A stretch of DNA of 64,000 bases, from positions 682,001-746,000 of the forward strand of contig QPGO01000007.1 of assembly GCA_008632985.1 (NCBI GenBank). Direction: 5' to 3'. Positions 1 through 64,000 of the stretch are shown in pieces (position 1 is the stretch's first letter; each line of letters starts with the position of its first letter). Under the pieces are notes generated by a model. That model was not told the origin of the DNA and made no database searches. It worked only from the letters and a program-made list of their open reading frames with translations. The position numbers and the translations under genes were made by a program. Source of the DNA: Psammoneis japonica (lineage: Eukaryota).

Positions 1-2054
1 AAAAGAGAGGGACGCGCGAGACAGCACAGGATGAAAGTGAGCGAAGATTTAGATTGAAGTTGTGGCAGCCAGACATCACATCGTGAATGTGAAAGAATGT
101 GAAAAAGCAAAGTTGTTGGGCACAGACAATTGAGATCTTCCAAGTGTTGCTGATCTTTGCAAGGTCATTTTCCTTGGCAGCTGGCAGGGGTTGTTGGCCC
201 AAGCTCAGGAGTTGAAAGCAGTGCGCAACTTTGAGCAACAGGTGCGGCACAACATTTTGTTGGCAGTGTCATTTGGTTCTTTGACAAGCCGGTGCAGTGG
301 CGCACAAGGCACCACTCCGCTGGCATCATTTGAGGTTGTGTGCACACCATTTGAGAGGGCAAGAAGTCATCTCAAGTCTGCTGCCAGAAAGAACCGCTGG
401 CTTGTTCACAGGATGAATTTTGTTCAGCACCCTCTGTGTGCACCCAGAGCTCAGCTTGAGACACTTTCCATTGTGACATCCCAAATGCTTTGATGTTTCC
501 AGAGGTGAAACAGGGTTTGTGTGCCGGCGCTTGTTGATGTCAATGAAAAACAATGTGTTGACTTGCGCCAGTCGTCACACACCAACAATCTTTTTCATCA
601 GACAAATGAGCACAACGAAAGATCAGGATCCATGCTGCACAAAAGTTGCTGCTTCACGTCGCAGCAGGTCTGCACAATCCCTTCGTTGAGCTTCTTGCTT
701 GAGGGAAGTTTTGTTGGTTTGTCAAGCAACTGAGCACATTGCTTGAGCAAGATTCTGCAACAAGTCATTCTCAGGCAAAAATGACTTTCAACTCAGACAT
801 CACAACAGGGATTCACTTGAAGAGCAGCACAAACACTTGACAAAGATTCTGCATGCTGCAGGCCACTCTCATGTCAAAATGACTTTAAGCTCTGGCATCA
901 CGACAAGCACTCGCTTTTAAAGTGCAACAACAAGTTCATGAAGCCACATCGGTCCCACCCACAAAGCTTTCATGGAACAACTGACACAAGGGATTTGCTT
1001 GGGAGATCAGGGCACCTTCCAAAGGTTCTTTCCCTGAACAACCAACATGATGCCATTCCAATCAGTCAGCTCTCACTTCGTCCGACGGTTGAGTGTCGAC
1101 AATCGGTCGTTTGTCGGATTGTCGCCAAAAAAAATTTCACATTCACAGAAAAATCGGCACACCTCTGTCAGGGTCACCACACATTGTCCTCCATTGCTCG
1201 CACATCACATCTGTTGTCAACTCATCACGTGTGTGACATTGCCGCCCACAACGGGAACAACCTCATCAAACCACTTTCCAGAATTGTTCAGTTGTCAACG
1301 TCAGAATCAACAGCACCCAAAGTGGTGCTGCAATGCATTTGGCCAGTTTGCAAATGCCTGAACACCCCATTGATGCAAACAACAAAAGTGACGTCAAATT
1401 AATGCTGCAAGAAACAGTCAAAAATCCCCAAAATGACAACATGCCTCGAAAATGAGATCATGAAGGTGTGCTTTTCTCTTCACCGAATGAATCACCATCA
1501 ACCATTTGCAACGAACTAAGAGCATCAAAAAAAGTTGCTGCAGCTTTTTTGTGTGATGGTCAAAAAACCCCATTTTTCATTTGGGGTTGGGCACTCATGA
1601 ACCTGCCACCACTCCGGTGTGAAGAGATGCCATGAGATTTCAGCCCGACTCCGGGTCCCTCCCCGGCGTTGACCTGTCACACGGCTGACCCACAGAAGTG
1701 CAGCCAACAGACCAAGTGTCGGGTGCAACACTTGTGAACAAAAAAACAAATCTTGACACTGTGTGTCCTTGAGTCCAGTCAAAGCCAACACAAAAATCAT
1801 TCTCCTGTGCTGCAGTTCCCAGCACAATTTCCACAAAAACCTCGATGTGGACACTTTTTGGACACTCCTGGACACAAGGTTGTCATGTCCGTGATCTGGA
1901 TTTTCAAGGATGACATTTGCTTGCAGAACCATCTGGGCATTTTGCTGAAAACATGCAAAAAGTGCACACAACAATCTCAAAGATCCTTTTGAGCCATCAA
2001 CTGCCATCGAATCACATTTGTGTTTTGCATCATGCTTGATTGAAATGCCACCAT

Positions 2055-2195
2055 TTGCTGAAACATGCAGCATGATGTTTCAGCAAGCGCTGAAACATGA
2101 CATGTTTCAGCAGAACTTGCTGAAACATGCATTTTGCTGAAACACATTTCAACAAAATCTGCTGAAACATGAGCCCTGTTTCAGCAATTTTGCTG
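2055..2195. repeat. Cluster of direct and inverted GCTGAAAC/GTTTCAGC motifs
   Basis: Repeated GCTGAAACATG and TGTTTCAGC. Resembles the subterminal repeats of a DNA transposon. Confidence 0.7.
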
Positions 2196-2589
2196 CAATT
2201 GTGGTGGTGTTTTGTTCATGCTTGTCTGTAAAATGACAAACAAACATGCAACACACAAATGCACCCATTGCCCGACAAACATTGAAAGCTGCCGTTGCAA
2301 CCTCAATGGCCGCACGGTGCTCTCAATGAGCACGACGATCATCCCAACTGTAAAATCCAACTGCATGATTGAATGACGCACCCCAGCTCCAGGTGGGACC
2401 TTGTGCTGTTGAACTGTGACATGAGCAGTTTTTTGAATCGCGTTGCATGTTGCGCATGTGGATTTCTGCATGATTTTGGTGACATTTTGTGTCAATTTGC
2501 TGTGCAATCATTGGGGGATCCAGTCAACAACTTTTGACATTTTTTTCTTCTGCGCCATTCTCAAATGTCTTGAGAATGGTGCAAGGCGA

Positions 2590-5072
2590 CCCACAACAAG
2601 ATCAAAGGCACGCATGTTGCGTTGATTGATCATCAACCAGTTTTTACCCGCGACAATGCTGTCAAGTGTTTCCAGCAGTTGCGCGAGTCTGGCAAGACAC
2701 ATTTTGAAATTGAATTCGCGCCAGAACATTGCTTGGACTCTCAAGCTCTCCAACGTGCTCTGATGGAACACAACATCTTCTCCCCCACCCCAGACCCTGA
2801 TGATGAACATGTCCCGGAACTTGCACAGGCTGATGTGCATGCCATTGCTGTGATGCGCCATCCCAATGCTGATTTTGAAGCTTTTGACAAGGATGACATC
2901 CTGCCACCTGCACGTGTTGACTGCGACAACAGTGTCATCAACATCCATGCAATCTCCTCCCACGCAATTGCCCCAGAGGAACAAGCCTTGGGTGCTTTCA
3001 CTCGCCATCGCCTCAAGCAATTGGATGCTTGGCCTGAATGGCATGCGGGTGAATTTAAACAACTTGACCAGTTTCATGAGTTGGGTGTGTTTGGTGCTCC
3101 CATCAAACGTCCAAAGGATGCAGTTGCACTGAGACCACACTGGCAACATGACCTCAAACATGACGGCAAGCGGCGCTCTCGTTAGTGTTGCGACGGCTCC
3201 CCTCGTGCTGCATCCATTCTCCACCATCTTTGTTCAACATGCTCCTCCTGTGTTGAGCAACCTGTCCAATGGATGTTCTTTGCCCTGGCAGCTGCAATGG
3301 GTTGTCTGGTGCATGGCGGTGATGCCCGTGATGCCCATGCCCACTCTCCCCGCCTGTCACATCCTGCACACGTTGCTGTTGATGATGCATGTGCAACTTG
3401 GTGTGAGTCTTGCTTTGGAAAGGAGTTGGACAGGAGCGCGGTCCTCCCTGTGCAACATGCTCTTCAAGGACACCCAGAAGCCAGCGTGCTCTGGGAGAAT
3501 CACATCAATGGCATCTCATCTGATGTGAATCTTTTGTTTTGGAACACTGCTCATGACAAATGTGTCCACTCTGCCACATTTGAAGGACACAAAATTTTGC
3601 TCCTTTGCCAGGTCAATGACTTGCCATCGCTTGCCCTGAAGAGTCCATTGCCAAGACGATTTATGACAGGATTGGCAAAACCCTTCAATTGGACTCAGAA
3701 ACTGCTCCACCTTTCAAGCACCTTGGCCTCCTGGAGGAATTCAATGGCGTGGACATCCATCAGCATGATGATTCAATTGGTGTCGCCATCCACAATTACA
3801 TCAACCGTGTTTGCCTCTCACACGATTGGTTTGCACCAAGTGATGAAGAACTCCTTCATGACTTCAAGGCGACTCCGATTCCGGTGGATTCTGTTCGTGA
3901 TCTTTACACTGCCATTGGCCCTGCTGAAGGTGCACTGGAACATGCGGAGCTGCAACAAGCTGCTGGGTTTGGATGCCGCACCCTCCTTGGTGAGCTGTTG
4001 CACACACATGCTGTCCGTCGACTCGACATTGGCTGTGCCATCACTGCCCTTTCCAAGTTCTCCACTTGCCCTGTGGTGGCACACTGCGATGCACTCAAGG
4101 GTGCATGCAAGCATCTTCGACACACCAAACATTGGGAATTGAACTGCAAGAAATCTAAACGTGACCCGAGCCTCCCTGCCTGTCCGCATGAACGCTTGAG
4201 TCCTGATCCGTCTCTCCCATCATTCCCTGCTCCTGAGTGTGACCATCAACTTGTTGCCTTCCTTGATGCTGCATGCGGAAATGATCTTCGTAATCGACGT
4301 TCTACGACGGGACATGCTTGCATGTTGGCTGGTGCTGCCATCTCCTTTTGTTGCAAGACGCAGTCGGTGACCACTGCGAGTTCTACAGAAGCGGAATTCT
4401 GTGCTGCTGGTGCCACCGCCAAGCATGTTCTTCACCTTCGCCATGTGCTGCATGACCTTGGTTCTTCCCAAGTGAAGCTGACCCCCTTGCATGTTGACAA
4501 CAAATCGGCCATCAAGATCATCAATCATTGGATTCCGACCGAGCATTCGCGCCACACTGAGACTCAGTTCTTCACGATTCAAGAATGGAAGGAAGCAGGC
4601 AAGATTGTCACTGGACATGTCCCTGGCATTGTCAACCCCAGCAATGACCTTGCCAAGGCTCTTGGGTGGGTGCTCCATGCTCGCCACACTCGACGCATGA
4701 TGGGACACTGCCGTTGACATTTTTTCCGCGGTGGCCTCCCCTTCTGCGCATTGCCCCGTTGTTTGATGCGCATTGGGCTTGGACACCTTTGGTGTCCTCT
4801 TTCTGGTTGCTCCATTCACATCATCCCTGTTCTTGTTTTGATCTGCACTGTCTTCCATTTTTGAGATGTTGCAGATCAGGGGAGGGTGTCAGTCCACCTG
4901 TCGCATGATGGACAGACTGTGTGTGGATGATGACCAGACCATTTAGACAGACGAGCAGATCTCTCTGAGATCTGCCTCTCACTTTCTCATCCACCAGCAC
5001 TGTGTTGTCACAGTCCCAGTGCTCAGGGAGTCTTTCACACCTCTGTTGTCATTGACCTTCAGTGTTCTGTCA
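2590..5072 (+). mobile_element. 5'-truncated Ty1/Copia retrotransposon (RT-RNase H, PPT, 3' LTR), pseudogenised
   Basis: RT motifs RPHWQ..K.DGKRRSR and ALQGHPE, then R.LLGELL...R.DI. RNase H motifs DAA.GND.RNRRSTTG, SSTEAEF, VDNKSAI. Contains a stop and a frameshift. PPT AGGGGAGGG at 4878-4886. Confidence 0.92.
4887..5072 (+). repeat. 3' LTR of the truncated Copia (TG...CA)
   Basis: Starts TGTC directly after the PPT and ends GTCA exactly where homology to the interrupted TIR resumes. Confidence 0.7.
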
Positions 5073-5864
5073 CCACAAACTTGGTCGTTCATTTTGTGTC
5101 AAAGACAAACACATCCATTGACCAAAGTGCAAACTGCAGAGCTCGCACGCAGAATTCTGTGGGGCAAATGTCACAAAAAGTCCCACCCAGGGCTGGAACG
5201 CATCAAATTGCACACATTCAAGTTGGTGTGTTGGTGCATTCTTGCCTTTCTTGCATCTGAAATGGGCGCTGTAAGATGACACGAGCAATGAAGTTTTTCA
5301 TCATGGCGGTTGGTGATTGGTGCACACATCACATCCCGGAGTCATGTGTGATCCTGCAAACAAAGTGTGGTTGAAGGCTGTCATTTTTCTGAAAAGTCTT
5401 GATGGACGTGCACTGTGTTTTTCGACACCTGTTTCACCTCCACAGCTGCAGAAGTGTGGCCCATGATGTCAATTGGCATAAAATGACAGCATCTCAACAA
5501 AAGATTCCAGCAAAACAAGGTGCAAAAGACCCCGAAAAAGAGGAAAAACACTTTGCTGCAGCAATTCTTCATCATGCAGTGCCAAGACAATGTTGACTGT
5601 GTGGTGATTAAAATGCATCATCACAGCACAGCATTGATGCAGCAGCATTTTTAAAATGTGGGCTGTTTGAACATTTTGCTTTTGCAGCAATTCGTTTGCT
5701 TCCAGCCTTGTCAAAGTGCACTCAAAGGTGCTGACCGCAATGGCAAGTTTTTGTGCTTCAATGTGCTGCATGTTTGCAAGCAGAATGGCACCAGCAACAT
5801 GGGTGTTGCTTTTTTTGTTCAGAAACTGATTCGCGCATCAACACATGATTTTGCCTGTTGCGTG

Positions 5865-6140
5865 TCTCAGCAAAATTTGCTGAAACATGCAGGTTCCAGC
5901 AATTGCTGAAGCATGACAGGTTTCAGCAATTGCTGAAACATGACAGGTTTCAGCAGAATCTGCAGAAACATTCAGCAGGTTTCAAAAATTGCTGAAACGT
6001 GCATTTTTGGTGATGCACGACTAAGTTTTTGCTGAAGCATGCAGCAAACACAAGACTGAAATGCATCTTTTTAGTCATGAGCATCAACAATGCTTCCAGC
6101 TGGGGTTCACTCATTTCCGTTGAAATGCGCGTTTCAGCAG
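5865..6140. repeat. Second GCTGAAAC/GTTTCAGC motif cluster
   Basis: Tandem GCTGAA(A/G)CATGACAGGTTTCAGCA units, the same motif as at 2055-2195. Confidence 0.7.
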
Positions 6141-6268
6141 ATTGCCCAGATGGACTAAAAAATGTGCAATGCCAAAAAAGTGAAGATGCCAAAATGTTGA
6201 AGTGTGCTTTTCCATTTTCTCACTTTCGACCTCTTGTTGGAACATTGGGGTCAGACACAGGTTTCACA

Positions 6269-6688
6269 CAGGGTCGACCATTTGCAAAGTTTTCTGCAGC
6301 AATCAGATTGCAATTGGTCGATTGCACTGCTGTTGAGCAGCAATTGGTCAACTGCAATCGTGCAGCAATTGCACGGTCTGACAAACAGATTGCAACAGTG
6401 ACTGCAATCACCCCGCCGGCCAGGCATGCCCCCCGTGCAGGGGCACTCTCTGCGCAAGAGCGCACTCCACGCAGGAGAAAAGCCTGCCGCAGGCAAAGAA
6501 ATCAAGCCATTTCACTGATTTTGGCTGACAAAAGAGCTCAAATTTTGATTGCAAACGATTGCAACAGTCCACTGTGATTGTGACCTTGGCTCTTTCCCAA
6601 CAATCAGGTCATTGCAATCAAGTTTGCAATTGCAATTGCAATCAAAGTGAGGCTGATTGCAGTCAATCCCAGCAATTGGTTGACACTG
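6269..6688. mobile_element. Non-autonomous hAT-type MITE, 420 bp
   Basis: TIRs CAGGGTCGACCA (6269-6280) and TGGTTGACACTG (6677-6688). Perfect 8-bp TSD GTTTCACA (6261-6268, 6689-6696). Many internal ATTGCAAT motifs. Confidence 0.88.
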
Positions 6689-8219
6689 GTTTCACAGGAC
6701 AGACAGACAAAGTTGCAGTGCATGATGCACTGATGATCATGGACAATGTGGCAAGTTTGTGCACACAAGCTGAGTGAACTGATGTGGCTCTAATGGCATT
6801 GTTTGTGTCATCATGAGAGGGGGGAGTTTGATGCTGCTGTGGGCCATTGTTTCTTCATTCTCCACGGTGTTTGTTGTGCATGTTGGTGCAATGTTGTCTT
6901 TGATCTCCAAAACTGTGACATCACTTTCAACACCCCAACAGCTTCCAGCACTTTTTGTTGAATCTGATTTTGTTGAAACTGACTGCAGCTTCAACAACCA
7001 ATGTTTTTGGCTCAGCAAGTTTTTGTTGAAGCTGCGCAGTTTCAACAGATTGTTTGACAAAGAAGCCAACTGTCAGCAACAGTTTTTCAACATCTTTTGA
7101 GATCATTTGGCTCAGATGTCTGTGCCTGAACAAGTTCTCAACATGCAAGGCAACACACAATGCTGCAACAGTTGCAAATCTGGCATTTTGTGATCACAAC
7201 TGTTCTTTGGGCATGACTTTGTTTCATGTGGTCCAGCATGGTTGCATGCACAAGTGTGCCAAGCACTTCTGCCAACACACTTGCAACAGATTTGAGGCAA
7301 CTCCCAGTCTGTGCATCATTTTGTCATGCCATCATAACATGTTTTGTGTTGTCATCATGTTGTTTTGTGCAGCATCATCAAACATTGCCGCACAAGCAGC
7401 TTCATGGTCGACAAGTCAATTGTTTTTGGGAATCACAAAACAAGTGATGTGCAACAGAATTTGCAACACAGTGCTTGAACCAGCTTCTTTCCTTTGCACC
7501 TGCAGTTGTCAACCATTGAGTCTAAGATGAGTGAAGAAAAGTGGCTTGAAGATGCTGACAAAATTGTGGTCAACTGCTGTTTGCTGCACCCTTGGCACAG
7601 GCACATGTGCTGCTGCTGTGATGCTGTTGTTTCAGCACTGTTGCAGTGTTTCACCTTTGGCTTTTTGTGTGCAGCCCCCCCTCCACTTTTGCCAAGAATG
7701 TTTCAGCAGCCAACAATCTCAAAAGTCCCCTCCAGCTCCAGATTGGCAGCTTGTCTTGCTGCCTGTTGGTGGAGCCTCAGCTCAGCTCGCTCCCACTGAT
7801 CTGCATCAGTTTCAAACATGATGGTGGTGGTCATCTGGTGGTGCAGCTCAAGAATGACCCATCAGCGTGATGACAACAAAAAGCTAAAAAGCTGGGTTGT
7901 GTCTGTCCCTGGCATGTGCTCCCATGTCCCCAACAACAGCAAAGGCCATCGGCTCACCTGTCTGGCACTGCGGTCAGCTCAAAAAGCATGTCTCTGTCTG
8001 TCCTGTGCTTTGCAACATCTAACTGATTGTCTTGGAACCACAACAGCTGCTGGCAGACTGTCGCCACTTGCCGGCAGTGGACAGCAGATGTGGCAGCTCC
8101 AGGGTCCATGTGGATGAGTGCAAAAAGCAGACTGCAGGAGCAGCATGGAAGACTTTGGTGTCAGAACACATGACACAGCAACTTTTCAGTGTCAGAACAC
8201 AGTGCGATGACCCATCAGA

Positions 8220-8713
8220 CCAAGTCCTCACCTCATGTCACAGACTCCAATCCCAAGTGCAAACAGCCTGACATTGAGACCTGATGGTTTGGCCTTGGAA
8301 CAATTTTCGTTCCCAATGTGAACACCCCCCAGGGACCCAACAGCACTGCAGTTGACACAGGGCAAGACCAGAACAACTCTTGACCTTGCAACACATGATG
8401 GCAAATGTTGCAGCAGCATCAACAACATCCAATGTCATTGAGAAATGACTGTTGACTTCAGCACACAAAATTGAATTCACCAAATGTCGCACATGTTCAA
8501 AGCCAACTTTGTGCTGGACACACAAACCACATGCTCTGACTCACAGGACCAACAAACGATGACCATCAAACCAAGTTTTCACCTCAGGTCACAGACTCCA
8601 ATCTCAAGTGCTGCAAATGGTCTGATGTTAAAACCCAGTGGTTTGGCCTGGGCATTTTTTTTCATCCTGATGTGAGCAACCCCCCGGGGACTCAACAGCA
8701 CCGCAGTTGACAC
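8220..8713. repeat. Diverged direct repeat of about 140 bp (8220-8358 / 8571-8713)
   Basis: Both copies share GTCACAGACTCCAATCYCAAGTGC...GGTTTGGCCT...CAACAGCACYGCAGTTGACAC. Confidence 0.75.
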
Positions 8714-10399
8714 TGCCACCATGACTCACTTGCAAAATTTTGATCCAATTGCTGACGGGTTCCAGTCCCAGCAGGTGGGACTTTTTGTGACATTTGCCCT
8801 GCAGAATTCTGCGTGCAAGCTCTGCAGTTCGTACTCTGGTTGATGGACACATTTGTCTTTGACATGAAACAAGCGGCCAAGTTTGTGGCACACACATCTC
8901 TGTTCGCACTCAAAGTTTTGGACAATGCGCCTGCCCTGCGCCATTCTTGAGACACTCAAGAATGGCGCAGAAGGAAAAAATGTTGGCAGTTGTTGAATGG
9001 ATCCCCTGACAATTGCACTGCTGTGTAAAATCAGACAAAATTTTGCCAACATCACGCAGAAATGCACGTGCGCGACATGTGGCGCGATTCAAAAAACTGT
9101 CGATGTCACAGCCCAGCAGTGCGACCTCGCTGCACCTTCCGAAATGGGCTCCCAACCCTCCATCTTGCACAATGGCCCATTTTCTTTTTGACACCATCCT
9201 TTGCGATTTCGTCGACCCTCTCTTCCTCATCCTCTCTGCCTCTGAGTGTCAACCCTTTGCTTTCCTTCCTGTCCTCAACTGACTTTAAACAACAACACAG
9301 CCCCACACCACCCCTTTCTGACACCTCCAACAGCCCTGCCTCCCAAATTTCTCTGTCCCGTCTCCGCCTCAACCATGCCAACACCATCAGCAATTGCACC
9401 GGTTGCCGACTGTGTTGCTCTGCTGGATTAAAAGCCAGCAGTGTTCCCAAAACACACTCTTTGACCAGGCACCTGCCAGCTCTCTCTGCTGTTTGTTGCT
9501 TTGGCATGGATGAGTTGTTCCTCAACCCGGATTCCTTTGATGACCCTTCTGATTGCTCCTCCAAATGCAACCCTTCTGATGACTCCTGTGAGTTCAACCC
9601 TTCTGACGTCGATCCTCAATCCAACGATCATAACTGGACCACCACCCAAATGACATCCTTTCTTCTTTCTTCGGTTTGTCCCACGAATGACAACACTGCT
9701 GCATGCTCCAATGCTCCAACAACCTTTGACTCCCAAAGTTGGTGTCAACAAGACCTCCCAAATCTCATCTCTCATCCTCCCCTGCATCGGTCTTACTCCG
9801 ACTTGGATTTGCCAGACCCAACTTGCTGTGATGCCATTCTCCCACCAACCACCTTCCACCCAAGTCCTCCACCTGCTCCCCATCTTCCTCCGTTTGCCAT
9901 CTCCTTCCTCTGCCACCCCATTTTGCCCATTTTCTCTTTGATCCTTTGGCTCCTCCCTGCTCAATCCCCAAGCTTCCATCCTTTCGTTGCCCTCCTTGAG
10001 TCCGCCGTTTCCTCCACCAACTTGGCATTGCCTCCAATCTGTCCTTCTGTCCTTTCCTTGCACTCGCCTGCACCGTGGACCCCCGCATTTTCACACCATC
10101 ACCAGACCTTGCCCTCCTCCTTTGCAAATGCTTCTGCAACAAGACAGCCTGTGATGAACCCCCCCCCTCCTTTGTCTGCCGAGTTCCCACATCCCTTCTT
10201 CACTTTGACAACTTCCTTCTCCACATTGACAACTGCCTTGACAACTCTTTGGCTGGTGCCGGCATCCGTGCTCTCGGCCAACCCTTTTTTCTCCATCTCC
10301 GAGCATGCTCCACGTGACTCTCCCACCACCCATTTCTCCAGACCAATCCCCTTCAACACCACAGACACCCCAATCACAATGACAAGGTCCCACCCAGAC

Positions 10400-11270
10400 C
10401 TGGAACGCATCTGCTCAACTCCATGCTGCTCAAGTGCCATCAAGTTGATTCATGAACTGCTGCCAACAAATGAGATTGCTCGCCAATGCAATCCAGTCCA
10501 GCCTCATCATTGCCTCTCCTTTGTGAACATCCAATGGAGGACAGGGATCACATCCTTTGGTGTCCAGCCAATGAAGCATGGAGACGCAAATTCTCACAGG
10601 GTCCACAAAAATGCTGCGACAAGATTGGTGCAATGCCTCCTCTCCAGGATCTTCTTTCGTCCTCAATCGAAGCATGGTTCAACGGTGAGATTGCATGCAA
10701 TGATGACATTCCCCCAATTGCTGCATCCTCTTTGGTGCTTCCAATCAGACATCGGATGGAGACAAGTGTTTGATGGCCGGCATTCCACCCAGCGGAACAC
10801 ATTTCAGGAGACACACCTTTGAGACATTAGACTGTTGGACGAATGTAGAAAGGAGAACAGCCTGCCTCCCAATTGGGTGGCACAGATTGGAACTTGCATT
10901 TAGAAATCCTGGTGAGAGTTGTGGGAGGAGCACAACAAAACGATCCACGGTCATGATGCAGACACAAGGCAGTCATCCTTGCAAAGACAGGCAGATGCAG
11001 AACTCACGGCTGCATGCAACAAAAGACAAGAGCACCTGGCGAAAGACAGAGACACACTGATGGATTCAGCAGAGGATCACCGCTCCCACTCCACTTCACA
11101 GATGATGAGCTGGATTGCAATGGCTGGACCATGGCTGAGAGACAGCCTCAAGAAAGCAAAGCACTCCACACTTCGCGGCACTCACTCTGTGGCTGGTTGT
11201 TTTGGCGGGGTGTCACCTTCCGGTGACACCCACTCTGGCCAGTCCATGCAGGCTCCTGCTGCACCGTAAG
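10400..11270 (+). mobile_element. 3' remnant of a non-LTR retrotransposon (LINE ORF2 C-terminus), frameshifted
   Basis: Pieces in several frames: KLIHELLPTN, C..C.HP.EDRDHIL.CP zinc finger, QSDIGWRQVFDGR, WEEHNKTIHG (W..RN...HG). Confidence 0.7.
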
Positions 11271-11419
11271 GTGCACTGGGAGTGCGGGTCAGCCAGCACC
11301 GGCCCAGCTGGCAAAGGAGTCAAGGCTTTTTAAAAACAGATCTGTTTTTTTTTATTTCATGTGTTTTGCAGCCCAACTTGTGTTTTCCAAGTGCTGTTGC
11401 CACAGTGTGCATCTTGGTC

Positions 11420-11589
11420 AGAACAACTTTGCCAATTTTGTTTGTTGGAGAGAGAGAGAGAGAGAAAGAGCAATGATTGCATGCCACAGCTGCTTGCACA
11501 ACCTCGGAAACCTTCTTTCTTGCCACAAACTTTGCACCTCCCAAGGCCCCCCAGTTTTGTCCTGCCAGATTGCAAACAGGGCAGCCCCT

Positions 11590-11631
<42 letters not shown>

Positions 11632-11978
11632 TGGTGATTGAATTTGAATCATCCCAATCAACTTGTCCGCCCTCCTTTAGATCTTTTTAACACAACAACT
11701 TCAACCACGTGAAATCATTCGACCAAGTCAACTCACCTGTTCTCCCCCACCATTCAGATCTTTTTAACATGACAACCTCAACCTGCAAACAACAACAGCC
11801 AGCTGCTGATGAAGCCACCGCAAAAGTCTCACTCCTGACTTCAGCCAACATTGTTGTGCCTGCCATTTGCCAAATGGTTGGACAAACATCCAAACTGGCA
11901 GCTCCTGCCTTGGCTGCTTGCACTCTTGTCAGCAAAATTTGACAGAAAATTGGCTTCACCAATTTTGTTCATTCACTC

Positions 11979-12016
<38 letters not shown>

Positions 12017-13002
12017 AATGTTTGCATGCCACAGCCACTTGCACAACCTCGGAAACCTTCTTTCTTGCCACAAACTTTGCACCTCCCAAGGCCCCCCAGT
12101 TTTGTCCTGCCAGATTGCAAACAGGGCGGCCCCTGAGAGAGAGAGACAGAGACAGAAAGATGGTGATTGAGTTTGAATCGTCCCAATCAACTCGTCCACC
12201 CTCCTTCAGATCTTTTTAACACAACAACTTCAACCACGTGAACAACAGCAGCCGGCCACTGATGAAGCCAACATGAAAGTCTTGTTCTCCTGACTTCAAC
12301 CAACATTGTTGTGCCTGCCATTTTCTGAAACAGCTGGGTGAACATCCAACCAAGTGGCTCCACCTTGTGTCATTTGTTTGTCACATTTGACAGAAAATTG
12401 GCTTCACCCATTTTGATCATTCAAGAGAGAGAGAGAGAGAGAGAGAGAGAACAACCCAGTCCAAATGCGTGCACCATCAAACTGCCTCCTGTTCACATTC
12501 AATGCTGAGGCCTGCCATTCGAACATCCCCACTGCCAGAGCACTTCAAGAAATTGTGTTGCATCTTTGCTGACACAAACAAACCCACCAACACTTGCCCT
12601 CATTGAAGCCCTCTGAATTGTCATGAAGAACAACATCTTCACATTTGGCAACACCACCTGGCACTGATGCAACGGAACAGCCATGGGTGCACCACCCGCA
12701 CCTCCACATGCAATTCTGTGCTTTGGCATTCACAAGGATGCACTCATGGAAAAGTTTGGCCCCAACCTCGTCAGCTGCAAATGATTTGTTGACAACGTGT
12801 TTGGAATCTGGTGGGGATCCCAAATGGTGGACTTGTGGACCTTGCAATTGACTCAAAGGATTGCACATCCACGCAACCCTTCATGCATGATTGTGCGCTG
12901 CAGTCAATCTTGCAACCTTGGAAATTTGCTTTCATGCCACAACCTGCACATCTTGTCTGCCCCCCCCCAGTTTTGTCCCACCAGATTGCAAACAGGGTGG
13001 CC

Positions 13003-13059
<57 letters not shown>

Positions 13060-13144
13060 NNNNNNNNNNNNNNNNNNNNNNNNNNNNNNNNNNNNNNNNN
13101 NNNNNNNNNNNNNNNNNNNNNNNNNNNNNNNNNNNNNNNNNNNN

Positions 13145-13184
<40 letters not shown>

Positions 13185-13187
13185 AAA

Positions 13188-13251
<64 letters not shown>

Positions 13252-13468
13252 AACAGCGTGCGAAAGTCTCGCTCCTGTTGGCCAACATTGTTGTGCCTGC
13301 TGTCAGCCGAACAGTTGAATGAACATCCGAGCCAGTGGCTCCCACCTCAGCCACTTGTGTTCTTGTTGGTCAAATTTGATGGAAAATCTGCTTCACCAAT
13401 TTTGTTCATTCAAGAGAGAGACAGAGACAGAGAGATGGTGACTGAATTTGAATTGTCCCAATTGACTC
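11420..13468. repeat. Complex satellite: units of about 530 bp carrying (GA)n tracts, plus (GAAA)n at 13145-13253
   Basis: Near-identical blocks at about 11430-11715 and 11960-12245, with partial copies up to 13468. The unit resumes at 18526-18780 after a TIR insertion. Confidence 0.85.
13060..13144. other. Assembly gap (85 N) between (GA)n and (GAAA)n microsatellites
   Basis: Run of N in the sequence. Confidence 0.99.
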
Positions 13469-16400
13469 TGGTGTCACAAATGCGTGCAATCGCACGGGTT
13501 GAATGGTCCATCCATCAAACGATTTTCGATTTCGGCTTTGGCACTTTTTTCCCATGGGCAATGTGACTTTGTCGGTTTTGGTGGCAAGCACAAACTCCTG
13601 CAGAACGCACTTGCAGAAGCATTGCACCATTCCTGTGAGAAAAAGTCATTGTGCTCTGCAGGCAGCCAGACAGCTCAATTGAAAGATGCACCATGCCAGC
13701 GCCAATCACCAGCCATTGTTGCATGCTTTGCTGTTCACTGACAACGTCTTGGCCAGCAAGACCTTTCTAAAGCATGATTGCAATGTTGGGCCTGCTCAAG
13801 AACGTTTGATGCTTCCTGCTGCTGGCCAAGGGGACAGCTCCAAACCACTGACATCTTCCATTGAAACTCTTCCATGCCAGCTGCAGCTCCATCATGCCAG
13901 CCAATGCCCGACTCTGCACCATGCCCCAGGGCCCTGCCAACACTGACACCTCCTCCAACAATGTGATCAGTGCTGCCAGCCACACCGGGCCCAATGCTTC
14001 CACCTGCATGGGAGCCTGCTGCATCCTCCACTGCTGATGCCTTGGCCCACACCATTCCCCGTCACCTGGACTTGCGTGCCATCACCAATCTGGGCAATGA
14101 GCATCTCACCAACGCAACGACACCAGATGGCAAGGGAGAATTGGTCACAAACCCCGTCCATGGCGATTCAAATGGGGATGACAGAAAGTTGGATCCAACC
14201 AAAACGTGGGTGCATGAGGCCTGCGGAGCCGCCAATGAGGGTGTGTCACCCTCCACCAAGGCTGCCATCCAATGCTTCCACCTCCAGTGGATCCAACTGC
14301 ATCCAATGCTTCCACCTCCGTTAAAGCCGGCTGTGTCCTCTGCACCATTGCCGACACTGCAACTCTGGGTCTCACACAATGGCACCACACACTCTAGATC
14401 CCACAATGCCTCCTTCACCACCTCCAGCACCCTCAAAGCAGCCATCTCTCCCACCAGCATTTCCACCCAAGCCACCATTGATGCCTCAACCCACACCATT
14501 CCCAACACAAATGATGGCCACTGCATCGTCAACCTCCCATCCGTCTCTGAGCCCTGCACCTTTGCCTGTGCCACCATCCACCCCTCCACAACGCCGACGC
14601 CAACTCCAACTCCAGGACACACCTGACAAGCCCCCCTGCCATTTGGCATCCCACACCCCTGTCTGCTCCAGGTCCTGCAATGCCTCCTTCCACACCACCA
14701 ACAACACAACTGTTTTCAGCCTCCACTCTAACAAATGACTGGCACTCGAATCCCAACTTGCCCCCCACTCTCTGCCCTGCAGAGAGTCCCACAGAAATGC
14801 CAACAACATTGTGGACAGGATTCTGGAGATTCTGAGCAAGGCTGCGTGCAGTGCGATTGCTCTGCAACAACATGGCACACATGTCAATCTCATCCACATG
14901 TCACAAACAATCAAGAGCCGCTCGACAAAAATCATGTCGAGTTGTCTTTGTTCCACTGAACAACACAACAAACTCATGGCAATCCACGTGGTGAATTGCA
15001 GAAAGAGCGCTGTTCCCAAAATTCCAAACATTGCCAAAGATGCATCACAAAGCATCCCTTGACCTGGGAAACACCGTGAAGCAAATGTGCCGCATGCATC
15101 GGATCTTTTCATTGCAAAGGCGTTGATGTGAGAGGGCACTGCACCAGCCAAATGAACAATGGGCAAGTGCCAGATGCTCATGCAACCCCGGAAACCTTCA
15201 AAGCACAAATGTTCCAAATCAGCACAGCACATTTGACACAGATGACCAAACAGAAAAGATGAAATAACTTCGAGACAATGCCACACCTCGAATGCAACAA
15301 AATGCAAGACACACAATGTGTTGAATGATTGACTTGCATTTTGAGAGCAGAATGCTTGAGTTCTTCTTGTTCCACCACGGGGTTGCAATTGGCTTGCTTC
15401 TGCTCTCTCTCTCTCTCTCTCTCTTCTGAAGAATCAGAGCATCCATGCCGGCATCTGTTTGAGCACTGCTGTCTCTTGTCTCCTTGTCCTTGCGATCAAG
15501 CACACGCCCGAACTCAGAAAATTGAGCAGCAATGGCAGGACACATGCAAGGATCTGCAGGAAAAGACACACAGATTGAAATGATGGTGAGACAATGATTC
15601 CCCAAACACAGCAGATGCGCACCACATGGCTTTTCCAATGTGCCAAACGAGTGACTTGCACTTTTGAAAGGAGAACACTCAAGTGCTTCTAAATTGTCTT
15701 CACCCTGAGAATTGGAGTGGGATCGCTCATCTTTTCCCTGAAGTTGCACAGGTGGTTTCATTGACAAGGAGGCAATGCTGTGGAGGACTGCACTGCCACT
15801 TTGAACATCGTGTTGACGGAAAATGCAGAAAAAAGAAAAAGAGAAAAAGAAGTGCTTTCGATCAGCCAAATGCAGGGCATCACAGTTGGACACGTCACAA
15901 TTTCAGCACAAATCATCGTGCAAAGCTGCACACACAAATTCATGTAGAAATCAAATTTTTGTGCCACGCCACCAAAACTGGAAAATTGCATTGCCCATGA
16001 TGCACACTTCTGCGCAATGCATGCCAAGAATGCTGCCAACAAATCACTTTTCACAAGATGCTCCATGGCATTGTTGACTGCTGCTCCTGCCTCACACTGA
16101 AGCTTTCCTGCCTGTCCTTGGCATTGCAGCACTTCTTTTTGTCATGATGGTCATCACACAGAGCGAGTGTGAAGAAGAAACAGAGTCAATTGGTGGGGAA
16201 GACCTGGAGCCACTTGACCGCAATGAGGTGCTGCTGCCAAGCATGACAGCTCCAAAACATTTGAAGATTGCCTGACAACACAAGGTGTTTTGCACGGAAG
16301 CTGACATGCCAGACAAAGGATGCAAATGCTCCCAAGTGGAAGAACCAGAAATCTTTGCGTGAGAGCTTCAAAGTGCCAAGGAGTGGAAGGCAGCGGAATG

Positions 16401-18525
16401 ATCAACCATCGCATTGTGCTTTTCTGATTTGTCTTGTTCTGTTTGGTCCGGCAAGTTCAGGCTTGTGCCATTGGATAACAGCAGCAATTGGTGGTTGAAT
16501 TCATTTGCAAAACCAACTCAACAATTGCACTTCTGGTGTCTTGCAATGACCCACATCTGTGGTGTGATGAGTGCCGGCAGTTCTGGCAGGCCCTGGACGT
16601 GGAGACCCAACCGTTGGTGCTTGTGCATTTTGGTGCTTTGTGTCAATGCTGCTGCATCTGTCAATTGACTGTTCTGTTGTTGCCATGAGCAGCACAAGCA
16701 TTGTCAGTGACAAAAGTCGAGGTGTGAACCAACTTTGTAATGTGCATCCATTGCAGTCCTTTTCCACAACCCGTGAGTGCAATGTTGTGTCAACTTTGGC
16801 AGAATGGAACAGACAATCTGGCTCAGCTGAATGCCCCTCAACTGAGGCACTCCCCCCAGAGCTCTTGACACGGCATCTTTCTTGAACTCTTCTTGCATGC
16901 TTTCGTGACTCCAAAAAGCTTCAGCTCTCTTTTCCAACAGGGTGTCAATGATGGCTTTCTTGTTGGGCAGTTTTGAAACATCAGGAATGCTGGCTTTGGA
17001 AACCCACTCTCAATCTTGCAATTCTGGGTCTCTTTCATTGCGTTGAAGTCTTTCTCATTTAGGGAGTCATTGAACATGAGAGCTGCCTTCATGTGAACCA
17101 GAATGAGCGGCTTGAGATTCAGGAAGTCGGGCTCCTTTGCAAGGAAGTGCGTTTTTGCAAGAGCGTCTGGGTCTTCATAATTTTCATCAAGTGGATTTTC
17201 CAGTCAACTTGGGGGGCTTGGGAGAGCTTCTTGTTGCCACAGTGATTCGATGCTGACTCTTCTGCCGGCGTGCCATCACCGACTGCACATCAAACCCTGC
17301 TGCATCTTTGCCATGCTTTATTTTTAGTTCTGCACTGTCTGCCGTCAGCATGAGCCCATCTCCTGGCGCAAATTTTGCCCTGGGCTCAAGGCAGGCTGTA
17401 ACACATTCAGAAGCCTTTGCAGTGCCAGCCGCCGACACAGATGTTGTCACTTTGAAGTCGGCAAGAGTGTCTCCAAAAATTGAGTCTCTTGCATTGTGAA
17501 ACACATCATGCACACATTTGATGGCAGGCCCCACCTCATTTTGACTTGCAACTCTCACAATTAAATCCGTTGTCATTCCAACAGCCAACACCGATGAGTC
17601 GCCTTGTCTTCCTTGCTTGTCCATCGTCTCCACAAAAGCGCTCACATCAGTGCCATTGATGGCGAATGCAAAAACAGATGGTGGCAAGGCCGTTCTGTTT
17701 TCTTCTGACACAAGGTGTTTGAGTGCATTTTTGAGCTCATTCGGTCAGCCCCATTTCCTGTCGCAGCTGCAGGCAAGAGCACGGACGACATGCTCTTGAA
17801 CATTTTCACAACAGCGAGTTTAGTTTGATTGTCATTTGCAGCAATGTCTCCTTTTCTGTTGACTGCTGCAAATCCAACTGGGGTGTGTGGCATTTTGCCA
17901 TCCCCATTGATTTCAACCACCGCTTGCTCCGCAAGCAGCAGGCCATCCATTCCGATTGTTCTTGATGTGGTGCCGTCATTTTGTTTCTCCCGGAGGAGCT
18001 CCAATGCTGGTGACTTGGCGGGGTTCCTCTTTTTCTTTTTCTTGACAGGAGCTGGGCATTCAAACTCGACTTCACTTTTTTCCGATTCACGATTTCTCTT
18101 TTGGGTGGTGCAAGCTGTCTTGTGGCTGGTGATGCGTTGGTCACAATGCAGTGGGCTCTGGGACGTCTTTTCCGCTGGCAAACGAACCATGAGTGAAGAC
18201 AAATTTTGCAGCCTCAAGGAGTCACCAGAGTGACGATGCACTCCTCCTCTTGCTCCTCAGTGCATTCAACACATGCAAGCGACATTTTCAATTGTCATCG
18301 TTGTCATCGTAATCCACTGCAGTCACAACAAGATGGTGCAGGGAAGAAAGAGTGGTTTCACTTCTCCACTTCACGATTTTGAAAATTTGATTTTTGTGTG
18401 TTTTTATGCACAAGTCTACAGGACATCTGTGCAAGTTGAAGTTCGACCACACAAGCCAGCGAAATCGAAAATCATTTGATGGATGGACCATTTGACCCAT
18501 GCGATTGCACGCATTTGTGACACCA
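13469..18525. mobile_element. 5.06-kb TIR element of unassigned superfamily inserted in the satellite unit
   Basis: 66-bp TIRs at 13469-13534 and 18460-18525 (62/66 identical), TGGTGTCAC...GTGACACCA. Apparent 4-bp TSD ACTC. The flanks rejoin to restore the satellite unit. Degraded internal ORFs. Confidence 0.85.
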
Positions 18526-19599
18526 ACTCGTCTGCCCTCCTTTGGATCTTTTTAACACAACAACTTCAGCCACGTGAACAACAGCAGCTGGCCACTGATG
18601 AAACCACCGCGAAAGTCTTGTTCTCCTGACTTCGACCAACGTTGTTGTGCCTGCCATTTGCCAAAATGGCTGGGTGAACATCCGGTCAAGTGGCTCCACC
18701 TTGGCTGCTTGTGTCATTTGTTTGTCACATTTGACAGAAAATTGGCTTCACCCATTTTGATCATTCGTTCAAGAGAGAGAGCAAAGTTTCCTGTCAGAGC
18801 AGATGGCACATGATGGGGAGTCTGGGTGTTGGCTCCTGGGTGGGACAGCACATGATGAGCTGCTGCAGCACAGACATGGACTGCACAGAGCAGGTTGTCC
18901 CCAGCATGGAATGTCATTGCCACGTTGCATCTCTCATCATTCTTCTGGTGCTCAAAGGTGATGGAAATCATGTCAGCTGGCACCAGGTCTTGGTCTTCCT
19001 GGTCTCCAGCTTGGAGTTGTTGCAGCAGAAGCTGAGGTTCTTGAGAGTCAACTGCTGTGCTCACATGTGCCAGATTGGCAGACATCAGGCCCTCTCCATT
19101 CATGTGATTGGCCCCTTGGGGGGCTTTTGCTCGCTTGGTTCTCGTTGTGGAGTTTGTGCTGCCCTGTGTGTCATGGAAAATCTGTGCCAATTTTGAGGGA
19201 TCTGTGCCAATGTTTTGGGGGCTGCACAAATCGGCCCCAGTTCTGAGCAGAAACAAATCTGAATCTGTGCCCCACATGTTGCTCCCCCTCTCTTGTGCAA
19301 ATTTGCACACCTTGTGCCAGGCCTGCTGACACCTGGACCGTGCGAAATGCCAAAGTGAGGGTGGGTGTCAAGGGGTTCTTCAAAGCATCTGCGGTGTGAG
19401 CACGGTGTGACCTCCCACATCCAATTTTCAACAAAGTTCATCGCTGAACATCGCAGCTGTGCTTTTTAGAATGCTCACAGCATTGGTTTGGAAGGGCTTT
19501 GCACCCTTGAACTTGTTGCATGCAGGGGCCACTGGCTGGTTTGGCGAGCCATCCACTTGCTTCTGTCTCAAATCTCCAGACAAGATGTCCCCAGATTGA

Positions 19600-20060
19600 T
19601 GCCCAAACGAATCAAATGCACAACAATGCTCTGCAATTGTTGCACACAAGCTGTCCCAAGTTGAAGCTGTTGAGCGCAGTGTCAAGTTGAGCTGTTGTGC
19701 ATGACATGAAGTGGCGCCAGCACCAGCATGCCCAAAAGCCAACAACGAGGATGAGACTCGAGATTGGCGCCCAACCGCACAAGGATGCATTGCCAAACAA
19801 ATGAGGTGCACAGCAGCCCTCTGCAGTTGTTGCGCGTGAGTCATCCCAAGTTGACGTTGTTGAGCACAGCATCAAGTTTGTCTGTTGTGTCCAGTGCAAA
19901 GCATGCCCAACAACCAATGACAAGGATGGGGCTCGAGATTGATTCCCAGCTGCAAGGGTGCATCACCAAACAAGTCAAATGCACGACAATGGTCCAGAGT
20001 TGTCACACACAAGTCATTCCAGGTGATTTTGTTGAGCATCAAGTCAATCTGTCATGCACA
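19600..20060. repeat. Three diverged tandem units of about 170-190 bp
   Basis: Units begin CCAAAC..A...TGCAC at about 19603, 19793 and 19966 and share ...CCCAAGTTGA...GTTGAGC...TCAAGT. Confidence 0.6.
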
Positions 20061-20514
20061 AACAATGCAAAGTGGAGCCTGCAGAGTTCCCAAATGACCA
20101 GCGGTGCGCTGGCTTGGGTCCCTCCCACAATCCACAACTTGGTCCACGTCACTCACAAAGCTTCAATGCTGCGAACAATGGAGTGTCAACACTCTTGCTT
20201 CAGAACATGATGCAAAACAAATGACTGTGAGCAAGTCAAGGGCAGGCAACACCCCCAAAACATCAAAACACGACACTGCACCTGAAGATGCACAACTGCA
20301 ACTCAAGACGCACAACTGCAACTCCACACACTGCACCGTCCGCGAATTTTCATGAGTTGTGCACATTTGCATTGACACAACGGAAATTTTTGTCAATGAT
20401 GTCATGCAGTTTTTAATGGTCATCCGTTGCATTCAGTCTTGTTTGGCGAACAACGTGATGCTGTTTGTGAACCATTTGTTCATGTGCCTTTCTGTGTTTT
20501 GAGTCGTGAGGGCT

Positions 20515-20815
20515 GTTGATGACTTGTGATGACTTGTGATGACTTGTGATTGCTTGTGATGACTTGTGATTGCTTGTGATGACTTTTGATGACTTTTGAT
20601 GACTTGTGATGACTTGTGGTGACTTTGCTCAGGAAGTCGAGTGTGCGGTCGGTTCCCGTGCGAAGGACAGCCAACGGGCTGGCATGTGTGTCAGTTTGTC
20701 TGTGGACGCTGTTGTCTTGATGACTTGTGATGATTTGTGATGACTCATGATGACTTGTGATGACTTGTGATGACTTTTGATTGCTTGTGATGACTTGTGA
20801 TGACTTGTGATTGGT
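20515..20815. repeat. 10-bp minisatellite (GACTTGTGAT)n in two arrays
   Basis: Arrays at about 20515-20625 and 20715-20815. Confidence 0.92.
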
Positions 20816-21031
20816 TGATGAGTTTCCGTGACCAACTCTCCATTGACATTTCATGATCAAAAACATTGGCGAGTTTGGCGAGCACAGATGTGTCTTGTCG
20901 CTAAAGCAGTGTGAACCATCACAACACACATGTGCATTTGTCCGTTGGATTCTCACAAGTGGCGTGCGGCAATGAAAATTCGCGGACGGTGCTGAATTTT
21001 TTCACCACAATGCCACATCTTGCACGTGTCA

Positions 21032-21882
21032 GGCTCGGTCCACAGGTGAGCCGAGCCGGATCGGATCGCCGGATCGACTCCTTCACAACCCATTAAAATG
21101 TCAGTCCATCGAGTCAAAAAGTCGATCCGTGGCCTTCGCGGGACTGACCCGCCATCTCGGATCGGACGGTCTTCGGAGCAAAACATTTTGCTCCGAAGAC
21201 TGTCCGATCCAAAAAATCCGGATCGGATGTCGGATCGAATTTGGAAGATTCCGTGCCGTCATCACGACAGTGGCGCAACATCACACGATTGTGATGCAGG
21301 GCGGCACAACATTCAGCCACAAGGGCACAGAACTTCTTTGGCATTGCAGCCTTGCTCTTCCCATGCTTGAAGTGGAGATGAAAAAGGTCGCACGGCAATG
21401 GAGCAGCTTGTCAAACCGACAATGCCGTAAAGATTTGTTGGAGAAACATTGAACAAGCAAAATGACAAGCATTTGTTGCGTAATTCGAAATTTCAATGCG
21501 AAAACATGGCGTCAGTTTCTGAACTGCAAAAGCGGCAGCTTTTTCTTCCTCAGCGTGCTGCAAACACTGAGTGACAATGATGCTCAATGATGCGGTCAAG
21601 TGAGCATGTAAAGCAGCAACAACAGCACAGTTCTGTCGTCATATCGTCTCGTTATGACAAGATGTGAAGCATCATGGCCACACTCTCTCTGGCTGTTGTT
21701 CGCCATTTCAGTGCTTTGTTGTTCTTGAGAATTTGGAATCTTGAAACTTACGTCGTTTTGCGACTCATCAAAATGTCGAATCCGATCCGCGATCCGATCC
21801 GATTCCACCTGTCGACTAACGGAATTCTGACGCGATCCGATCCGGCGATCCGATCCGGCGCGGTTCACCTGTAGACCGAGCC
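21032..21882. mobile_element. PIF/Harbinger-like non-autonomous element, 851 bp
   Basis: 45-bp TIRs GGCTCGGTC(C/T)ACAGGTGA... (42/45 identical). 3-bp TSD TCA (21029-21031, 21883-21885). Subterminal GATCCG/CGGATC repeats. Confidence 0.85.
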
Positions 21883-22340
21883 TCAGTCATGGGACAGGCA
21901 CTGTCGCTTCATCAAGCCGACTGTCTTTGCAACGAGCACTGCAGAGACAAACGCGACTGAAAGCTGTAACAAGATTTTCTGTAACAATCAGGGTAAGATA
22001 CATTACTAATCTGACCACTCGCTTTTGATACACAAACCAAAATTACGTAAACACATCATTATACTAGATATCGCAAATGATGGAGACACGGTCATGCATA
22101 GCGTCTGCATCATACAGTGCTTGGAGCTAGCTTATATGAACACACCCCAGAGACACAATTCTCCAAGTGGAATCAACCATTCGTATAGCAGGCCGCCAAT
22201 TCCACCGCGTCAATGGTGCAAAAAGGGGCGGGTTCTTGCTCAGAAAAATGAAGCAATTATGCGGCTTAGAACTTTTCACAGTCTCATGCAACAAAACTGC
22301 CACTGACTCTGAAGTCGTTATCTGGGCTTTAGCCTGACAA

Positions 22341-22811
22341 TTAAGAGCGGCTGGACGAGCTTCTCTTGCCACCCTTGCCCTTGCCCTTGCTGCTACTACT
22401 GCTGCTTGAAGGATGCGATGGCTTGGTGACATAGCTGCTTGAACTTGAGCCACCCTTGCTCTTGCTACTGGATCCGCCCTTGCTCTTGCTGCTGGATCCG
22501 CCCTTGCTCTTGCTGCTGGATCCGCCCTTGCTCTTGCTGCTGGATCCACCCTTGCTCTTGCTGCTCGAACCGCCCTTGCTCTTGCTGCTGCTGCTGCTGG
22601 AGCTCGCACCCTTGCCCTTTGGAGGTGGATGCGTTGGCGGTGGAGGAGTCGGTGGTGGAGGAGTCGGCGGTGGAGGAGTCGGCGGTGGAGGCGTCGGCGG
22701 TGGAGGCGTCGGCGGTGGAGGCGTTGGCGGTGGTGGTGTCGGTGGTGGTGGTGTCGGCGGTGGAGGCGTCGGTGGATGCGGCGGGGGCTTGCTGCTGCTA
22801 GAACTTGACGA

Positions 22812-22847
<36 letters not shown>

Positions 22848-25800
22848 AGAACTTGACGACGAACTGCTGCTACTGCTCGAACTGGGCTTTGGCGGCGGTG
22901 GCGGCGGCGGTGGAGGAGGTGGTGGTGGTGGCGGTGGCGGCGGCTTGCTACTGCTTGAACTCGACGACGACGAACTCCTGCTGCTGCTGCTACTCGAACT
23001 TGGCGTCGGCGGTGGCGGCGTAGGTGGCGGTGGCGGCGGTGGTGGTGGCGAGCTGCTGGACGACTTACTCTTGCTGCTAGATCCTGGGGAGCCGCTCTTG
23101 CTGCCCGTGCTGCTGCCACTCGACCCTGGGGAGCCGCTCTCACTCTTGCTGCTAGATCCGCCCTTACTCTTGCTACTCGAACTGGATCCAGGAGTGGGAG
23201 GGGTAGCTGGCGACGGCGGGTGCGGAGTAGTCGGAGGACAGTCTTCGCTACTGCTGCTGGGTGACGACGAAGGGCCGCTGTGCTTCCAGTCGTCAGTCGA
23301 CGAACGGCTTCTACCCTTGCTGCTGCTGGAGCTTGAACCCTTACCATTGGGAGGTGGATGCGTTGGCGGCGTTGGCATAGGCGGCGTGGGCATCGGGGGT
23401 GTCGGTCCGCCCTTGCCCTTGCTGCTCGAACTCGATCCGCCCTTGCCCTTGCTGCTTGAACTCGATCCGCCCTTGCCCTTGCTGCTGGAACTCGATCCAC
23501 CCTTGCCCTTCGGAGGTGTTGGCGTCGGAGGTGTTGGCACAGGCGGTGTTGGCGTCGGAGGTGTTGGCACTGGCGGTGTTGGCGTCGGAGGTGTTGGCAC
23601 TGGCGGTGTTGGCGTCGGAGGTGTTGGCACAGGAGGTGTCGGTCCTCCCTTACCCTTGCTGCTTGAACTCGATCCGCCCTTGCCCTTGCTGCTGGAACTC
23701 GATCCACCCTTGCCCTTCGGAGGTGTTGGCGTCGGAGGTGTTGGCACAGGCGGTGTTGGCGTCGGAGGTGTTGGCACTGGCGGTGTTGGCGTCGGAGGTG
23801 TTGGCACTGGCGGTGTTGGCGTCGGAGGTGTTGGCACAGGAGGTGTCGGTCCTCCCTTACCCTTGCTGCTTGAACTCGATCCGCCCTTGCCCTTGCTGCT
23901 TGAACTCGAACCGCCCTTGCCCTTGCTGCTCGAAGTCGGGGGATGAGGCTTCGGAGGTGTTGGCGTCGGAGGTGTTGGCACAGGCGGTGTCGGTCCTCCC
24001 TTGCCCTTGCTGCTCGAGCTCGATCCGCCCTTGCCCTTGCTGCTCGAACTCGGTCCGGGATGAGGCTTCGGCGGCGGAGGAGGGGGTGGCGGGGGCGGCG
24101 GAGGCGGCGGCGGCGGTGGTGGTGGCGGCGGCGGCGGCGGAGGAGGAGGAGGAGGTGGCGGTGGTGGCGGAGGAGGAGGCGGAGGAGGTGGCGGCGGCGG
24201 AGGAGGTGGCGGCGGAGGTGTCGGCGGCGGCTTAATTGGCGCCGGAGGTGGCGGCGGGGGAGGCGTTGGTGCCGGAGTTGGAGGTGGTGACGGTGCCCGA
24301 GTTGGCGGCGGCAAAATTGGCGCCGGAGGAGGTGGCGGCGGGGGAGTTGGTGACGGTGTTGGCCCGGGCGTCGGAGGAGGTGGCGGTGGGGGAGTTGGTG
24401 CCGGAGTTGGCCCTGGCGTCGGAGGAGGTGGCGGCGGGGGAGTTGGTGCCGGAGTTGGCGCTGGGGTGGGAGGAGGCAAAATTGGCGCCGGAGGAGGTGG
24501 CGGCGGGGGAGTTGGTGCCGGAGTTGGCCCTGGCGTCGGAGGAGGTGGCGGCGGAGGAGTTGGTGCCGGAGTTGGTGCCGGAGTTGGCCCTGGTGTCGGA
24601 GGAGGTGGCGGCGGGGGAGTTGGTGCCGGAGTCGGTGCCGGAGTTGGCCCTGGCGTCGGAGGAGGTGGAGGCGGGGGAGTTGGTGCCGGAGTTGGTGCCG
24701 GAGTTGGCCCTGGCGTCGGAGGAGGTGGCGGCGGGGGAGTTGGTGACGGAGTTGGCGCCGGCGTTGGGGATGGGGTTGGCGCCGGCGTCGGCGCTAAAGT
24801 TACCACAGGTGCCGGCGGGAGTGGGCCCGTGTCAAACTCGTACGAGGCGGTATCCTCGCAGAGCTCTCCATCTGGAATAGGTCGGGCCACCGCCTTGATT
24901 GCCGTACTGTAGGTTGACGCTACGCACACGTCGATGGGCGCCGTGTTGACATAACTACCTTGCTGGTCTGGGTTGAGAGGGTTGGGCTCAAATTCGTCAA
25001 CGAGGTCAGTGGGGGTGCCCCCATCCCTAGTTTCTTCCAACATTTCAACCGTAATGGGGGTAGTTCCAGTGTTTTCGACAAAGTAGGTAACCGTAACGCT
25101 GGAAAGACAGTTCTTGGATTCGCTGCCCACGTCACAGCCCTTGAGGTGCAAACTGCCATACTCGTCGTTGAGGAACATCGGCGCTGATCCAGACGGGTTG
25201 AACGTAATCGTCTGCCCCCCGATCGTACAAGTCATGAGTTCGGGAAAGCCGTCAGCAGAGGACATTGAAACTTCCCCTCCGACCGACACACTCGACTCGT
25301 TCACAAATTCATTGTTACTTTCGTCAACGCAAAGAATGGCAACGGTGCCAGAAGCACTTCCTTCGCAAGTAAACTGGCTCTGGGATTGATCGGCAACATC
25401 GCATTCAGTTGGCTGGTACACAAAGGTCAGGTCCGTCACAGGGTCATCGCTGGCGAAGCACTGACTATCCGGTTGAGGAATGCTTTGGCAGTCAACCGCG
25501 GTGTCGTCCGTGAGTGTACATGTGATGGAAGCCTGAACACGGCAAGAAAGAGAAACGTGGATGCGTTAGAGGTGCATGGAACACTGTCAACAATCAGCGA
25601 GAACGACCGCTCTACTTACTTCGGCAATACATTCAAGCGGAGCAGCCGTAGGTGGCGGGGTCGTAGGTGACGGGGTTGGGAACTTGAATATGACCGTAGA
25701 AGACTTTGTGGGAGCGCATGTTGTGTCATCGATAAGCAAATCACGATCGGCTCCTCGCAAGTGCCCGGTCGATGAAGTAAGGCGCGAGAAAACGGACGAC

Positions 25801-25949
25801 ACAAACGACTTGAGTCCCCTTCCACTCGTGTTGGGTACATCGTCGGCCGTGTAGTTGTTGTTGCTGTCTCTACGCCATATCGGCAGCGCGTGAGCAGAGT
25901 CCGTTGCACAACACGCTAGTGCAAGCAAGACAGGGGCAGCGACCCTCAT
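22341..25949 (-). CDS. Secreted Pro/Ser/Lys-rich extracellular protein (silaffin/adhesive-like), about 1173 aa, 2 exons (25949-25620, 25532-22341)
   Basis: Signal peptide MRVAAPVLLALACCATDSAHA, RGL/RDL (RXL) and HLRG motifs. GTAAGT..CAG intron at 25619-25533 joins in frame. Then a Cys-rich globular domain, PTPAP repeats, poly-Pro and many SSSSKGKGG repeats. Confidence 0.85.
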
Positions 25950-26960
25950 GGTGGTTAGATATACGTGGTAGGCTCAAGAGGTTGAGTGTTCGCGACTTGC
26001 GTATGAGGGTATGGTGTTGAGTCTGTTGCAAATCGCAAATTATGAGAATGAGGCATAGTGGATGCTTTTTTGGGAGACGTGTAGAGAGCATGATGAATTT
26101 TTGGCTAGTCGTGCCGCCAAATGATATGACGGCAAAAAAATCAAAATGTTATGTATAAACTATGTCCCTGATTATGTGTATCATTGAAAATTCCAAAAAA
26201 AATCCGATAGTACATTGCCACGTGGCGGGCTACGGCATTTTGAAATTTCGATATTTTCATGTTTATTCTTCGTATTCATATGTTTGTATCACACGAGTCT
26301 TGTGAAATGCCTCACGTGTTCGTAATTGTATCAGAAATTATGAACAATCGACATGTAATTAACAACTTTGAATTCGTATAATTTCTTTCGCCTAATCGGG
26401 GTATAACATCCGTTGTGTGAGTCGTTTAAACGCAAATCCATGGAAATTTTGCGACTCCGCATGCCAGTGTATGTGTGTTACGCCTCTCGCTCACGCTTGT
26501 CAGCTATTTTGCTGTTGCGTAATCGGGATTACAGTGTGAGCATCATCTACAGTGTATGTTGTGGAAAGTTCTGGAATCAGGGAGTCGAGTCAATCATGGC
26601 ATAGGCTTAATGATTGCGGACTCTGCTGTATGCATGTTCGTTCTCGCACGACATCATGATGGCGCATCGTAAAGATCGTCATCGCCGTCCGAGCAGGTTG
26701 TTGTGCGAAAGATGACGTGATTCTTCAAGCTGTTCCGGTCGTGATGGCGTTGTAGTCGTGAGTGCATCGGAAAGTTTGATTCCCATAAGCGCAGTGTCAT
26801 TCGTATGTATCGAGGCAGTCGTTTTGTTGTTGCGCCATCTGTTCCCAGTTGCCTGTGGATGAGCACCTCCTCTGAGGCTGTTTGGTGTTGGCTGCATGTC
26901 TTGAATCTATCGAAACGTCCTTTTGGAAATGCTCATGAAAACTGGACTACCACGTTGCAA

Positions 26961-28106
26961 CTCAACTGTACCTTCATCTTTTGGCACGACTGAGTACGCC
27001 AAGTCATGCTTCTCACTTGTCAAGTGAGGTGCGGCGAGGTGCCTTTTTATTAGTAAGGAAAGCAGCCCAGTTTGTCGGAGGGAAGTTTGGAGAAAAGATC
27101 GTTTGAGAGCACTCTAGCCCAGTTTGTCGGAGGGAAGTTTTGCAGATTTTTGGCAATGCCACTTCTGGATTGAAATATTGTCTCAAAAGGGTAGCTACTA
27201 GGGACTGGAGAACCAACACTTTAAACCGAAACATTACCTGCTGCAATGTACACCACTGTAAGTGTTTCTTTAAATTTGCTTGCTCTAGTAGAGGTTGACT
27301 GCGGTTGTTAACCAACTCCTAAAACAAACCATACACCTGGTGATACGTTTGATCTTTGCAATCACGAGACCAAAATAACAAAAAAAATACACCACTGCTA
27401 CTGTTGACTAATGCTACCCCCCCAATACTATGACTAGGCCCCACTTTCCCAAATCTTGATTTCAAAAGAAGCCGCAACTTCTAGAAATACGCAGCATTGG
27501 ACTGCCACATGGCACCTCGACTGTACCTTCATTATTTTTTGCTCTTCGTACTGAATACTAGGAATTATAGTGTATAATCCCTTAGCTGAATACACCAAGT
27601 CGTGCTTCGCACTTGTCGAGTGAGGTGCGGTGAGGTACCATTACGTATCAGTAGTCCATGGGATCTTTGAAAGTACAAAGTACGGTAGCCCAGTTTGTCG
27701 GAGGGGAGTTTGGCTAAAAAAAATCGTTTGCGAGTAGGCCAGTTTATTTGTCGTAGGGAAGTTTTGCAGATTTTTGGCAATGCAAAAAGTACTTCCGTAT
27801 GTTGTACTAAGGTAGTATGATACCTATGTCTGGTATGGACCTACTCTAGTAGAGCTCTACTAGTAGGCAGGGACTGGAGAAACAAAACTTCAAACCGCAA
27901 CATGATCTACAGTAGGTACTGAAATGTAGGTACCGTACACCGCTGCAAGTGTATCGACCGAAATAAACAAAAATAGCACACTACCCTATTGGTATTTTTG
28001 TAGACTGAAACTGCTCATAAATTGACTAATGCTATCCCCCAAATACTATTACTACTTTCCCAAATCCTGATCTCTAAAGACGCTGCAATTTCTAGAAATC
28101 CGCATC
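26961..28106. repeat. Diverged tandem duplication of about 550 bp of the RNR 3' flank (26961-27496 / 27516-28106)
   Basis: Shared CTGTACCTTCAT, GTGAGGTGCGG, CCCAGTTTGTCGGAGGG, GGGACTGGAGAA, TTGACTAATGCTA, TTCTAGAAAT. Confidence 0.85.
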
Positions 28107-29466
28107 CAAATCAAACACTTGATCGGCCGAGTCGACGCCAACTCCGCTCTTGGCGTACTCACCAACGCGCTTTTCAAAGAAATTTGTTTTTCCTTGAAGC
28201 GAAATCATTTCCATCCACTCAAACGGATTGACAGCCTTGTAGAACCGCGACACGCCGAGCGCCACCAAGAGGCGGTCGGCGCAAAACTCGATATATTGGC
28301 ACATGAGCGTCGAATTCATGCCAATCAACTCCACGGGCAGCGCGTCACGGACAAACTCCTTTTCAATCTCGACCGCGTCCGTAATGATTTCCGTAATGCG
28401 CTCGTGTGGGAGCGGATTCACGAGTTTGCTGTAGAGCAAGCAGGCAAAGTCGCAGTGCAAGCCCTCGTCTCGGGAGATTAGTTCGTTGGAAAAGGCGAGA
28501 CCGGGCATGAGTCCCCGCTTCTTGAGCCAAAAGATGGAGCAAAAGGATCCCGAAAAGAAAATGCCCTCGACGGCGGCAAAGGCCACGCAGCGCTCGGCAA
28601 ACGAGGCGTTCTCGCGCTCGCACCAACGCAGCGCCCACTTGGCCTTTTTCTCCACGCACGGAACCGTTTCAATGGCGTTCAAGAGATGCTGCTTTTCTTG
28701 AGAGTCCTTGATATACGTGTCAATCAATAGAGAATACGTTTCGGAGTGAATATTCTCCACGGCAATTTGAAAGCCATAAAAGCACCGGGCTTCGGGAGAC
28801 TGCACCTCGGTGGCAAAGTTGGCCGCCAAGTTTTCATTGACAATGCCGTCGGACGCAGCAAAGAACGCCAAAACGTGCGAAATGAAGTGGCGTTCGTTGG
28901 AAGTGAGCGAGTTCCAATCCTTTTCGTCCGACGCCAAGTCGATTTCTTCAGCCGTCCAAAAGGACGCTTCGGCCTTCTTGTACATTTGCCAAATCTGAAG
29001 ACAGAAAAGAAGAGAATAAGGTAAGGTATGAGTGAGTATATTATGGTATGAGTCAGACGATATGGCGTCAATAATTCAGATCTTATACACGTCTTATGCG
29101 CCTCAAACAGTCCATACACGCCATACGTACCTCAGCGTCTTGAATCGGAAACAAGACAAACCGATTGGGGTTCTCTACCAAGAGCGGCTCTGGCTTGTGA
29201 AGACCCTGCATCTCAGCACGCTTGTGGTCACTCTGAAGGATAGCAGTAGCAGCAGCAGTATCATCGATGCTGCTACCGCTGAGACTGCCGTTGGATGAAG
29301 CAGAGGAGGACGAGTAGGAGCGATTGTCGGGCGATACAAGAGCCGTCGTTGTAGACTTGACGTCCTGAACGGTCATGACACTTAGCTTGTGATTGGCTTC
29401 ATCGAGAAAGCTAGCGGTATCGTCAATAGATGGCGCGACAACGGAAGGAACAGCGGGAATGGGCAT
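28092..29466 (-). CDS. RNR2: Ribonucleoside-diphosphate reductase small subunit, about 412 aa, intron 29130-28995
   Basis: [78 protein letters not shown]-terminal DADF. In-frame GT-AG intron. Confidence 0.97.
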
Positions 29467-30461
29467 GGTTGATGATGATTAGCGAAGGTGTGATGATGTG
29501 GGATTGTGGTGCGTCTGAATTTTTTGTGGGCGAGTGAGAAAAATGTGGGCGCGCTGTTTTCTCAATGGTCACGCCGTAGAAATGTCGTAGAATTTGTACC
29601 AGAGATTTGAATTGGTCATTATTAGTATGTATTAACGCAATTTGTACTTACATCCCGTGCAGTATAAGATTCATGTAGAATTCAAACCAAAAAGGACGCC
29701 AATCGGTCACACGTACAAATACGTAGGTTTTGTACAGCAGAAAATAGCGCGCTTCCAATCGAGGTTCGCATCACTGATCACAACATTTCGGATTCCATAT
29801 TCCCTTTTCGTATTTCCCTCCGACAACCAAAACTTGCCACCGACACCAATCCAATGCCTCCCCGACGAGTTGCAACTCCGACAATTGTTCTTTTGCTGTT
29901 GGATCATCTTGCAGAAGCCTTTTTCACGAATAGCTTTTTGTGAATTGCTGTTTGCAGTAAGGCAGGATGATAACAAAGTATGATGCACCTCTCTCGATTC
30001 GATCGTATTTCCGCCATTAGCCACAGAAACATGCAGTCATGATTGGTAGGTTTTCAAATTTCACATGCGCCGCAAATCACGTTGCTTGAAATCGAGACTG
30101 GCGAGTGAATACAAGACACGGGTATCTTTCACAGAATAATGGTTTCAATTATTTTGATAATATGTGACGTCCCTTCCGTTTCGTCGCTAGAGAGTTTCAA
30201 AGCGCTCCGCTTCTAATAATTGGTACAAGCTAGTTTCAAGCAATGCGTCTTTTCTGTGGCTAAAAAGAACACACCTTCCTGTACCTACATTATCCTCATC
30301 AGGAATAAGAACTGATGGAATGGAATTCACAACAGCTCAACATTGCAATTGGATACCTCAAGGACGACAACAACGAAACAAAACGGTCCTACTAATGGTT
30401 CACGCTTTATGCGACTCCGAAAACCAAAGAGAGACTGTTATTCTTTTTGTAGAGTTTCAAA

Positions 30462-31247
30462 TTATCCAGACATGCGCTTTCCCTTGAGCAAGAGTTCTTT
30501 AGCCTCGTTGATTTTACCAGACAAATACGTGGATCCGCCAGTATCTGGGTGATTAAGGATTAGCAATTTTCGGTGGGCCTCCTTGATGCGTTGGGGTGAA
30601 CTCGATTCTCGTACACCCAAAATGAGAGCCGCTTCCTTGCCTAGAAGAAAAAATAGTAATGAAACAAATAGAATGAGACAAACGCACGTCACGATGCACC
30701 AATGTATTCTAGCATTCAAAATCGACTTACGAGTCATGGTTTCTTCAAATCCGCCTTCATAATACTTGGAACCCACACCGACATTGAACCACTTTGCAAA
30801 AATATTTTCTCGTTTTCCTTCTTGTTGTTGTTGCTGCTTTGGCTCTTCTTTTGCTTGTTCTTCTTTTTGTTTTGCTGCTGCTTCTTCTTGTTGCTTTGAG
30901 ACTTCTTCTGGAGACGGCAGGGACGCTTTCCATTCATTGTACGATTTCACGGCGGACGATGCGGCAAACATGGTGGCGGACAGTGCACCCAATCCCAATA
31001 CCAACGCAACACCCTTTTCGGACGGTGCACTCGAATGAAAGGATGAGTATTGTTGTTGCATTGTTGGCAGTGCTTTTAATCGTTTCTGTTCTCTGTCGTG
31101 GTCATTATTTTTTCGCAGTGCAAACGACGTGTGGATGCTACTTGACATTGAAAACAAATTCTTATTGTTGTTGTTATTGTGTCTTTGAATCAAAGCTTGT
31201 CGTCTTGACAAGGCAAAAATTGCGCTTCTAGTGGTTGCTCTGTACAT
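30462..31247 (-). CDS. PAM18: Mitochondrial import motor J-protein PAM18/TIM14 (DNAJC19-like), intron 30730-30641
   Basis: [23 protein letters not shown]...[30 protein letters not shown]. Basic N-terminal presequence and one TM segment. 90-bp GTAAGT..TAG intron. Confidence 0.92.
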
Positions 31248-32170
31248 GTTGCTGTCGATCTCTGCCTGTTGTTGTTGCTACTGCTGCCCGTTGCTTGGTT
31301 GTCGATCGTTGTCGTTGTCGTCATGGAAGCAAAACGAAGAAGAGGTCGGCGGTCTTCATCGTGGGACCCCACAAATACGGAGGGACCCGCAACCCGGAAA
31401 TGTGTATAGTTCTACGTGAATGTATGGGGACTGTTCACGTAGGTTTTGTACCAGAGCTATCTCGCGAACTAGGCGTTTTTCCGGATTTTTGTCGTAGAAA
31501 CTGTACCAGTTTTGCGTATGTAGGCTACATGTTTCAGTACCACATACAAAAATTCGCGTAGAGCTCTACATACAGGAGGGTCCCTCCGTATTTGTGGGGT
31601 CTCACGATGAGTCTGGGGTCGGAGGTCGGAGGGAGGTTTCGATGCGGATGAATGGTCGTGGTTTCTACGTGAAATGAGTACCATAGTTGCACGACGGCGT
31701 GACGTCAACAAGAGCCACGTCATGTATCGTCGGACAGCCGGACTGACGGCGGAGGGAAGTTTTACGTTTTTTGCGTTTTGAGTTTTGATTTCTTTTTTGA
31801 GTGTCTATTGAGGAGTCGCTGCCGCCATGACCTCCAAGAAGCGCCGTCGTCAGCATGGCACGGGTGACACAGCGATATCTTTGAAGGGATGACATACAAA
31901 CAAAGGGAATTTGTGGTGTACCATTAGGAAAACTGAAAGCTATGAATATGGAAGAAAAATCTAGATTGAACCTGGATTGAATCAGGAACACGAGTTTTCT
32001 TTGGGCTATGGAGCAGAATGCGACGAGCGAGACGCTCATAGCGGTCTTCCTTACTAGAGTCCAACTCTAGTCAGAATGAAATAGGTATGAAATACAGCTA
32101 ACAATTGTTCGAAAGCCGTGGGCGTGGCAATGGCAGAGGGCGCGTTGTCTCCGGCAGAGGACGTCGGCGC

Positions 32171-33676
32171 CTAGTCGTTCGGCGGCACATCCTTTTCATC
32201 GAGATCGAGAAAATCCGAAAAGGAGCCAATCTCTTGAGGAAGCATCTCCGTGGGAGTATCATCCCTTTGCTTGAATAACTCTTGGAGAAGTGCAAGGTCG
32301 GGATTCTGGCAGTTTTTGCACGAACACTTTTCGAGGGAGCATTTCGTGCCGCTTTCAAAGCACACACAATACTTTTTGAGGCACCTGCACAACAAGAGAA
32401 AACGATAGAACGTCAGTTATTGTGACAGATTTATCAAAACATGCGGCCTTCCATGAGATCAAGCATTCCTCACCTATTGTTCTTGCACGCACAGCCTTGC
32501 CCAACCTTGCGCCTCGGCCGGTCTTCAAAGGCATCCGCACGCCTGGCCTTGATCCCCGCCATGCTCTTTGTTCGAATACCTTTTGGCCCCGCATGGGCCT
32601 GGGTGTTTTGGCACTTTTTGCACTGGCATATTTTGGGGTCGCAAAACTTTCCCTTGCTAAAGCAAACGCAATACAGCTTTAAGCAGCGAGACCTGGGACA
32701 GCTGCATCCACCTGCTCGGGCATATGATCGAGCCGCCGTGGCAGGTTTCTTGTCGCTCGACTTTTTCTTCTTGCCTTCGGTGCCCTTGCTAGTAGACAGT
32801 TTTCTTTGTGGTGTCGAAGGAAGAAGAAGCGGTGTCCTCGTCAGGGGCAGTCTTCTTGGTGGTACTGAAGGAAGCAGCAGCGGTGTCCTTGCTACTAGGG
32901 ACAGTCTTCTGGGTGGTATTGAAAGAAGAAGAAGCAGCGGGCGGCTGCTTTTCTGGTTCACCATTCCCGGAGACCTTGCTCGACGAGATCTGCTGTAGAA
33001 CGCGAGATGACGGTGGGTTATTACTCTGGAATTGAATACCAATATTGACCGAAACGACGTTGGGTGCTGCTCCAGCGTGACGGATATCCACTGGGCGACT
33101 TGTTGCTGTTGCTGCACCGTCTCGGGCGGAGATTTACGACTCTCCATAGAGCCACTTCGTTCGCTTCCGAGTCGGAGCGCCGTTCGTCGCTGCTGAAACC
33201 CTTGAAGGAGCTACTGTCGGTAATGGTCGTGACGAGACTTCGGGCGACGGAAAGAGAGGCTCGCCCAAGAGGAGGCCTACGGTAAGGTCGGACGAAATCA
33301 TGGACCGTTAGTTTGGAAGGACAGATTTGATAGAGCGTTTGACTCTTGGGTCGTCCCAGTCACCGTCGTCTTTGGCGTAAAGAGCGGAAGAGGTTCCAAG
33401 CATGGATCGTCAGCTGACCGCTGACGCATCGCTGGGATCAAGCGTGGCTTGGTTTGTCACGTCATTCTCTTCGTTATGAACACCGGTAGAATCTGTATGA
33501 CTAGCAGAGATGACCGTTGGTACGGCGAAGTTCTGATTCTCTTTCATCAGCACCATCCCGGCAGCCGCGTCTGCTTCTGGTGAGTTATTGGAGAACCTAG
33601 CTTTCTTGGTTGTTGGTCCTGCCGGAGTTGCCTCCTCAGGATGGCGGCTCTGTAAAGACGGCGGCGAGGTCTTCAT
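32171..33676 (-). CDS. Tesmin/TSO1/LIN54-like CRC (two CXC domains) protein; 5' part broken across frames
   Basis: CSCPRSRCLKLYCVCFSKGKFC..CQCKKCQN, linker RRADAF, GCACKNNR|CLKKYCVCFESGTKC..CSCKNCQN with intron 32473-32385. Upstream coding-like pieces lie in different frames, so the start is uncertain. Confidence 0.75.
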
Positions 33677-34173
33677 GGTGATGCGTCGATTGTTGTTGTG
33701 GAACGAGGTCCAACCGCCAAAACTGTGAGAGCCAAGCCGCCAAATTGAAAATGTCACACCAAACTTGTGAGCGTTTGGCTTTCTCGTGGTAAAAGCTAGC
33801 GAAATTGAATTTCCACTCCCGCGCAATAAGTAGGTGCTTCCGTCATGACGTCAGCGAGCTAAACTAACGGAATCCATCGCAAATGGCGCGGAGATCATGA
33901 TCACCGACCGTCTACGGTATGGTATATCAGCTGGAAGAGCAAGCGATGGTAGTTTGAGATGATGCGTTTGTGAAAAGCAGCATGTGGCATTGACTGGTTT
34001 TGGTGGAGGCTGGTCGGGCTCCAAAAGCTAGCTTCTCTCAAGGTGGCTTTTCCATGTTGCGGACGAGCAAAAGGCAAGAAGCCTACCTTCTGAATCCGAC
34101 TTGATTTAGCTTTAAAAGAAGAAAAGTCTATGTAGATAACATTGGTTTATGTACTGCGGTTCTCCGATAAGTG

Positions 34174-35875
34174 TCAGTCACTAGCGTTGGAATCCGCGCT
34201 TCCTTTTCTTCCTCTTGTCCGAATTGGTTTCAATCCAGAAACATCTCTCGCAAGGCCCACCAACTCTTCCGTCGTACCGTCTGGATCTTTTGGAGGCGGC
34301 TTTTGACATTGCAAAAAGCATACAATAACCGTAATATCGTCCGTCCTATCCTCATAGTGCAACCATAGTTCATAGCTTGCCCTTACAACTTGCTGACACG
34401 CCTCCAGTGGATTCTCGCATTCCGCACAAAGATCAATCACAGCTTGGTTCGTCATGAATTCAAACACCCCATCCGAAGCCAAGACGAGAATCTCATCATT
34501 GGACGTGAGCTCCGTTGTGAGCATTTCCGGTTCGGCACAAACACCCAACGCATCCGCCACGGAGTCCCCAATCGATCTCGTAAAGGCACATCCGGGATAA
34601 TCCTTGTTGGGGACCCACACGCGTGGTGGATCTCCCTGTTCGTCAATGTCTTCGCCCAGTACCATGTCTCCCCAATTCTCGTGCATGGGTTCTTCGCCAT
34701 TCATTTGGTCAATCGACATGACAGACGCACCCGCACTCTTGACACGTTCACGTTCGTCCAAACGATACGGCGTTTGATCACGTGACAACGGCACGGCAAC
34801 GAGCTTTCCAGCCTTGACGAGCTTGGGTGGCGGTTCTTTGGGTACATCTCCATTTTGTTCCTCTTCGGTAGGATCACGTTCTTCCACCTTTTCCTCTTCG
34901 GCGTCTGGAAGATTTTCAGACACACTCCCATTTTCGTGTGGTGGTGCGTCGTCCATGACACGGTGTCCCAATACCACCCGACTGTCGCCGACATTACAGA
35001 CGCAAAGACGACCATGATGAAAGGCTGCCGAAATGGCTGTAGTTCCACTCAATTTATCCTTGATGGCGGCATCGTCATGCATGGCTTGATTGCATTCCGT
35101 ATGTGCCCTTTTACACGCTCGTTCATACTGTGCTTCGGTCAGAACCGGCCACTCGGACGGATTAAAAACTCCCTTGCTGTCCTTGCCTTCGCTTTGCAGC
35201 TTTTCACGCTTGGCCGTGGCGGCATCGAGGAGTTTGCGATACCGCATGGCACGGGTCTGTCGTACATATTTCGCCATGAGTTGGGGGAGTTTTTGCTTTG
35301 CAAATTTCGCACACGAATGACCGTGGGTGCCGTGGCCATCGTACACGACAAACAAACTATCGCCGTCTTCGCCTGCAAATTTGTGTGTAATGGAATACTC
35401 GTCCTGATTTGCCTTGTGAACGTCTAATACGGGATTGAGAAAAAAAGAAAAAAAGTGAGCAGACACGCAAGTAGACTACACGCGGCACAGTCAAGAACAA
35501 CCAAATGATGCTTTCAAAACCACCGCGCATCATCAATTCTACTACCATAATTAACCACATACCATCCGGATAATATCCTCGTTGTGACAAAAACGCATAA
35601 TCCATGACGATTTTGTTTCCCTCTTCTTGTCCCAAAATCACGTGAGACGATCGCACACTGCCCTTGGTCCGCTTGACCACTTCTTCCGGCATGAGCTGAC
35701 CACTGGCATTGAGTTTGGGCGGGGGCCTTTGTGGAATTCCCTTTTTGTACATGGACATTTGTCGGGCCTTTTGGCCTCGAGATCCGCTACCCAAACGCTC
35801 GGTATGACCAATTCCAACACGGGGTTTTTGTTTGGTAGGCGGTGTGGTGGTTTCTCTGGAAGGTGTGCAACCCAT
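34174..35875 (-). CDS. PP2C-family protein phosphatase, intron 35562-35424
   Basis: MGC N-terminus (acylation-like), SQRGYYPD|DVHKANQD, VYDGHG, SGTTA, NVGDSR, AFTRSIGD, LASDGVFE, DDITV. Confidence 0.93.
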
Positions 35876-36548
35876 GTTGAATTTGATTACTTCAGCACTA
35901 ACAACGACAACAAGAGCCTGACGACTCTGCTGATAAGATATCCCTTGGATACAATGAGAATGCGGCGTTCTCGTCGCTGTTGTGATTGAAGGGCTTGAAG
36001 GGCGTGTTTTGTGGTGTTTCGGTGTTTCTTCACTCTGAGATGAATCTAAAATCGAATCTTACCTGGAATCTTTGGATAATTTCCTTCAGATACGATGAAT
36101 TTTGTTTGTACAAAATCTGAAATTTCATCTCGTCAATCAATATATTAAGCGGCAAATACATATATTTGAATATAATTATTCATTGCGTCAAAGTTATCAT
36201 TCTATGTGCGAAAACGCCGTGACAAAAAGCGCGTGTCACAAACTCGTGGTCACAAAATGGACACAAAATGAAAAAAGACTGAAAATTGCGACGAACTGTA
36301 GGAAGTAAACACAATTTTTAATTTAAAACTTAAAAAGGGGCACACGTTGACACTTCATCCACTCAGTTTTGTCAGAAGGCGTGCCTAGACGTCTCCCACA
36401 GAGCGGTTCAAGTTGGCAATCGGGCACAATGTCGTCATCCAATTCTCGCAGAGACACTGCTTTTCTGCCATCTCTAGTAGAAAAGCAGAAATAGTTTTCA
36501 AAACTTTACAAGACGCAAAAGTTGACACACACCCCAACTCATTCCTCC

Positions 36549-38114
36549 TCACGCCCGAACAAACATCTCAGCAGGCATACCGTGCTTGGGGCGTTGCACT
36601 AGATACGTCTCGACCGGTTCAAGTGCGTAGTCGGGAGCAATGTCATAATCCAATTCTCGCAACAACAGGGCCAGCACAAGTGTTCCTTCTTGCAGCGCAA
36701 AGCGCTGTCCAGGACAATAGCGCCCGCCGGCTGAAAAGGCCAACAAGTTTTCTCGCTTGGCCGCGGCAACTTTATAAGACTCATTTCCAACAGGTCGCTC
36801 CACCCATGTACCATTGCTCGTCTGTACGACCCATCGTTCTGGATGAAACTCTGTGGCACAATCAAAGTTGTGCTCTTGTCGGTGCAAATGATAGAGTGGA
36901 ATGATCGCGTAGGAACCGGAAGGAGCGACGAAACCTCCGTTGAGTTTGAGGTCTTTTGTCAATGTCCGTGTGGTTGCTGTGACTGGGGGGTGCAATCGAA
37001 TCGCCTCTGTCAATACAGCATTGACGTAGGTCAATTCGGAAATGTCGGGAATGCCTTTGTCCGTCCAAACACGACGAATCTCTTCCAGACAATGGTCTTG
37101 GATTGTCTTATGCTGCTTTAGGTAGTAGAGAGCATATACCAACGCAATAGAGGTTGTATCATACCCAGCAAACAGAATGCTCAACAGAGTGTCAATCAGC
37201 ACACGCTCTTCCTTCATGGTTTCATCCAACAACAACAAGTCCAGAAAGTCCTTGTTCTTCTTTGCTGTGATCTCTTCGATAGTCGTTTCCTTCATTCTGC
37301 TCTCCACGATTTGCATGAGATTACTTCGAATCAGTCGATCCGCGGCAGCATGCTGACGGTTAAGCTTGGTGGGAATCCAGTACAACGAGTTGAATGGCGA
37401 CAGAGCCCCTCGCAAACGACGCCTCGCTTCTTTTTGCATAAAGCCAAAGGCTTGCGCTTCCTCACCCAACTGCAGATTCTTACAATTGCCACCATCCATT
37501 CCAAACGCGGTTTGTATAAACACATCAACCGTGATGCATTTGCACAAGTCGGCCAAATCGACCTTTACTTTGGCTTGGCCCGCACTCTGTATGCTTTTCA
37601 CCAATCGATTTGTTACAGCCACCATGTCGGCCTTGTAGGACTCGACCGCCGAGGGTGAAAAGGATCGTTGAATCAAGATTCGATGTGTTTTCCATGCTTT
37701 TCCATTCATAATGGCCAAATTCGAGTTTCCAATAAACTTGGCAAAGTGATACCGTACAATGGAAGCCATTTCCCGGTCGGCCGTGGCGTTCAAAATGGTT
37801 CGAACATCGCTGGCATGCCAAGCGGAAAACGCTCGTTGGTTCAAAATGTAGTATCCCGTCTGACCAAATTCATTACAATGATCCATCATGACGAAACCAT
37901 GTCCCTTGTCGAAATCATCGCACACGAGATTCGGCAATTGTCCTGAAATCCAATGAGAATTGGGTGGAGAGGGAAGTTCCGGAAACGGCTTGGCTTTTTC
38001 GAGTCTGCGCTTGAGTAGAAGAAACCCGGCGGTTGCTGTGGTCAAAACGACACCCAAAGAAACCAATGATCGAGAAGAAGATGAATCGGATGAGATACTA
38101 GTATGCATTGGCAT
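36549..38114 (-). CDS. Cytochrome P450, 521 aa, intronless
   Basis: N-terminal TM plus Pro hinge, I-helix AGYDTT, EAIR (ExxR), PERW, heme motif FSAGGRYCPG. Confidence 0.96.
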   Translation of the reverse strand: MPMHTSISSDSSSSRSLVSLGVVLTTATAGFLLLKRRLEKAKPFPELPSPPNSHWISGQLPNLVCDDFDKGHGFVMMDHCNEFGQTGYYILNQRAFSAWHASDVRTILNATADREMASIVRYHFAKFIGNSNLAIMNGKAWKTHRILIQRSFSPSAVESYKADMVAVTNRLVKSIQSAGQAKVKVDLADLCKCITVDVFIQTAFGMDGGNCKNLQLGEEAQAFGFMQKEARRRLRGALSPFNSLYWIPTKLNRQHAAADRLIRSNLMQIVESRMKETTIEEITAKKNKDFLDLLLLDETMKEERVLIDTLLSILFAGYDTTSIALVYALYYLKQHKTIQDHCLEEIRRVWTDKGIPDISELTYVNAVLTEAIRLHPPVTATTRTLTKDLKLNGGFVAPSGSYAIIPLYHLHRQEHNFDCATEFHPERWVVQTSNGTWVERPVGNESYKVAAAKRENLLAFSAGGRYCPGQRFALQEGTLVLALLLRELDYDIAPDYALEPVETYLVQRPKHGMPAEMFVRA

Positions 38115-39693
38115 GGTGGGAGAGGGAGAGTATCTGCGTTGTATGCTCTACTTAATAAAATCAATGAGAAAGTTCTCGGGTGGAACGTTGAACCAACCGA
38201 ATGAATGAACGAACGACCTGAAGATAGAAGATAGAGATCATGAATCATCATCAGTCAAGTCTTGAGTCAGTCGTCCTTGCCACGCGTTCGGTCGTGAATG
38301 GGCGCGTGTCCTTTCGAGGGATCAATCGCACGAGCGATACGTGCGCATGCATTACGTACGCGCCGCACTACACACGCATTGTGTGTGCAGGCAGGCAGAT
38401 CAGAGCAGCAAAGAACAGGTTATCTTCATCGGGAGTCAACTCCAGGAATGCCAGATTCAGACAATGCCACTGCATTCTCATTTGTGCAGTCAGTGAGTGT
38501 CATGGTGGGAGAATGGTGCCAGCTTTCTGGCTCTGCAAACAACTCCACATTTTGGCGTTCATCACACACAAGTTCATGGTGACCATGTGCAACCACAACA
38601 GGGCCTGGCTCAATGTGCTTCACAAGGGTGACACATCATGCCCCACTCTTGTCCCATGCCAGGCCACAGGTGGGTTAACAAACATTCAACATTTCACCTG
38701 GGTTGCAAATGTCACTTTTTCTCAGTGCAACTGCAGCTCACTGTCTTCGAGACAATCTTCACAGCCGTGTTGCTCTGGATGACAACATGCCATGCCATGC
38801 CTTGCCTCAAGAGCTTCACCAGCTTGATGCTCAATTTTGCATCTTCCCCTCCAATCATCATGGATGGAGAACATCAGTGTGGCAGCAGACATGTGCTCTG
38901 TGTGCTGTCTCAAAGCTCCGCTGTGCCAGCTCTTTGTGCACTTCCGTCAATGACTTGCATCTGCCCAGCCACAGGCCTTGCCACAAGCTTGATGACTCTG
39001 GATCCCCCAATGGGAAGGTGCTGCCACATTTGGGTCTTCTGTCTTCATCTCTCTTGGATGGAGCCCAACAATTGCTGTGGAACCAGGGTGTCTTGTGGAG
39101 GCTTGGATCAAGAGTCAGAACCCCAACTCTGACCCCAATGCCTTCCAGTTGCTCTCATTCCACCTCTTCAACTCCTCCATTGCTGCCTCTGTCACAATCT
39201 TCACCCATCATCTCTGACATTCTTTGGTCACTCAAACCCAGGAGTCTCTCTTGACAATCTAGCCAACAATTCAGTGGCCATGCCTTTGTCGCCATGTCAT
39301 GAAATGTGCAGAGTTCACATGAGTCATTGCCACTCATGGTTGGCAATCATCCACAACAACAAATTGTGGCTGGTTGAACAACCATGATTTGGTTTAGCAC
39401 CCTTTCCAGGTTGCAGGGATTTTTCACCCATGTGCATCAGAGTTCTTGTCTGACATCACAAAAGAGCAGGAAAATGCTTCTGCCATGCTTGAAGCCAACA
39501 GCCCGCAAGAGTGGCTTGTTTGAACTTGCAAAACTTCTTGCCCTGCAATGGCTCAGTCATGAAGTCTCCAAGCATGTCATCAGCAGGACAGCATTGCACA
39601 CCATGCATCTTGTTTGGCCTGCTTAAAAACTTGTCATTCAGCACCCCCAAGTTCTTGTGGCTTGACATCAGGTCATCCACATGGAATCAGAAG

Positions 39694-39927
39694 AGTCGAG
39701 ATGCAGTCCTGCAGCTGGGTGGGATGGACAAGACCTCGGAGGTTGGTGGCAATGTGAACGGCAACAGAGGCAAACAGATGCTTGTTCAAAGTCATTGTCT
39801 AAAAATTGTGACGAATGTCGTTGCTTCTGTTTGAATCAATTTTGTGATGAGCCAATTATTTCGAAGAGAAAATCTGAGTCTGGGTTGCAGTCGTGAGATG
39901 CGACCAGAATGATGTTGAGTCGTGACT
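39694..39927 (-). repeat. 3' LTR (AGTC...GACT)
   Basis: 220/234 identical to 46697-46930, no indels. PPT GGTTGAGAGGGAG at 39940-39928 on the minus strand. Confidence 0.95.
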
Positions 39928-42900
39928 CTCCCTCTCAACCAAGAGAGCTTGCTGGCCCACAAGAGCCTTTCCAGCCGCACGGAATGCATCGGTCCGCAGT
40001 CCCTTCGTGAACTGATCGGCTGGTTGCTCTAGAGTGCTGATGGGGTGGACATCGATCTCCAATTGTTCGACTTAAGTCCTAAACCAGTGGTGCGGGATGC
40101 CGATGTGTTTGGTTCGCGGAGACAACTTGGGCATGCGTGCGAACTTGAGGCACGCGGAGTTATCTTCGTACACAACGGACGCAGGCAGGACATTCTGCGC
40201 TACAGGCGAGTCATCGGTGCCTTGGGTTACGAGCTCAAAAGCCTTGGAGTGAGTCATGACAGGGTTTTGGCGGTCAGACGTTCCGAGTGCGTGGTGGTTG
40301 AGCTCCTTGAGAACTTCACGAACAGGGATGAGATCACGCACAGCTTGAGAAAGTGCGACACACTCCGCTTCCACAGTCGACAATGCTGCAAGAGTCTGCA
40401 GCTTGGACACCCAGACAAGCGGGCAGCTGGCGCAGCAGACAAGGCATCCAGTCCTGGACTTGACAGAAACTGGGTCTTGACCATCTTCCACACCAAATGA
40501 CCCCGTGAAGTCAGAATCGACGCAACAATCAACTCAATGATCTTGCGCAGGCTTGAGAATGAGACCTTCAGCAGCAGTTGCTTTGAGGCATCGGAGCATC
40601 CGCTTCACTGCAGCAGCGTGGGACGCTCGGGGTGCAAACGAGAATCGAGCTGCTTGATGTGTGGCATGTGCAATGTCTGGCCGGCTGTTCGCTGCCAAGT
40701 GCATCAACATTCCAACAACTGAGCGACAATCGCAGGGTTCATCAAAAGGTGGGCCGTCCGTGTCAGCACCAACAGCCGCAGGTGGAGCTGGAGCAGATGC
40801 TCCATTGCAATCCTGCATCTGTGCGGTGCGCAGGACCTTGTCAATTAGACCGGGTTGAGTGAGCAGAAATCGACCCTCGGAGAGCTTTTCGATCTTGATG
40901 CCGAGAAAGTTGCCGACTTCTCCTTCGTCTCTAAGTTCAAATGCGTGGCGATGTTCGTCGTCGGAGACTCCTAACTTGCGAATTTCGGCTTCTAGAGCTT
41001 CAGCTGAAGCTCCAGCAAAAACGGTGTCGTCGACGTGTGCCACACACATCATGCCCTCTTTGAAATACAAACAGGGATCTGTGGCTGAAGGTGCCCATCC
41101 GCGCTCGGTTAAACCAGCTCGTAACTTCTCGCAGAAGCCCTTGGGAGACTGTTTTAGGCCGCACAGTCCTTTCAAAAGTTTGAGAACCACATTGAGTCCC
41201 GACCTTGGCGCAAATCCCTTCGGCGGTGTCACACAAACTTCTTCGGCGATGTCAGCTTGGCAAAAGGCTGTGGTGCAGTCCACCTGACGTGCAGTCCATC
41301 CCTCCTTTAATGCCGCAGTGAGCATGAGTCGGATGCTGGACCATTGCACAACCGGCGCGTGGGTTTCAAAGCAGTCGACTCCTTCTTTCTGTAAATCACC
41401 GCGGACGCAGTGTCGGGCCTCATGCTTGAGAGGGGTTCCATCTGGGAGTCTCTTGAGCTTCAGTGCCCATGTGCCTGGAAGTGCATTCACGTGCGGCTGA
41501 CGCTCGACTGCTTTCCAGGCTCGACGATGTGTGAGTGCGTTGACTTCAATTTTCATCACCTCAATCCATTCGTCGGCGTCCGGACCTTTCAGAGCATTGT
41601 GCAACGAAGGCACATCAGGGTCCTTGGTTTTCTTGCTAGCTGCGTGGGCTCGTGGATCGCCGATGTTGATGGCACCACTGTCCAAATCCGTCTCGAGAGT
41701 CGCCAGATACGCCAGCTGAGCCTCGTGTCTGATCGGCAGTGGCATTTCCTTGACGGAGCTGAAGCAGACCTCATCTACAAACTTGGCAGAGTTGAGCTGT
41801 CCCTTGGTTGACCGTGAAGACCGTCGCAGCCCTGGCACTCCCTCTGGATTCGTCACAGGAGGTGTCTCGACTGGGGGAGGAGCTGTTGGTTCCGTCGGCA
41901 CTTCGGGTGGCGGAAGTTCGTTGCCATCTTGAGGTTCAGGTGGCTGAATTGGCGTAGAGTCCACAGAGTCTGTGGGAGTTTGAGTCGCAGGTGGGGCTGG
42001 TGGCGTTGGATGCTGAGTCGCAGGTGCGACTCGATCGGCAACGTCGTCGCGAGAAGTGGGTGAATCCGGCACAGTGATGATGGAGCAGGCTCAAAATGGC
42101 CGTGAATGCGTGTTGCTCTGGCCAGTTCTCACTCTTTACGTTGACGCTCTGGAGGGGCAAGCCACTCATCGTGTAAATGAACTGCTTGATCCTTCTCCAG
42201 AGGGATGCACATCGATTGGTTGAGGCACAAGTGTTCCCAGTGATCGGGTGGATCCGTCTCCCTCTCGATTGATGGTGCGGCAGTGAAGAGATCATCAAAG
42301 ACCACATGACACTGAGGAGCAACACTTCCAGTTTGAAGATTGAGGACCAAAGGAACCTCACTGGAATGGATGGCACTGAGTCCCACGAACAAAGCGCGAC
42401 GAGTGCGAGGCTCCCAACGCGGGAGCTTCTTGCCGGAAGCGAGGGTCGGATCAAGTGCGTACGCCGGACATCCCCATGTGTGAATGTCGCGCAACCGATG
42501 TCTTGGCACTGTTGAGCCGGTGAAAATGTCCGCTGGGCAATGTCCCTTGGAATTTGGGGTGACATTGTAGATGTGCGTGGCACAAGAAACTGCCATGGGC
42601 CACAGGGAGCTGTCAATTCCCCCCTTCCAGTGGATTGATGCATGAAGCAACATCGCTCTCGCCATGTTGGAGATGCTGCGGATGCCCCGCTCTGCGACGC
42701 CGTTCTGATGATGGGCGTTGGTTCCACAAAACGGAGACGTTGTTCATGTTCTCATGTGTGTTGTGCAAAAGCGTTGGCCTTAAAAGCGCCACTGTCGGCA
42801 AGAAATTCTTGGACGATGACGCCGTGGTCCAAAGCATGTTTCTCAAACGCTTGCTTCGCTTGCATCGTCTCAACAGCGGAGAAACCTGGTTGGTGCTCGA

Positions 42901-45900
42901 CCTGGACATGGCCAGAGGCATGGTCGACAAAGATGCAACCGCCCTTGAATTGCTTGGACGTGGCTTTGCCATGTGAGTCGAAGGTGCGGCCTAAAAGGCG
43001 GGACTCAAAATGATCAACGCTGACAGCCTGACCCGGTCGAAGATGGTCAGCACGAAGGGCCCCGTCGCATTCAGGGACTGTCGACTTGTGAGCAGATCCA
43101 AGGGAGCATCCATGACCTTTAGCATGTTCGCATGCCTCGCATCTTGGGTGGTCACACTTCGCTGCGGACTTGAAACGGTTCGATGGGAACGGAACTGCGC
43201 GGAGAAGTGCTTGGACGCGACCAAAGTTCAAATGGCCAAAACGGGCGTGCATTTCGAGAAGAAGCTTTTGGCCTGCCGTGAGGTTTTGATTCTCCTCGTT
43301 GAGGATCTGTAGATTCACTTGAGGAGTGGCAGATGCGCCCTTGGTCATCGACGCAATGGGCAAGTGGCTTGATGGATGACATGGCACGACCAACTTGCCT
43401 GTCCCGTCAACATGTAAATGGAAAGTGGTTTCATCGCCCTCACACTTCCCACGCACCCCCTTCTCTTCGTTGAAGAGGCATTGAGGCGACAGCAGGCGCT
43501 GACGGGCTCCAGGAACGCAGTGTGCCATGGTGTTCAGTTGGATGGTGGCGCCACTCGGCATTGTGAACACCCATGCAACCGGACCGGCACCCTGGATGGT
43601 GAGACCGTTGGCAATCCCATTGATCTGCAAGGGTTTCTTGGGAACAGTCACAGGCCCCGTAAAATCATCTTTGTCGGGGGCAACAGCCAACGTGGCACCA
43701 GCATCCATGACGACCGTGAGAGCCTCGTCCGACAGACCGATGAGTGCCTGCGGATTGGATGCAAGGAGGTCGGCTTGAGATTGTCCGGTGAGTGGTTGGA
43801 TGGTGGAGGTGTTGTAGACGACTGGTCTAACACTTGCTTCCTCCAACAGTTCCACAGGATCTTGAAAATGGGCAGTGTCCACGATGTGATTCGGCAGACA
43901 GAGCTCGTCAAACCGGAAGAAATCTGGGCTGAAGTCCTCAAGAGCGTCGAAGAAATGTTTCTGGTCGTCGAGAGGTTCCAGTTCCTCACAGGCATCAAAG
44001 AAGGCTGATTCGTCCATCGCATCAGACCGTTCAGCGACTTCTAAGCTCTCCCAGTGGGCCTTGAGACGAGTGCTCAGTGCGTGTGATGGATGGCGCGCGA
44101 CAAACTCGGTGAGCACTTGCGTGCCTTTGATCCTGTGACATTCGAACAGTGACCCCGTATCTAACACTATCCGGTCATCCAGCTCTTCCACAATGTGGTA
44201 GACTTGAGAGCTGGCGGTCGAAAAACGACTTGGCACGTTCGAGAATGGATGCTCGGGCTGTTGACCGGCACAAATGCTGACCATGCCATCACTGCAACGG
44301 ATGGGACCATCCAGGAGGCTGGAAACCCGTGCAAAGTTGGGAGTTTGCGCTGGCGGCGTAGAGCTCGAGGGACACATGGGATCGGAGCAAAGCAAAGATG
44401 TAGCACCGTTTCCCAAAACATGGCGGCGAGCCAGAATGTGAACAGCTTGACTCGTCCCAAGAGTGAGCGACGCGAAGTGGGCTCGTCTTTGACGTCCTCG
44501 TGACAATCATCCGCATCCAGGACCTCTGGATTGTAGAAATCGAAGCCACGATACGTGGCACACGGAGGTGAGTCGTAGCATGCGTCTTCAAAGTGTACGT
44601 CGTGTTCAAGGATGAGATCTGACTTTGTGTCGTCTGACAGCATGTCCGTCAAATGTGCGGGAGCGTCAAAGAACTCATCTGGATGCTTGACAGAGCACAG
44701 CTTCAAGGCCGGAAACAACTCAATGGCCGGTGGTTCGTTTTCAAAGGTGGAGAAAGCGTCGGAGCATTCGCAGAAGTCATCGGCGTCTTCGGGAGTGACA
44801 GTCTCAACCATGATGGGAGACACGACTGGATCCACGACTGAGGTGAGTGGAGGTGGGCTCGTTTCGTTGCAAACCACCTCAGTGCTAACGACTGCATCGC
44901 TCTCCCTCTCGGCCGAAGAAGCCGGAGCAACAACAATTGCAGCAGTGACAGGGGCGGAACAGAAATCCGGGTCGGCAACGGCACCCGTAGCCGCGCACCA
45001 CATTCCCGTGAAAACCAACTCGTTGGGGTCGGATTCGTCTCCCTCTGGTTCCTTGGCAGTCTGAGTGGGCGGACCCATGGGCACGCCACTGTCCGGATCA
45101 GCAACGGAAGACAAATTCCCGGCTGGGGTCTCCTTGGGAGGGCACCTGTGGTCGTCGGTGTGGTCCGCGGTAGAGTGCTTCTGGTAGATTCCAGGTTTGT
45201 CGGCACCCTTCGCTGTGCACGTGGCACACCACTTCCATTCCTTGCCATTCTTGTCCTTCTTCGTTTCTCCATCAAATTTAGTGCGCCAGGCAGCAATGGG
45301 GCGCCTCTTCTTCTTGGAAGGGTTGTCTGCAGGCGGCGGATTGGGAGGAGGATCGTGCGCGGCGGTTTGGCGTTGCACTTCGGGCACGTCTTCTTGGCGC
45401 ACCCCTCGAGACCACAACCATGACAGTGCTTTGTCTTCCCAGGGTTGTCCGTAGTCGAAAGATTACTCTCGGGTAGCTTGGCGACCAATGCAGGCCACTC
45501 CCCGTCCTTCATGAGCTCATTGTGTTGCTCCTGAATCCACGCAATGATGCCGACCGGTCCAAGCGTGTTGCAATCGCTGTCGGACACGATGTCAGCAGGA
45601 TTCTTGAGGTGGCACTTGCGTTCCATAGTCTTGACGTCGTCGAGCTTGTTGTAGACTCGCCGATTGAAGTGTTCAGAGGACGTAGAGGAGATCTTGTGGA
45701 GCAGCTTGGAGCTTGTGTTCGCCGGAAGCGCGCAGTCGGTCTGCACAATTTTCACGATGCGAAGAGCTTCGGCAGCGAAGTCCGTGCAATCCTCGCCGGG
45801 ATGGTCAACCAAACTGAGGTCTTCTAGCTGCTTCTTAGCCGTCTCAACATCCGTTAGAGCGCTAGTGTTGCAAGCATCGAGAGCCATCATGAATGGAACA

Positions 45901-46684
45901 GATCCAGGGTGGTCTTGGCAGTCCGAGAGATGGTTGAACTTGGTCTCGATTTTCTCGCGAAAGGCATCAGTGATTCTTGAGTGAACGAGAAGTTGAGAGA
46001 GCCCGATGTCGTCGAGCTCGATCTCATCGTACTTGGCATCATCGGTGGCTGCTTTCCCAACCGTGTGCTCGTTCACGAGATCGGTCACAGCAAACTCGTG
46101 AAGATGGTCGAAGACATGTTGAACCTTGTCGTCGCTGTTCTTGACATGGTAGAACGTCTGCTGACCGTGGGCTTCTACTAGATCTCGAATGGTCTTGACG
46201 AAATGGTCCTTGTCAAGCTCGTTGATGGGACCGTCCGAAATCTCAAGTCGACCGTTGAACTTGGAAGTCATTGTGGAAGCTTGTTGATCGCAGAGATGTC
46301 GTTCTATCGAGTCGAGAGCCTTGGGATGACGGCGCTGAGAGGCGAATCGGTGGGTTCTGTCGTTGGATTGTTCGCAGCTGTTGTTGAGTTTGGAACCACC
46401 AATGTAAACCCCGTGGGTTGGGTGAGTTCCACCACGTGACGGCTTGGTTGGAGCCGGAGGAGCGGTCGCCGTGGCGTCAGCGGCCATTGCGTCGGCAAAC
46501 GCCTTTGCCAGAACAGCCGGATCGATGGCAGCCATGATGGAGAGTGTGGCACGAGAGGTTCTTGTTAGAGTGAAGACGAGAGAAGCAAGAGAGACTCAGC
46601 TGTTTCCCGGGTTTGCTTCAAAATCAAAAACCGAAAGCGTCCGTGACGATGACTCGGTCAGGAGCTCTCGTCAACGTGCAAATT

Positions 46685-46696
46685 GGGCTCACAACC
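46685..46696 (-). promoter_or_regulatory. Primer-binding site (half-tRNAiMet type), mutated
   Basis: GGTTGTGAGCCC directly abuts the 5' LTR. The expected complement of the tRNAiMet anticodon arm is GGTTATGAGCCC, as in copia/Ty5-type priming. Confidence 0.75.
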
Positions 46697-46930
46697 AGTC
46701 GAGATGCAGTCCCACAGCTGGGTGGGATGGACAAGACCTCGGAGGTTGGCAGCAATGTGAATGGCAACAGAGGCAAACAGACGCTTGTTCAAAGTCGTTG
46801 TCCAAAAATTGTGACGAATGTCGTTGCTTCTGTTTGAATCAATTTTGTGATGAGCTGGTTGTTTCGAAGAGAAAATCTGAGTCTGGGTTGCAGTCATGAG
46901 ATGCGACCAGAATGACGTTGAGTCGTGACT
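46697..46930 (-). repeat. 5' LTR (AGTC...GACT)
   Basis: Direct repeat of 39694-39927, followed by the TSD AGAAG. Confidence 0.95.
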
Positions 46931-49900
46931 AGAAGGGGTGCTGCTTGCTGTTGACTGTTTGATTGGTGGCAATGCATGGATTGCATGGGTTGAACTTGGA
47001 CTCTGTCTTCTCCCCAAGTCTTTGCAAAATTGCTTGTGCTGAAGTGGAGCTGTGGTCAACATGCCATGGATGGCTCTGATGACTTGGACATGAAGGACTC
47101 TCTTGCTTTTTTCCAGGACCAGCACATGCAGTCCACACAGATTGGGGTCAATGCTCACCCAGCATGTTGACCAACACTTTTGTGATCTTCATCACAATCT
47201 GGTCTTTGCCTTCCTCAGGCTCTGGCATCATTGGCTGCACAAACACACTTGGTGCATTGGTGCTCATGACATCATGCTCTTCATTGGCATCAACAATTGC
47301 TGTGTCATCAATGTTTTTTCTGAGGATGCCGGGGCTGGCTGAGGTGTCTGGCCACTCTTGGGTCAGCTTCCCTTTGCAAACCACTTGCCCTTTTGTGCGG
47401 CCATCATGTTCATTGGTTGGGAACATCAAGGCCACCATTGTCTTGGCCCTTTCAGTTGGAGTCATGTTCTTGACCAGTGCTGGTGCAAAGCACACTTGCT
47501 CACACAGTTGCTTCACATCTCCTCTTTCTCTGAGGCATTGTGCCCCCTCTGACCACATGCTTTGAGGCCTTCATGCAGCAAATGTTGTTGGGCAAATGAA
47601 ACGCCCTTCTCCCTGATCAGAGTCAGTCATCAATCTTGCACATGAAGTGTGCTGGCACCATTGCTGTCTCCATGTCATGATCTGTGTCATCCTCTGGATT
47701 GGGGCTCATGTTTGTTCTTAAATGATGGCAGTGTTTTAGCTTGTTTCTCTCTTGTTCTGCTTCATCAGTGTCTGTCACTCCTGCAAATCAAACTTTTGTT
47801 TCTTCTGGATTCACATGATTTCATGTTGAAGGTTGTGCCATGTTTTGTGCCACCCCTGGCTGCTCTGCCAGGCATGCTGTTTGCCTCTTCCACCAGCCTT
47901 TCTCCTCCCCAATTGTTGTCCTCATCAGCTTGGTCAGCAGCATGATCTTGTGGTTCTGCAGCTCCTTTGTGCTCCTCACTGTTTTCACACTCTTTGTTTT
48001 TTTCACTTCTGCAGTCTTCATCTGGTGCTGCTTCTTGGATGCCGTGCTGTTGACCAGGACCAGATGCTCTCTTGTCAGCTGGAATCTCATTTGCTTCTTC
48101 ATGTTCATCATCTGAGTCTGCCTCATCTTCATGTCATGCAGTTGGCATCATTGTGATTGTCTTTGCATTTGCCCTTGCTGTTGCTTTCATTGATGTTGCC
48201 TCCTGCAGTCCAACCAGCATCATGCAAATTGTCTCCATGTTTGCCCCTGAATTTAAGTTTTTCCTTGACACCTTGTCAGTGGCCATCTTCTCAACCGCCT
48301 GTGTGCTGTGCATGTCAGTCAAGGGTGCGGAGGTGCGCTTGGTGCAGGGAATCAAAAGCTTGTCTGTGAGCAGGTTTGCAGTGCTCCACCCTTGGGCAAA
48401 TCAAAATGTGGTCACAGGTGTGTGCTGTCAACACCACGTGCATCTATGGTGTTTGTTCTTGGGTCATTCTCAACATGAGAAATCACAAATTTCCAAAACC
48501 TGAGCTGGAAGTGTTTGTCACAATCAAGGTTCCTTCATTGCATGACAGTGTGTGGGCTGCAAGTGTCAGAAATCCTTTCCTTTTGTGGGTGCACATTCAA
48601 CACAACAGCTTTCTTGATCACAGCATGCTCACATGTCAACTTGGGCATTGTCTTGTGCAGCACACAATGTGCAGTGGCTCAAGTTTGCTTCTTGACGGTC
48701 TGCATGCTCTGCTCAACTTTGGGAACATGGTCTTTCATGATTGTGGAGATCAGCTCTAGATTCATGCCATCAGCCACTTCTGCTGGCATTTCCTTGAACT
48801 TGGGGTCACACTCAACAAAGTCAATCTTGAACATGGCCATGCTGCGCTGTTCTTGGAGAATCATCATGTCCAATGCTTGACACACTTTCTCTCTGCTTCT
48901 TGTGTGTTTCAGGTGGCATGGCCACAACATTGTTCAACTCATGAGAATGATGCATGTGCTTGGCCTTGCCTCATGTTGTGTCCACTGGTGGACCCCAAGT
49001 GGCCACCAACCTGTCCATGTCTTCAGTTGTGATGGACAAGTTCTTCACCTGGTCGGAACATGAAAACAGCTTGAAATCCCTCACATTGGGTGCTCCAGCT
49101 TCACAACACAGTCTGGGTGCTTGTTCAGCATTTGCCATCTCCCTCTTGGTGCATCCCATGGAACTCTGTTCTGCCATTGAAACTGTGGCTCCAGATGCAC
49201 TCTTGTGCTTCATGTTGGTCTGTCTCTTTGTCATCTGTGTCTTCTTCTTTGACAGCATGCTTGCATGTGTCTCACTTTCTTGGAGATCTTTTGCACAGTC
49301 AAAGAACTGCTGGCTTGGCACAAAGGCATGCAATCCAATGTCATTCACTTTGAACACCATGACTTGCTTGCCAGTCTTCTTGTCCAGCAGTCAGAACTCA
49401 CCTGCCACTCTGTTGTCACATGCAATGCAGTGCTTGCTCTTCACATCCTTTGGACTGAAGATGTTCTTTGTCACCATGTTTTGCAATCCAAGCTTTTCAC
49501 ATCCCTCCATCCAGGCATTTTGCAGTCCTTGTCCAAGGCATCCACTCCTGTGTTGGTGGACAGATCAATCTTGATCTTTGCTGGACACATGTTGTGTGCT
49601 GGTCTCTGGCTTGCTGCCATGTGCTGAAGGCAGAGCCATTGTTGAGGATGAGTTCATCTGACTTTTGATGCCAACATCAGCTTGGCTCAGGCTTGTCTCT
49701 GGCCTCTCTTTGTCCAGTTGCAAGTCACACCATGCATGCTTCTTCTTGCTGCCTTTTCTGTGGCTTGATTGGTTGGATCTGGATGTTGCATCAACACTTG
49801 TGCTGTCACTGTCCACTGATGAGTTGTCTTCATCTCATGTTTGTGCATGGCTCTGTCCCTTGTCACCTGGCTTCTTCTTGGCATTCCTGAGCCACTGATC

Positions 49901-51630
49901 ACAGGCAATCTTGCTCTCATGCTTGCAGCCAGGGAACTTCTTGTGGCTCAGTTTGCCACAGCAGTGGCACATCACAGGGTCATCTTGACTGTCCTTCTGT
50001 GCATGACCATGGTCCTTTGGATTGTCAGACCTCTCATTGTTTCTTTCATTCTTGTTGCTGTTCTTGTCATTTGAACCCTCGCTCCTCTCATTCTGACACT
50101 TGCAAGGGTCATTGTCTTTTGAATGACTCAGCAGCACATCCATTGCCTTGTCTGGGGTTTTTGGATGCTCTTGTCCTTGCCCAGGCTCCAATCTCTCACA
50201 AAGCTCTTCTTTGAGCTCTTGTGGAAGCAGTCATTGCTGTTCTCTGTGAACAAGTGTGTTGTCCATGATTCAAGTTCTGCTTTCTTCAGGTCAGCTTGAA
50301 CTGTCACAGCACTGTCCTTGTGCTCCTTGGTGTTCTCAATGAGCCCATCTGGCATTTTGCTTCCCAGACTGTCGCTTCCAGCATCTTGCTGATTCTTCAA
50401 TCTTGACAGACAGTTGTCCAGCAATTCACTCTCTCATCACTTCACTTCCAGCATGTGCTTCAGGAACTTGGCAAGTGCATGGAATGGGTGTCATCCTCTT
50501 GTTGAGTTGAGTGCAAGGGATTGCACAGGAAATGGATTTCACCAGACTTTCCACAACTCAAGTCAGGGTGTTTTTGGCCATTTCCCATCTCCCGTCTCAA
50601 AGGTGTTCCTTTTGTTCTTGGGTGTCCATGTCAGGGGCACACCAACCAAGTGACTTTCTCCCTGAACCTCCCTGTGTTGAACTCCCTCCACTTTGCCACA
50701 TCATTTCAAGACATTTTTTATTCAACCACCACATTTTGTTGTGTTTCTGTCCGGATTTTTCAATGAGCATGCCCACATTTTAGAAAAGAGTCTTCATGGC
50801 ATTGGAGCTGTAATGAAATCTTGGCATTTGCCGATCACTTCCCCATGTCAACACATGTGATGACATCATGGCCACAATGTCAAGTGCAGTGTGTTTCATG
50901 CTGTTCCCACGTGGCTGCTGATGTCACCACAATGTCAGATTCTGGCACACCATGGTGAAATGTCATGCAAAGTCATGACATCAGGTCAGATTTCCCTCCC
51001 CCATCTTGAAACCATTGCACTTCTTTTAGAAGTCTTTCCCCACCTGCCACCGCCAACTGCCAACTGCCACCAAAACTGCCACGATGCATCAACAACTGTT
51101 GCCAGCAGATTTTGCCACCAAACACTTTCTCACTGACAATGCCAATGCATGACATGATTTGTTTTGCACTGATGAGTGCATCTGTGAAAAGAAGAGAGGT
51201 GAGAAAAAGTCCAAAAATGAACAAAAGCTGCTTTTGTCATTGTGCTGTTGTTTCATTCTCACATTCTCAGTGAGTGAATCACTCCATGGCATTTGACGGA
51301 CTCCATTGATTCAGCACATTTTTTTGTTTTCTCAACCTCTTGTTTTCCTTTGTTCTTTGTCTGCATTTCTGCAGGAAAATGCCAGCATGTCATGTGGCAT
51401 GGCTCAAGTTGACACCATGTCATGCGGGCAGCTCAAGTTGACACCACACTGTTTTTCAAAAAGTCTGGCCACAAATGGCAGACAAGGTTGCTCTTGTCTC
51501 AACATTTTGAGCAACTGCCTGGGTTGCCAGCTGCAGCTGCACCCAGGCAATGTCTTTCTGCAAAATTGTTCATGTGGCCTGGGATGCCTGTGTGAATCCC
51601 CGCCCCCCCCCCCCCACCTCTGAGCATCAA

Positions 51631-52072
51631 GACGGCCTCAGAGAGCCACATGGGTTTGCTCCCCGGTGAGACTGAGAGTGGTGCCTCCAAGGAAGGGGGT
51701 GCCATTCAATGTTGCAGACATGAAATCTCTGTCAAAAGGGTTTGGCTGCCTCCAAAAGCTGGTGCATGTGAATTGTTGGCATTTTGCTGGTTGTGGCAAC
51801 CTTGAAACTCTGCAAAGGACATGACAACCAGCAGCGACAGATGAACTTGCAAAAAAAAGTGAGTTCAAAAATTGTGGAAGAGATGGCCTCAGAGAGCCAT
51901 GGGTTTGCTCCCTGGCAAGACTGAGAGTGGTGTCTCTAAGGCAGCGGTGCCATTCAATGTTGCAGACCTGAAATCTCTGTCAAAAGGGTGCCTGCAAAAG
52001 CTGGTGCATGTTGATTGTTGACATTCACTGGCTGTGGCAACCCTGAAAGTCTGCGGAGGACATGACAGCCAA
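51631..52072. repeat. Direct duplication of about 200 bp (51631-51835 / 51882-52072)
   Basis: Shared GGCCTCAGAGAGCCA, GACTGAGAGTGGTG, GTGCCATTCAATGTTGCAGAC, GAAATCTCTGTCAAAAGGG. Confidence 0.85.
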
Positions 52073-54149
52073 TGGTGATGGACACACTTGCAAAAAAAAC
52101 CCAAAAAAGTGAACTCAAAAATCATGGAAAATGAACTCTGCTGCAGAGCACATTGCAAATCACAGAGCTTGTGGCTGCAACAATGCACTTTCAACTCACA
52201 TCAGGCATGGGGAGGCTGCAGCAGTGGCAGCCACAAAGACACGAACTCTGCCATGGAGCAAGCAGGAGCTGCTTTGACAATGTCAAGCACTGGGAGGGGC
52301 TACGGTGGCACTGTTGATGGCAGCTGCTGTGCAAGCGGTGCAAGACAAAAGCATCATGCCCAAAATCTGACATTGCATTTATGAGCATGCACAAAAAAGG
52401 CATCCACATCACAAGGAAATCAGACATTGCAAGAGGAATCTTCATCAACAAAGGAAAACATCAGTTTCAAAAAAGCATTTTTTTTAAAAAGGATGGATGT
52501 CTGCATTGTTCAAAATGACCACATTTTGAACAAATCCACAACAACCGCAGGCCATGCCATCATTGTTCAAATTGAAAATTGAGAACTTTGGTGATGGACA
52601 TTTCCAGCACCTGCAAACAGCAACCACAAAAACTTTGAAAACTGCAAAGGACACATCCAATGGAGCTGCAACCAACACACAAAATCAACTTTTCAGCTGA
52701 ACATTGGACACAAAGCATGGACAACTGGAGAGTGCAACTGGGGGCGGACTCGGTCATCCTTCCCACATGAACGGCACCAACAACAGGAAGCCCCAAACCA
52801 TCATGCCTGGAATGACATGGACAATGAATGGACAAGATGCCACAGATGAGAGAAATGATCAAGATTGATGCTGCAAGGTTTGCTTCATAAGATGCAGAGT
52901 GGGAAACCAAGCAGGCAGAGGAAGACAAAGGCATTGAAGAGGCAAGTGTGTGCCACATGTGTGTCTTGCATTGCCATTTCCTTTAAAAAAGAATGGCACA
53001 CAGTTCTTTTGCAGTTGCAAATGTCATTCACAGGCAACCAAGAAAGCAAGGGTGGCACTGATGAAGACGGTGTGGTGGGAAAAGAAAAGAGGTGCAGCGG
53101 GTGAGGCTTCAACAGAAATGGAGGAAGAACAAGCCGCAGATGTTTGTTCAACAAGCAAAGATGAGTGCAGCACAGACAGTGGCACAGAGGAGCACTTGTT
53201 CACCCAGAACTCTTCATGGTGTGCCCCACAGAGTCCAGCTGTGAGGATCAAAATCTGAGTGTGTGAAGAGCAAGAAAGAGTGGCCTGCAGTCAAAGGCAT
53301 GCAGTGTGAGCTGCAAAGAGTGGTTGTGATGGTGGTGCAATGGTGTGCATTGTGTTGCTGAAAAATGAAATGGCAAGGCCAACAATCTCTCTCTGGTGGA
53401 CGGGTGCATTGCGTTGCGCAATGTCAGATTTGAGCCAGGCAGTTCCAGTGGAAAACAGCACAAACACCCAATCTGGCTAGGTCAGTTCGTGAGGGGCCAG
53501 CAAATTGACATTTGCGATGTGACATCATGCCATTGTGCAAAAGAAATCTGACATTGCAGAATGACATTGTGGGATGACATCACATCATGGTCGTGCAAAA
53601 AGAAAGTGTGATGAGTCTCTCACATTTCCCTTGTGCCTTGATCCAGATGCTCCAACAAGGCCATGGAGCAAGGTGTGGTGTGCAGTTGAGGAGCTCAGGG
53701 GGAGGCAGGATGCTCAGCCATTGCTGACAGCCCCGCAGAAAAACCAGCAGCATTGGGCACAGCAAGCAGGGCAAGACAAAGAGCCACAACACCAAGCAGC
53801 AAGCTGGCAGAGAGAGCACACCCAAACAGGAGCAGCAAGCAGCAGCCAGAGCAAGGGAAAGACACAAGATGCTTTGCAGCAAGAGTGATTTGACAAGCAC
53901 CAAACAAGAGACACAAAGAAAAACAAACTCAGGAGCTGGAGAGGCTCTCAGGAAAGCATCCAAAATCACTGGAAAAATGATGACCCAGCACCAGAGAACA
54001 TGATGATGAGGTGCCTTCTTTTGGCAATGACACCAAAGACAGCAACAAAGACATCAAGGACAACATGAGTGGAGAAGCTGTAAAGAGACCACTGGGCAGA
54101 TGTTGTGGCCATTGGCAAATGATGTTTGGCCATCACTGAGGGGCTGCAT

Positions 54150-55880
54150 GGCTGTTCCCCCTTAAGGACTTAAATTCATCTTCATTTGCTCACAATGCTG
54201 AGACATGAGTCTGTGCCTTTGTTTGTGCTGCAACTCCTTGTCAAGGAGGAGGTGCTTTGTTCCTTTCAACAAGAGAGTCTCCTTGGCAATGAAACACAAT
54301 GTGTGTGGTCTTCTCTTGCAGGCTTGCAACAAGATGGGTGAGGGGTGGTCTTTTGGCCAAACTGTGCATTTCCAATTGATCCTTCTTGTCCAGATCAAAG
54401 AGCTCAACCTCCAATGAGGGTGGTTTGGCACTGCCGCTCCAACCCTCTTGGGAGTCTCATTGCTGCACACATCTCAAGCAGCAGAGGAGACCATCCTTGG
54501 CTCTGGCAACAAATTTTGTGATGCAGAGTGCCAGCCACAAAGGTGTGGTTGCAGCAGGTGTCTTCCAAAAATGTTGCCCACACTTGTGCACTCAATGAGA
54601 AATGACCTCTCATGCCAGACATGCCCATCAATGAGGACCCGTTCTTTGCAGCAAGCATGTCAACCACAAGATTGGCTCTGTCTGTCATTTGGGGGTCAAT
54701 CATTTGTGATGAATCACTCTGGACCAGGCCCAGCTGAGTGGGAGCAAGGTCCATGTGGGTGCCCACAACATGGGGCAGCTGCTTCCTCTTCTGCAGTTGA
54801 ATGCAAGGACCCTGTGAATCACCATGGGAGCATGTGCATCATTTTTGCAGGTGTGAAATTTCTTGCCTTGTGGGGCATTTGAAACAGACCCAAGCAACAG
54901 CCATTGTCACTTGCAAAAATGACAATGTTGCATTGTTCAACATGATGAAAACAGCCAAGGTTGATGTGGGGGGTCTTTCATCAAGTCGTCGACTGAAAGG
55001 AGTTTCTTGAGGCGGGTGGTGTGTGGAGCTGGCCCACCATGTCTCCCTGCATTTTTGTCAGTGGTGGTTGGCTGCAAACTGACCAACAATGATCAAGGCA
55101 GAACAGGTTGCATTTTTGGCTTTGTGGAGCCATTTGTTTGGGTGTCAATGTGCTCTCATCATGCGGGAAAGCCTGGGCCGCGTGCTGCACCTTGCAAGTG
55201 TGGTGCTGAGACAAAAAGTGCAGCAAAAAAAGGCTCCAAAGAAAATGATGATTGAATGTGTTGCCAAGCCCAAGCAAGTTTGATGTTTCCAAGGACAGAA
55301 GTGCAGCAAGGCATGCCAACTGACTGGGGACAATTGTCAAATTTGATCTCAGCCGGTTGGCTGTTCCTTGAGGGAGGCCCAAGAAGCAAGCAAAGGTTGG
55401 TGGGCTGGGGCATGCCCTCCACCATTCATGAGCCATTTTTCAGCCATTTTTCAATGCCATCTGGAACAAAGTCAATTGGATTCTCTTTGTTGAGATGGTT
55501 TCCAAAGAAACCCACTGTGTGTGGCTGAGCTTGCCACACCAAAGTGCGGGGGGCAAAGCAGTCGTGTGCATGAAACAGAGACTCTTTTGTGGTGCTTGCA
55601 CCCATGTGTGTGCAACCCTCGTGTGTCCAAAACAAGGAGTTCTCAAGTTGTGAAACATTTTTACCATCCACAATTGAGCACGTGAGGGACAACAAATGGG
55701 GGGCACACACAAGCCAGCTGGACAGAGCCACGACATTCCATCGTTTTGTTGGAGCCACTTGCAAGTGCACTTCAAGTTGAGCATTGGCTCCACCGATTTC
55801 CGAGTCCAGGTCATCACACAAAACAATCACAATGTTTGGGCGTTTTATGGACAATGACAATGTTGTCAGGAGGATCAAGA
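54150..55880 (-). pseudogene. Sulfatase (formylglycine-dependent, N-acetylglucosamine-6-sulfatase-like) pseudogene
   Basis: Fragments in several frames: RPNIVIVLCDDLD, PICCPSRA (CxPSR), VGFFGNHLN, IVIFASDNGCCLG, PQGKKFH.CKND...PMVI, THMDLAPT.LGL. The 3' end is approximate. Confidence 0.8.
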
Positions 55881-56234
55881 TTTAAAAAGCAAGGCATGTG
55901 ATGCACGAAGCCTTGAACCGACGATCGTGGTAGCACGTGGTGGGGGCGCGGCAGGTCACACCAGGCGAGAATTTGTTACCTAGACAAATTTGATTTCCTA
56001 TTCATCAATGAGAAGCTGCTAGAGTAGTAAACCAACGCCATCATTCTTCTCATCTGTAACATCTAGCTAGAGAGAGTATTTTATGGCACTCTATACACCG
56101 ATATATTTCAAGCAGTAAATTACGTCATTGCTCACTCTAGAGAGAGAGAGCGAGAGAGAGAGAGCCTTACATCAGCGTCAAAGAGACGTTGGACTCAAGT
56201 CTCAAGTAGACACTGAAAAGCTGGTTCAACAGAA

Positions 56235-56762
56235 ATGTCACTATTTGATAAGGACGAAAACAAGGAGTCGAATGTATTTCCTACCGAGCCTGCTTTCTTG
56301 GTTCCCGTTCAAGTGAGAGACACTCCTGACTACGGAAAAGGGCACAAGGGTGTCTTTGCAGACGCGTCAATTGCGGCGGGCACCAAATTCTGGATGTGGA
56401 CGGATCGAGTACAACAGATTCATCGTGACGATTTGGACGGATACATAAAGGAAAACTTTTCGGACAAGGAACAAATTCGAACGTTTCTTCGTCAGGGTTT
56501 TGTCCTGCCCAACAAGCCCGATTTTTTCAATTCCAATCCGACGGACGCGGGACGCTTCATGAATCACTCTTGTGATCCAAATTGTGGTCCAGACGGAACA
56601 ATCCGGGCTATTCAAACGGGAGAGGAGCTTACAATGGACTATGGTTTTCATGGAGACCCTCAGTGGTATCAAATTCTGTGTCAGAAGTACGGAGTTGATA
56701 CTGAAGCCCAGATTGCAGCAAAGGCAAGAGCGAAGGAAATGCCAACTACACGTAGGTCATAG
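56235..56762 (+). CDS. Small SET-domain methyltransferase, 175 aa
   Basis: KGVFA, RFMNHSCDPNC, GEELTMDY motifs. Confidence 0.9.
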   Translation: MSLFDKDENKESNVFPTEPAFLVPVQVRDTPDYGKGHKGVFADASIAAGTKFWMWTDRVQQIHRDDLDGYIKENFSDKEQIRTFLRQGFVLPNKPDFFNSNPTDAGRFMNHSCDPNCGPDGTIRAIQTGEELTMDYGFHGDPQWYQILCQKYGVDTEAQIAAKARAKEMPTTRRS

Positions 56763-56936
56763 TGTGTGAAAAGGATGAAACCAATTCTCAGATCTGGGCG
56801 ACCCTCAGTGGTATCAAATTCTGTGTCAGAAGCATGGAGTTGATACTGAAGCCCAGATGTAGAAAAGGCAAGAGCGAAGGAAATGCATACACATAGGTCA
56901 TAGTGTATAAAGGATGAAACCAATTCTCAGATCTGG
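56655..56936 (+). repeat. Tandem duplication of about 140 bp of the SET gene 3' end (56655-56797 / 56800-56936)
   Basis: GACCCTCAGTGGTATCAAATTCTGTGTCAGAAG...AGGATGAAACCAATTCTCAGATCTGG occurs twice. Confidence 0.92.
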
Positions 56937-57243
56937 CGGAAGGAGTGAACTTCCATACGCGAACCTAGCACCGATCATAAATGCCAGATGGGGACAATTC
57001 AAAGGATCCATTTGGACGGGATGCGGAAAGCGAATGACAATTGCATGAATGACGGTCAACTTGTAGAGCAGTACAGACGTCCGTGCTGTGAGAAATACTT
57101 TTCTTCTACTACTAGCTCGAGACAGATAGGACTGAAGAGCACAACGGCACGCAGTATTCTGGATAATCCTGTTTCTCGATCATGAGTTCACAACATAGAC
57201 TCTGCCTATGGTTCCTAAGGAGGCAGCAACATACCAGTCAAAC

Positions 57244-60200
57244 CTACATCCCATTACCGAACAGTTGCGTCACGAGTGCCGTGGTGGGTTGCTCCGAAGA
57301 TAGCGATGGCACGACGGCATCTTTGGAGACTGGTGCCAGTAAGAGAGAAGAAACCGGCTGCATTAGCATCGTCTTTGCGGTATCAAAAGTGGAAAACGGG
57401 ATTGTTTACTTACGAAGGGTGGTGTATGCAGCGTGCATGTCTTCCGCGTAGAACTTGACTTGCTCGCTGCAACGCGGAAGAAGATTCAGCGCTATGACCA
57501 ACAGTTTCTCCGAGCTGCCAAGATCTTCATAGTGAAGCATATTCAAACCCCAGTTGTAAGCTTCGATGGCGAACCAGTCTATCTCCTCCGTCGTATAAAG
57601 ATGATTCTTGTCATCCTCATTGGAGCGATCCACCTCGTTGTCTTTGAAAAATGAGTCGACACCACCCAACACTTCCGCTATCTCGTGCGCCCCGTCTGCA
57701 AGTCGGACAAGACGCTGCTGGATTTTCCCCAGGGAACGCCTGCTGCCGTCGTTCGCCATTATAGACGACTTGCTATGATTGATCAAATCGTCCACGCATT
57801 TCTGCAGAATGAGCTTCTCGCTCATTGGCATCCTCTTCGTCTTCGCTCGCAGAGACACGGCAAATACACAGCTGGCAATAGAGTGGGTACCAAAGGTTCG
57901 AAGAGGCTCCTGAACAGCTCCAGCGTCATCTGGATTTCCAGTACTCGAGTCATCGGCCACTGATTTGGAGGTGGTCTTCGAAGTTGATTCTGACCTGATA
58001 GAGGAAAGACGTAGAAGCACATCGTCATGTAGGAGAGTCTTGCTGCAAAACTGGTCGTCTCCGATTTCGACCAAACATCGCAGCTCAAGCCATGAGAGCA
58101 TGCCTGCAAAAACTGAGGCGTGGTCATCTTCTGAGGCCGTGACCGTCAACTCTTGCTTTGCGATATAGATATTGACGAGACTTCGTCTCAAAAGTCGATC
58201 TCTAGTTGAATCACTGGAGTCTTCTTCGTTGGTGGGTTTTGCGTTGTCAATCACCTTCGCGACCGACATCACGAGGCACTCTACGGAAAAGTAGCTACAC
58301 GCCATCGAAGGCTCGCGGATTTTCTCGACATCAACTAACGACGTGAAAGTTTCGAAATCGTCGAGGGAATCGGAATCCAACTCACAATCAAGACGACATT
58401 TCGAGAGGGAGCCACCCACAGGTTCTTTTGCGAAGATGGCGAACTGTGGCAACGATAAGCAAGAGTTGTCAGGCCACGACACAATACTTACGCAAGAAAC
58501 TGGTAGTAGACTTACATCGTGAGCCTTACAAAAGAGTTCTGAAGGAACCTCCTCGGTAGGGTGAGGGATCAACGCCAAATTCCAAAGTTGCTCTGCAATC
58601 ACTTGGCAATCGCGCTTTTCACCAACCAGAAGAGAGATATTTTTATCGTCCCATAGCGGTAAAGCATCCACCGAGTCCACTAGTGATCCATCGGTCAACG
58701 ATTGGTTTTCGCTCGACCCTGACGTCTGCATTTCGCAAGTGTTGCTGTCCCTTAGAGTCAGCAACGAATCAAGGACTTTACTGAGCGTCGCGATCAAACC
58801 CTTTCCACTCTCATCTACCGAAAACTCTGCTGCATCCCGGCTGCAATCAGTCCAAAGCTTTTCAATGTTTGTGAGGTATCCAGCTAAAATAGGAAACAAA
58901 GGAACGTCAGAATGCTCGACGACAACGCCTTCCTTGACAAAGCCGTTAGCAATGAACAAGTCAATCCACATTTTTTGAATGCCAAGTGTCAGAGGGCCTC
59001 CGTCTTTTTCTCCATTTTCGTAGCATACGTTGTTGAGAACAGGGAAAAGCGACAGCATTTCCCCTCGTGACGCAGTCGAAGACAGTCGGGTCAAGCCGGT
59101 TTCTAGTTCCGCAAGAATCTCAGGCGCGTTGCTGTTTGACTCGGCAATCACTCGGCAGTGAAACAAAACAGACAGGCTCGAGAGAGTCGGCATGATATCC
59201 CATGCATCTCGTGCCGCCTTGCAACTTTCCTCCTTATTTTCGTTCATCATGGACATTGCGTAGGCCTTGATCGACATGGCGTTAGCAACCGCTTCATACT
59301 GGTTGTTATTACTCCGACCCTCACTCGGGGTTGAAGCCAATTTCGGCGTGCTACCACGAAGCGCTTGAAGGAAGAAATCAGCCCATGTCACGCAAGATTT
59401 GTAAGCATCCCGGGAACGATAGAATGATAGAGCTCGGGCAAAATGAGCCTGTGACTCATCAAGTACGCTCTCCATTCCAGAGTCCGAGTCGGTGAAAAGC
59501 GTGCTGTTGTTTCGCGTCGCGACAGCATTCTCACCAGCCTTGGTCAACAGCGCTGCAAGATCTCTCCCTACATCAACAGCAAATGCGTCGAGCTTCTCGA
59601 GCGCGTCCGTAGGGAGCTGTGGCGTCGTTTCGTACGCTTTCTGAATGCTGATCAGTAGCGCATTGAGGTGGTCCAGCACAACAAAGATATGCAACGGATG
59701 ACAGTCTGAAAAGACGCTAAGCAAGATGCTGTACGGGTTGCTTTTATTCAAAACAGCGATATTGCCATGCTGTGCAAAAGAAAGCAGGCGGCGAACCCCA
59801 ACCATGCGAGCAGCATCGAGTGCACGCTTAAAAGATTCGTCCTTTTCCAAACCGCGGGGATCCTTCGGCACGGAAGAGTGGCAGTTTTGCTCCAAAAGGT
59901 CGTGGCACTTTTTCGATTGCTCTGCCAGCTGCTTGAGATTCGTGTCGATGCGCTCCTCCTCGTCTTGGGTGGGAGAAGGATCCGATCGATTGTCAATCAT
60001 AATCCTGCTGAATGCCACATTTGAGCGTTCGGCATGCTCTCTGAGGCGACCTTTGTCCCGTGCAGCTTTTGCTCTAGCCCTGCCCTCGGCGACAGACTGC
60101 TGCCTCGGTCCTGAAATACGCAAGAGGTGGCACATTGGGTATGTTTAGAAGTGCTATCGGTTGCGAAATGAAGCAAGAAAGAAAAAGGTGCATCGCAAGG

Positions 60201-62057
60201 CAAACCAGGGTACTCACCTTCTATCGAAAGCGATTCAGAATATGAGTGCATCATCCCATCCTGGCTTTCCATGACGGCGTCTGAGGCATTCAACTGCTTC
60301 ATCGTGGCCGCATAAGTTTTTTCTTGGAGACGATTCTCTTCTTCAATGTAGTGCTCGAGACGATCTAGGCACTTTTGGGCCTCGTTGCTTTTCCCTAGCG
60401 CATGCTGAATGTGGCTGAGAACGTACAAGCACTGTTTGGACACCATCAACATTTCATGCTGCTGTCGACTGAAATCCACTCCCTTGTTTCCAGAAGAAGC
60501 GTGGACCGCGATGCAAGCCAGGAAGCGGTTGGTGGCCTCCAAGGAAATACGAAGAGAGCGATGCGCAAACGTATACTGCTTGCGCCGCGAGAACGTGTTG
60601 CCGTGCTGAAATTGGCAAGAAAGAGCGAACATAATAGTGTGAGCGAAACGCGTACAAAGGTCGTGACGATTACAAATGAAATATCGATATACAATACCTT
60701 GTAGGATGTTCCAGCCAAAGCAGGAAGATAGCGCTGGATCGCCTTGGAAATCGCCGGTCCACTCGCTTCCGTGTCTTTTCCTTCGAGACAATATTGCAAC
60801 ACAAACTCCTCCAAGTTCTTGAGGAGAGAAAGAATCTGTCCGCAATGAGCGTCCGATACTTCCGTGGTCGTCGAGGCTTGTGCTACTCGAGCAGCAGCGT
60901 CCGGCAGTAGAGCAACGGCCTCGAACGCTTCATCGAGATGCTTGGTGATTAGTGATTCGTCTGCTGACGCCGTGCCGTTGCTTTTCTTGTTATCCCGTGC
61001 AACAATGGCTTGCCAAAACCGAGTCGCAAGACCAAGGGTAGGAAAGGCCGCGGAAGCGTCACTGCCGTGATCCAAGAGAGCACGGCCGGCACGACAAAAG
61101 CACCGAAGGCCGTAGGCAAGTTGTTCTGGTCCAGCCGACTCGAGCGTAGCAAGCTTGGCCGTCTCTACTTCATCTGATGCGCTCTTGGTTTGAATATAGT
61201 CAATCAAGACAAGTCGGGCGGTAATGGCTCGAATGTATCCACTCGCCGCCGCCTTGTCACGGGTCGCCTTGTCGGTGTTGGTGCCAACCTTGACCTTGTC
61301 GTGGAACCACGAAGGGTGGGAGCGTATCTTTTTCCACAATTTCGCACCCGTGTTACGTAGACTTTCTCGGGAGGTGTCTGAAATAATTCCGGCAGAAACT
61401 TCGCCGTCGCTATTGGTCATTGGGTCGTCCGGGCTGCTCAAGGCCAGTTCGACCGAGCGGCCGTAGGTCACGAGCGACTTGTGGGCGTTGGAAGCAAGTG
61501 TATGCATGCGCCCAAAGACGTTGCTGTCACTCTGTTCTGATGGAGTAGTGGCCTCGGATTCAACAGCAACCTCAATGTACTGAGAATGGCGTTGGCGAGA
61601 TGGGACGGACAAGACGACGTTAGTTTACGAAACTAAACTAGGATGTGAAGAACGACTTTCTCACACGCACGTGCAGTAGTATGGTACTAACCTGTAGAAG
61701 CTCGTTCAAATCACTACGGAATTTACGTTCGGCATCGTTTGCGTCCTCTTTCGTGGCGTTGGCCTGAAGCGTATCGCTCTCATGTGTGGGTTCAGCTGTA
61801 GGAGTATCATTCTCCGTTTCGGTGTGAGCAATAAGAGAAGGTCCAGAGGGTTCCGACCGGCAAGTTTTCTCGACCACAACTTCAGCCGCCTCGGGTGTAT
61901 CGTCAGCTACAGATTCGCTCTCTTTCTCCTCCTCCATGGCGTCCGCCGCCGCTTCTTCCACCATTGACAAATCGTCGTCAGTTGAGGACGACATCGTCTC
62001 TATCATGCTAACATCGTCGTCGAAAGCACCTCCCATAATGGAGTATTCGTCGTCCAT
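57244..62057 (-). CDS. ZIP4: Meiotic ZMM TPR protein ZIP4/SPO22/TEX11-like; predicted introns 61691-61580, 60697-60606, 60217-60111, 58515-58444, 57413-57330
   Basis: Long helical ORFs joined in frame by GT-AG introns. The C-terminal YTTEEIDWFAIEAYNWG...SEKLLVIALNLL resembles the TEX11/ZIP4 C-terminal block. QLWN motif. Acidic N-terminus. Confidence 0.7.
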
Positions 62058-62150
62058 GGTTGTTGCGCCGCCGCTGATGAAAAAAGTGTGTGCTGTGTGC
62101 CGTGGAAAAGTGTACCGGGAAGCTCGTAGGAAAAAAATGACTGCTTGATT

Positions 62151-62158
62151 TTTCCCGC
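62151..62158 (+). promoter_or_regulatory. E2F-consensus site TTTCCCGC about 95 bp upstream of the ZIP4-like ATG
   Basis: Exact match to TTTSSCGC, with TTCGAA (CHR-like) about 10 bp away. Confidence 0.35.
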
Positions 62159-63614
62159 CAAACCGATTTTCGAACGCCGCGTTCTACGCAACTCGTGGTA
62201 CGTTTTTTACGAGAGTCAACGCGAACCATGGTTGTTGTTTCCTACAGCATTGAACAACCGTCTCCAAAGAGAAAGCGCATAGACACGGTAATAGCAAATG
62301 TCTCGTTGTACAGTATCATTTTGGTCGAGACCGATGACTTGAGTGTCGCTAGGTGTCGACTTTCCTCGTGGAGCGACAGCATCTCTAATTCATGCGGCAA
62401 TCCTTCTCTATTGACACTATTTTCTCGATCATTTGAAATCATCGCATCATACATTCAAATATCACGGGATTCGAACATTGTCGTTGCCTTACAAACATTG
62501 AAAATTGGCAAAGAGCGGCATAATCGGCAGGGCACATCGTCGACGCGAAAGGCAAGGATATCGAAGATCCATGCGCGCGGTGATACGCGCGTGAAGATTG
62601 GAAGATTTGCGATATTCGTTCTCGTAGTATATTGTATATTTTTTAACCGTCAAGTCGTACAGTTTTGAACACAGCGCACTATCATCAAAATACACTAATT
62701 ATTCATTCAACTCCAAATATGATAATTTTCAGTTGAGTTTTATTCATTTTATTCAAACTTTCATGTTTGTAAAAAGTACAACGACTATTGCCCGTGTTTA
62801 AGCGATCAAAATATGTATATACAGCATCTCTGTGTACATTTAGAAACAAGCAGTCACGCTTACTAAAAGTCTACTGATTTCTACACTATTGCCCCTAGGA
62901 TTTGAATTGCGCCCAAAATCGTCGTTGCCACAACCCGGACGTTGTCGCGCTATTTTCGCATCGACAGCCCATCAACACGCCGTCAGAATGTCTCTGAGAG
63001 CCAACGAACCAAAGCTGTTGTGTGTTGTGTAGGCATTACGTTGTTGACGCCAGAGACTGATGCAGTGAACGAGTATAGGGTGAGTATCATCATATTGACG
63101 AGTGTTGCGTGTGACAAGAACGCGGCGGAGCGTAATTTGTTTCGAGAGAAAGATCCGACGTTGACGCTGATAGTTCTCGTTTGATGCCGTGTAATTGCAC
63201 ATCTGGGGAGGTCGCGCTTATTCAGGACACGTACAACGGCCTATGCTTATGATACTTTGACTGAATTCTCTCTAGTATCGTATTGTACGCAATAGTGGGA
63301 CGCCGTTTGGGCATTGTCGTTGCAAAAGTCGATTTCTCGCGTCATTTTTCTCGTACGTGCTTTCTCGTACGTACGCATCATTCATCACGACGGAACGGTT
63401 AGAGAAGTCAAACATTACATTCTCCACTCATCCGATCGAAATCACGTCGATGACTCTCTATTGCATACGCTACATATGACTGCGTATTTTTGTGAATCGA
63501 TCGTTTCTCAATTGTACACCACGTCTGAAGCAAGCAACTCACCATCGAATTCTCTGTTTCGACAGACTGCTTGCGTGTTGTATAGAATAAGAAGGACATT
63601 TATAATTTATCAGG

Positions 63615-63734
63615 ATGCCAAAGATTTCCCGTACAACGAGGCAGTCGGCCGCTGCTGCCGCGCCTCCTGCAGATGAGGCAGACAATCCATCGGAGGCTAC
63701 AAGCAGAGCGACGCAGCCAAGAAGAGCTGCTTTG
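63615..63734 (+). CDS. Probable first exon of an unknown gene
   Basis: ATG, low-complexity MPKISRTTRQSAAAAAPPADE..., followed by a GTAAGT donor at 63735. Confidence 0.4.
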
Positions 63735-64000
63735 GTAAGTAAAATTCATCGTGGCTTTTTGGGTTGGTTGTCATATGTCTGTTACGTCTGTGTACGGTTC
63801 TCTACTGTTGTTGGAAGGCGCTGGTTCTCCGCCGATGTTGCATATGGTGTGCCGATAGCGCTGTTCTTTCTCGAAAGCGCCATTGGCTCTACAGTTTTTC
63901 CGGTGATGGCTATGTAGCTTCTACGGCGGATTTGTACGAATAAACCACGCATGATTGGCGCATGTGAAAGTTTGCGGAGCCTCCACATTTTCGTACTCTT

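Follow-up and report, generated by a model that had tools for sequence, protein, structure and literature searches.

RIP in ascomycete fungi converts C to T, turning CpA into TpA; it lowers GC content, creates stop codons, and needs both duplication and a premeiotic stage. Enzymes of the TadA/ADAT type prefer U or T 5' of the edited A, and they naturally edit A after U at tRNA positions 33-34. The closest described system is that of the chlorarachniophyte Bigelowiella natans, for which the accessible part of a preprint (Mettrop et al., bioRxiv 10.64898/2026.01.13.699255) reports hypermutation of silent integrated viruses by A-to-G and T-to-C changes at TpA only. Of the 231 mutations that mutation-accumulation lines showed in two silent viral inserts, 230 were A to G or T to C; according to the same portion of the text, every GC-biased mutation fell on TpA, the rate was about 1000 times that of the background, and of the two regions one was single-copy. 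A cluster is defined there as a run of three or more successive 1-kb windows in which TpA Rho is ≤0.43 and CpA+TpG Rho is ≥1.52. The accessible text also notes that ADAR prefers U/T 5' of A (bioRxiv 10.64898/2026.01.13.699255).

The process described below is real, but it has already been reported through this 2026 preprint, contrary to the initial annotation of our locus, which knew of no such pathway. Given the B. natans precedent, as far as the accessible part of the preprint describes it, our locus represents a new case from a different lineage, in which saturation has gone much further. Our literature search, with subscription journals and bioRxiv supplements outside its range, found no report of TpA to TpG/CpA hypermutation beyond the B. 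natans preprint and none on diatoms.

The window analysed here, 64,000 nucleotides of Psammoneis japonica DNA, contains two transposon-rich blocks nearly emptied of TA steps, while the gene islands between and beside them are normal (Table 1). We compared TA counts with the expectation from base composition, also in 1-kb windows. The resulting TpA O/E was 0.04-0.05 in the old repeat blocks versus 0.59-0.60 in the gene islands, in agreement with the near-absence of TpA from repeats and its normal level among genes noted in the initial annotation, whose spot counts (one TA in 1-600, none in 47041-47700) were also exact. TA was seen 70 times against 1378.7 expected in 1-21000 of block A, 4 times against 79.9 in 38451-39693, 22 times against 608.9 in 46931-55900, and 68 times against 373.8 in the Copia element at 39694-46930 (O/E 0.18). 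The gene islands at 21601-38369 and 55901-64000 had 599 against 1019.0 and 321 against 533.6. Per kilobase, O/E ranged over 0.02-0.11 (1-21000), 0.00-0.11 (47001-56000), and 0.12-0.27 (40001-47000), compared with 0.42-0.95 in the gene islands, where the non-coding stretch 26001-28000 gave 0.65-0.95. Depletion is restricted to the repeat blocks, and its edges are a few hundred bases wide: judged by TA positions, the TA-free element meets the P450 promoter at about 38370-38420, and dense TA returns near 55846 at the right edge of block B. Neither the neighboring genes nor their non-coding spacers have been affected.

Table 1. Features of the P. japonica window (positions within the window).
Feature	Position	Strand	Basis or remark
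Old repeat block A	1..21600	.	Nearly without TpA, low CpG, high TG/CA, TGA almost the sole remaining stop
Second Copia-type relic (RT + RNase H part), hypermutated	3318..4711	+	tblastn with Copia polyproteins, best E 5e-17
Unaffected gene island, internal control	21601..38369	.	DUF7467 repeat protein, RNR2, DnaJ, tesmin-CXC gene, PP2C, P450 (Pfam)
Left portion of older TA-free element, host of Copia insertion	38400..39688	.	TA counts
Target-site duplication AGAAG, left copy	39689..39693	.	Identical 5 bases beside both LTRs
Copia LTR, low-coordinate end (3' LTR of minus-strand element)	39694..39927	-	234 nt, 94% identity to 46697-46930
Copia gag-pol coding region, partly hypermutated, four frame breaks	39955..46487	-	Pfam + tblastn
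Copia LTR, high-coordinate end (5' LTR)	46697..46930	-	0 internal TA versus 2 in partner LTR
Target-site duplication AGAAG, right copy	46931..46935	.	Matches left copy
Old repeat block B, rest of Copia's host element	46936..55850	.	TpA and CpG loss strongest here
Unaffected gene island, internal control	55901..64000	.	SET-domain gene and unnamed ORFs (Pfam)

TpA alone was lost from the depleted DNA, ApT, ApA, and TpT being normal. TG and CA were enriched in the old blocks (O/E 1.40-2.31 and 1.28-2.27), with similar raw counts of the two (TG/CA 2199/2349, 1055/1017, and 661/530). In the six frames of block A, 1085 TGA stops stood beside 84 TAA and 30 TAG. Because TAA and TAG have been erased, such blocks carry long spurious ORFs. 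They also conceal transposons from profile searches, as in the old blocks none of the 217 stop-to-stop ORFs examined (75 of at least 110 aa plus 142 of the 156 with 70-109 aa, 14 being omitted under no stated rule) had a credible Pfam match. LINE and transposase domains were absent from all 217, and three matches were at chance level only (E 0.004-0.009). The recognizable elements in the depleted blocks are two, both Copia-type; the assertion that LTR, LINE, and DNA elements are affected alike is not supported.

The old blocks, unlike the Copia element, are depleted of CpG as well, a feature overlooked in the initial annotation. CpG O/E was 0.13-0.59 in block A and 0.02-0.37 in block B, and 0.80-1.03 in Copia. 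CpG decay is also present in the depleted blocks, and it is slower than the TpA loss. Over 38 one-kb windows the two losses correlated with a rho of 0.59, a correlation that disappeared (rho 0.28, p 0.14) when Copia was left out.

The nested element at 39689-46935 fits a Ty1/copia LTR retrotransposon, with two LTRs, a 5-bp target-site duplication, and gag, protease, integrase, RT, and RNase H regions collinear with homologs. Pfam recognized RVT_2 (9.8e-34) and, below the cut-off, gag_pre-integrs (4.2e-05), and with tblastn the coding region matched residues 33-2099 of intact diatom homologs. Its frame is broken at about 42075, 42730, 44275, and 45345; other Copia copies have one additional base at 42078, 42727, 44274, and 45356. 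In a comparison with intact Copia homologs of diatoms (up to 80), the element kept only 7 of 45 conserved Tyr columns, whereas 16 had become Cys and 14 His. In the RT domain, 13 consensus-Tyr columns read one Tyr, five Cys, five His, one Phe, and one Trp. Each of the 80 homologs retains at least 8 of 14 Tyr in this domain; intact homologs compared with one another kept 53-67% of Tyr, with Tyr to His at most twice. The best relative of the RT in the protein database reached no more than 61% identity. The second Copia relic had lost Tyr from all seven of its consensus-Tyr columns (three His and one each of Cys, Ser, Phe, and Trp).

All nine peptides cited in the initial annotation for such replacements were located, six in the Copia element (40693-42317, minus strand) and three in the second relic (3318-4321, plus strand), that is, in two Copia-type elements rather than three unrelated classes. 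The RT ORF does have two Tyr, in 513 aa instead of the stated 512 and along with 14 Cys and 17 His; the RNR2 ORF, read stop to stop, has 10 Tyr in 328 aa and not 8 in 297.

Over the whole Copia polyprotein, 262 of 1008 consensus columns differ. A single base could account for the difference by TA>TG in 41 columns, TA>CA in 24, CG>TG in 5, CG>CA in 10, other AT>GC transitions in 13, other GC>AT transitions in 13, and transversions in 75, while 81 required at least two changes. The polarized spectrum thus has 65 TA-type changes versus 13 other AT>GC transitions. Together with the Tyr columns of both Copia elements it bears out the TpA-specific loss proposed at the outset and indicates that the ancestral state at the changed sites was TA, with change running from TA to TG or CA. 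As Tyr to Cys (16) was about as frequent as Tyr to His (14), both strands must have been hit, and the close TG and CA counts agree with the strand symmetry that had been supposed. Relative to the baseline of its relatives, TA survival in Copia was 0.00-0.08 at ATAT, ATAA, ATAG, and ATAC and 0.14-0.49 at the other six tetranucleotides, which shows that TA steps within ATA/TAT flanks are lost first. Loss of 38 of 45 Tyr, along with the four frame breaks, points to decay, not adaptation.

Our favored explanation, which we hold to be probable, is that transposon-derived blocks of diatom-like nuclear DNA undergo a DNA-level, strand-symmetric hypermutation of TpA to TpG or CpA, equivalent to A to G on either strand. 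An enzyme steered to silent chromatin would deaminate adenine 3' of thymine to hypoxanthine, to be copied as G. The leading candidate would be a TadA/ADAT2-like deaminase, as put forward for B. natans in the accessible part of the preprint. The process would disable mobile elements by removing essential Tyr residues, and would erase TAA and TAG stops too.

The chemistry might instead act on thymine. A TET/JBP-type oxygenase or another enzyme would alter, within silent chromatin, the T that precedes A, for instance to 5-hydroxymethyl- or 5-formyluracil, which would mispair with G and lead to T to C. On the self-complementary TpA, A to G on one strand appears in sequence data as T to C on the other. 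5-Formyluracil does pair with G, and in dinoflagellates 5-hydroxymethyluracil substitutes for T, preferentially in TpA and TpC. We nevertheless consider the thymine route unlikely: the preference of TadA/ADAT enzymes for A after U makes a TpA target fit without any added assumption. The accessible text also shows the preprint authors to prefer adenine deamination, with an ADAT2-like candidate found (bioRxiv 10.64898/2026.01.13.699255).

A more speculative extension, to which we give a low probability, is that TpA carries a modification of A or T, symmetric and heritable, by which the heterochromatin of diatoms is marked. In that case TpA decay would be the footprint of the modification, as CpG decay is for 5-methylcytosine, and TpA would constitute a second, unrecognized epigenetic dinucleotide code in at least two SAR lineages. 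A self-complementary target, equal decay of the strands, and a loss that stays within domains and is accompanied by CpG decay would all be compatible with this idea.

If an adenosine deaminase edited the RNA or cDNA of an element during retrotransposition, new copies would be born mutated and resident DNA would remain untouched. That the classifiable targets are LTR retrotransposons only would suit such editing, which we nonetheless find quite improbable. The Copia insertion retains its 5-bp target-site duplication unbroken, and its two LTRs of 234 nt differ at 14 positions, of which 13 lie in YpR steps (3 CA/TG, 3 CG/TG, 2 CG/CA, 1 TA/CA, and 1 TA/TG); the LTRs share seven CG and no TA. Since the LTRs of one insertion differ at former TA sites (the two columns with TA and the three CA/TG columns), mutation would have followed integration, an inference from only 14 differences that presumes LTRs not stitched in the assembly from different copies of a high-copy family. 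The family does amount to about 50-90 copy equivalents by Logan contig depth, and if the assembly mixed its copies, the LTR differences would be differences between copies. From these very small counts, each LTR has lost an estimated ~83% of its TpA, ~26% of its CpG, and ~0.3% of other sites, and the TpA process appears to outpace CpG decay in the same DNA.

The near-equality of Cys and His replacements, reflecting damage to both strands, likewise speaks against editing of an element's RNA or cDNA. So does the lower O/E of the older host element relative to the Copia nested in it (0.04-0.05 versus 0.18), which fits build-up with residence time. Moreover, TA-free DNA extends past the recognizable elements: at ≥85% likeness, 53343-56000 and 38002-38668 show single-copy depth, although they are possibly diverged old repeats, and the left portion of the host element had a depth of 68-89 versus 64 for unique DNA. 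Within the gene island, TA is normal in short local duplications. With some TA-free stretches at single-copy depth, the description of the process as repeat-targeted is not supported. In B. natans, too, the process affects resident single-copy DNA of asexual lines, according to the accessible text (bioRxiv 10.64898/2026.01.13.699255). Finally, of the adjacent double mismatches between duplicates, 69 of 129 were CA/TG discordances in the blocks (17 repeat pairs) versus 6 of 197 in the gene islands (20 pairs), implying independent hits in each copy. This discordance and the LTR pair agree with the initial suggestion of a DNA-level action, and indicate that the changes probably built up after integration, separately in each copy.

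A technical artefact is very unlikely, whether a modified base in heterochromatin or a mistake in polishing were to turn TA into an apparent TG or CA. The sequence is known from one sample and one study: the public run whose Logan contigs we examined is probably the source of the window's own assembly, so that the sequencing chemistry stays common to both. The contigs come from an independent assembler, however, and matched 47204-50954 and 53019-56000 with no differing letter and a word depth of about 64 over the TA-free stretches; the same TA-free letters thus recur outside the published consensus, albeit from a run that probably fed it. At every site the outcome is fixed as either TG or CA, whereas misreads of a base on both strands would conflict and make contigs branch. 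In addition, the gene islands of the same contigs are normal, and the changes are coherent at the codon level.

The least credible of the alternatives, with a negligible chance of being right, invokes no host process at all: the elements would have arrived or evolved TA-poor through horizontal transfer or family adaptation. Among the best-supported differences private to the window's Copia (39953-46506; 40 of 597 variable places were listed), 11 of 22 are CpG-type and one is TA>TG, and because the listed ones are mostly CpG-type, the whole family may have a large share of the TA loss in common. Against inheritance, depletion is common to unrelated sequences (two Copia lineages and unclassifiable DNA), duplicates show the independent hits described above, and the Tyr losses and frame breaks bespeak damage. 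Relatives elsewhere are not TA-poor, as environmental metagenomes yielded 67 loci with TpA O/E of 0.43-0.86. None of these 67 was depleted, a null result obtained with two peptide search patterns of which one contained Tyr, so that hypermutated relatives could escape.

We rejected GC-biased gene conversion, as TpA alone is lost; codon usage or selection, as the loss extends to non-coding repeat DNA and abolishes conserved residues; UV thymine-adenine photoproducts, a minor lesion that cannot yield a near-total, domain-bounded loss; and CpG decay as the sole cause of the TG/CA excess, as CpG in Copia stands at 0.80-1.03 with TpA at 0.12-0.27 and the changed sites are conserved TAY codons.

If our explanation of hypermutation at TpA is correct, TpA erasure is not peculiar to one chlorarachniophyte but serves genome defence also in diatoms, a dominant group among the primary producers of the sea for which good genetic tools exist. 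Here it would act on ordinary retrotransposons, near completion and faster than methylation-driven CpG decay. The enzyme, its aiming mechanism, and its spread across eukaryotes would become testable, and any assembly could be screened for the signature, in which TpA O/E is <0.1, TG and CA are in excess, and nearly all stops are TGA.

Known systems resemble this locus to different degrees. As in RIP, transitions in a dinucleotide context riddle resident mobile DNA and ruin its coding capacity, in sharply bounded compositional blocks adjoining normal genes. The direction is opposite, however, with TpA destroyed (O/E 0.04-0.05, TG/CA up to 2.3), GC slightly raised, and TAA/TAG erased instead of created; and certain TA-free DNA stands at single-copy depth, possibly as diverged old repeats. 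Decay of 5-methylcytosine at CpG likewise turns a self-complementary YpR step into TpG or CpA on either strand and is active in the same blocks (5 of the 14 LTR differences), but it cannot remove TpA, and the polarized changes are 65 TA-type versus 15 CG-type. The metazoan ADAR and the TadA/ADAT2-3 enzymes share the A-to-G outcome and the favored U/T 5' of the edited A; their substrates are RNA, whereas resident DNA appears to be changed here, on both strands and after integration.

In conclusion, the nearest counterpart is B. natans, as documented in the accessible part of the preprint. The two differ in that B. natans is a rhizarian and ours, by gene similarity, a stramenopile diatom; giant-virus and virophage inserts are hit there, LTR retrotransposons and unclassifiable repeats here. 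The rate was measured directly in B. natans and comes here from one small-count LTR pair; CpG decay, which that part of the text does not mention, runs alongside here, and the ATA/TAT-first flank preference seen here is not reported in it. The B. natans NCLDV region has a Rho of 0.45, compared with near saturation here (O/E 0.04-0.05). Indeed, by the published cluster definition all 21 windows of 1-21000 and all nine of 47001-56000 qualify, at TpA O/E ≤0.11, while the Copia windows lie within the TpA limit and not always within that for TG/CA. In B. natans, RT and DDE domains are enriched among TA-poor genes, and the process is independent of copy number. In both organisms, TpA is the sole target and becomes TpG or CpA according to strand, and the change is restricted to foreign or mobile DNA while the rest, judged here inside the window, is normal.

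TpA depletion in the window is real and far beyond chance. Blocks nearly free of TA (1 to ~21600, here block A, and ~38400 to ~55850) alternate with gene islands whose TA counts are ordinary. The borders are sharp (38148-38420 and 55846-56217): the TA-free state ends within ~250-400 bases of the start codons of the adjoining P450 and SET-domain genes, and TA is normal in the spacers on their promoter side. The spot counts of the initial annotation, 1 TA in 1-600, none in 47041-47700 and 2 Tyr in the reverse transcriptase (RT) ORF, proved correct when recounted.

Segments and elements of the window, with TA dinucleotides seen and expected from base composition
Feature	Coordinates	Strand	TA seen	TA expected	Remarks
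Block A, old repeat DNA	1-21000		70	1378.7	
Second, different Copia relic	3318-4711	plus			
Genes	21601-38369		599	1019.0	
Part of older host element	38451-39693		4	79.9	
Complete Copia-type element	39694-46930	minus	68	373.8	
Copia LTRs	39694-39927 and 46697-46930	minus			234 nt each, 94% identical
Target-site duplication AGAAG					5 bp, flanks both Copia LTRs
Copia coding region	39955-46487	minus			collinear with residues 33-2099 of intact homologs; split over five frames
Old repeat DNA	46931-55900		22	608.9	
Genes	55901-64000		321	533.6	

In the old blocks, the observed/expected ratio (O/E) reaches 1.40-2.31 for TG and 1.28-2.27 for CA, while AT, AA and TT are all close to 1. This makes the loss TpA-specific, and a general drift from AT to GC can be dismissed. 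Nor can coding constraint explain the contrast between blocks and islands, since non-coding island DNA at 26001-28000 keeps a TpA O/E of 0.65-0.95. CpG, on which the initial annotation was silent, has an O/E of 0.02-0.59 in the old blocks and a near-normal 0.80-1.03 in the element at 40-47 kb. Owing to the TpA loss, TGA is almost the sole remaining stop in block A (1085 TGA, 84 TAA and 30 TAG in six frames, compared with 560, 221 and 274 in the gene island), and the near-absence of TAA and TAG stops gives rise to many long overlapping ORFs. TG and CA are balanced overall and skewed locally (TG/CA 83/142 in 14001-15000, 147/95 in 20001-21000, 109/69 in 42001-43000 and 108/56 in 46001-47000; binomial p 1e-4 to 3e-3), which could mean that transcription or replication biases the hits toward one strand, or could go back to the original composition.

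To polarize the changes, we aligned the RT ORF against the corresponding regions of 80 intact homologs and defined Tyr columns by a consensus of at least 60%. Among 13 such columns, the window has Tyr in only 1 and otherwise reads His (5), Cys (5), Phe (1) or Trp (1), while other residues in the same alignment are kept (Gly in 22/22 columns, Cys in 4/4, Arg in 16/18); each of the 80 homologs retains Tyr in at least 8 of 14 columns. Across the whole polyprotein the window differs in 262 of 1008 consensus columns, and its 45 Tyr columns read Tyr in 7 cases, Cys in 16 and His in 14. For every differing column, we determined whether a single-base reversal would restore the consensus residue. The changes so recovered were TA>TG in 41 columns, TA>CA in 24, CG>TG in 5, CG>CA in 10, other AT>GC transitions in 13, other GC>AT transitions in 13 and transversions in 75; two or more changes were needed in 81. 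In control comparisons among intact homologs of similar divergence, 53-67% of Tyr was kept, with at most 2 Tyr-to-His replacements. The second Copia relic kept none of 7 consensus Tyr residues (3 His, 1 Cys, 1 Ser, 1 Phe, 1 Trp). Thus, TA is the ancestral state, and TG and CA are derived. Both strands are affected about equally, as seen from the near-equal numbers of Cys and His and from raw TG/CA counts of 2199/2349, 1055/1017 and 661/530.

An insertion starts out with two identical LTRs. Those of the Copia element now differ at 14 positions, 13 of which lie within columns carrying a pyrimidine-purine (YpR) step in both LTRs: 3 CA versus TG, 3 CG versus TG, 2 CG versus CA, 1 TA versus CA and 1 TA versus TG. 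The LTRs share 7 CG and not a single TA. CA facing TG at one site implies that each LTR took its own hit at a TA (or a CG), the two hits falling on different strands. A two-lineage model fitted to these very small counts, on the assumption that both LTRs belong to one insertion, yields ~7 ancestral TA sites (O/E ~0.4, at the low edge of the range of relatives) and a loss per LTR of ~83% of TA and ~26% of CpG; it predicts from CpG only ~0.4 of the 3 CA/TG sites. TpA is lost faster than CpG decays. Judging from the one LTR difference outside YpR steps and the fitted losses, the mutation rate at TpA would exceed that at other sites several hundredfold and that at CpG severalfold, as far as very small counts can tell. 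The core of the initial annotation holds, namely a strand-symmetric conversion of TpA to TpG or CpA at the DNA level. These TpA-specific transitions strike both strands of resident DNA and are confined to the blocks of mobile elements.

Further duplicates within the blocks carry the same signature. Across 17 pairs, comprising 3262 columns and 484 mismatched bases, 69 of the 129 adjacent double mismatches are CA/TG, compared with 8 for the next most frequent type; 20 pairs of gene-island repeats show 6 CA/TG among 197. The older host element has lost more TpA (O/E 0.04-0.05) than the nested Copia (0.18), which fits loss accumulating in place. TpA and CpG O/E correlate over 38 one-kb windows (rho 0.59); the correlation is carried by Copia, as it vanishes upon removal of this element (rho 0.28, p 0.14).

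Survival of TA also varied with the flanking bases. Relative to 67 environmental Copia loci, and with strands pooled, NTAN survival in the younger Copia was lowest for ATAT (0.00), ATAA (0.03), ATAG (0.07) and ATAC (0.08), and higher for TTAA (0.14), GTAA and GTAC (0.20 each), CTAA (0.37), CTAG (0.42) and CTAC (0.49). Thus, TA steps preceded by A or followed by T go first. Of the 15 in-frame Tyr codons left in Copia, none follows an A and 8 read C|TAC. In the old blocks, 84 of 96 leftover TA occur in TAA/TTA contexts (TTAA 26, CTAA 28, GTAA 16, ATAA 14), contexts that may be resistant or may arise anew through ordinary mutation.

The Copia coding region contains RVT_2 (9.8e-34) and sits in an older TA-free element that cannot be classified. 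Apart from the two Copia elements, the old blocks yielded nothing classifiable: 75 of their ORFs are 110 aa or longer and a further 142 measure 70-109 aa, and none gave a credible Pfam match. The initial annotation had attributed its Tyr-depleted peptides to three unrelated elements and regarded LTR, LINE and DNA elements as affected alike. All nine quoted peptides map to just two Copia elements; the claim therefore stands for LTR elements, whereas Pfam recognized neither a LINE nor a DNA element in the 217 old-block ORFs. Two contigs from a public sequencing run bypass Copia, joining 39686 to 46938 with 11 other letters between. They probably represent host-element copies that carry no Copia; alternatively, they may stem from an empty allele on the other chromosome copy.

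The same public run contains 67% of the sampled words of 36001-46000. Its Logan contigs, built independently and with a word depth of ~64 in unique DNA, show no other letters against 47204-47710, 47704-48488, 48462-49092 and 49421-50954, no other letters and 1 gap against 53019-56000, and 1 other letter against 36001-39451. Because these contigs carry the same letters, polishing or consensus error is rejected as the source of TA loss. A sequencing-chemistry effect that makes TA read as TG or CA may be considered, and would recur in the Logan contigs since the run is probably the assembly's own data. However, misreading on both strands would produce conflicting TG and CA reads at each site, whereas the outcome at any given site is single and fixed, and the changes also cohere at the codon level.

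The Copia family is abundant, with a summed depth of 3000-6000 or ~50-90 copy equivalents at a likeness of at least 85%. Copies differ from one another chiefly by transitions (A>G 127, T>C 133, C>T 104, G>A 103, compared with 6-20 for each type of transversion), in all four directions as independent choices of TG or CA would produce. Other copies have one extra base at 42078 (C), 42727 (A), 44274 (C) and 45356 (C), at 28-78% of summed depth. As these sites coincide with the four frame changes of the window Copia, better-preserved copies of the family probably exist in the genome. One point counts against the hypermutation reading: of the 22 best-supported contig-versus-window disagreements at 39953-46506, among the 40 listed of 597 differing places, 11 are CpG-type and only 1 is a TA>TG in the window copy; two adjacent ones form a single TG/CA pair. 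Part of the TA loss may therefore be common to the whole family.

A metagenome scan with RT alignment provided the 67 environmental loci, whose TpA O/E of 0.43-0.86 is the normal range for such Copia elements. None of these 67 was TA-depleted, which is a weak test for the process in other diatoms, since Tyr was part of one of the two search patterns. Two environmental elements, L040 and L041, combine CpG O/E of 0.06 and 0.03 and TG/CA of 1.5-1.6 with a TpA O/E that remains 0.43-0.47. In these, CpG alone has decayed and TpA is retained, so the two processes are separable in other hosts.

Genes of the window are nearly devoid of introns, with RNR2, P450 and PP2C in one ORF each. RNR2 is 82-88% identical to proteins source-named as diatoms (Proboscia, Thalassiosira, Ditylum, Odontella) or Triparma. 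For the Copia polyprotein, 80 long homologs were found at 43-57% identity, the source-named ones being from Fragilaria crotonensis; weaker matches include Chaetoceros, Fistulifera and Nitzschia. These similarities point to a diatom or a close relative as the host, rather than to Bigelowiella. The protein collection searched contained no 100% match and so lacks the proteins of the genome studied here. A 1074-aa ORF on the minus strand (22341-25565; DNA of 64-71% GC) has an N-terminal DUF7467 (6e-13) followed by tandem repeats with periods of 9, 12, 30 and 48 nt, and its low-complexity part gave spurious tblastn matches to Copia polyproteins. At 12990-13240, a long (GA)n microsatellite leads into the sole assembly gap (85 N, 13060-13144), after which comes an AAG/GAA-rich tract; the ER-repeat motif seen here occurs several times in 11.4-13.4 kb.

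We infer that an enzyme brought to silent chromatin deaminates adenine following thymine. The resulting hypoxanthine would pair with C, leaving TpG on that strand, or CpA if the other strand were hit. TadA and ADAT2/3 normally edit A34 of tRNA, which follows the invariant U33, and both TadA-derived base editors and fungal mRNA editing by ADAT homologues favour a 5' T/U. Given this preference, a DNA-acting offshoot of TadA/ADAT would have the choice of TpA built in. Thymine may be modified instead of adenine, an alternative that is equally symmetric. The process probably does not need to be aimed by homology in the manner of RIP: two stretches at single-copy depth, 53343-56000 and 38002-38668, lack TA, the gene island has short local duplicates that retain it, and the target in Bigelowiella natans is single-copy (bioRxiv 10.64898/2026.01.13.699255). 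Silent chromatin is a plausible address of the process in diatoms by analogy with another species, Phaeodactylum, in which most Copia elements carry H3K9me2/3 and H3K27me3 and are untranscribed (PMC4504042).

Our full-text literature search returned one matching paper, by Mettrop et al. (bioRxiv 10.64898/2026.01.13.699255, dated April 2026), and nothing on TpA loss in diatom repeats. The preprint overtakes the initial annotation, which knew of no account of such a pathway. According to its text, in mutation-accumulation lines of the chlorarachniophyte B. natans, two integrated viral regions took 231 of the 302 nuclear mutations; all but one of the 231, or 230, were A to G or T to C, and all these GC-biased ones are placed on TpA. 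The rate in these regions is ~6e-7, ~1000 times background, with mutations present in 11 of 15 lines, and the larger of the two, present as a single copy, is transcriptionally silent. The B. natans genome further contains 124 clusters of TA-poor, CA+TG-rich windows, and its TA-poor genes are enriched in RT and DDE domains. The authors propose adenine deamination, naming an ADAT2-like candidate without a functional test. The text mentions neither CpG nor diatoms or stramenopiles, and reports no flank preference, whereas the loss of ATA/TAT first is a feature of the window Copia. Beyond B. natans, the window thus adds another host lineage, retrotransposons as targets, a near-saturated extent, CpG decay alongside a faster loss of TpA, and a first hint of flank preference.

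Follow-up and report, generated by a model that had tools for sequence, protein, structure and literature searches.

The window analyzed here is a 64,000-nt stretch of the Psammoneis japonica genome assembly (contig QPGO01000007.1, positions 682,001 to 746,000), and the element at its positions 39694-46930 raises the question of which mutational processes have acted on the long terminal repeats (LTRs) of a retrotransposon since insertion, and on what kind of DNA. Repeat search and gapless alignment identified the two LTRs as direct repeats of 234 nt each, offset by 7003 nt and with ~94% identity. The 14 mismatches between them are transitions without exception and there are no indels, exactly as had been claimed for this locus in the original prediction. 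Thirteen of these mismatches lie at YpR positions, and class by class they agree with those listed there (Table 1). YpR steps comprise 110 of the 234 LTR positions (binomial P=4.3e-4), and divergence amounts to 11.8% at YpR positions and to 0.8% elsewhere.

The element is a broken Ty1/Copia retrotransposon on the minus strand. A 5-bp target-site duplication (AGAAG) flanks the pair of LTRs and assigns both to a single insertion. Their boundary is common to other copies of the family: in run X1, internal sequence of other copies is joined to 39694/39696, and position 39694 is where a run X2 contig has its loose end. In place of the canonical TG...CA, the LTRs have AG...CT as their termini, AGTC/GACT being the inverted ends; TG...CA termini are common but not obligatory in Copia. 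The integrase core is located upstream of the reverse transcriptase on the minus strand, as in Copia, and near 42078 most family contigs have one extra base relative to the window copy. Six metagenomic Copia proteins could be aligned from 41835 to 39955 by tblastn with 54-57% identity, and the YVDD motif of the reverse transcriptase reads HVDD.

Table 1. Features of the Copia element, its LTR differences and the surrounding hypermutated blocks (positions are those of the window)
Feature	Position	Strand	Evidence
Old hypermutated block	1..21000		TpA O/E 0.02-0.11, CpG O/E 0.13-0.59, CA/TG 1.3-2.3 (1-kb profile)
Old hypermutated block, left of insertion	38500..39693		250-bp counts
Target-site duplication AGAAG, left copy	39689..39693	+	Read in alignment with flanks
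3' LTR (element orientation), 234 nt	39694..39927	-	Repeat search, alignment
TG/CA double differences (n=3)	39710-11, 39747-48, 39853-54		LTR alignment
CG versus TG or CA differences (n=5)	39759, 39779, 39794, 39893, 39913		LTR alignment
TA versus CA difference (n=1)	39800		LTR alignment
Sole non-YpR difference, adjoining a TG/CA double	39855		LTR alignment
TA versus TG difference (n=1)	39858		LTR alignment
Polypurine tract GAGAGGGAG, immediately upstream of 3' LTR	39928..39936	-	Direct reading
RNase H-like polyprotein end, read through a stop	39955..40533	-	tblastn
Reverse transcriptase frame (RVT_2)	40534..42090	-	Pfam PF07727, 117.5 bits (cut-off 31.6); 80 homologs
Integrase core, frame differs from reverse transcriptase	42027..42665	-	tblastn, 57-62% identity to P0132, P0145, P0141, P0128
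Protease/pre-integrase frame	42752..44506	-	gag_pre-integrs PF13976, E=4.2e-5, 23.7 bits, under curated cut-off 28.4
Gag-like frame, no Pfam match	44703..46595	-	ORF list; assigned by position only
Putative TGG-led primer-binding-site-like TGGTTGTGAGCCCA, overlaps last base of 5' LTR	46684..46697	-	Direct reading
5' LTR (element orientation), 234 nt	46697..46930	-	Repeat search, alignment
Target-site duplication AGAAG, right copy	46931..46935	+	Read in alignment with flanks
Old hypermutated block, right of insertion	46936..~55800		TpA O/E 0.00-0.11, CpG O/E 0.02-0.37

As a control, candidate LTR pairs were collected from related metagenomic Copia elements and were obtained at 11 of the 41 loci of at least 4.5 kb. 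Seven of these pairs have 0-1 difference, several of them being contig-end repeats and possibly assembly overlaps, and the control thus consists mainly of four pairs. With this restriction, YpR transitions account for 16 of 48 differences in the related pairs versus 13 of 14 here (Fisher P=1e-4), and TA is found in both LTRs at 117 of their 440 YpR steps versus none of the 55 steps of the present pair, seven of which have CG in both LTRs. An outgroup LTR was sought with a YR-degenerate 32-nt LTR pattern, which gave no matches in the metagenome contigs. Only two of the LTR differences are unambiguously TA-linked, their polarity being inferred rather than observed, and either TA or CG may have been ancestral at the three TG/CA doubles. 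TpA O/E was below 0.40 in none of 80 related metagenomic Copia loci, relative to which the TpA depletion is specific to the present genome.

The direction of change can be read from the coding sequence and from the other copies of the family. Compared with 80 homologs, the reverse transcriptase has kept none of nine conserved tyrosine columns, which are replaced by Cys (five), His (three) and Trp (one), whereas 164 of the 193 remaining conserved columns are unchanged (P=1.3e-7). Likewise, the 21 tyrosines of P0121 align to Cys (10), His (5), Trp (2), Tyr (2), Phe (1) and a gap (1). Among 24 one-step replacements of conserved reverse transcriptase residues, eight are TA>TG, three TA>CA and one ambiguous, so that TA losses make up 11-12 of the 24; two others are CG losses. 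The family comparison comprises the 40 variant rows listed out of 738, which represent 36 events, are biased to sites where the other copies agree and include none inside the LTR. Private changes of the window copy among these 36 listed events include ten CG>TG, eight CG>CA and two TA>TG, beside three TG/CA doubles. As judged by the other family copies, then, change from CG to TG or CA is shown by 18 of the 36 listed private changes, and sequence comparison likewise shows TA to have changed to TG or CA, on the combined evidence of tyrosine codon loss, reverse transcriptase replacements, the polarised rows and the older, TA-less flanking blocks. The original proposal that TA and CG both drain into TG/CA is hence borne out in the main by the loss of conserved tyrosines, the family copies and the TA-poor flanks, the LTRs themselves contributing the two sites noted above. 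In the family comparison, losses of CG (18) are much more numerous than those of TA (two, plus the three doubles), and much of the TA loss may therefore predate the insertion and have taken place in chromosomal ancestors of the family.

Both strands have changed about equally. CG>TG and CG>CA number 10 and 8 among the listed events, Tyr>Cys and Tyr>His number 5 and 3, and the blocks contain 3470 CA and 3339 TG. Because of this balance, and because the LTRs differ from each other, we conclude that the DNA was double-stranded and integrated when the changes took place, which upholds the earlier placement of the process on the chromosome.

The signature extends well beyond the element. TpA O/E is at most 0.11 in 31 of the 64 1-kb intervals of the window, which form three blocks (Table 1), and CA and/or TG reaches at least 1.6 in all 31. 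The YpR steps of the hypermutated sequence (30.8 kb) are divided into CA (.467), TG (.449), CG (.072) and TA (.013), as compared with CG.258 and TA.165 in genic sequence and CG.275 and TA.039 in the Copia element. The neighbouring genes have normal composition, with CpG O/E of ~1.0-1.3 in most genic 1-kb intervals. The organism is placed as diatom-like by the similarity of its RNR small subunit (83-88% to diatoms and bolidophytes); P450 relatives reach a best identity of 42%, and the protein atlas returned generic P450 clusters only. The block edges are sharp, extending over ~250 bp or less: towards the P450 gene, the counts change from TA 5/CG 19 at 38250-38499 to TA 1/CG 2 at 38500-38749, and at the right edge near 55800, the TA count per 250 bp goes up from 1 to 9. 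Inside the leftmost block, at 3959-4495, there is a Copia RNase H-like remnant. Of 24 ORFs scanned from the old blocks, none reached a Pfam cut-off, and a 597-aa ORF at 9029-10822, which had no match among 1.84 billion representatives, is probably a false frame. Repeat pairs internal to the window (17 partly overlapping and thus not independent alignments, after exclusion of those with <100 columns or starting in 22000-25600 or 26000-38000) gave a transition rate of 0.160 at YpR and 0.065 elsewhere, together with 70 CA/TG doubles. YpR was here scored when present in either copy, and transversions at YpR sites are overcounted as a result.

The TA steps that survive differ in context from those of genic DNA. 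In the blocks, 81 of 93 are preceded by T or followed by A, versus 252 of 822 genic ones (P=1e-26), and the density in blocks relative to genic DNA is 0 for GTAT, ATAC, ATAT and ATAG and 0.79 for TTAA. The two TA steps surviving in one LTR have the contexts CTAA and TTAT, which are the slow ones. This suggests a target preference for R-TA-Y, with TTAA nearly spared.

We consider it probable that the Copia element lies in a degraded, transposon-rich block and that TpA and CpG transition processes have acted on the chromosome after its insertion, sparing genes. According to this explanation, the target of the Ty1/Copia insertion would have been a transposon-rich and already decayed block in the nuclear genome of a diatom-like (ochrophyte) organism. 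Two context-specific transition processes would since have operated on the chromosome in such blocks while sparing the neighbouring genes. In the first and faster one, A:T would change to G:C at TpA steps, on either strand, and TpG or CpA would result, with a preference for R-TA-Y. The second and slower would convert CpG into TpG or CpA, most simply by deamination of 5-methylcytosine on methylated transposons, which presupposes that the blocks carry cytosine methylation. Together the two would collapse the YpR steps onto CA/TG, and the LTRs, identical at insertion, would now record both processes with almost nothing else changed. Candidates for the TpA change are an ADAT2/TadA-like adenine deaminase acting on DNA, by analogy with the proposal for Bigelowiella natans, or a mutagenic modification of thymine, and the process may serve in defence. 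A wider reading, which we put forward tentatively and as one joint proposition, is that diatom-like algae have an active "reverse RIP": an enzyme system recognising duplex R-TA-Y in silenced transposons, changing A:T to G:C hundreds-fold above background, targeted independently of CpG methylation, shared with chlorarachniophytes, and representing an old defence of the SAR lineage that erases TAA/TAG stops and all tyrosine codons of invaders. The independence from CpG methylation is suggested by the Copia body and by the interval 21000-22000, both of them TA-poor and CpG-normal.

Of the other explanations, the one that fares best places the TpA target on thymine, a TET/JBP-type enzyme producing 5-hydroxymethyluracil (5hmU) or 5-formyluracil that mispairs with G or is misrepaired, giving T>C. 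Since TpA is palindromic, T>C on either strand would yield CA or TG, as seen, and TA and CG decay share the same blocks here, a coincidence that has a parallel in dinoflagellates, where thymine gives way to 5hmU with a preference for TA and TC and where 5hmU loci are found mostly in repeats, overlapping 5mC on repeat elements (PMC11572971). However, a TpC signature is absent from the present data, TC>CC being observed once among the 36 listed polarised events. The pairing of 5hmU is mainly with A and its mutagenicity is weak, which counts against such a route. Adenine deamination is favoured by the authors of the B. natans study (10.64898/2026.01.13.699255). We regard thymine as an unlikely target.

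A further alternative is that decay of methylated CpG alone has acted after insertion. The doubles and the five CG singles would then all derive from CG, the TA differences would be background or have TA as the derived state, and low TA would have been inherited from a TA-poor master copy. The preponderance of CG over TA losses among the 36 listed polarised changes (18 versus 2) and the presence of a TA allele at only two LTR sites fit this, and the doubles are equivocal: a plug-in estimate for a CG-only origin predicts 0.45 where three are seen (Poisson P=0.011), whereas the full fit gives a simulated P of 0.145. What makes it quite improbable is the TA side of the record. Autonomous transposition would hardly be within reach of a master copy that had lost nine of nine conserved reverse transcriptase tyrosines, YVDD>HVDD among them, and both TA-linked LTR differences are transitions at a step nearly extinct in the flanks (TpA O/E 0.00-0.1). 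The non-YpR background predicts ~0.03 differences at the four positions involved. In addition, TA gains are absent from the 36 listed polarised events, and the contrast with related pairs in steps that have TA in both LTRs is left unexplained.

Miscalling of modified bases in a long-read assembly (5mC at CpG, modified A or T at TpA) is very improbable. The signature is limited to blocks where modification would be expected, and at the 40 listed variant rows the letter of the window is read by no run X1 contig; the absence of such private letters is accounted for by Logan contigs dropping rare variants. On the other hand, 63% of sampled 31-letter words of 39000-42000 are present in run X1, and miscalls every ~30 nt would leave almost no such word matching. 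Likeness to the window is at least 99% in 664 of 2940 contigs. Run X1 is possibly the source of the assembly itself and is thus not an independent check of its base calls. The losses are also near-complete, with TpA O/E of 0.02-0.05 over 30 kb and none of the nine tyrosine codons kept. Loss on this scale far exceeds known motif-linked error rates.

Finally, editing before integration, whether ADAR-like on the RNA of the retrotransposon or on its cDNA by an APOBEC-like enzyme or an A-deaminase, and with the chromosome not serving as substrate, is hardly credible, for although cDNA editing of LTR retrotransposons is known in vertebrates (PMC4866542) and ADAR prefers U before the edited A (10.64898/2026.01.13.699255), RNA editing is unable to make LTRs differ that share their U3 and U5 templates, single-strand editing would give a one-sided spectrum where the counts here are symmetric, and the same signature is found in the flanks and in a further 30 kb of sharply bounded sequence.

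On the preferred explanation of two chromosomal processes, the LTR pair times TpA hypermutation against ordinary substitutions. The LTR distance (K2P) is 0.0637 for all sites and 0.0081 outside YpR, and dating by LTR divergence is thus inflated ~8-fold, in line with what had been anticipated for this element. Ages obtained in this way in such genomes would be ~8-fold too high unless YpR sites are masked. A model-dependent estimate from the LTRs puts the per-copy loss at ~0.88 for TA, versus 0.004 for the background. Homology searches miss such elements, as reflected in the Pfam result for the block ORFs, while ORF finders return long false frames because TA occurs in two of the three stop codons. 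The flanking-base rule of R-TA-Y over TTAA, as suggested by the data, is one that any candidate enzyme must reproduce.

To our knowledge, point mutation aimed at transposons is textbook material only for fungi (RIP, C>T). The present locus resembles fungal RIP in that repeats undergo chromosomal, transition-only and dinucleotide-specific mutation, which ruins their coding capacity and inflates divergence. RIP has CpA as its main context and raises TpA. Its product is C>T (PMC7296669), and the direction observed here is the opposite, TpA being destroyed (O/E 0.02-0.1) and CpA/TpG raised (1.6-2.3). The CG>TG/CA changes on both strands and in transposon blocks only are as expected from methyl-CpG decay in vertebrates and diatom transposons, which explains one arm of the present spectrum; CpG-context methylation has been described at a diatom Copia locus (Maumus et al. 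2009, PMC2806351), in a paper whose searched passages contain nothing on LTR transitions, RIP or dinucleotides. With 5hmU in dinoflagellates (PMC11572971), which is placed on repeats together with 5mC, the locus shares a TpA preference and repeat DNA, 5hmU being a candidate only in the present case; the lineage is a different one, and the passages of that study describe no mutational consequence. APOBEC/ADAR editing of retroelements (PMC4866542) similarly produces clustered, context-specific transitions in LTR elements, but it is strand-asymmetric and precedes integration, unlike the symmetric changes found here, with differing LTRs and affected flanks outside the element.

The closest counterpart is the chlorarachniophyte B. 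natans, for which TpA-limited A:T>G:C hypermutation has so far been reported once, in 2026; only TpA>TpG/CpA was gained in its mutation-accumulation lines, at ~1000x background, in integrated viral DNA, its mutation list containing 231 TpA mutations (Mettrop et al., bioRxiv 10.64898/2026.01.13.699255). Our literature search turned up no account of hypermutation directed at TpA from diatoms or any other stramenopile, and the saturated footprint in a diatom-like genome would add a second major lineage of algae to its range. The two cases differ in several respects. B. natans belongs to Rhizaria, whereas the present genome is diatom-like; TpA is about halved in its viral region (Rho 0.45), as compared with an O/E of 0.02-0.1 here; and CpG>TpG/CpA is here as frequent as the TpA change or more so, while almost no other class was gained there. 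A preference for R-TA-Y over TTAA is described here, and the searched text of the preprint makes no mention of CpG, flanking bases or diatoms, its supplements possibly giving flanking contexts. The evidence is experimental in B. natans and comparative here. In both, TpA changes to TpG/CpA on chromosomal DNA and is confined to foreign or silent regions, and TpA depletion is coupled to an excess of CpA and TpG in clustered 1-kb intervals; reverse transcriptase and DDE transposase are overrepresented among the TpA-poor coding sequences of B. natans (10.64898/2026.01.13.699255).

A repeat search of the window identified one pair of direct repeats of 234 nt each, spaced 7003 nt apart, which are the LTRs of a broken Ty1/Copia element. 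The same 5 bases, AGAAG, occur on either flank of the pair, and both LTRs therefore belong to one insertion. Their gapless comparison gave 14 mismatches, all transitions, and no indels, and exactly reproduced the difference classes of the original prediction, with 13 of the 14 in YpR steps (CA, TG, CG or TA). YpR steps make up 110 of the 234 positions (binomial P=4.3e-4). The LTRs have diverged by 11.8% at these positions and by 0.8% at the rest. The difference pattern is real and non-random. The LTRs disagree at five sites linked to CG and at two linked to TA, which shows that changes of both types postdate integration. None of the 55 YpR steps reads TA in both LTRs, and the two TA surviving in one LTR lie in the slow contexts CTAA and TTAT. 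The K2P distance between the LTRs is 0.0637 with all sites included and falls to 0.0081, a value resting on one difference, when YpR sites are left out; dating by LTR divergence is thus inflated here, as had been anticipated.

Coordinates of the LTR pair and its differences, of the element's features and of the surrounding DNA
Feature	Position	Strand	Evidence or content
3' LTR	39694-39927	-	repeat search
5' LTR	46697-46930	-	repeat search
TG/CA doubles (TG in one LTR, CA in the other), n=3	39710-11, 39747-48, 39853-54		LTR alignment
CG vs TG or CA, n=5	39759, 39779, 39794, 39893, 39913		LTR alignment
TA vs CA, n=1	39800		LTR alignment
TA vs TG, n=1	39858		LTR alignment
Outside YpR, n=1	39855, adjoining a double		LTR alignment
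Copia-type reverse transcriptase, RVT_2	40534-42090	-	Pfam, 117.5 bits
RT + RNase H	41835 to 39955	-	tblastn, six metagenomic Copia proteins, 54-57% identity
Integrase core	within 42665-42027	-	tblastn, four of the same six Copia proteins, 57-62% identity
Pre-integrase zinc-finger match	in 42752-44506	-	Pfam, below cut-off
Polypurine tract	before 3' LTR	-	sequence read
TGG-led stretch	after 5' LTR	-	sequence read
Genic stretches	~22-38.5 kb and 55.8-64 kb		RNR small subunit, PP2C, P450, DnaJ-like
Three hypermutated blocks	1-21000, 38500-39693, 46931-55500/55800		dinucleotide profile

All long frames between the LTRs are on the minus strand. The coding region is fragmented over four or more frames, and at each of three sites the window copy lacks one base that the majority of family contigs have. 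The LTR ends are AG...CT (AGTC...GACT) rather than TG...CA. Other family copies were obtained from run X1, Logan sequencing-run contigs matched to the element. Junction contigs, together with a loose end in a contig of run X2, confirmed 39694 as the LTR boundary. Copies of the family are very numerous, with 2940 run X1 contigs on the element at ≥80% likeness (664 at ≥99%, 859 at 95-99%, 974 at 90-95% and 443 below 90%). Depth in run X1 was 10445 in bin 39740-39979, which takes in two-thirds of the LTR on its inner side and 52 nt of adjoining internal sequence, versus ~4500-6000 in internal bins; this about twofold depth is as expected if each element has two LTRs and solo LTRs also exist.

The direction of change was read from the RT frame, aligned with 80 of the 120 homologs listed, from 308 in total, and with conserved columns defined by a majority of ≥70%. 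The element matches 164 of 202 conserved columns and keeps none of the nine conserved Tyr columns covered, which now hold five Cys, three His and one Trp (P=1.3e-7 against other conserved columns); the catalytic YVDD reads HVDD. Neither His nor Cys occurs at any of the 15 conserved Tyr columns in 63 of the 80 homologs. In terms of codons, the element has replaced 38 conserved residues, of which 24 need a single step and 14 need two or more. The one-step replacements comprise eight TA>TG (three being Lys>Glu or Thr>Ala after a codon-final T), three TA>CA, one ambiguous (Ile>Met), two CG losses, two other transitions and eight transversions. Private changes, at which virtually all other contigs differ from the window copy, were taken from 40 listed of 738 variant places, representing 36 events. 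Among these 36 events, polarised CG losses were ten CG>TG and eight CG>CA, TA losses were two TA>TG, and TA gains were zero; the rest were three doubles with CA in the family and TG in the window, one GA/TG double, seven other transitions and five transversions. Both outcomes are found on both strands (CG>TG to CG>CA 10:8, Tyr>Cys to Tyr>His 5:3, CA to TG 3470:3339), and the substrate is therefore duplex DNA, not single-stranded RNA or cDNA. This symmetry, together with the differences between LTRs of one insertion, bears out the proposal that the process acts on chromosomal DNA.

For each TG/CA double, an ancestral CG or TA must have been hit once in each LTR. CG is intact in both LTRs at seven sites and hit once at five, a per-copy loss of 0.26, at which CG alone is expected to yield 0.45 visible doubles (Poisson P=0.011 for the three observed). 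A full CG-only fit in which the loss may rise to 0.42 is consistent with the data (P=0.145), and assigning the doubles to TA gives per-copy losses of ~0.88 for TA and 0.23 for CG. An origin of the doubles from ancestral TA is therefore likely but unproven. The original prediction that TA and CG both drain into TG/CA after integration is thus supported by the lost Tyr, the 18 CG losses and the LTR sites, within limits on its TA arm: two LTR sites speak for it, but the origin of the doubles is unproven, and 18 CG versus two TA among clearly polarised private changes argues against TA having been lost on a large scale since the element inserted. Fast TA sites would vary among copies and would therefore be under-represented among the 40 best-supported places. 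Part of the TA loss may thus be earlier, in chromosomal ancestors of the window copy.

The element is embedded in a hypermutated block and is intermediate in composition. TpA O/E is 0.00-0.11, CpG O/E 0.02-0.59 and CA/TG 1.3-2.3 in the three blocks, and in the genic stretches TpA O/E is mostly 0.4-0.95 and CpG O/E ~1.0-1.3 in most 1-kb windows. YpR steps in the blocks (30.8 kb) are 46.7% CA, 44.9% TG, 7.2% CG and 1.3% TA, versus 28.4%, 29.4%, 25.8% and 16.5% in genic DNA. The blocks end abruptly, over no more than 250 bp (38250-38499 has 5 TA and 19 CG, the next 250 bp 1 and 2). The element is younger than the flanking block; it has a normal CG share (27.5%) but only 3.9% TA, and TA is therefore lost first and CG later. 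Like the Copia body, zone 21000-22000 beside a hypermutated block is TA-poor (1-5 per 250 bp) yet has stretches rich in CpG, with 24 and 26 CG in two of four 250-bp windows. The TA and CG arms differ in extent, and this zone suggests that the two processes are targeted separately. The window genes are long single frames. The RNR small subunit shares 80-88% identity with proteins of diatoms (Proboscia, Dactyliosolen, Thalassiosira, Ditylum) and bolidophytes (Triparma), none of them identical, which suggests a diatom-like organism.

In the blocks 93 TA remain, 81 of them preceded by T or followed by A; the corresponding figure for genic DNA is 252 of 822 (P=1e-26). Survival in the blocks, scaled to the density in genic DNA, is 0.79 for TTAA, 0.32-0.43 for TTAG/CTAA, 0.06-0.21 for GTAA/TTAC, 0.009 for GTAC, and 0 for GTAT, ATAC, ATAT and ATAG. 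This pattern points to R-TA-Y as the probable preferred target, on the assumption that genic DNA reflects the contexts in which TA originally stood.

The near absence of TA makes TAA and TAG scarce in the blocks (3.5 and 1.4 per kb on both strands; 13.4 and 18.5 in genic DNA); TGA is almost the sole stop, and long open frames are therefore common on both strands. None of 24 block ORFs scanned reached a Pfam cut-off, and a search of 1.84 billion proteins with a 597-aa frame at 9029-10822 yielded no relative. Position 3959-4495 (+) holds an old remnant of Copia RNase H-like type (tblastn E as low as 9e-11 at 22-23% identity); where the homologs have Tyr, it has His or Cys, with no Tyr preserved. 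Several inverted-repeat pairs at 2049-2587, 5073-5994 and 8774-9119, which are 72-84% identical and separated by 3.6-6.5 kb, point to old elements that were nested or rearranged. Repeats of 85-266 nt ending in (GA)n tracts, with at least four copies at 73-95% identity (11448-13435 and 18524-18781) and inverted arms at 13469-13534 and 18460-18525, may be a MITE-like or solo-LTR family. An assembly gap of 85 N (13060-13144) lies within the same hypermutated block. At 22341-25565 (-), a G+C-rich (57-71%) frame of 1074 aa consists mostly of 30-nt and 48-nt tandem coding repeats and has an N-terminal DUF7467 (PF24269, E=6e-13).

Modified bases can lead to systematic base miscalls, and such miscalls of TA and CG could in principle cause a signature of this kind. 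However, run X1 contains 63% of sampled 31-mers from 39000-42000 as well as the 664 contigs at ≥99% likeness, which miscalls at TA/CG every ~30 nt could not give. Run X1 may be the assembly's own data and is to that extent not an independent check. Related elements served as controls. TpA O/E was 0.40-0.91, and never below 0.40, in 80 metagenomic Copia loci (33-59% identity). Eleven candidate control LTR pairs, from 41 such loci of 4.5 kb or more, had 48 differences (16 transitions at YpR, 20 elsewhere and 12 transversions), no CA/TG doubles, and TA in both LTRs at 117 of 440 YpR steps. The share of YpR transitions differs from that of the window (16/48 versus 13/14, P=1e-4), in a control resting mainly on four pairs since several identical pairs are contig-end repeats. 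The same bias was observed in 17 further repeat alignments within the window, which overlap and are not independent, with transition rates of 0.160 at YpR and 0.065 elsewhere, and 70 CA/TG doubles, 56 CG-linked and seven TA-linked pairs.

The only match on this question in the literature searched was a 2026 preprint on Bigelowiella natans (10.64898/2026.01.13.699255). Its main text reports 231 of 302 nuclear mutations of mutation-accumulation lines in two integrated viral regions, 230 of these 231 being A>G or T>C, on TpA, at ~6e-7 per site per generation. Windows poor in TpA and rich in CpA+TpG cluster, RT and DDE domains are enriched in TpA-poor coding sequences, and the authors put forward an ADAT2-like adenine deaminase acting on DNA (10.64898/2026.01.13.699255). 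By analogy with dinoflagellates, in which 5hmU is reported to prefer TA and TC and to overlap 5mC on repeats (PMC11572971), a 5hmU-type modification would offer a route to the TpA arm via thymine instead of adenine. CpG decay accounts for one arm of the spectrum only, and RIP runs in the direction opposite to the changes observed here. The TpA signature is common to the window and B. natans; the window differs in lineage and in degree, being near saturation, and in its CpG arm and flanking rule, both absent from the searched text of the preprint. The window would thus add a CpG arm, a probable flanking rule and probably a new lineage to a very recently described TpA hypermutation.
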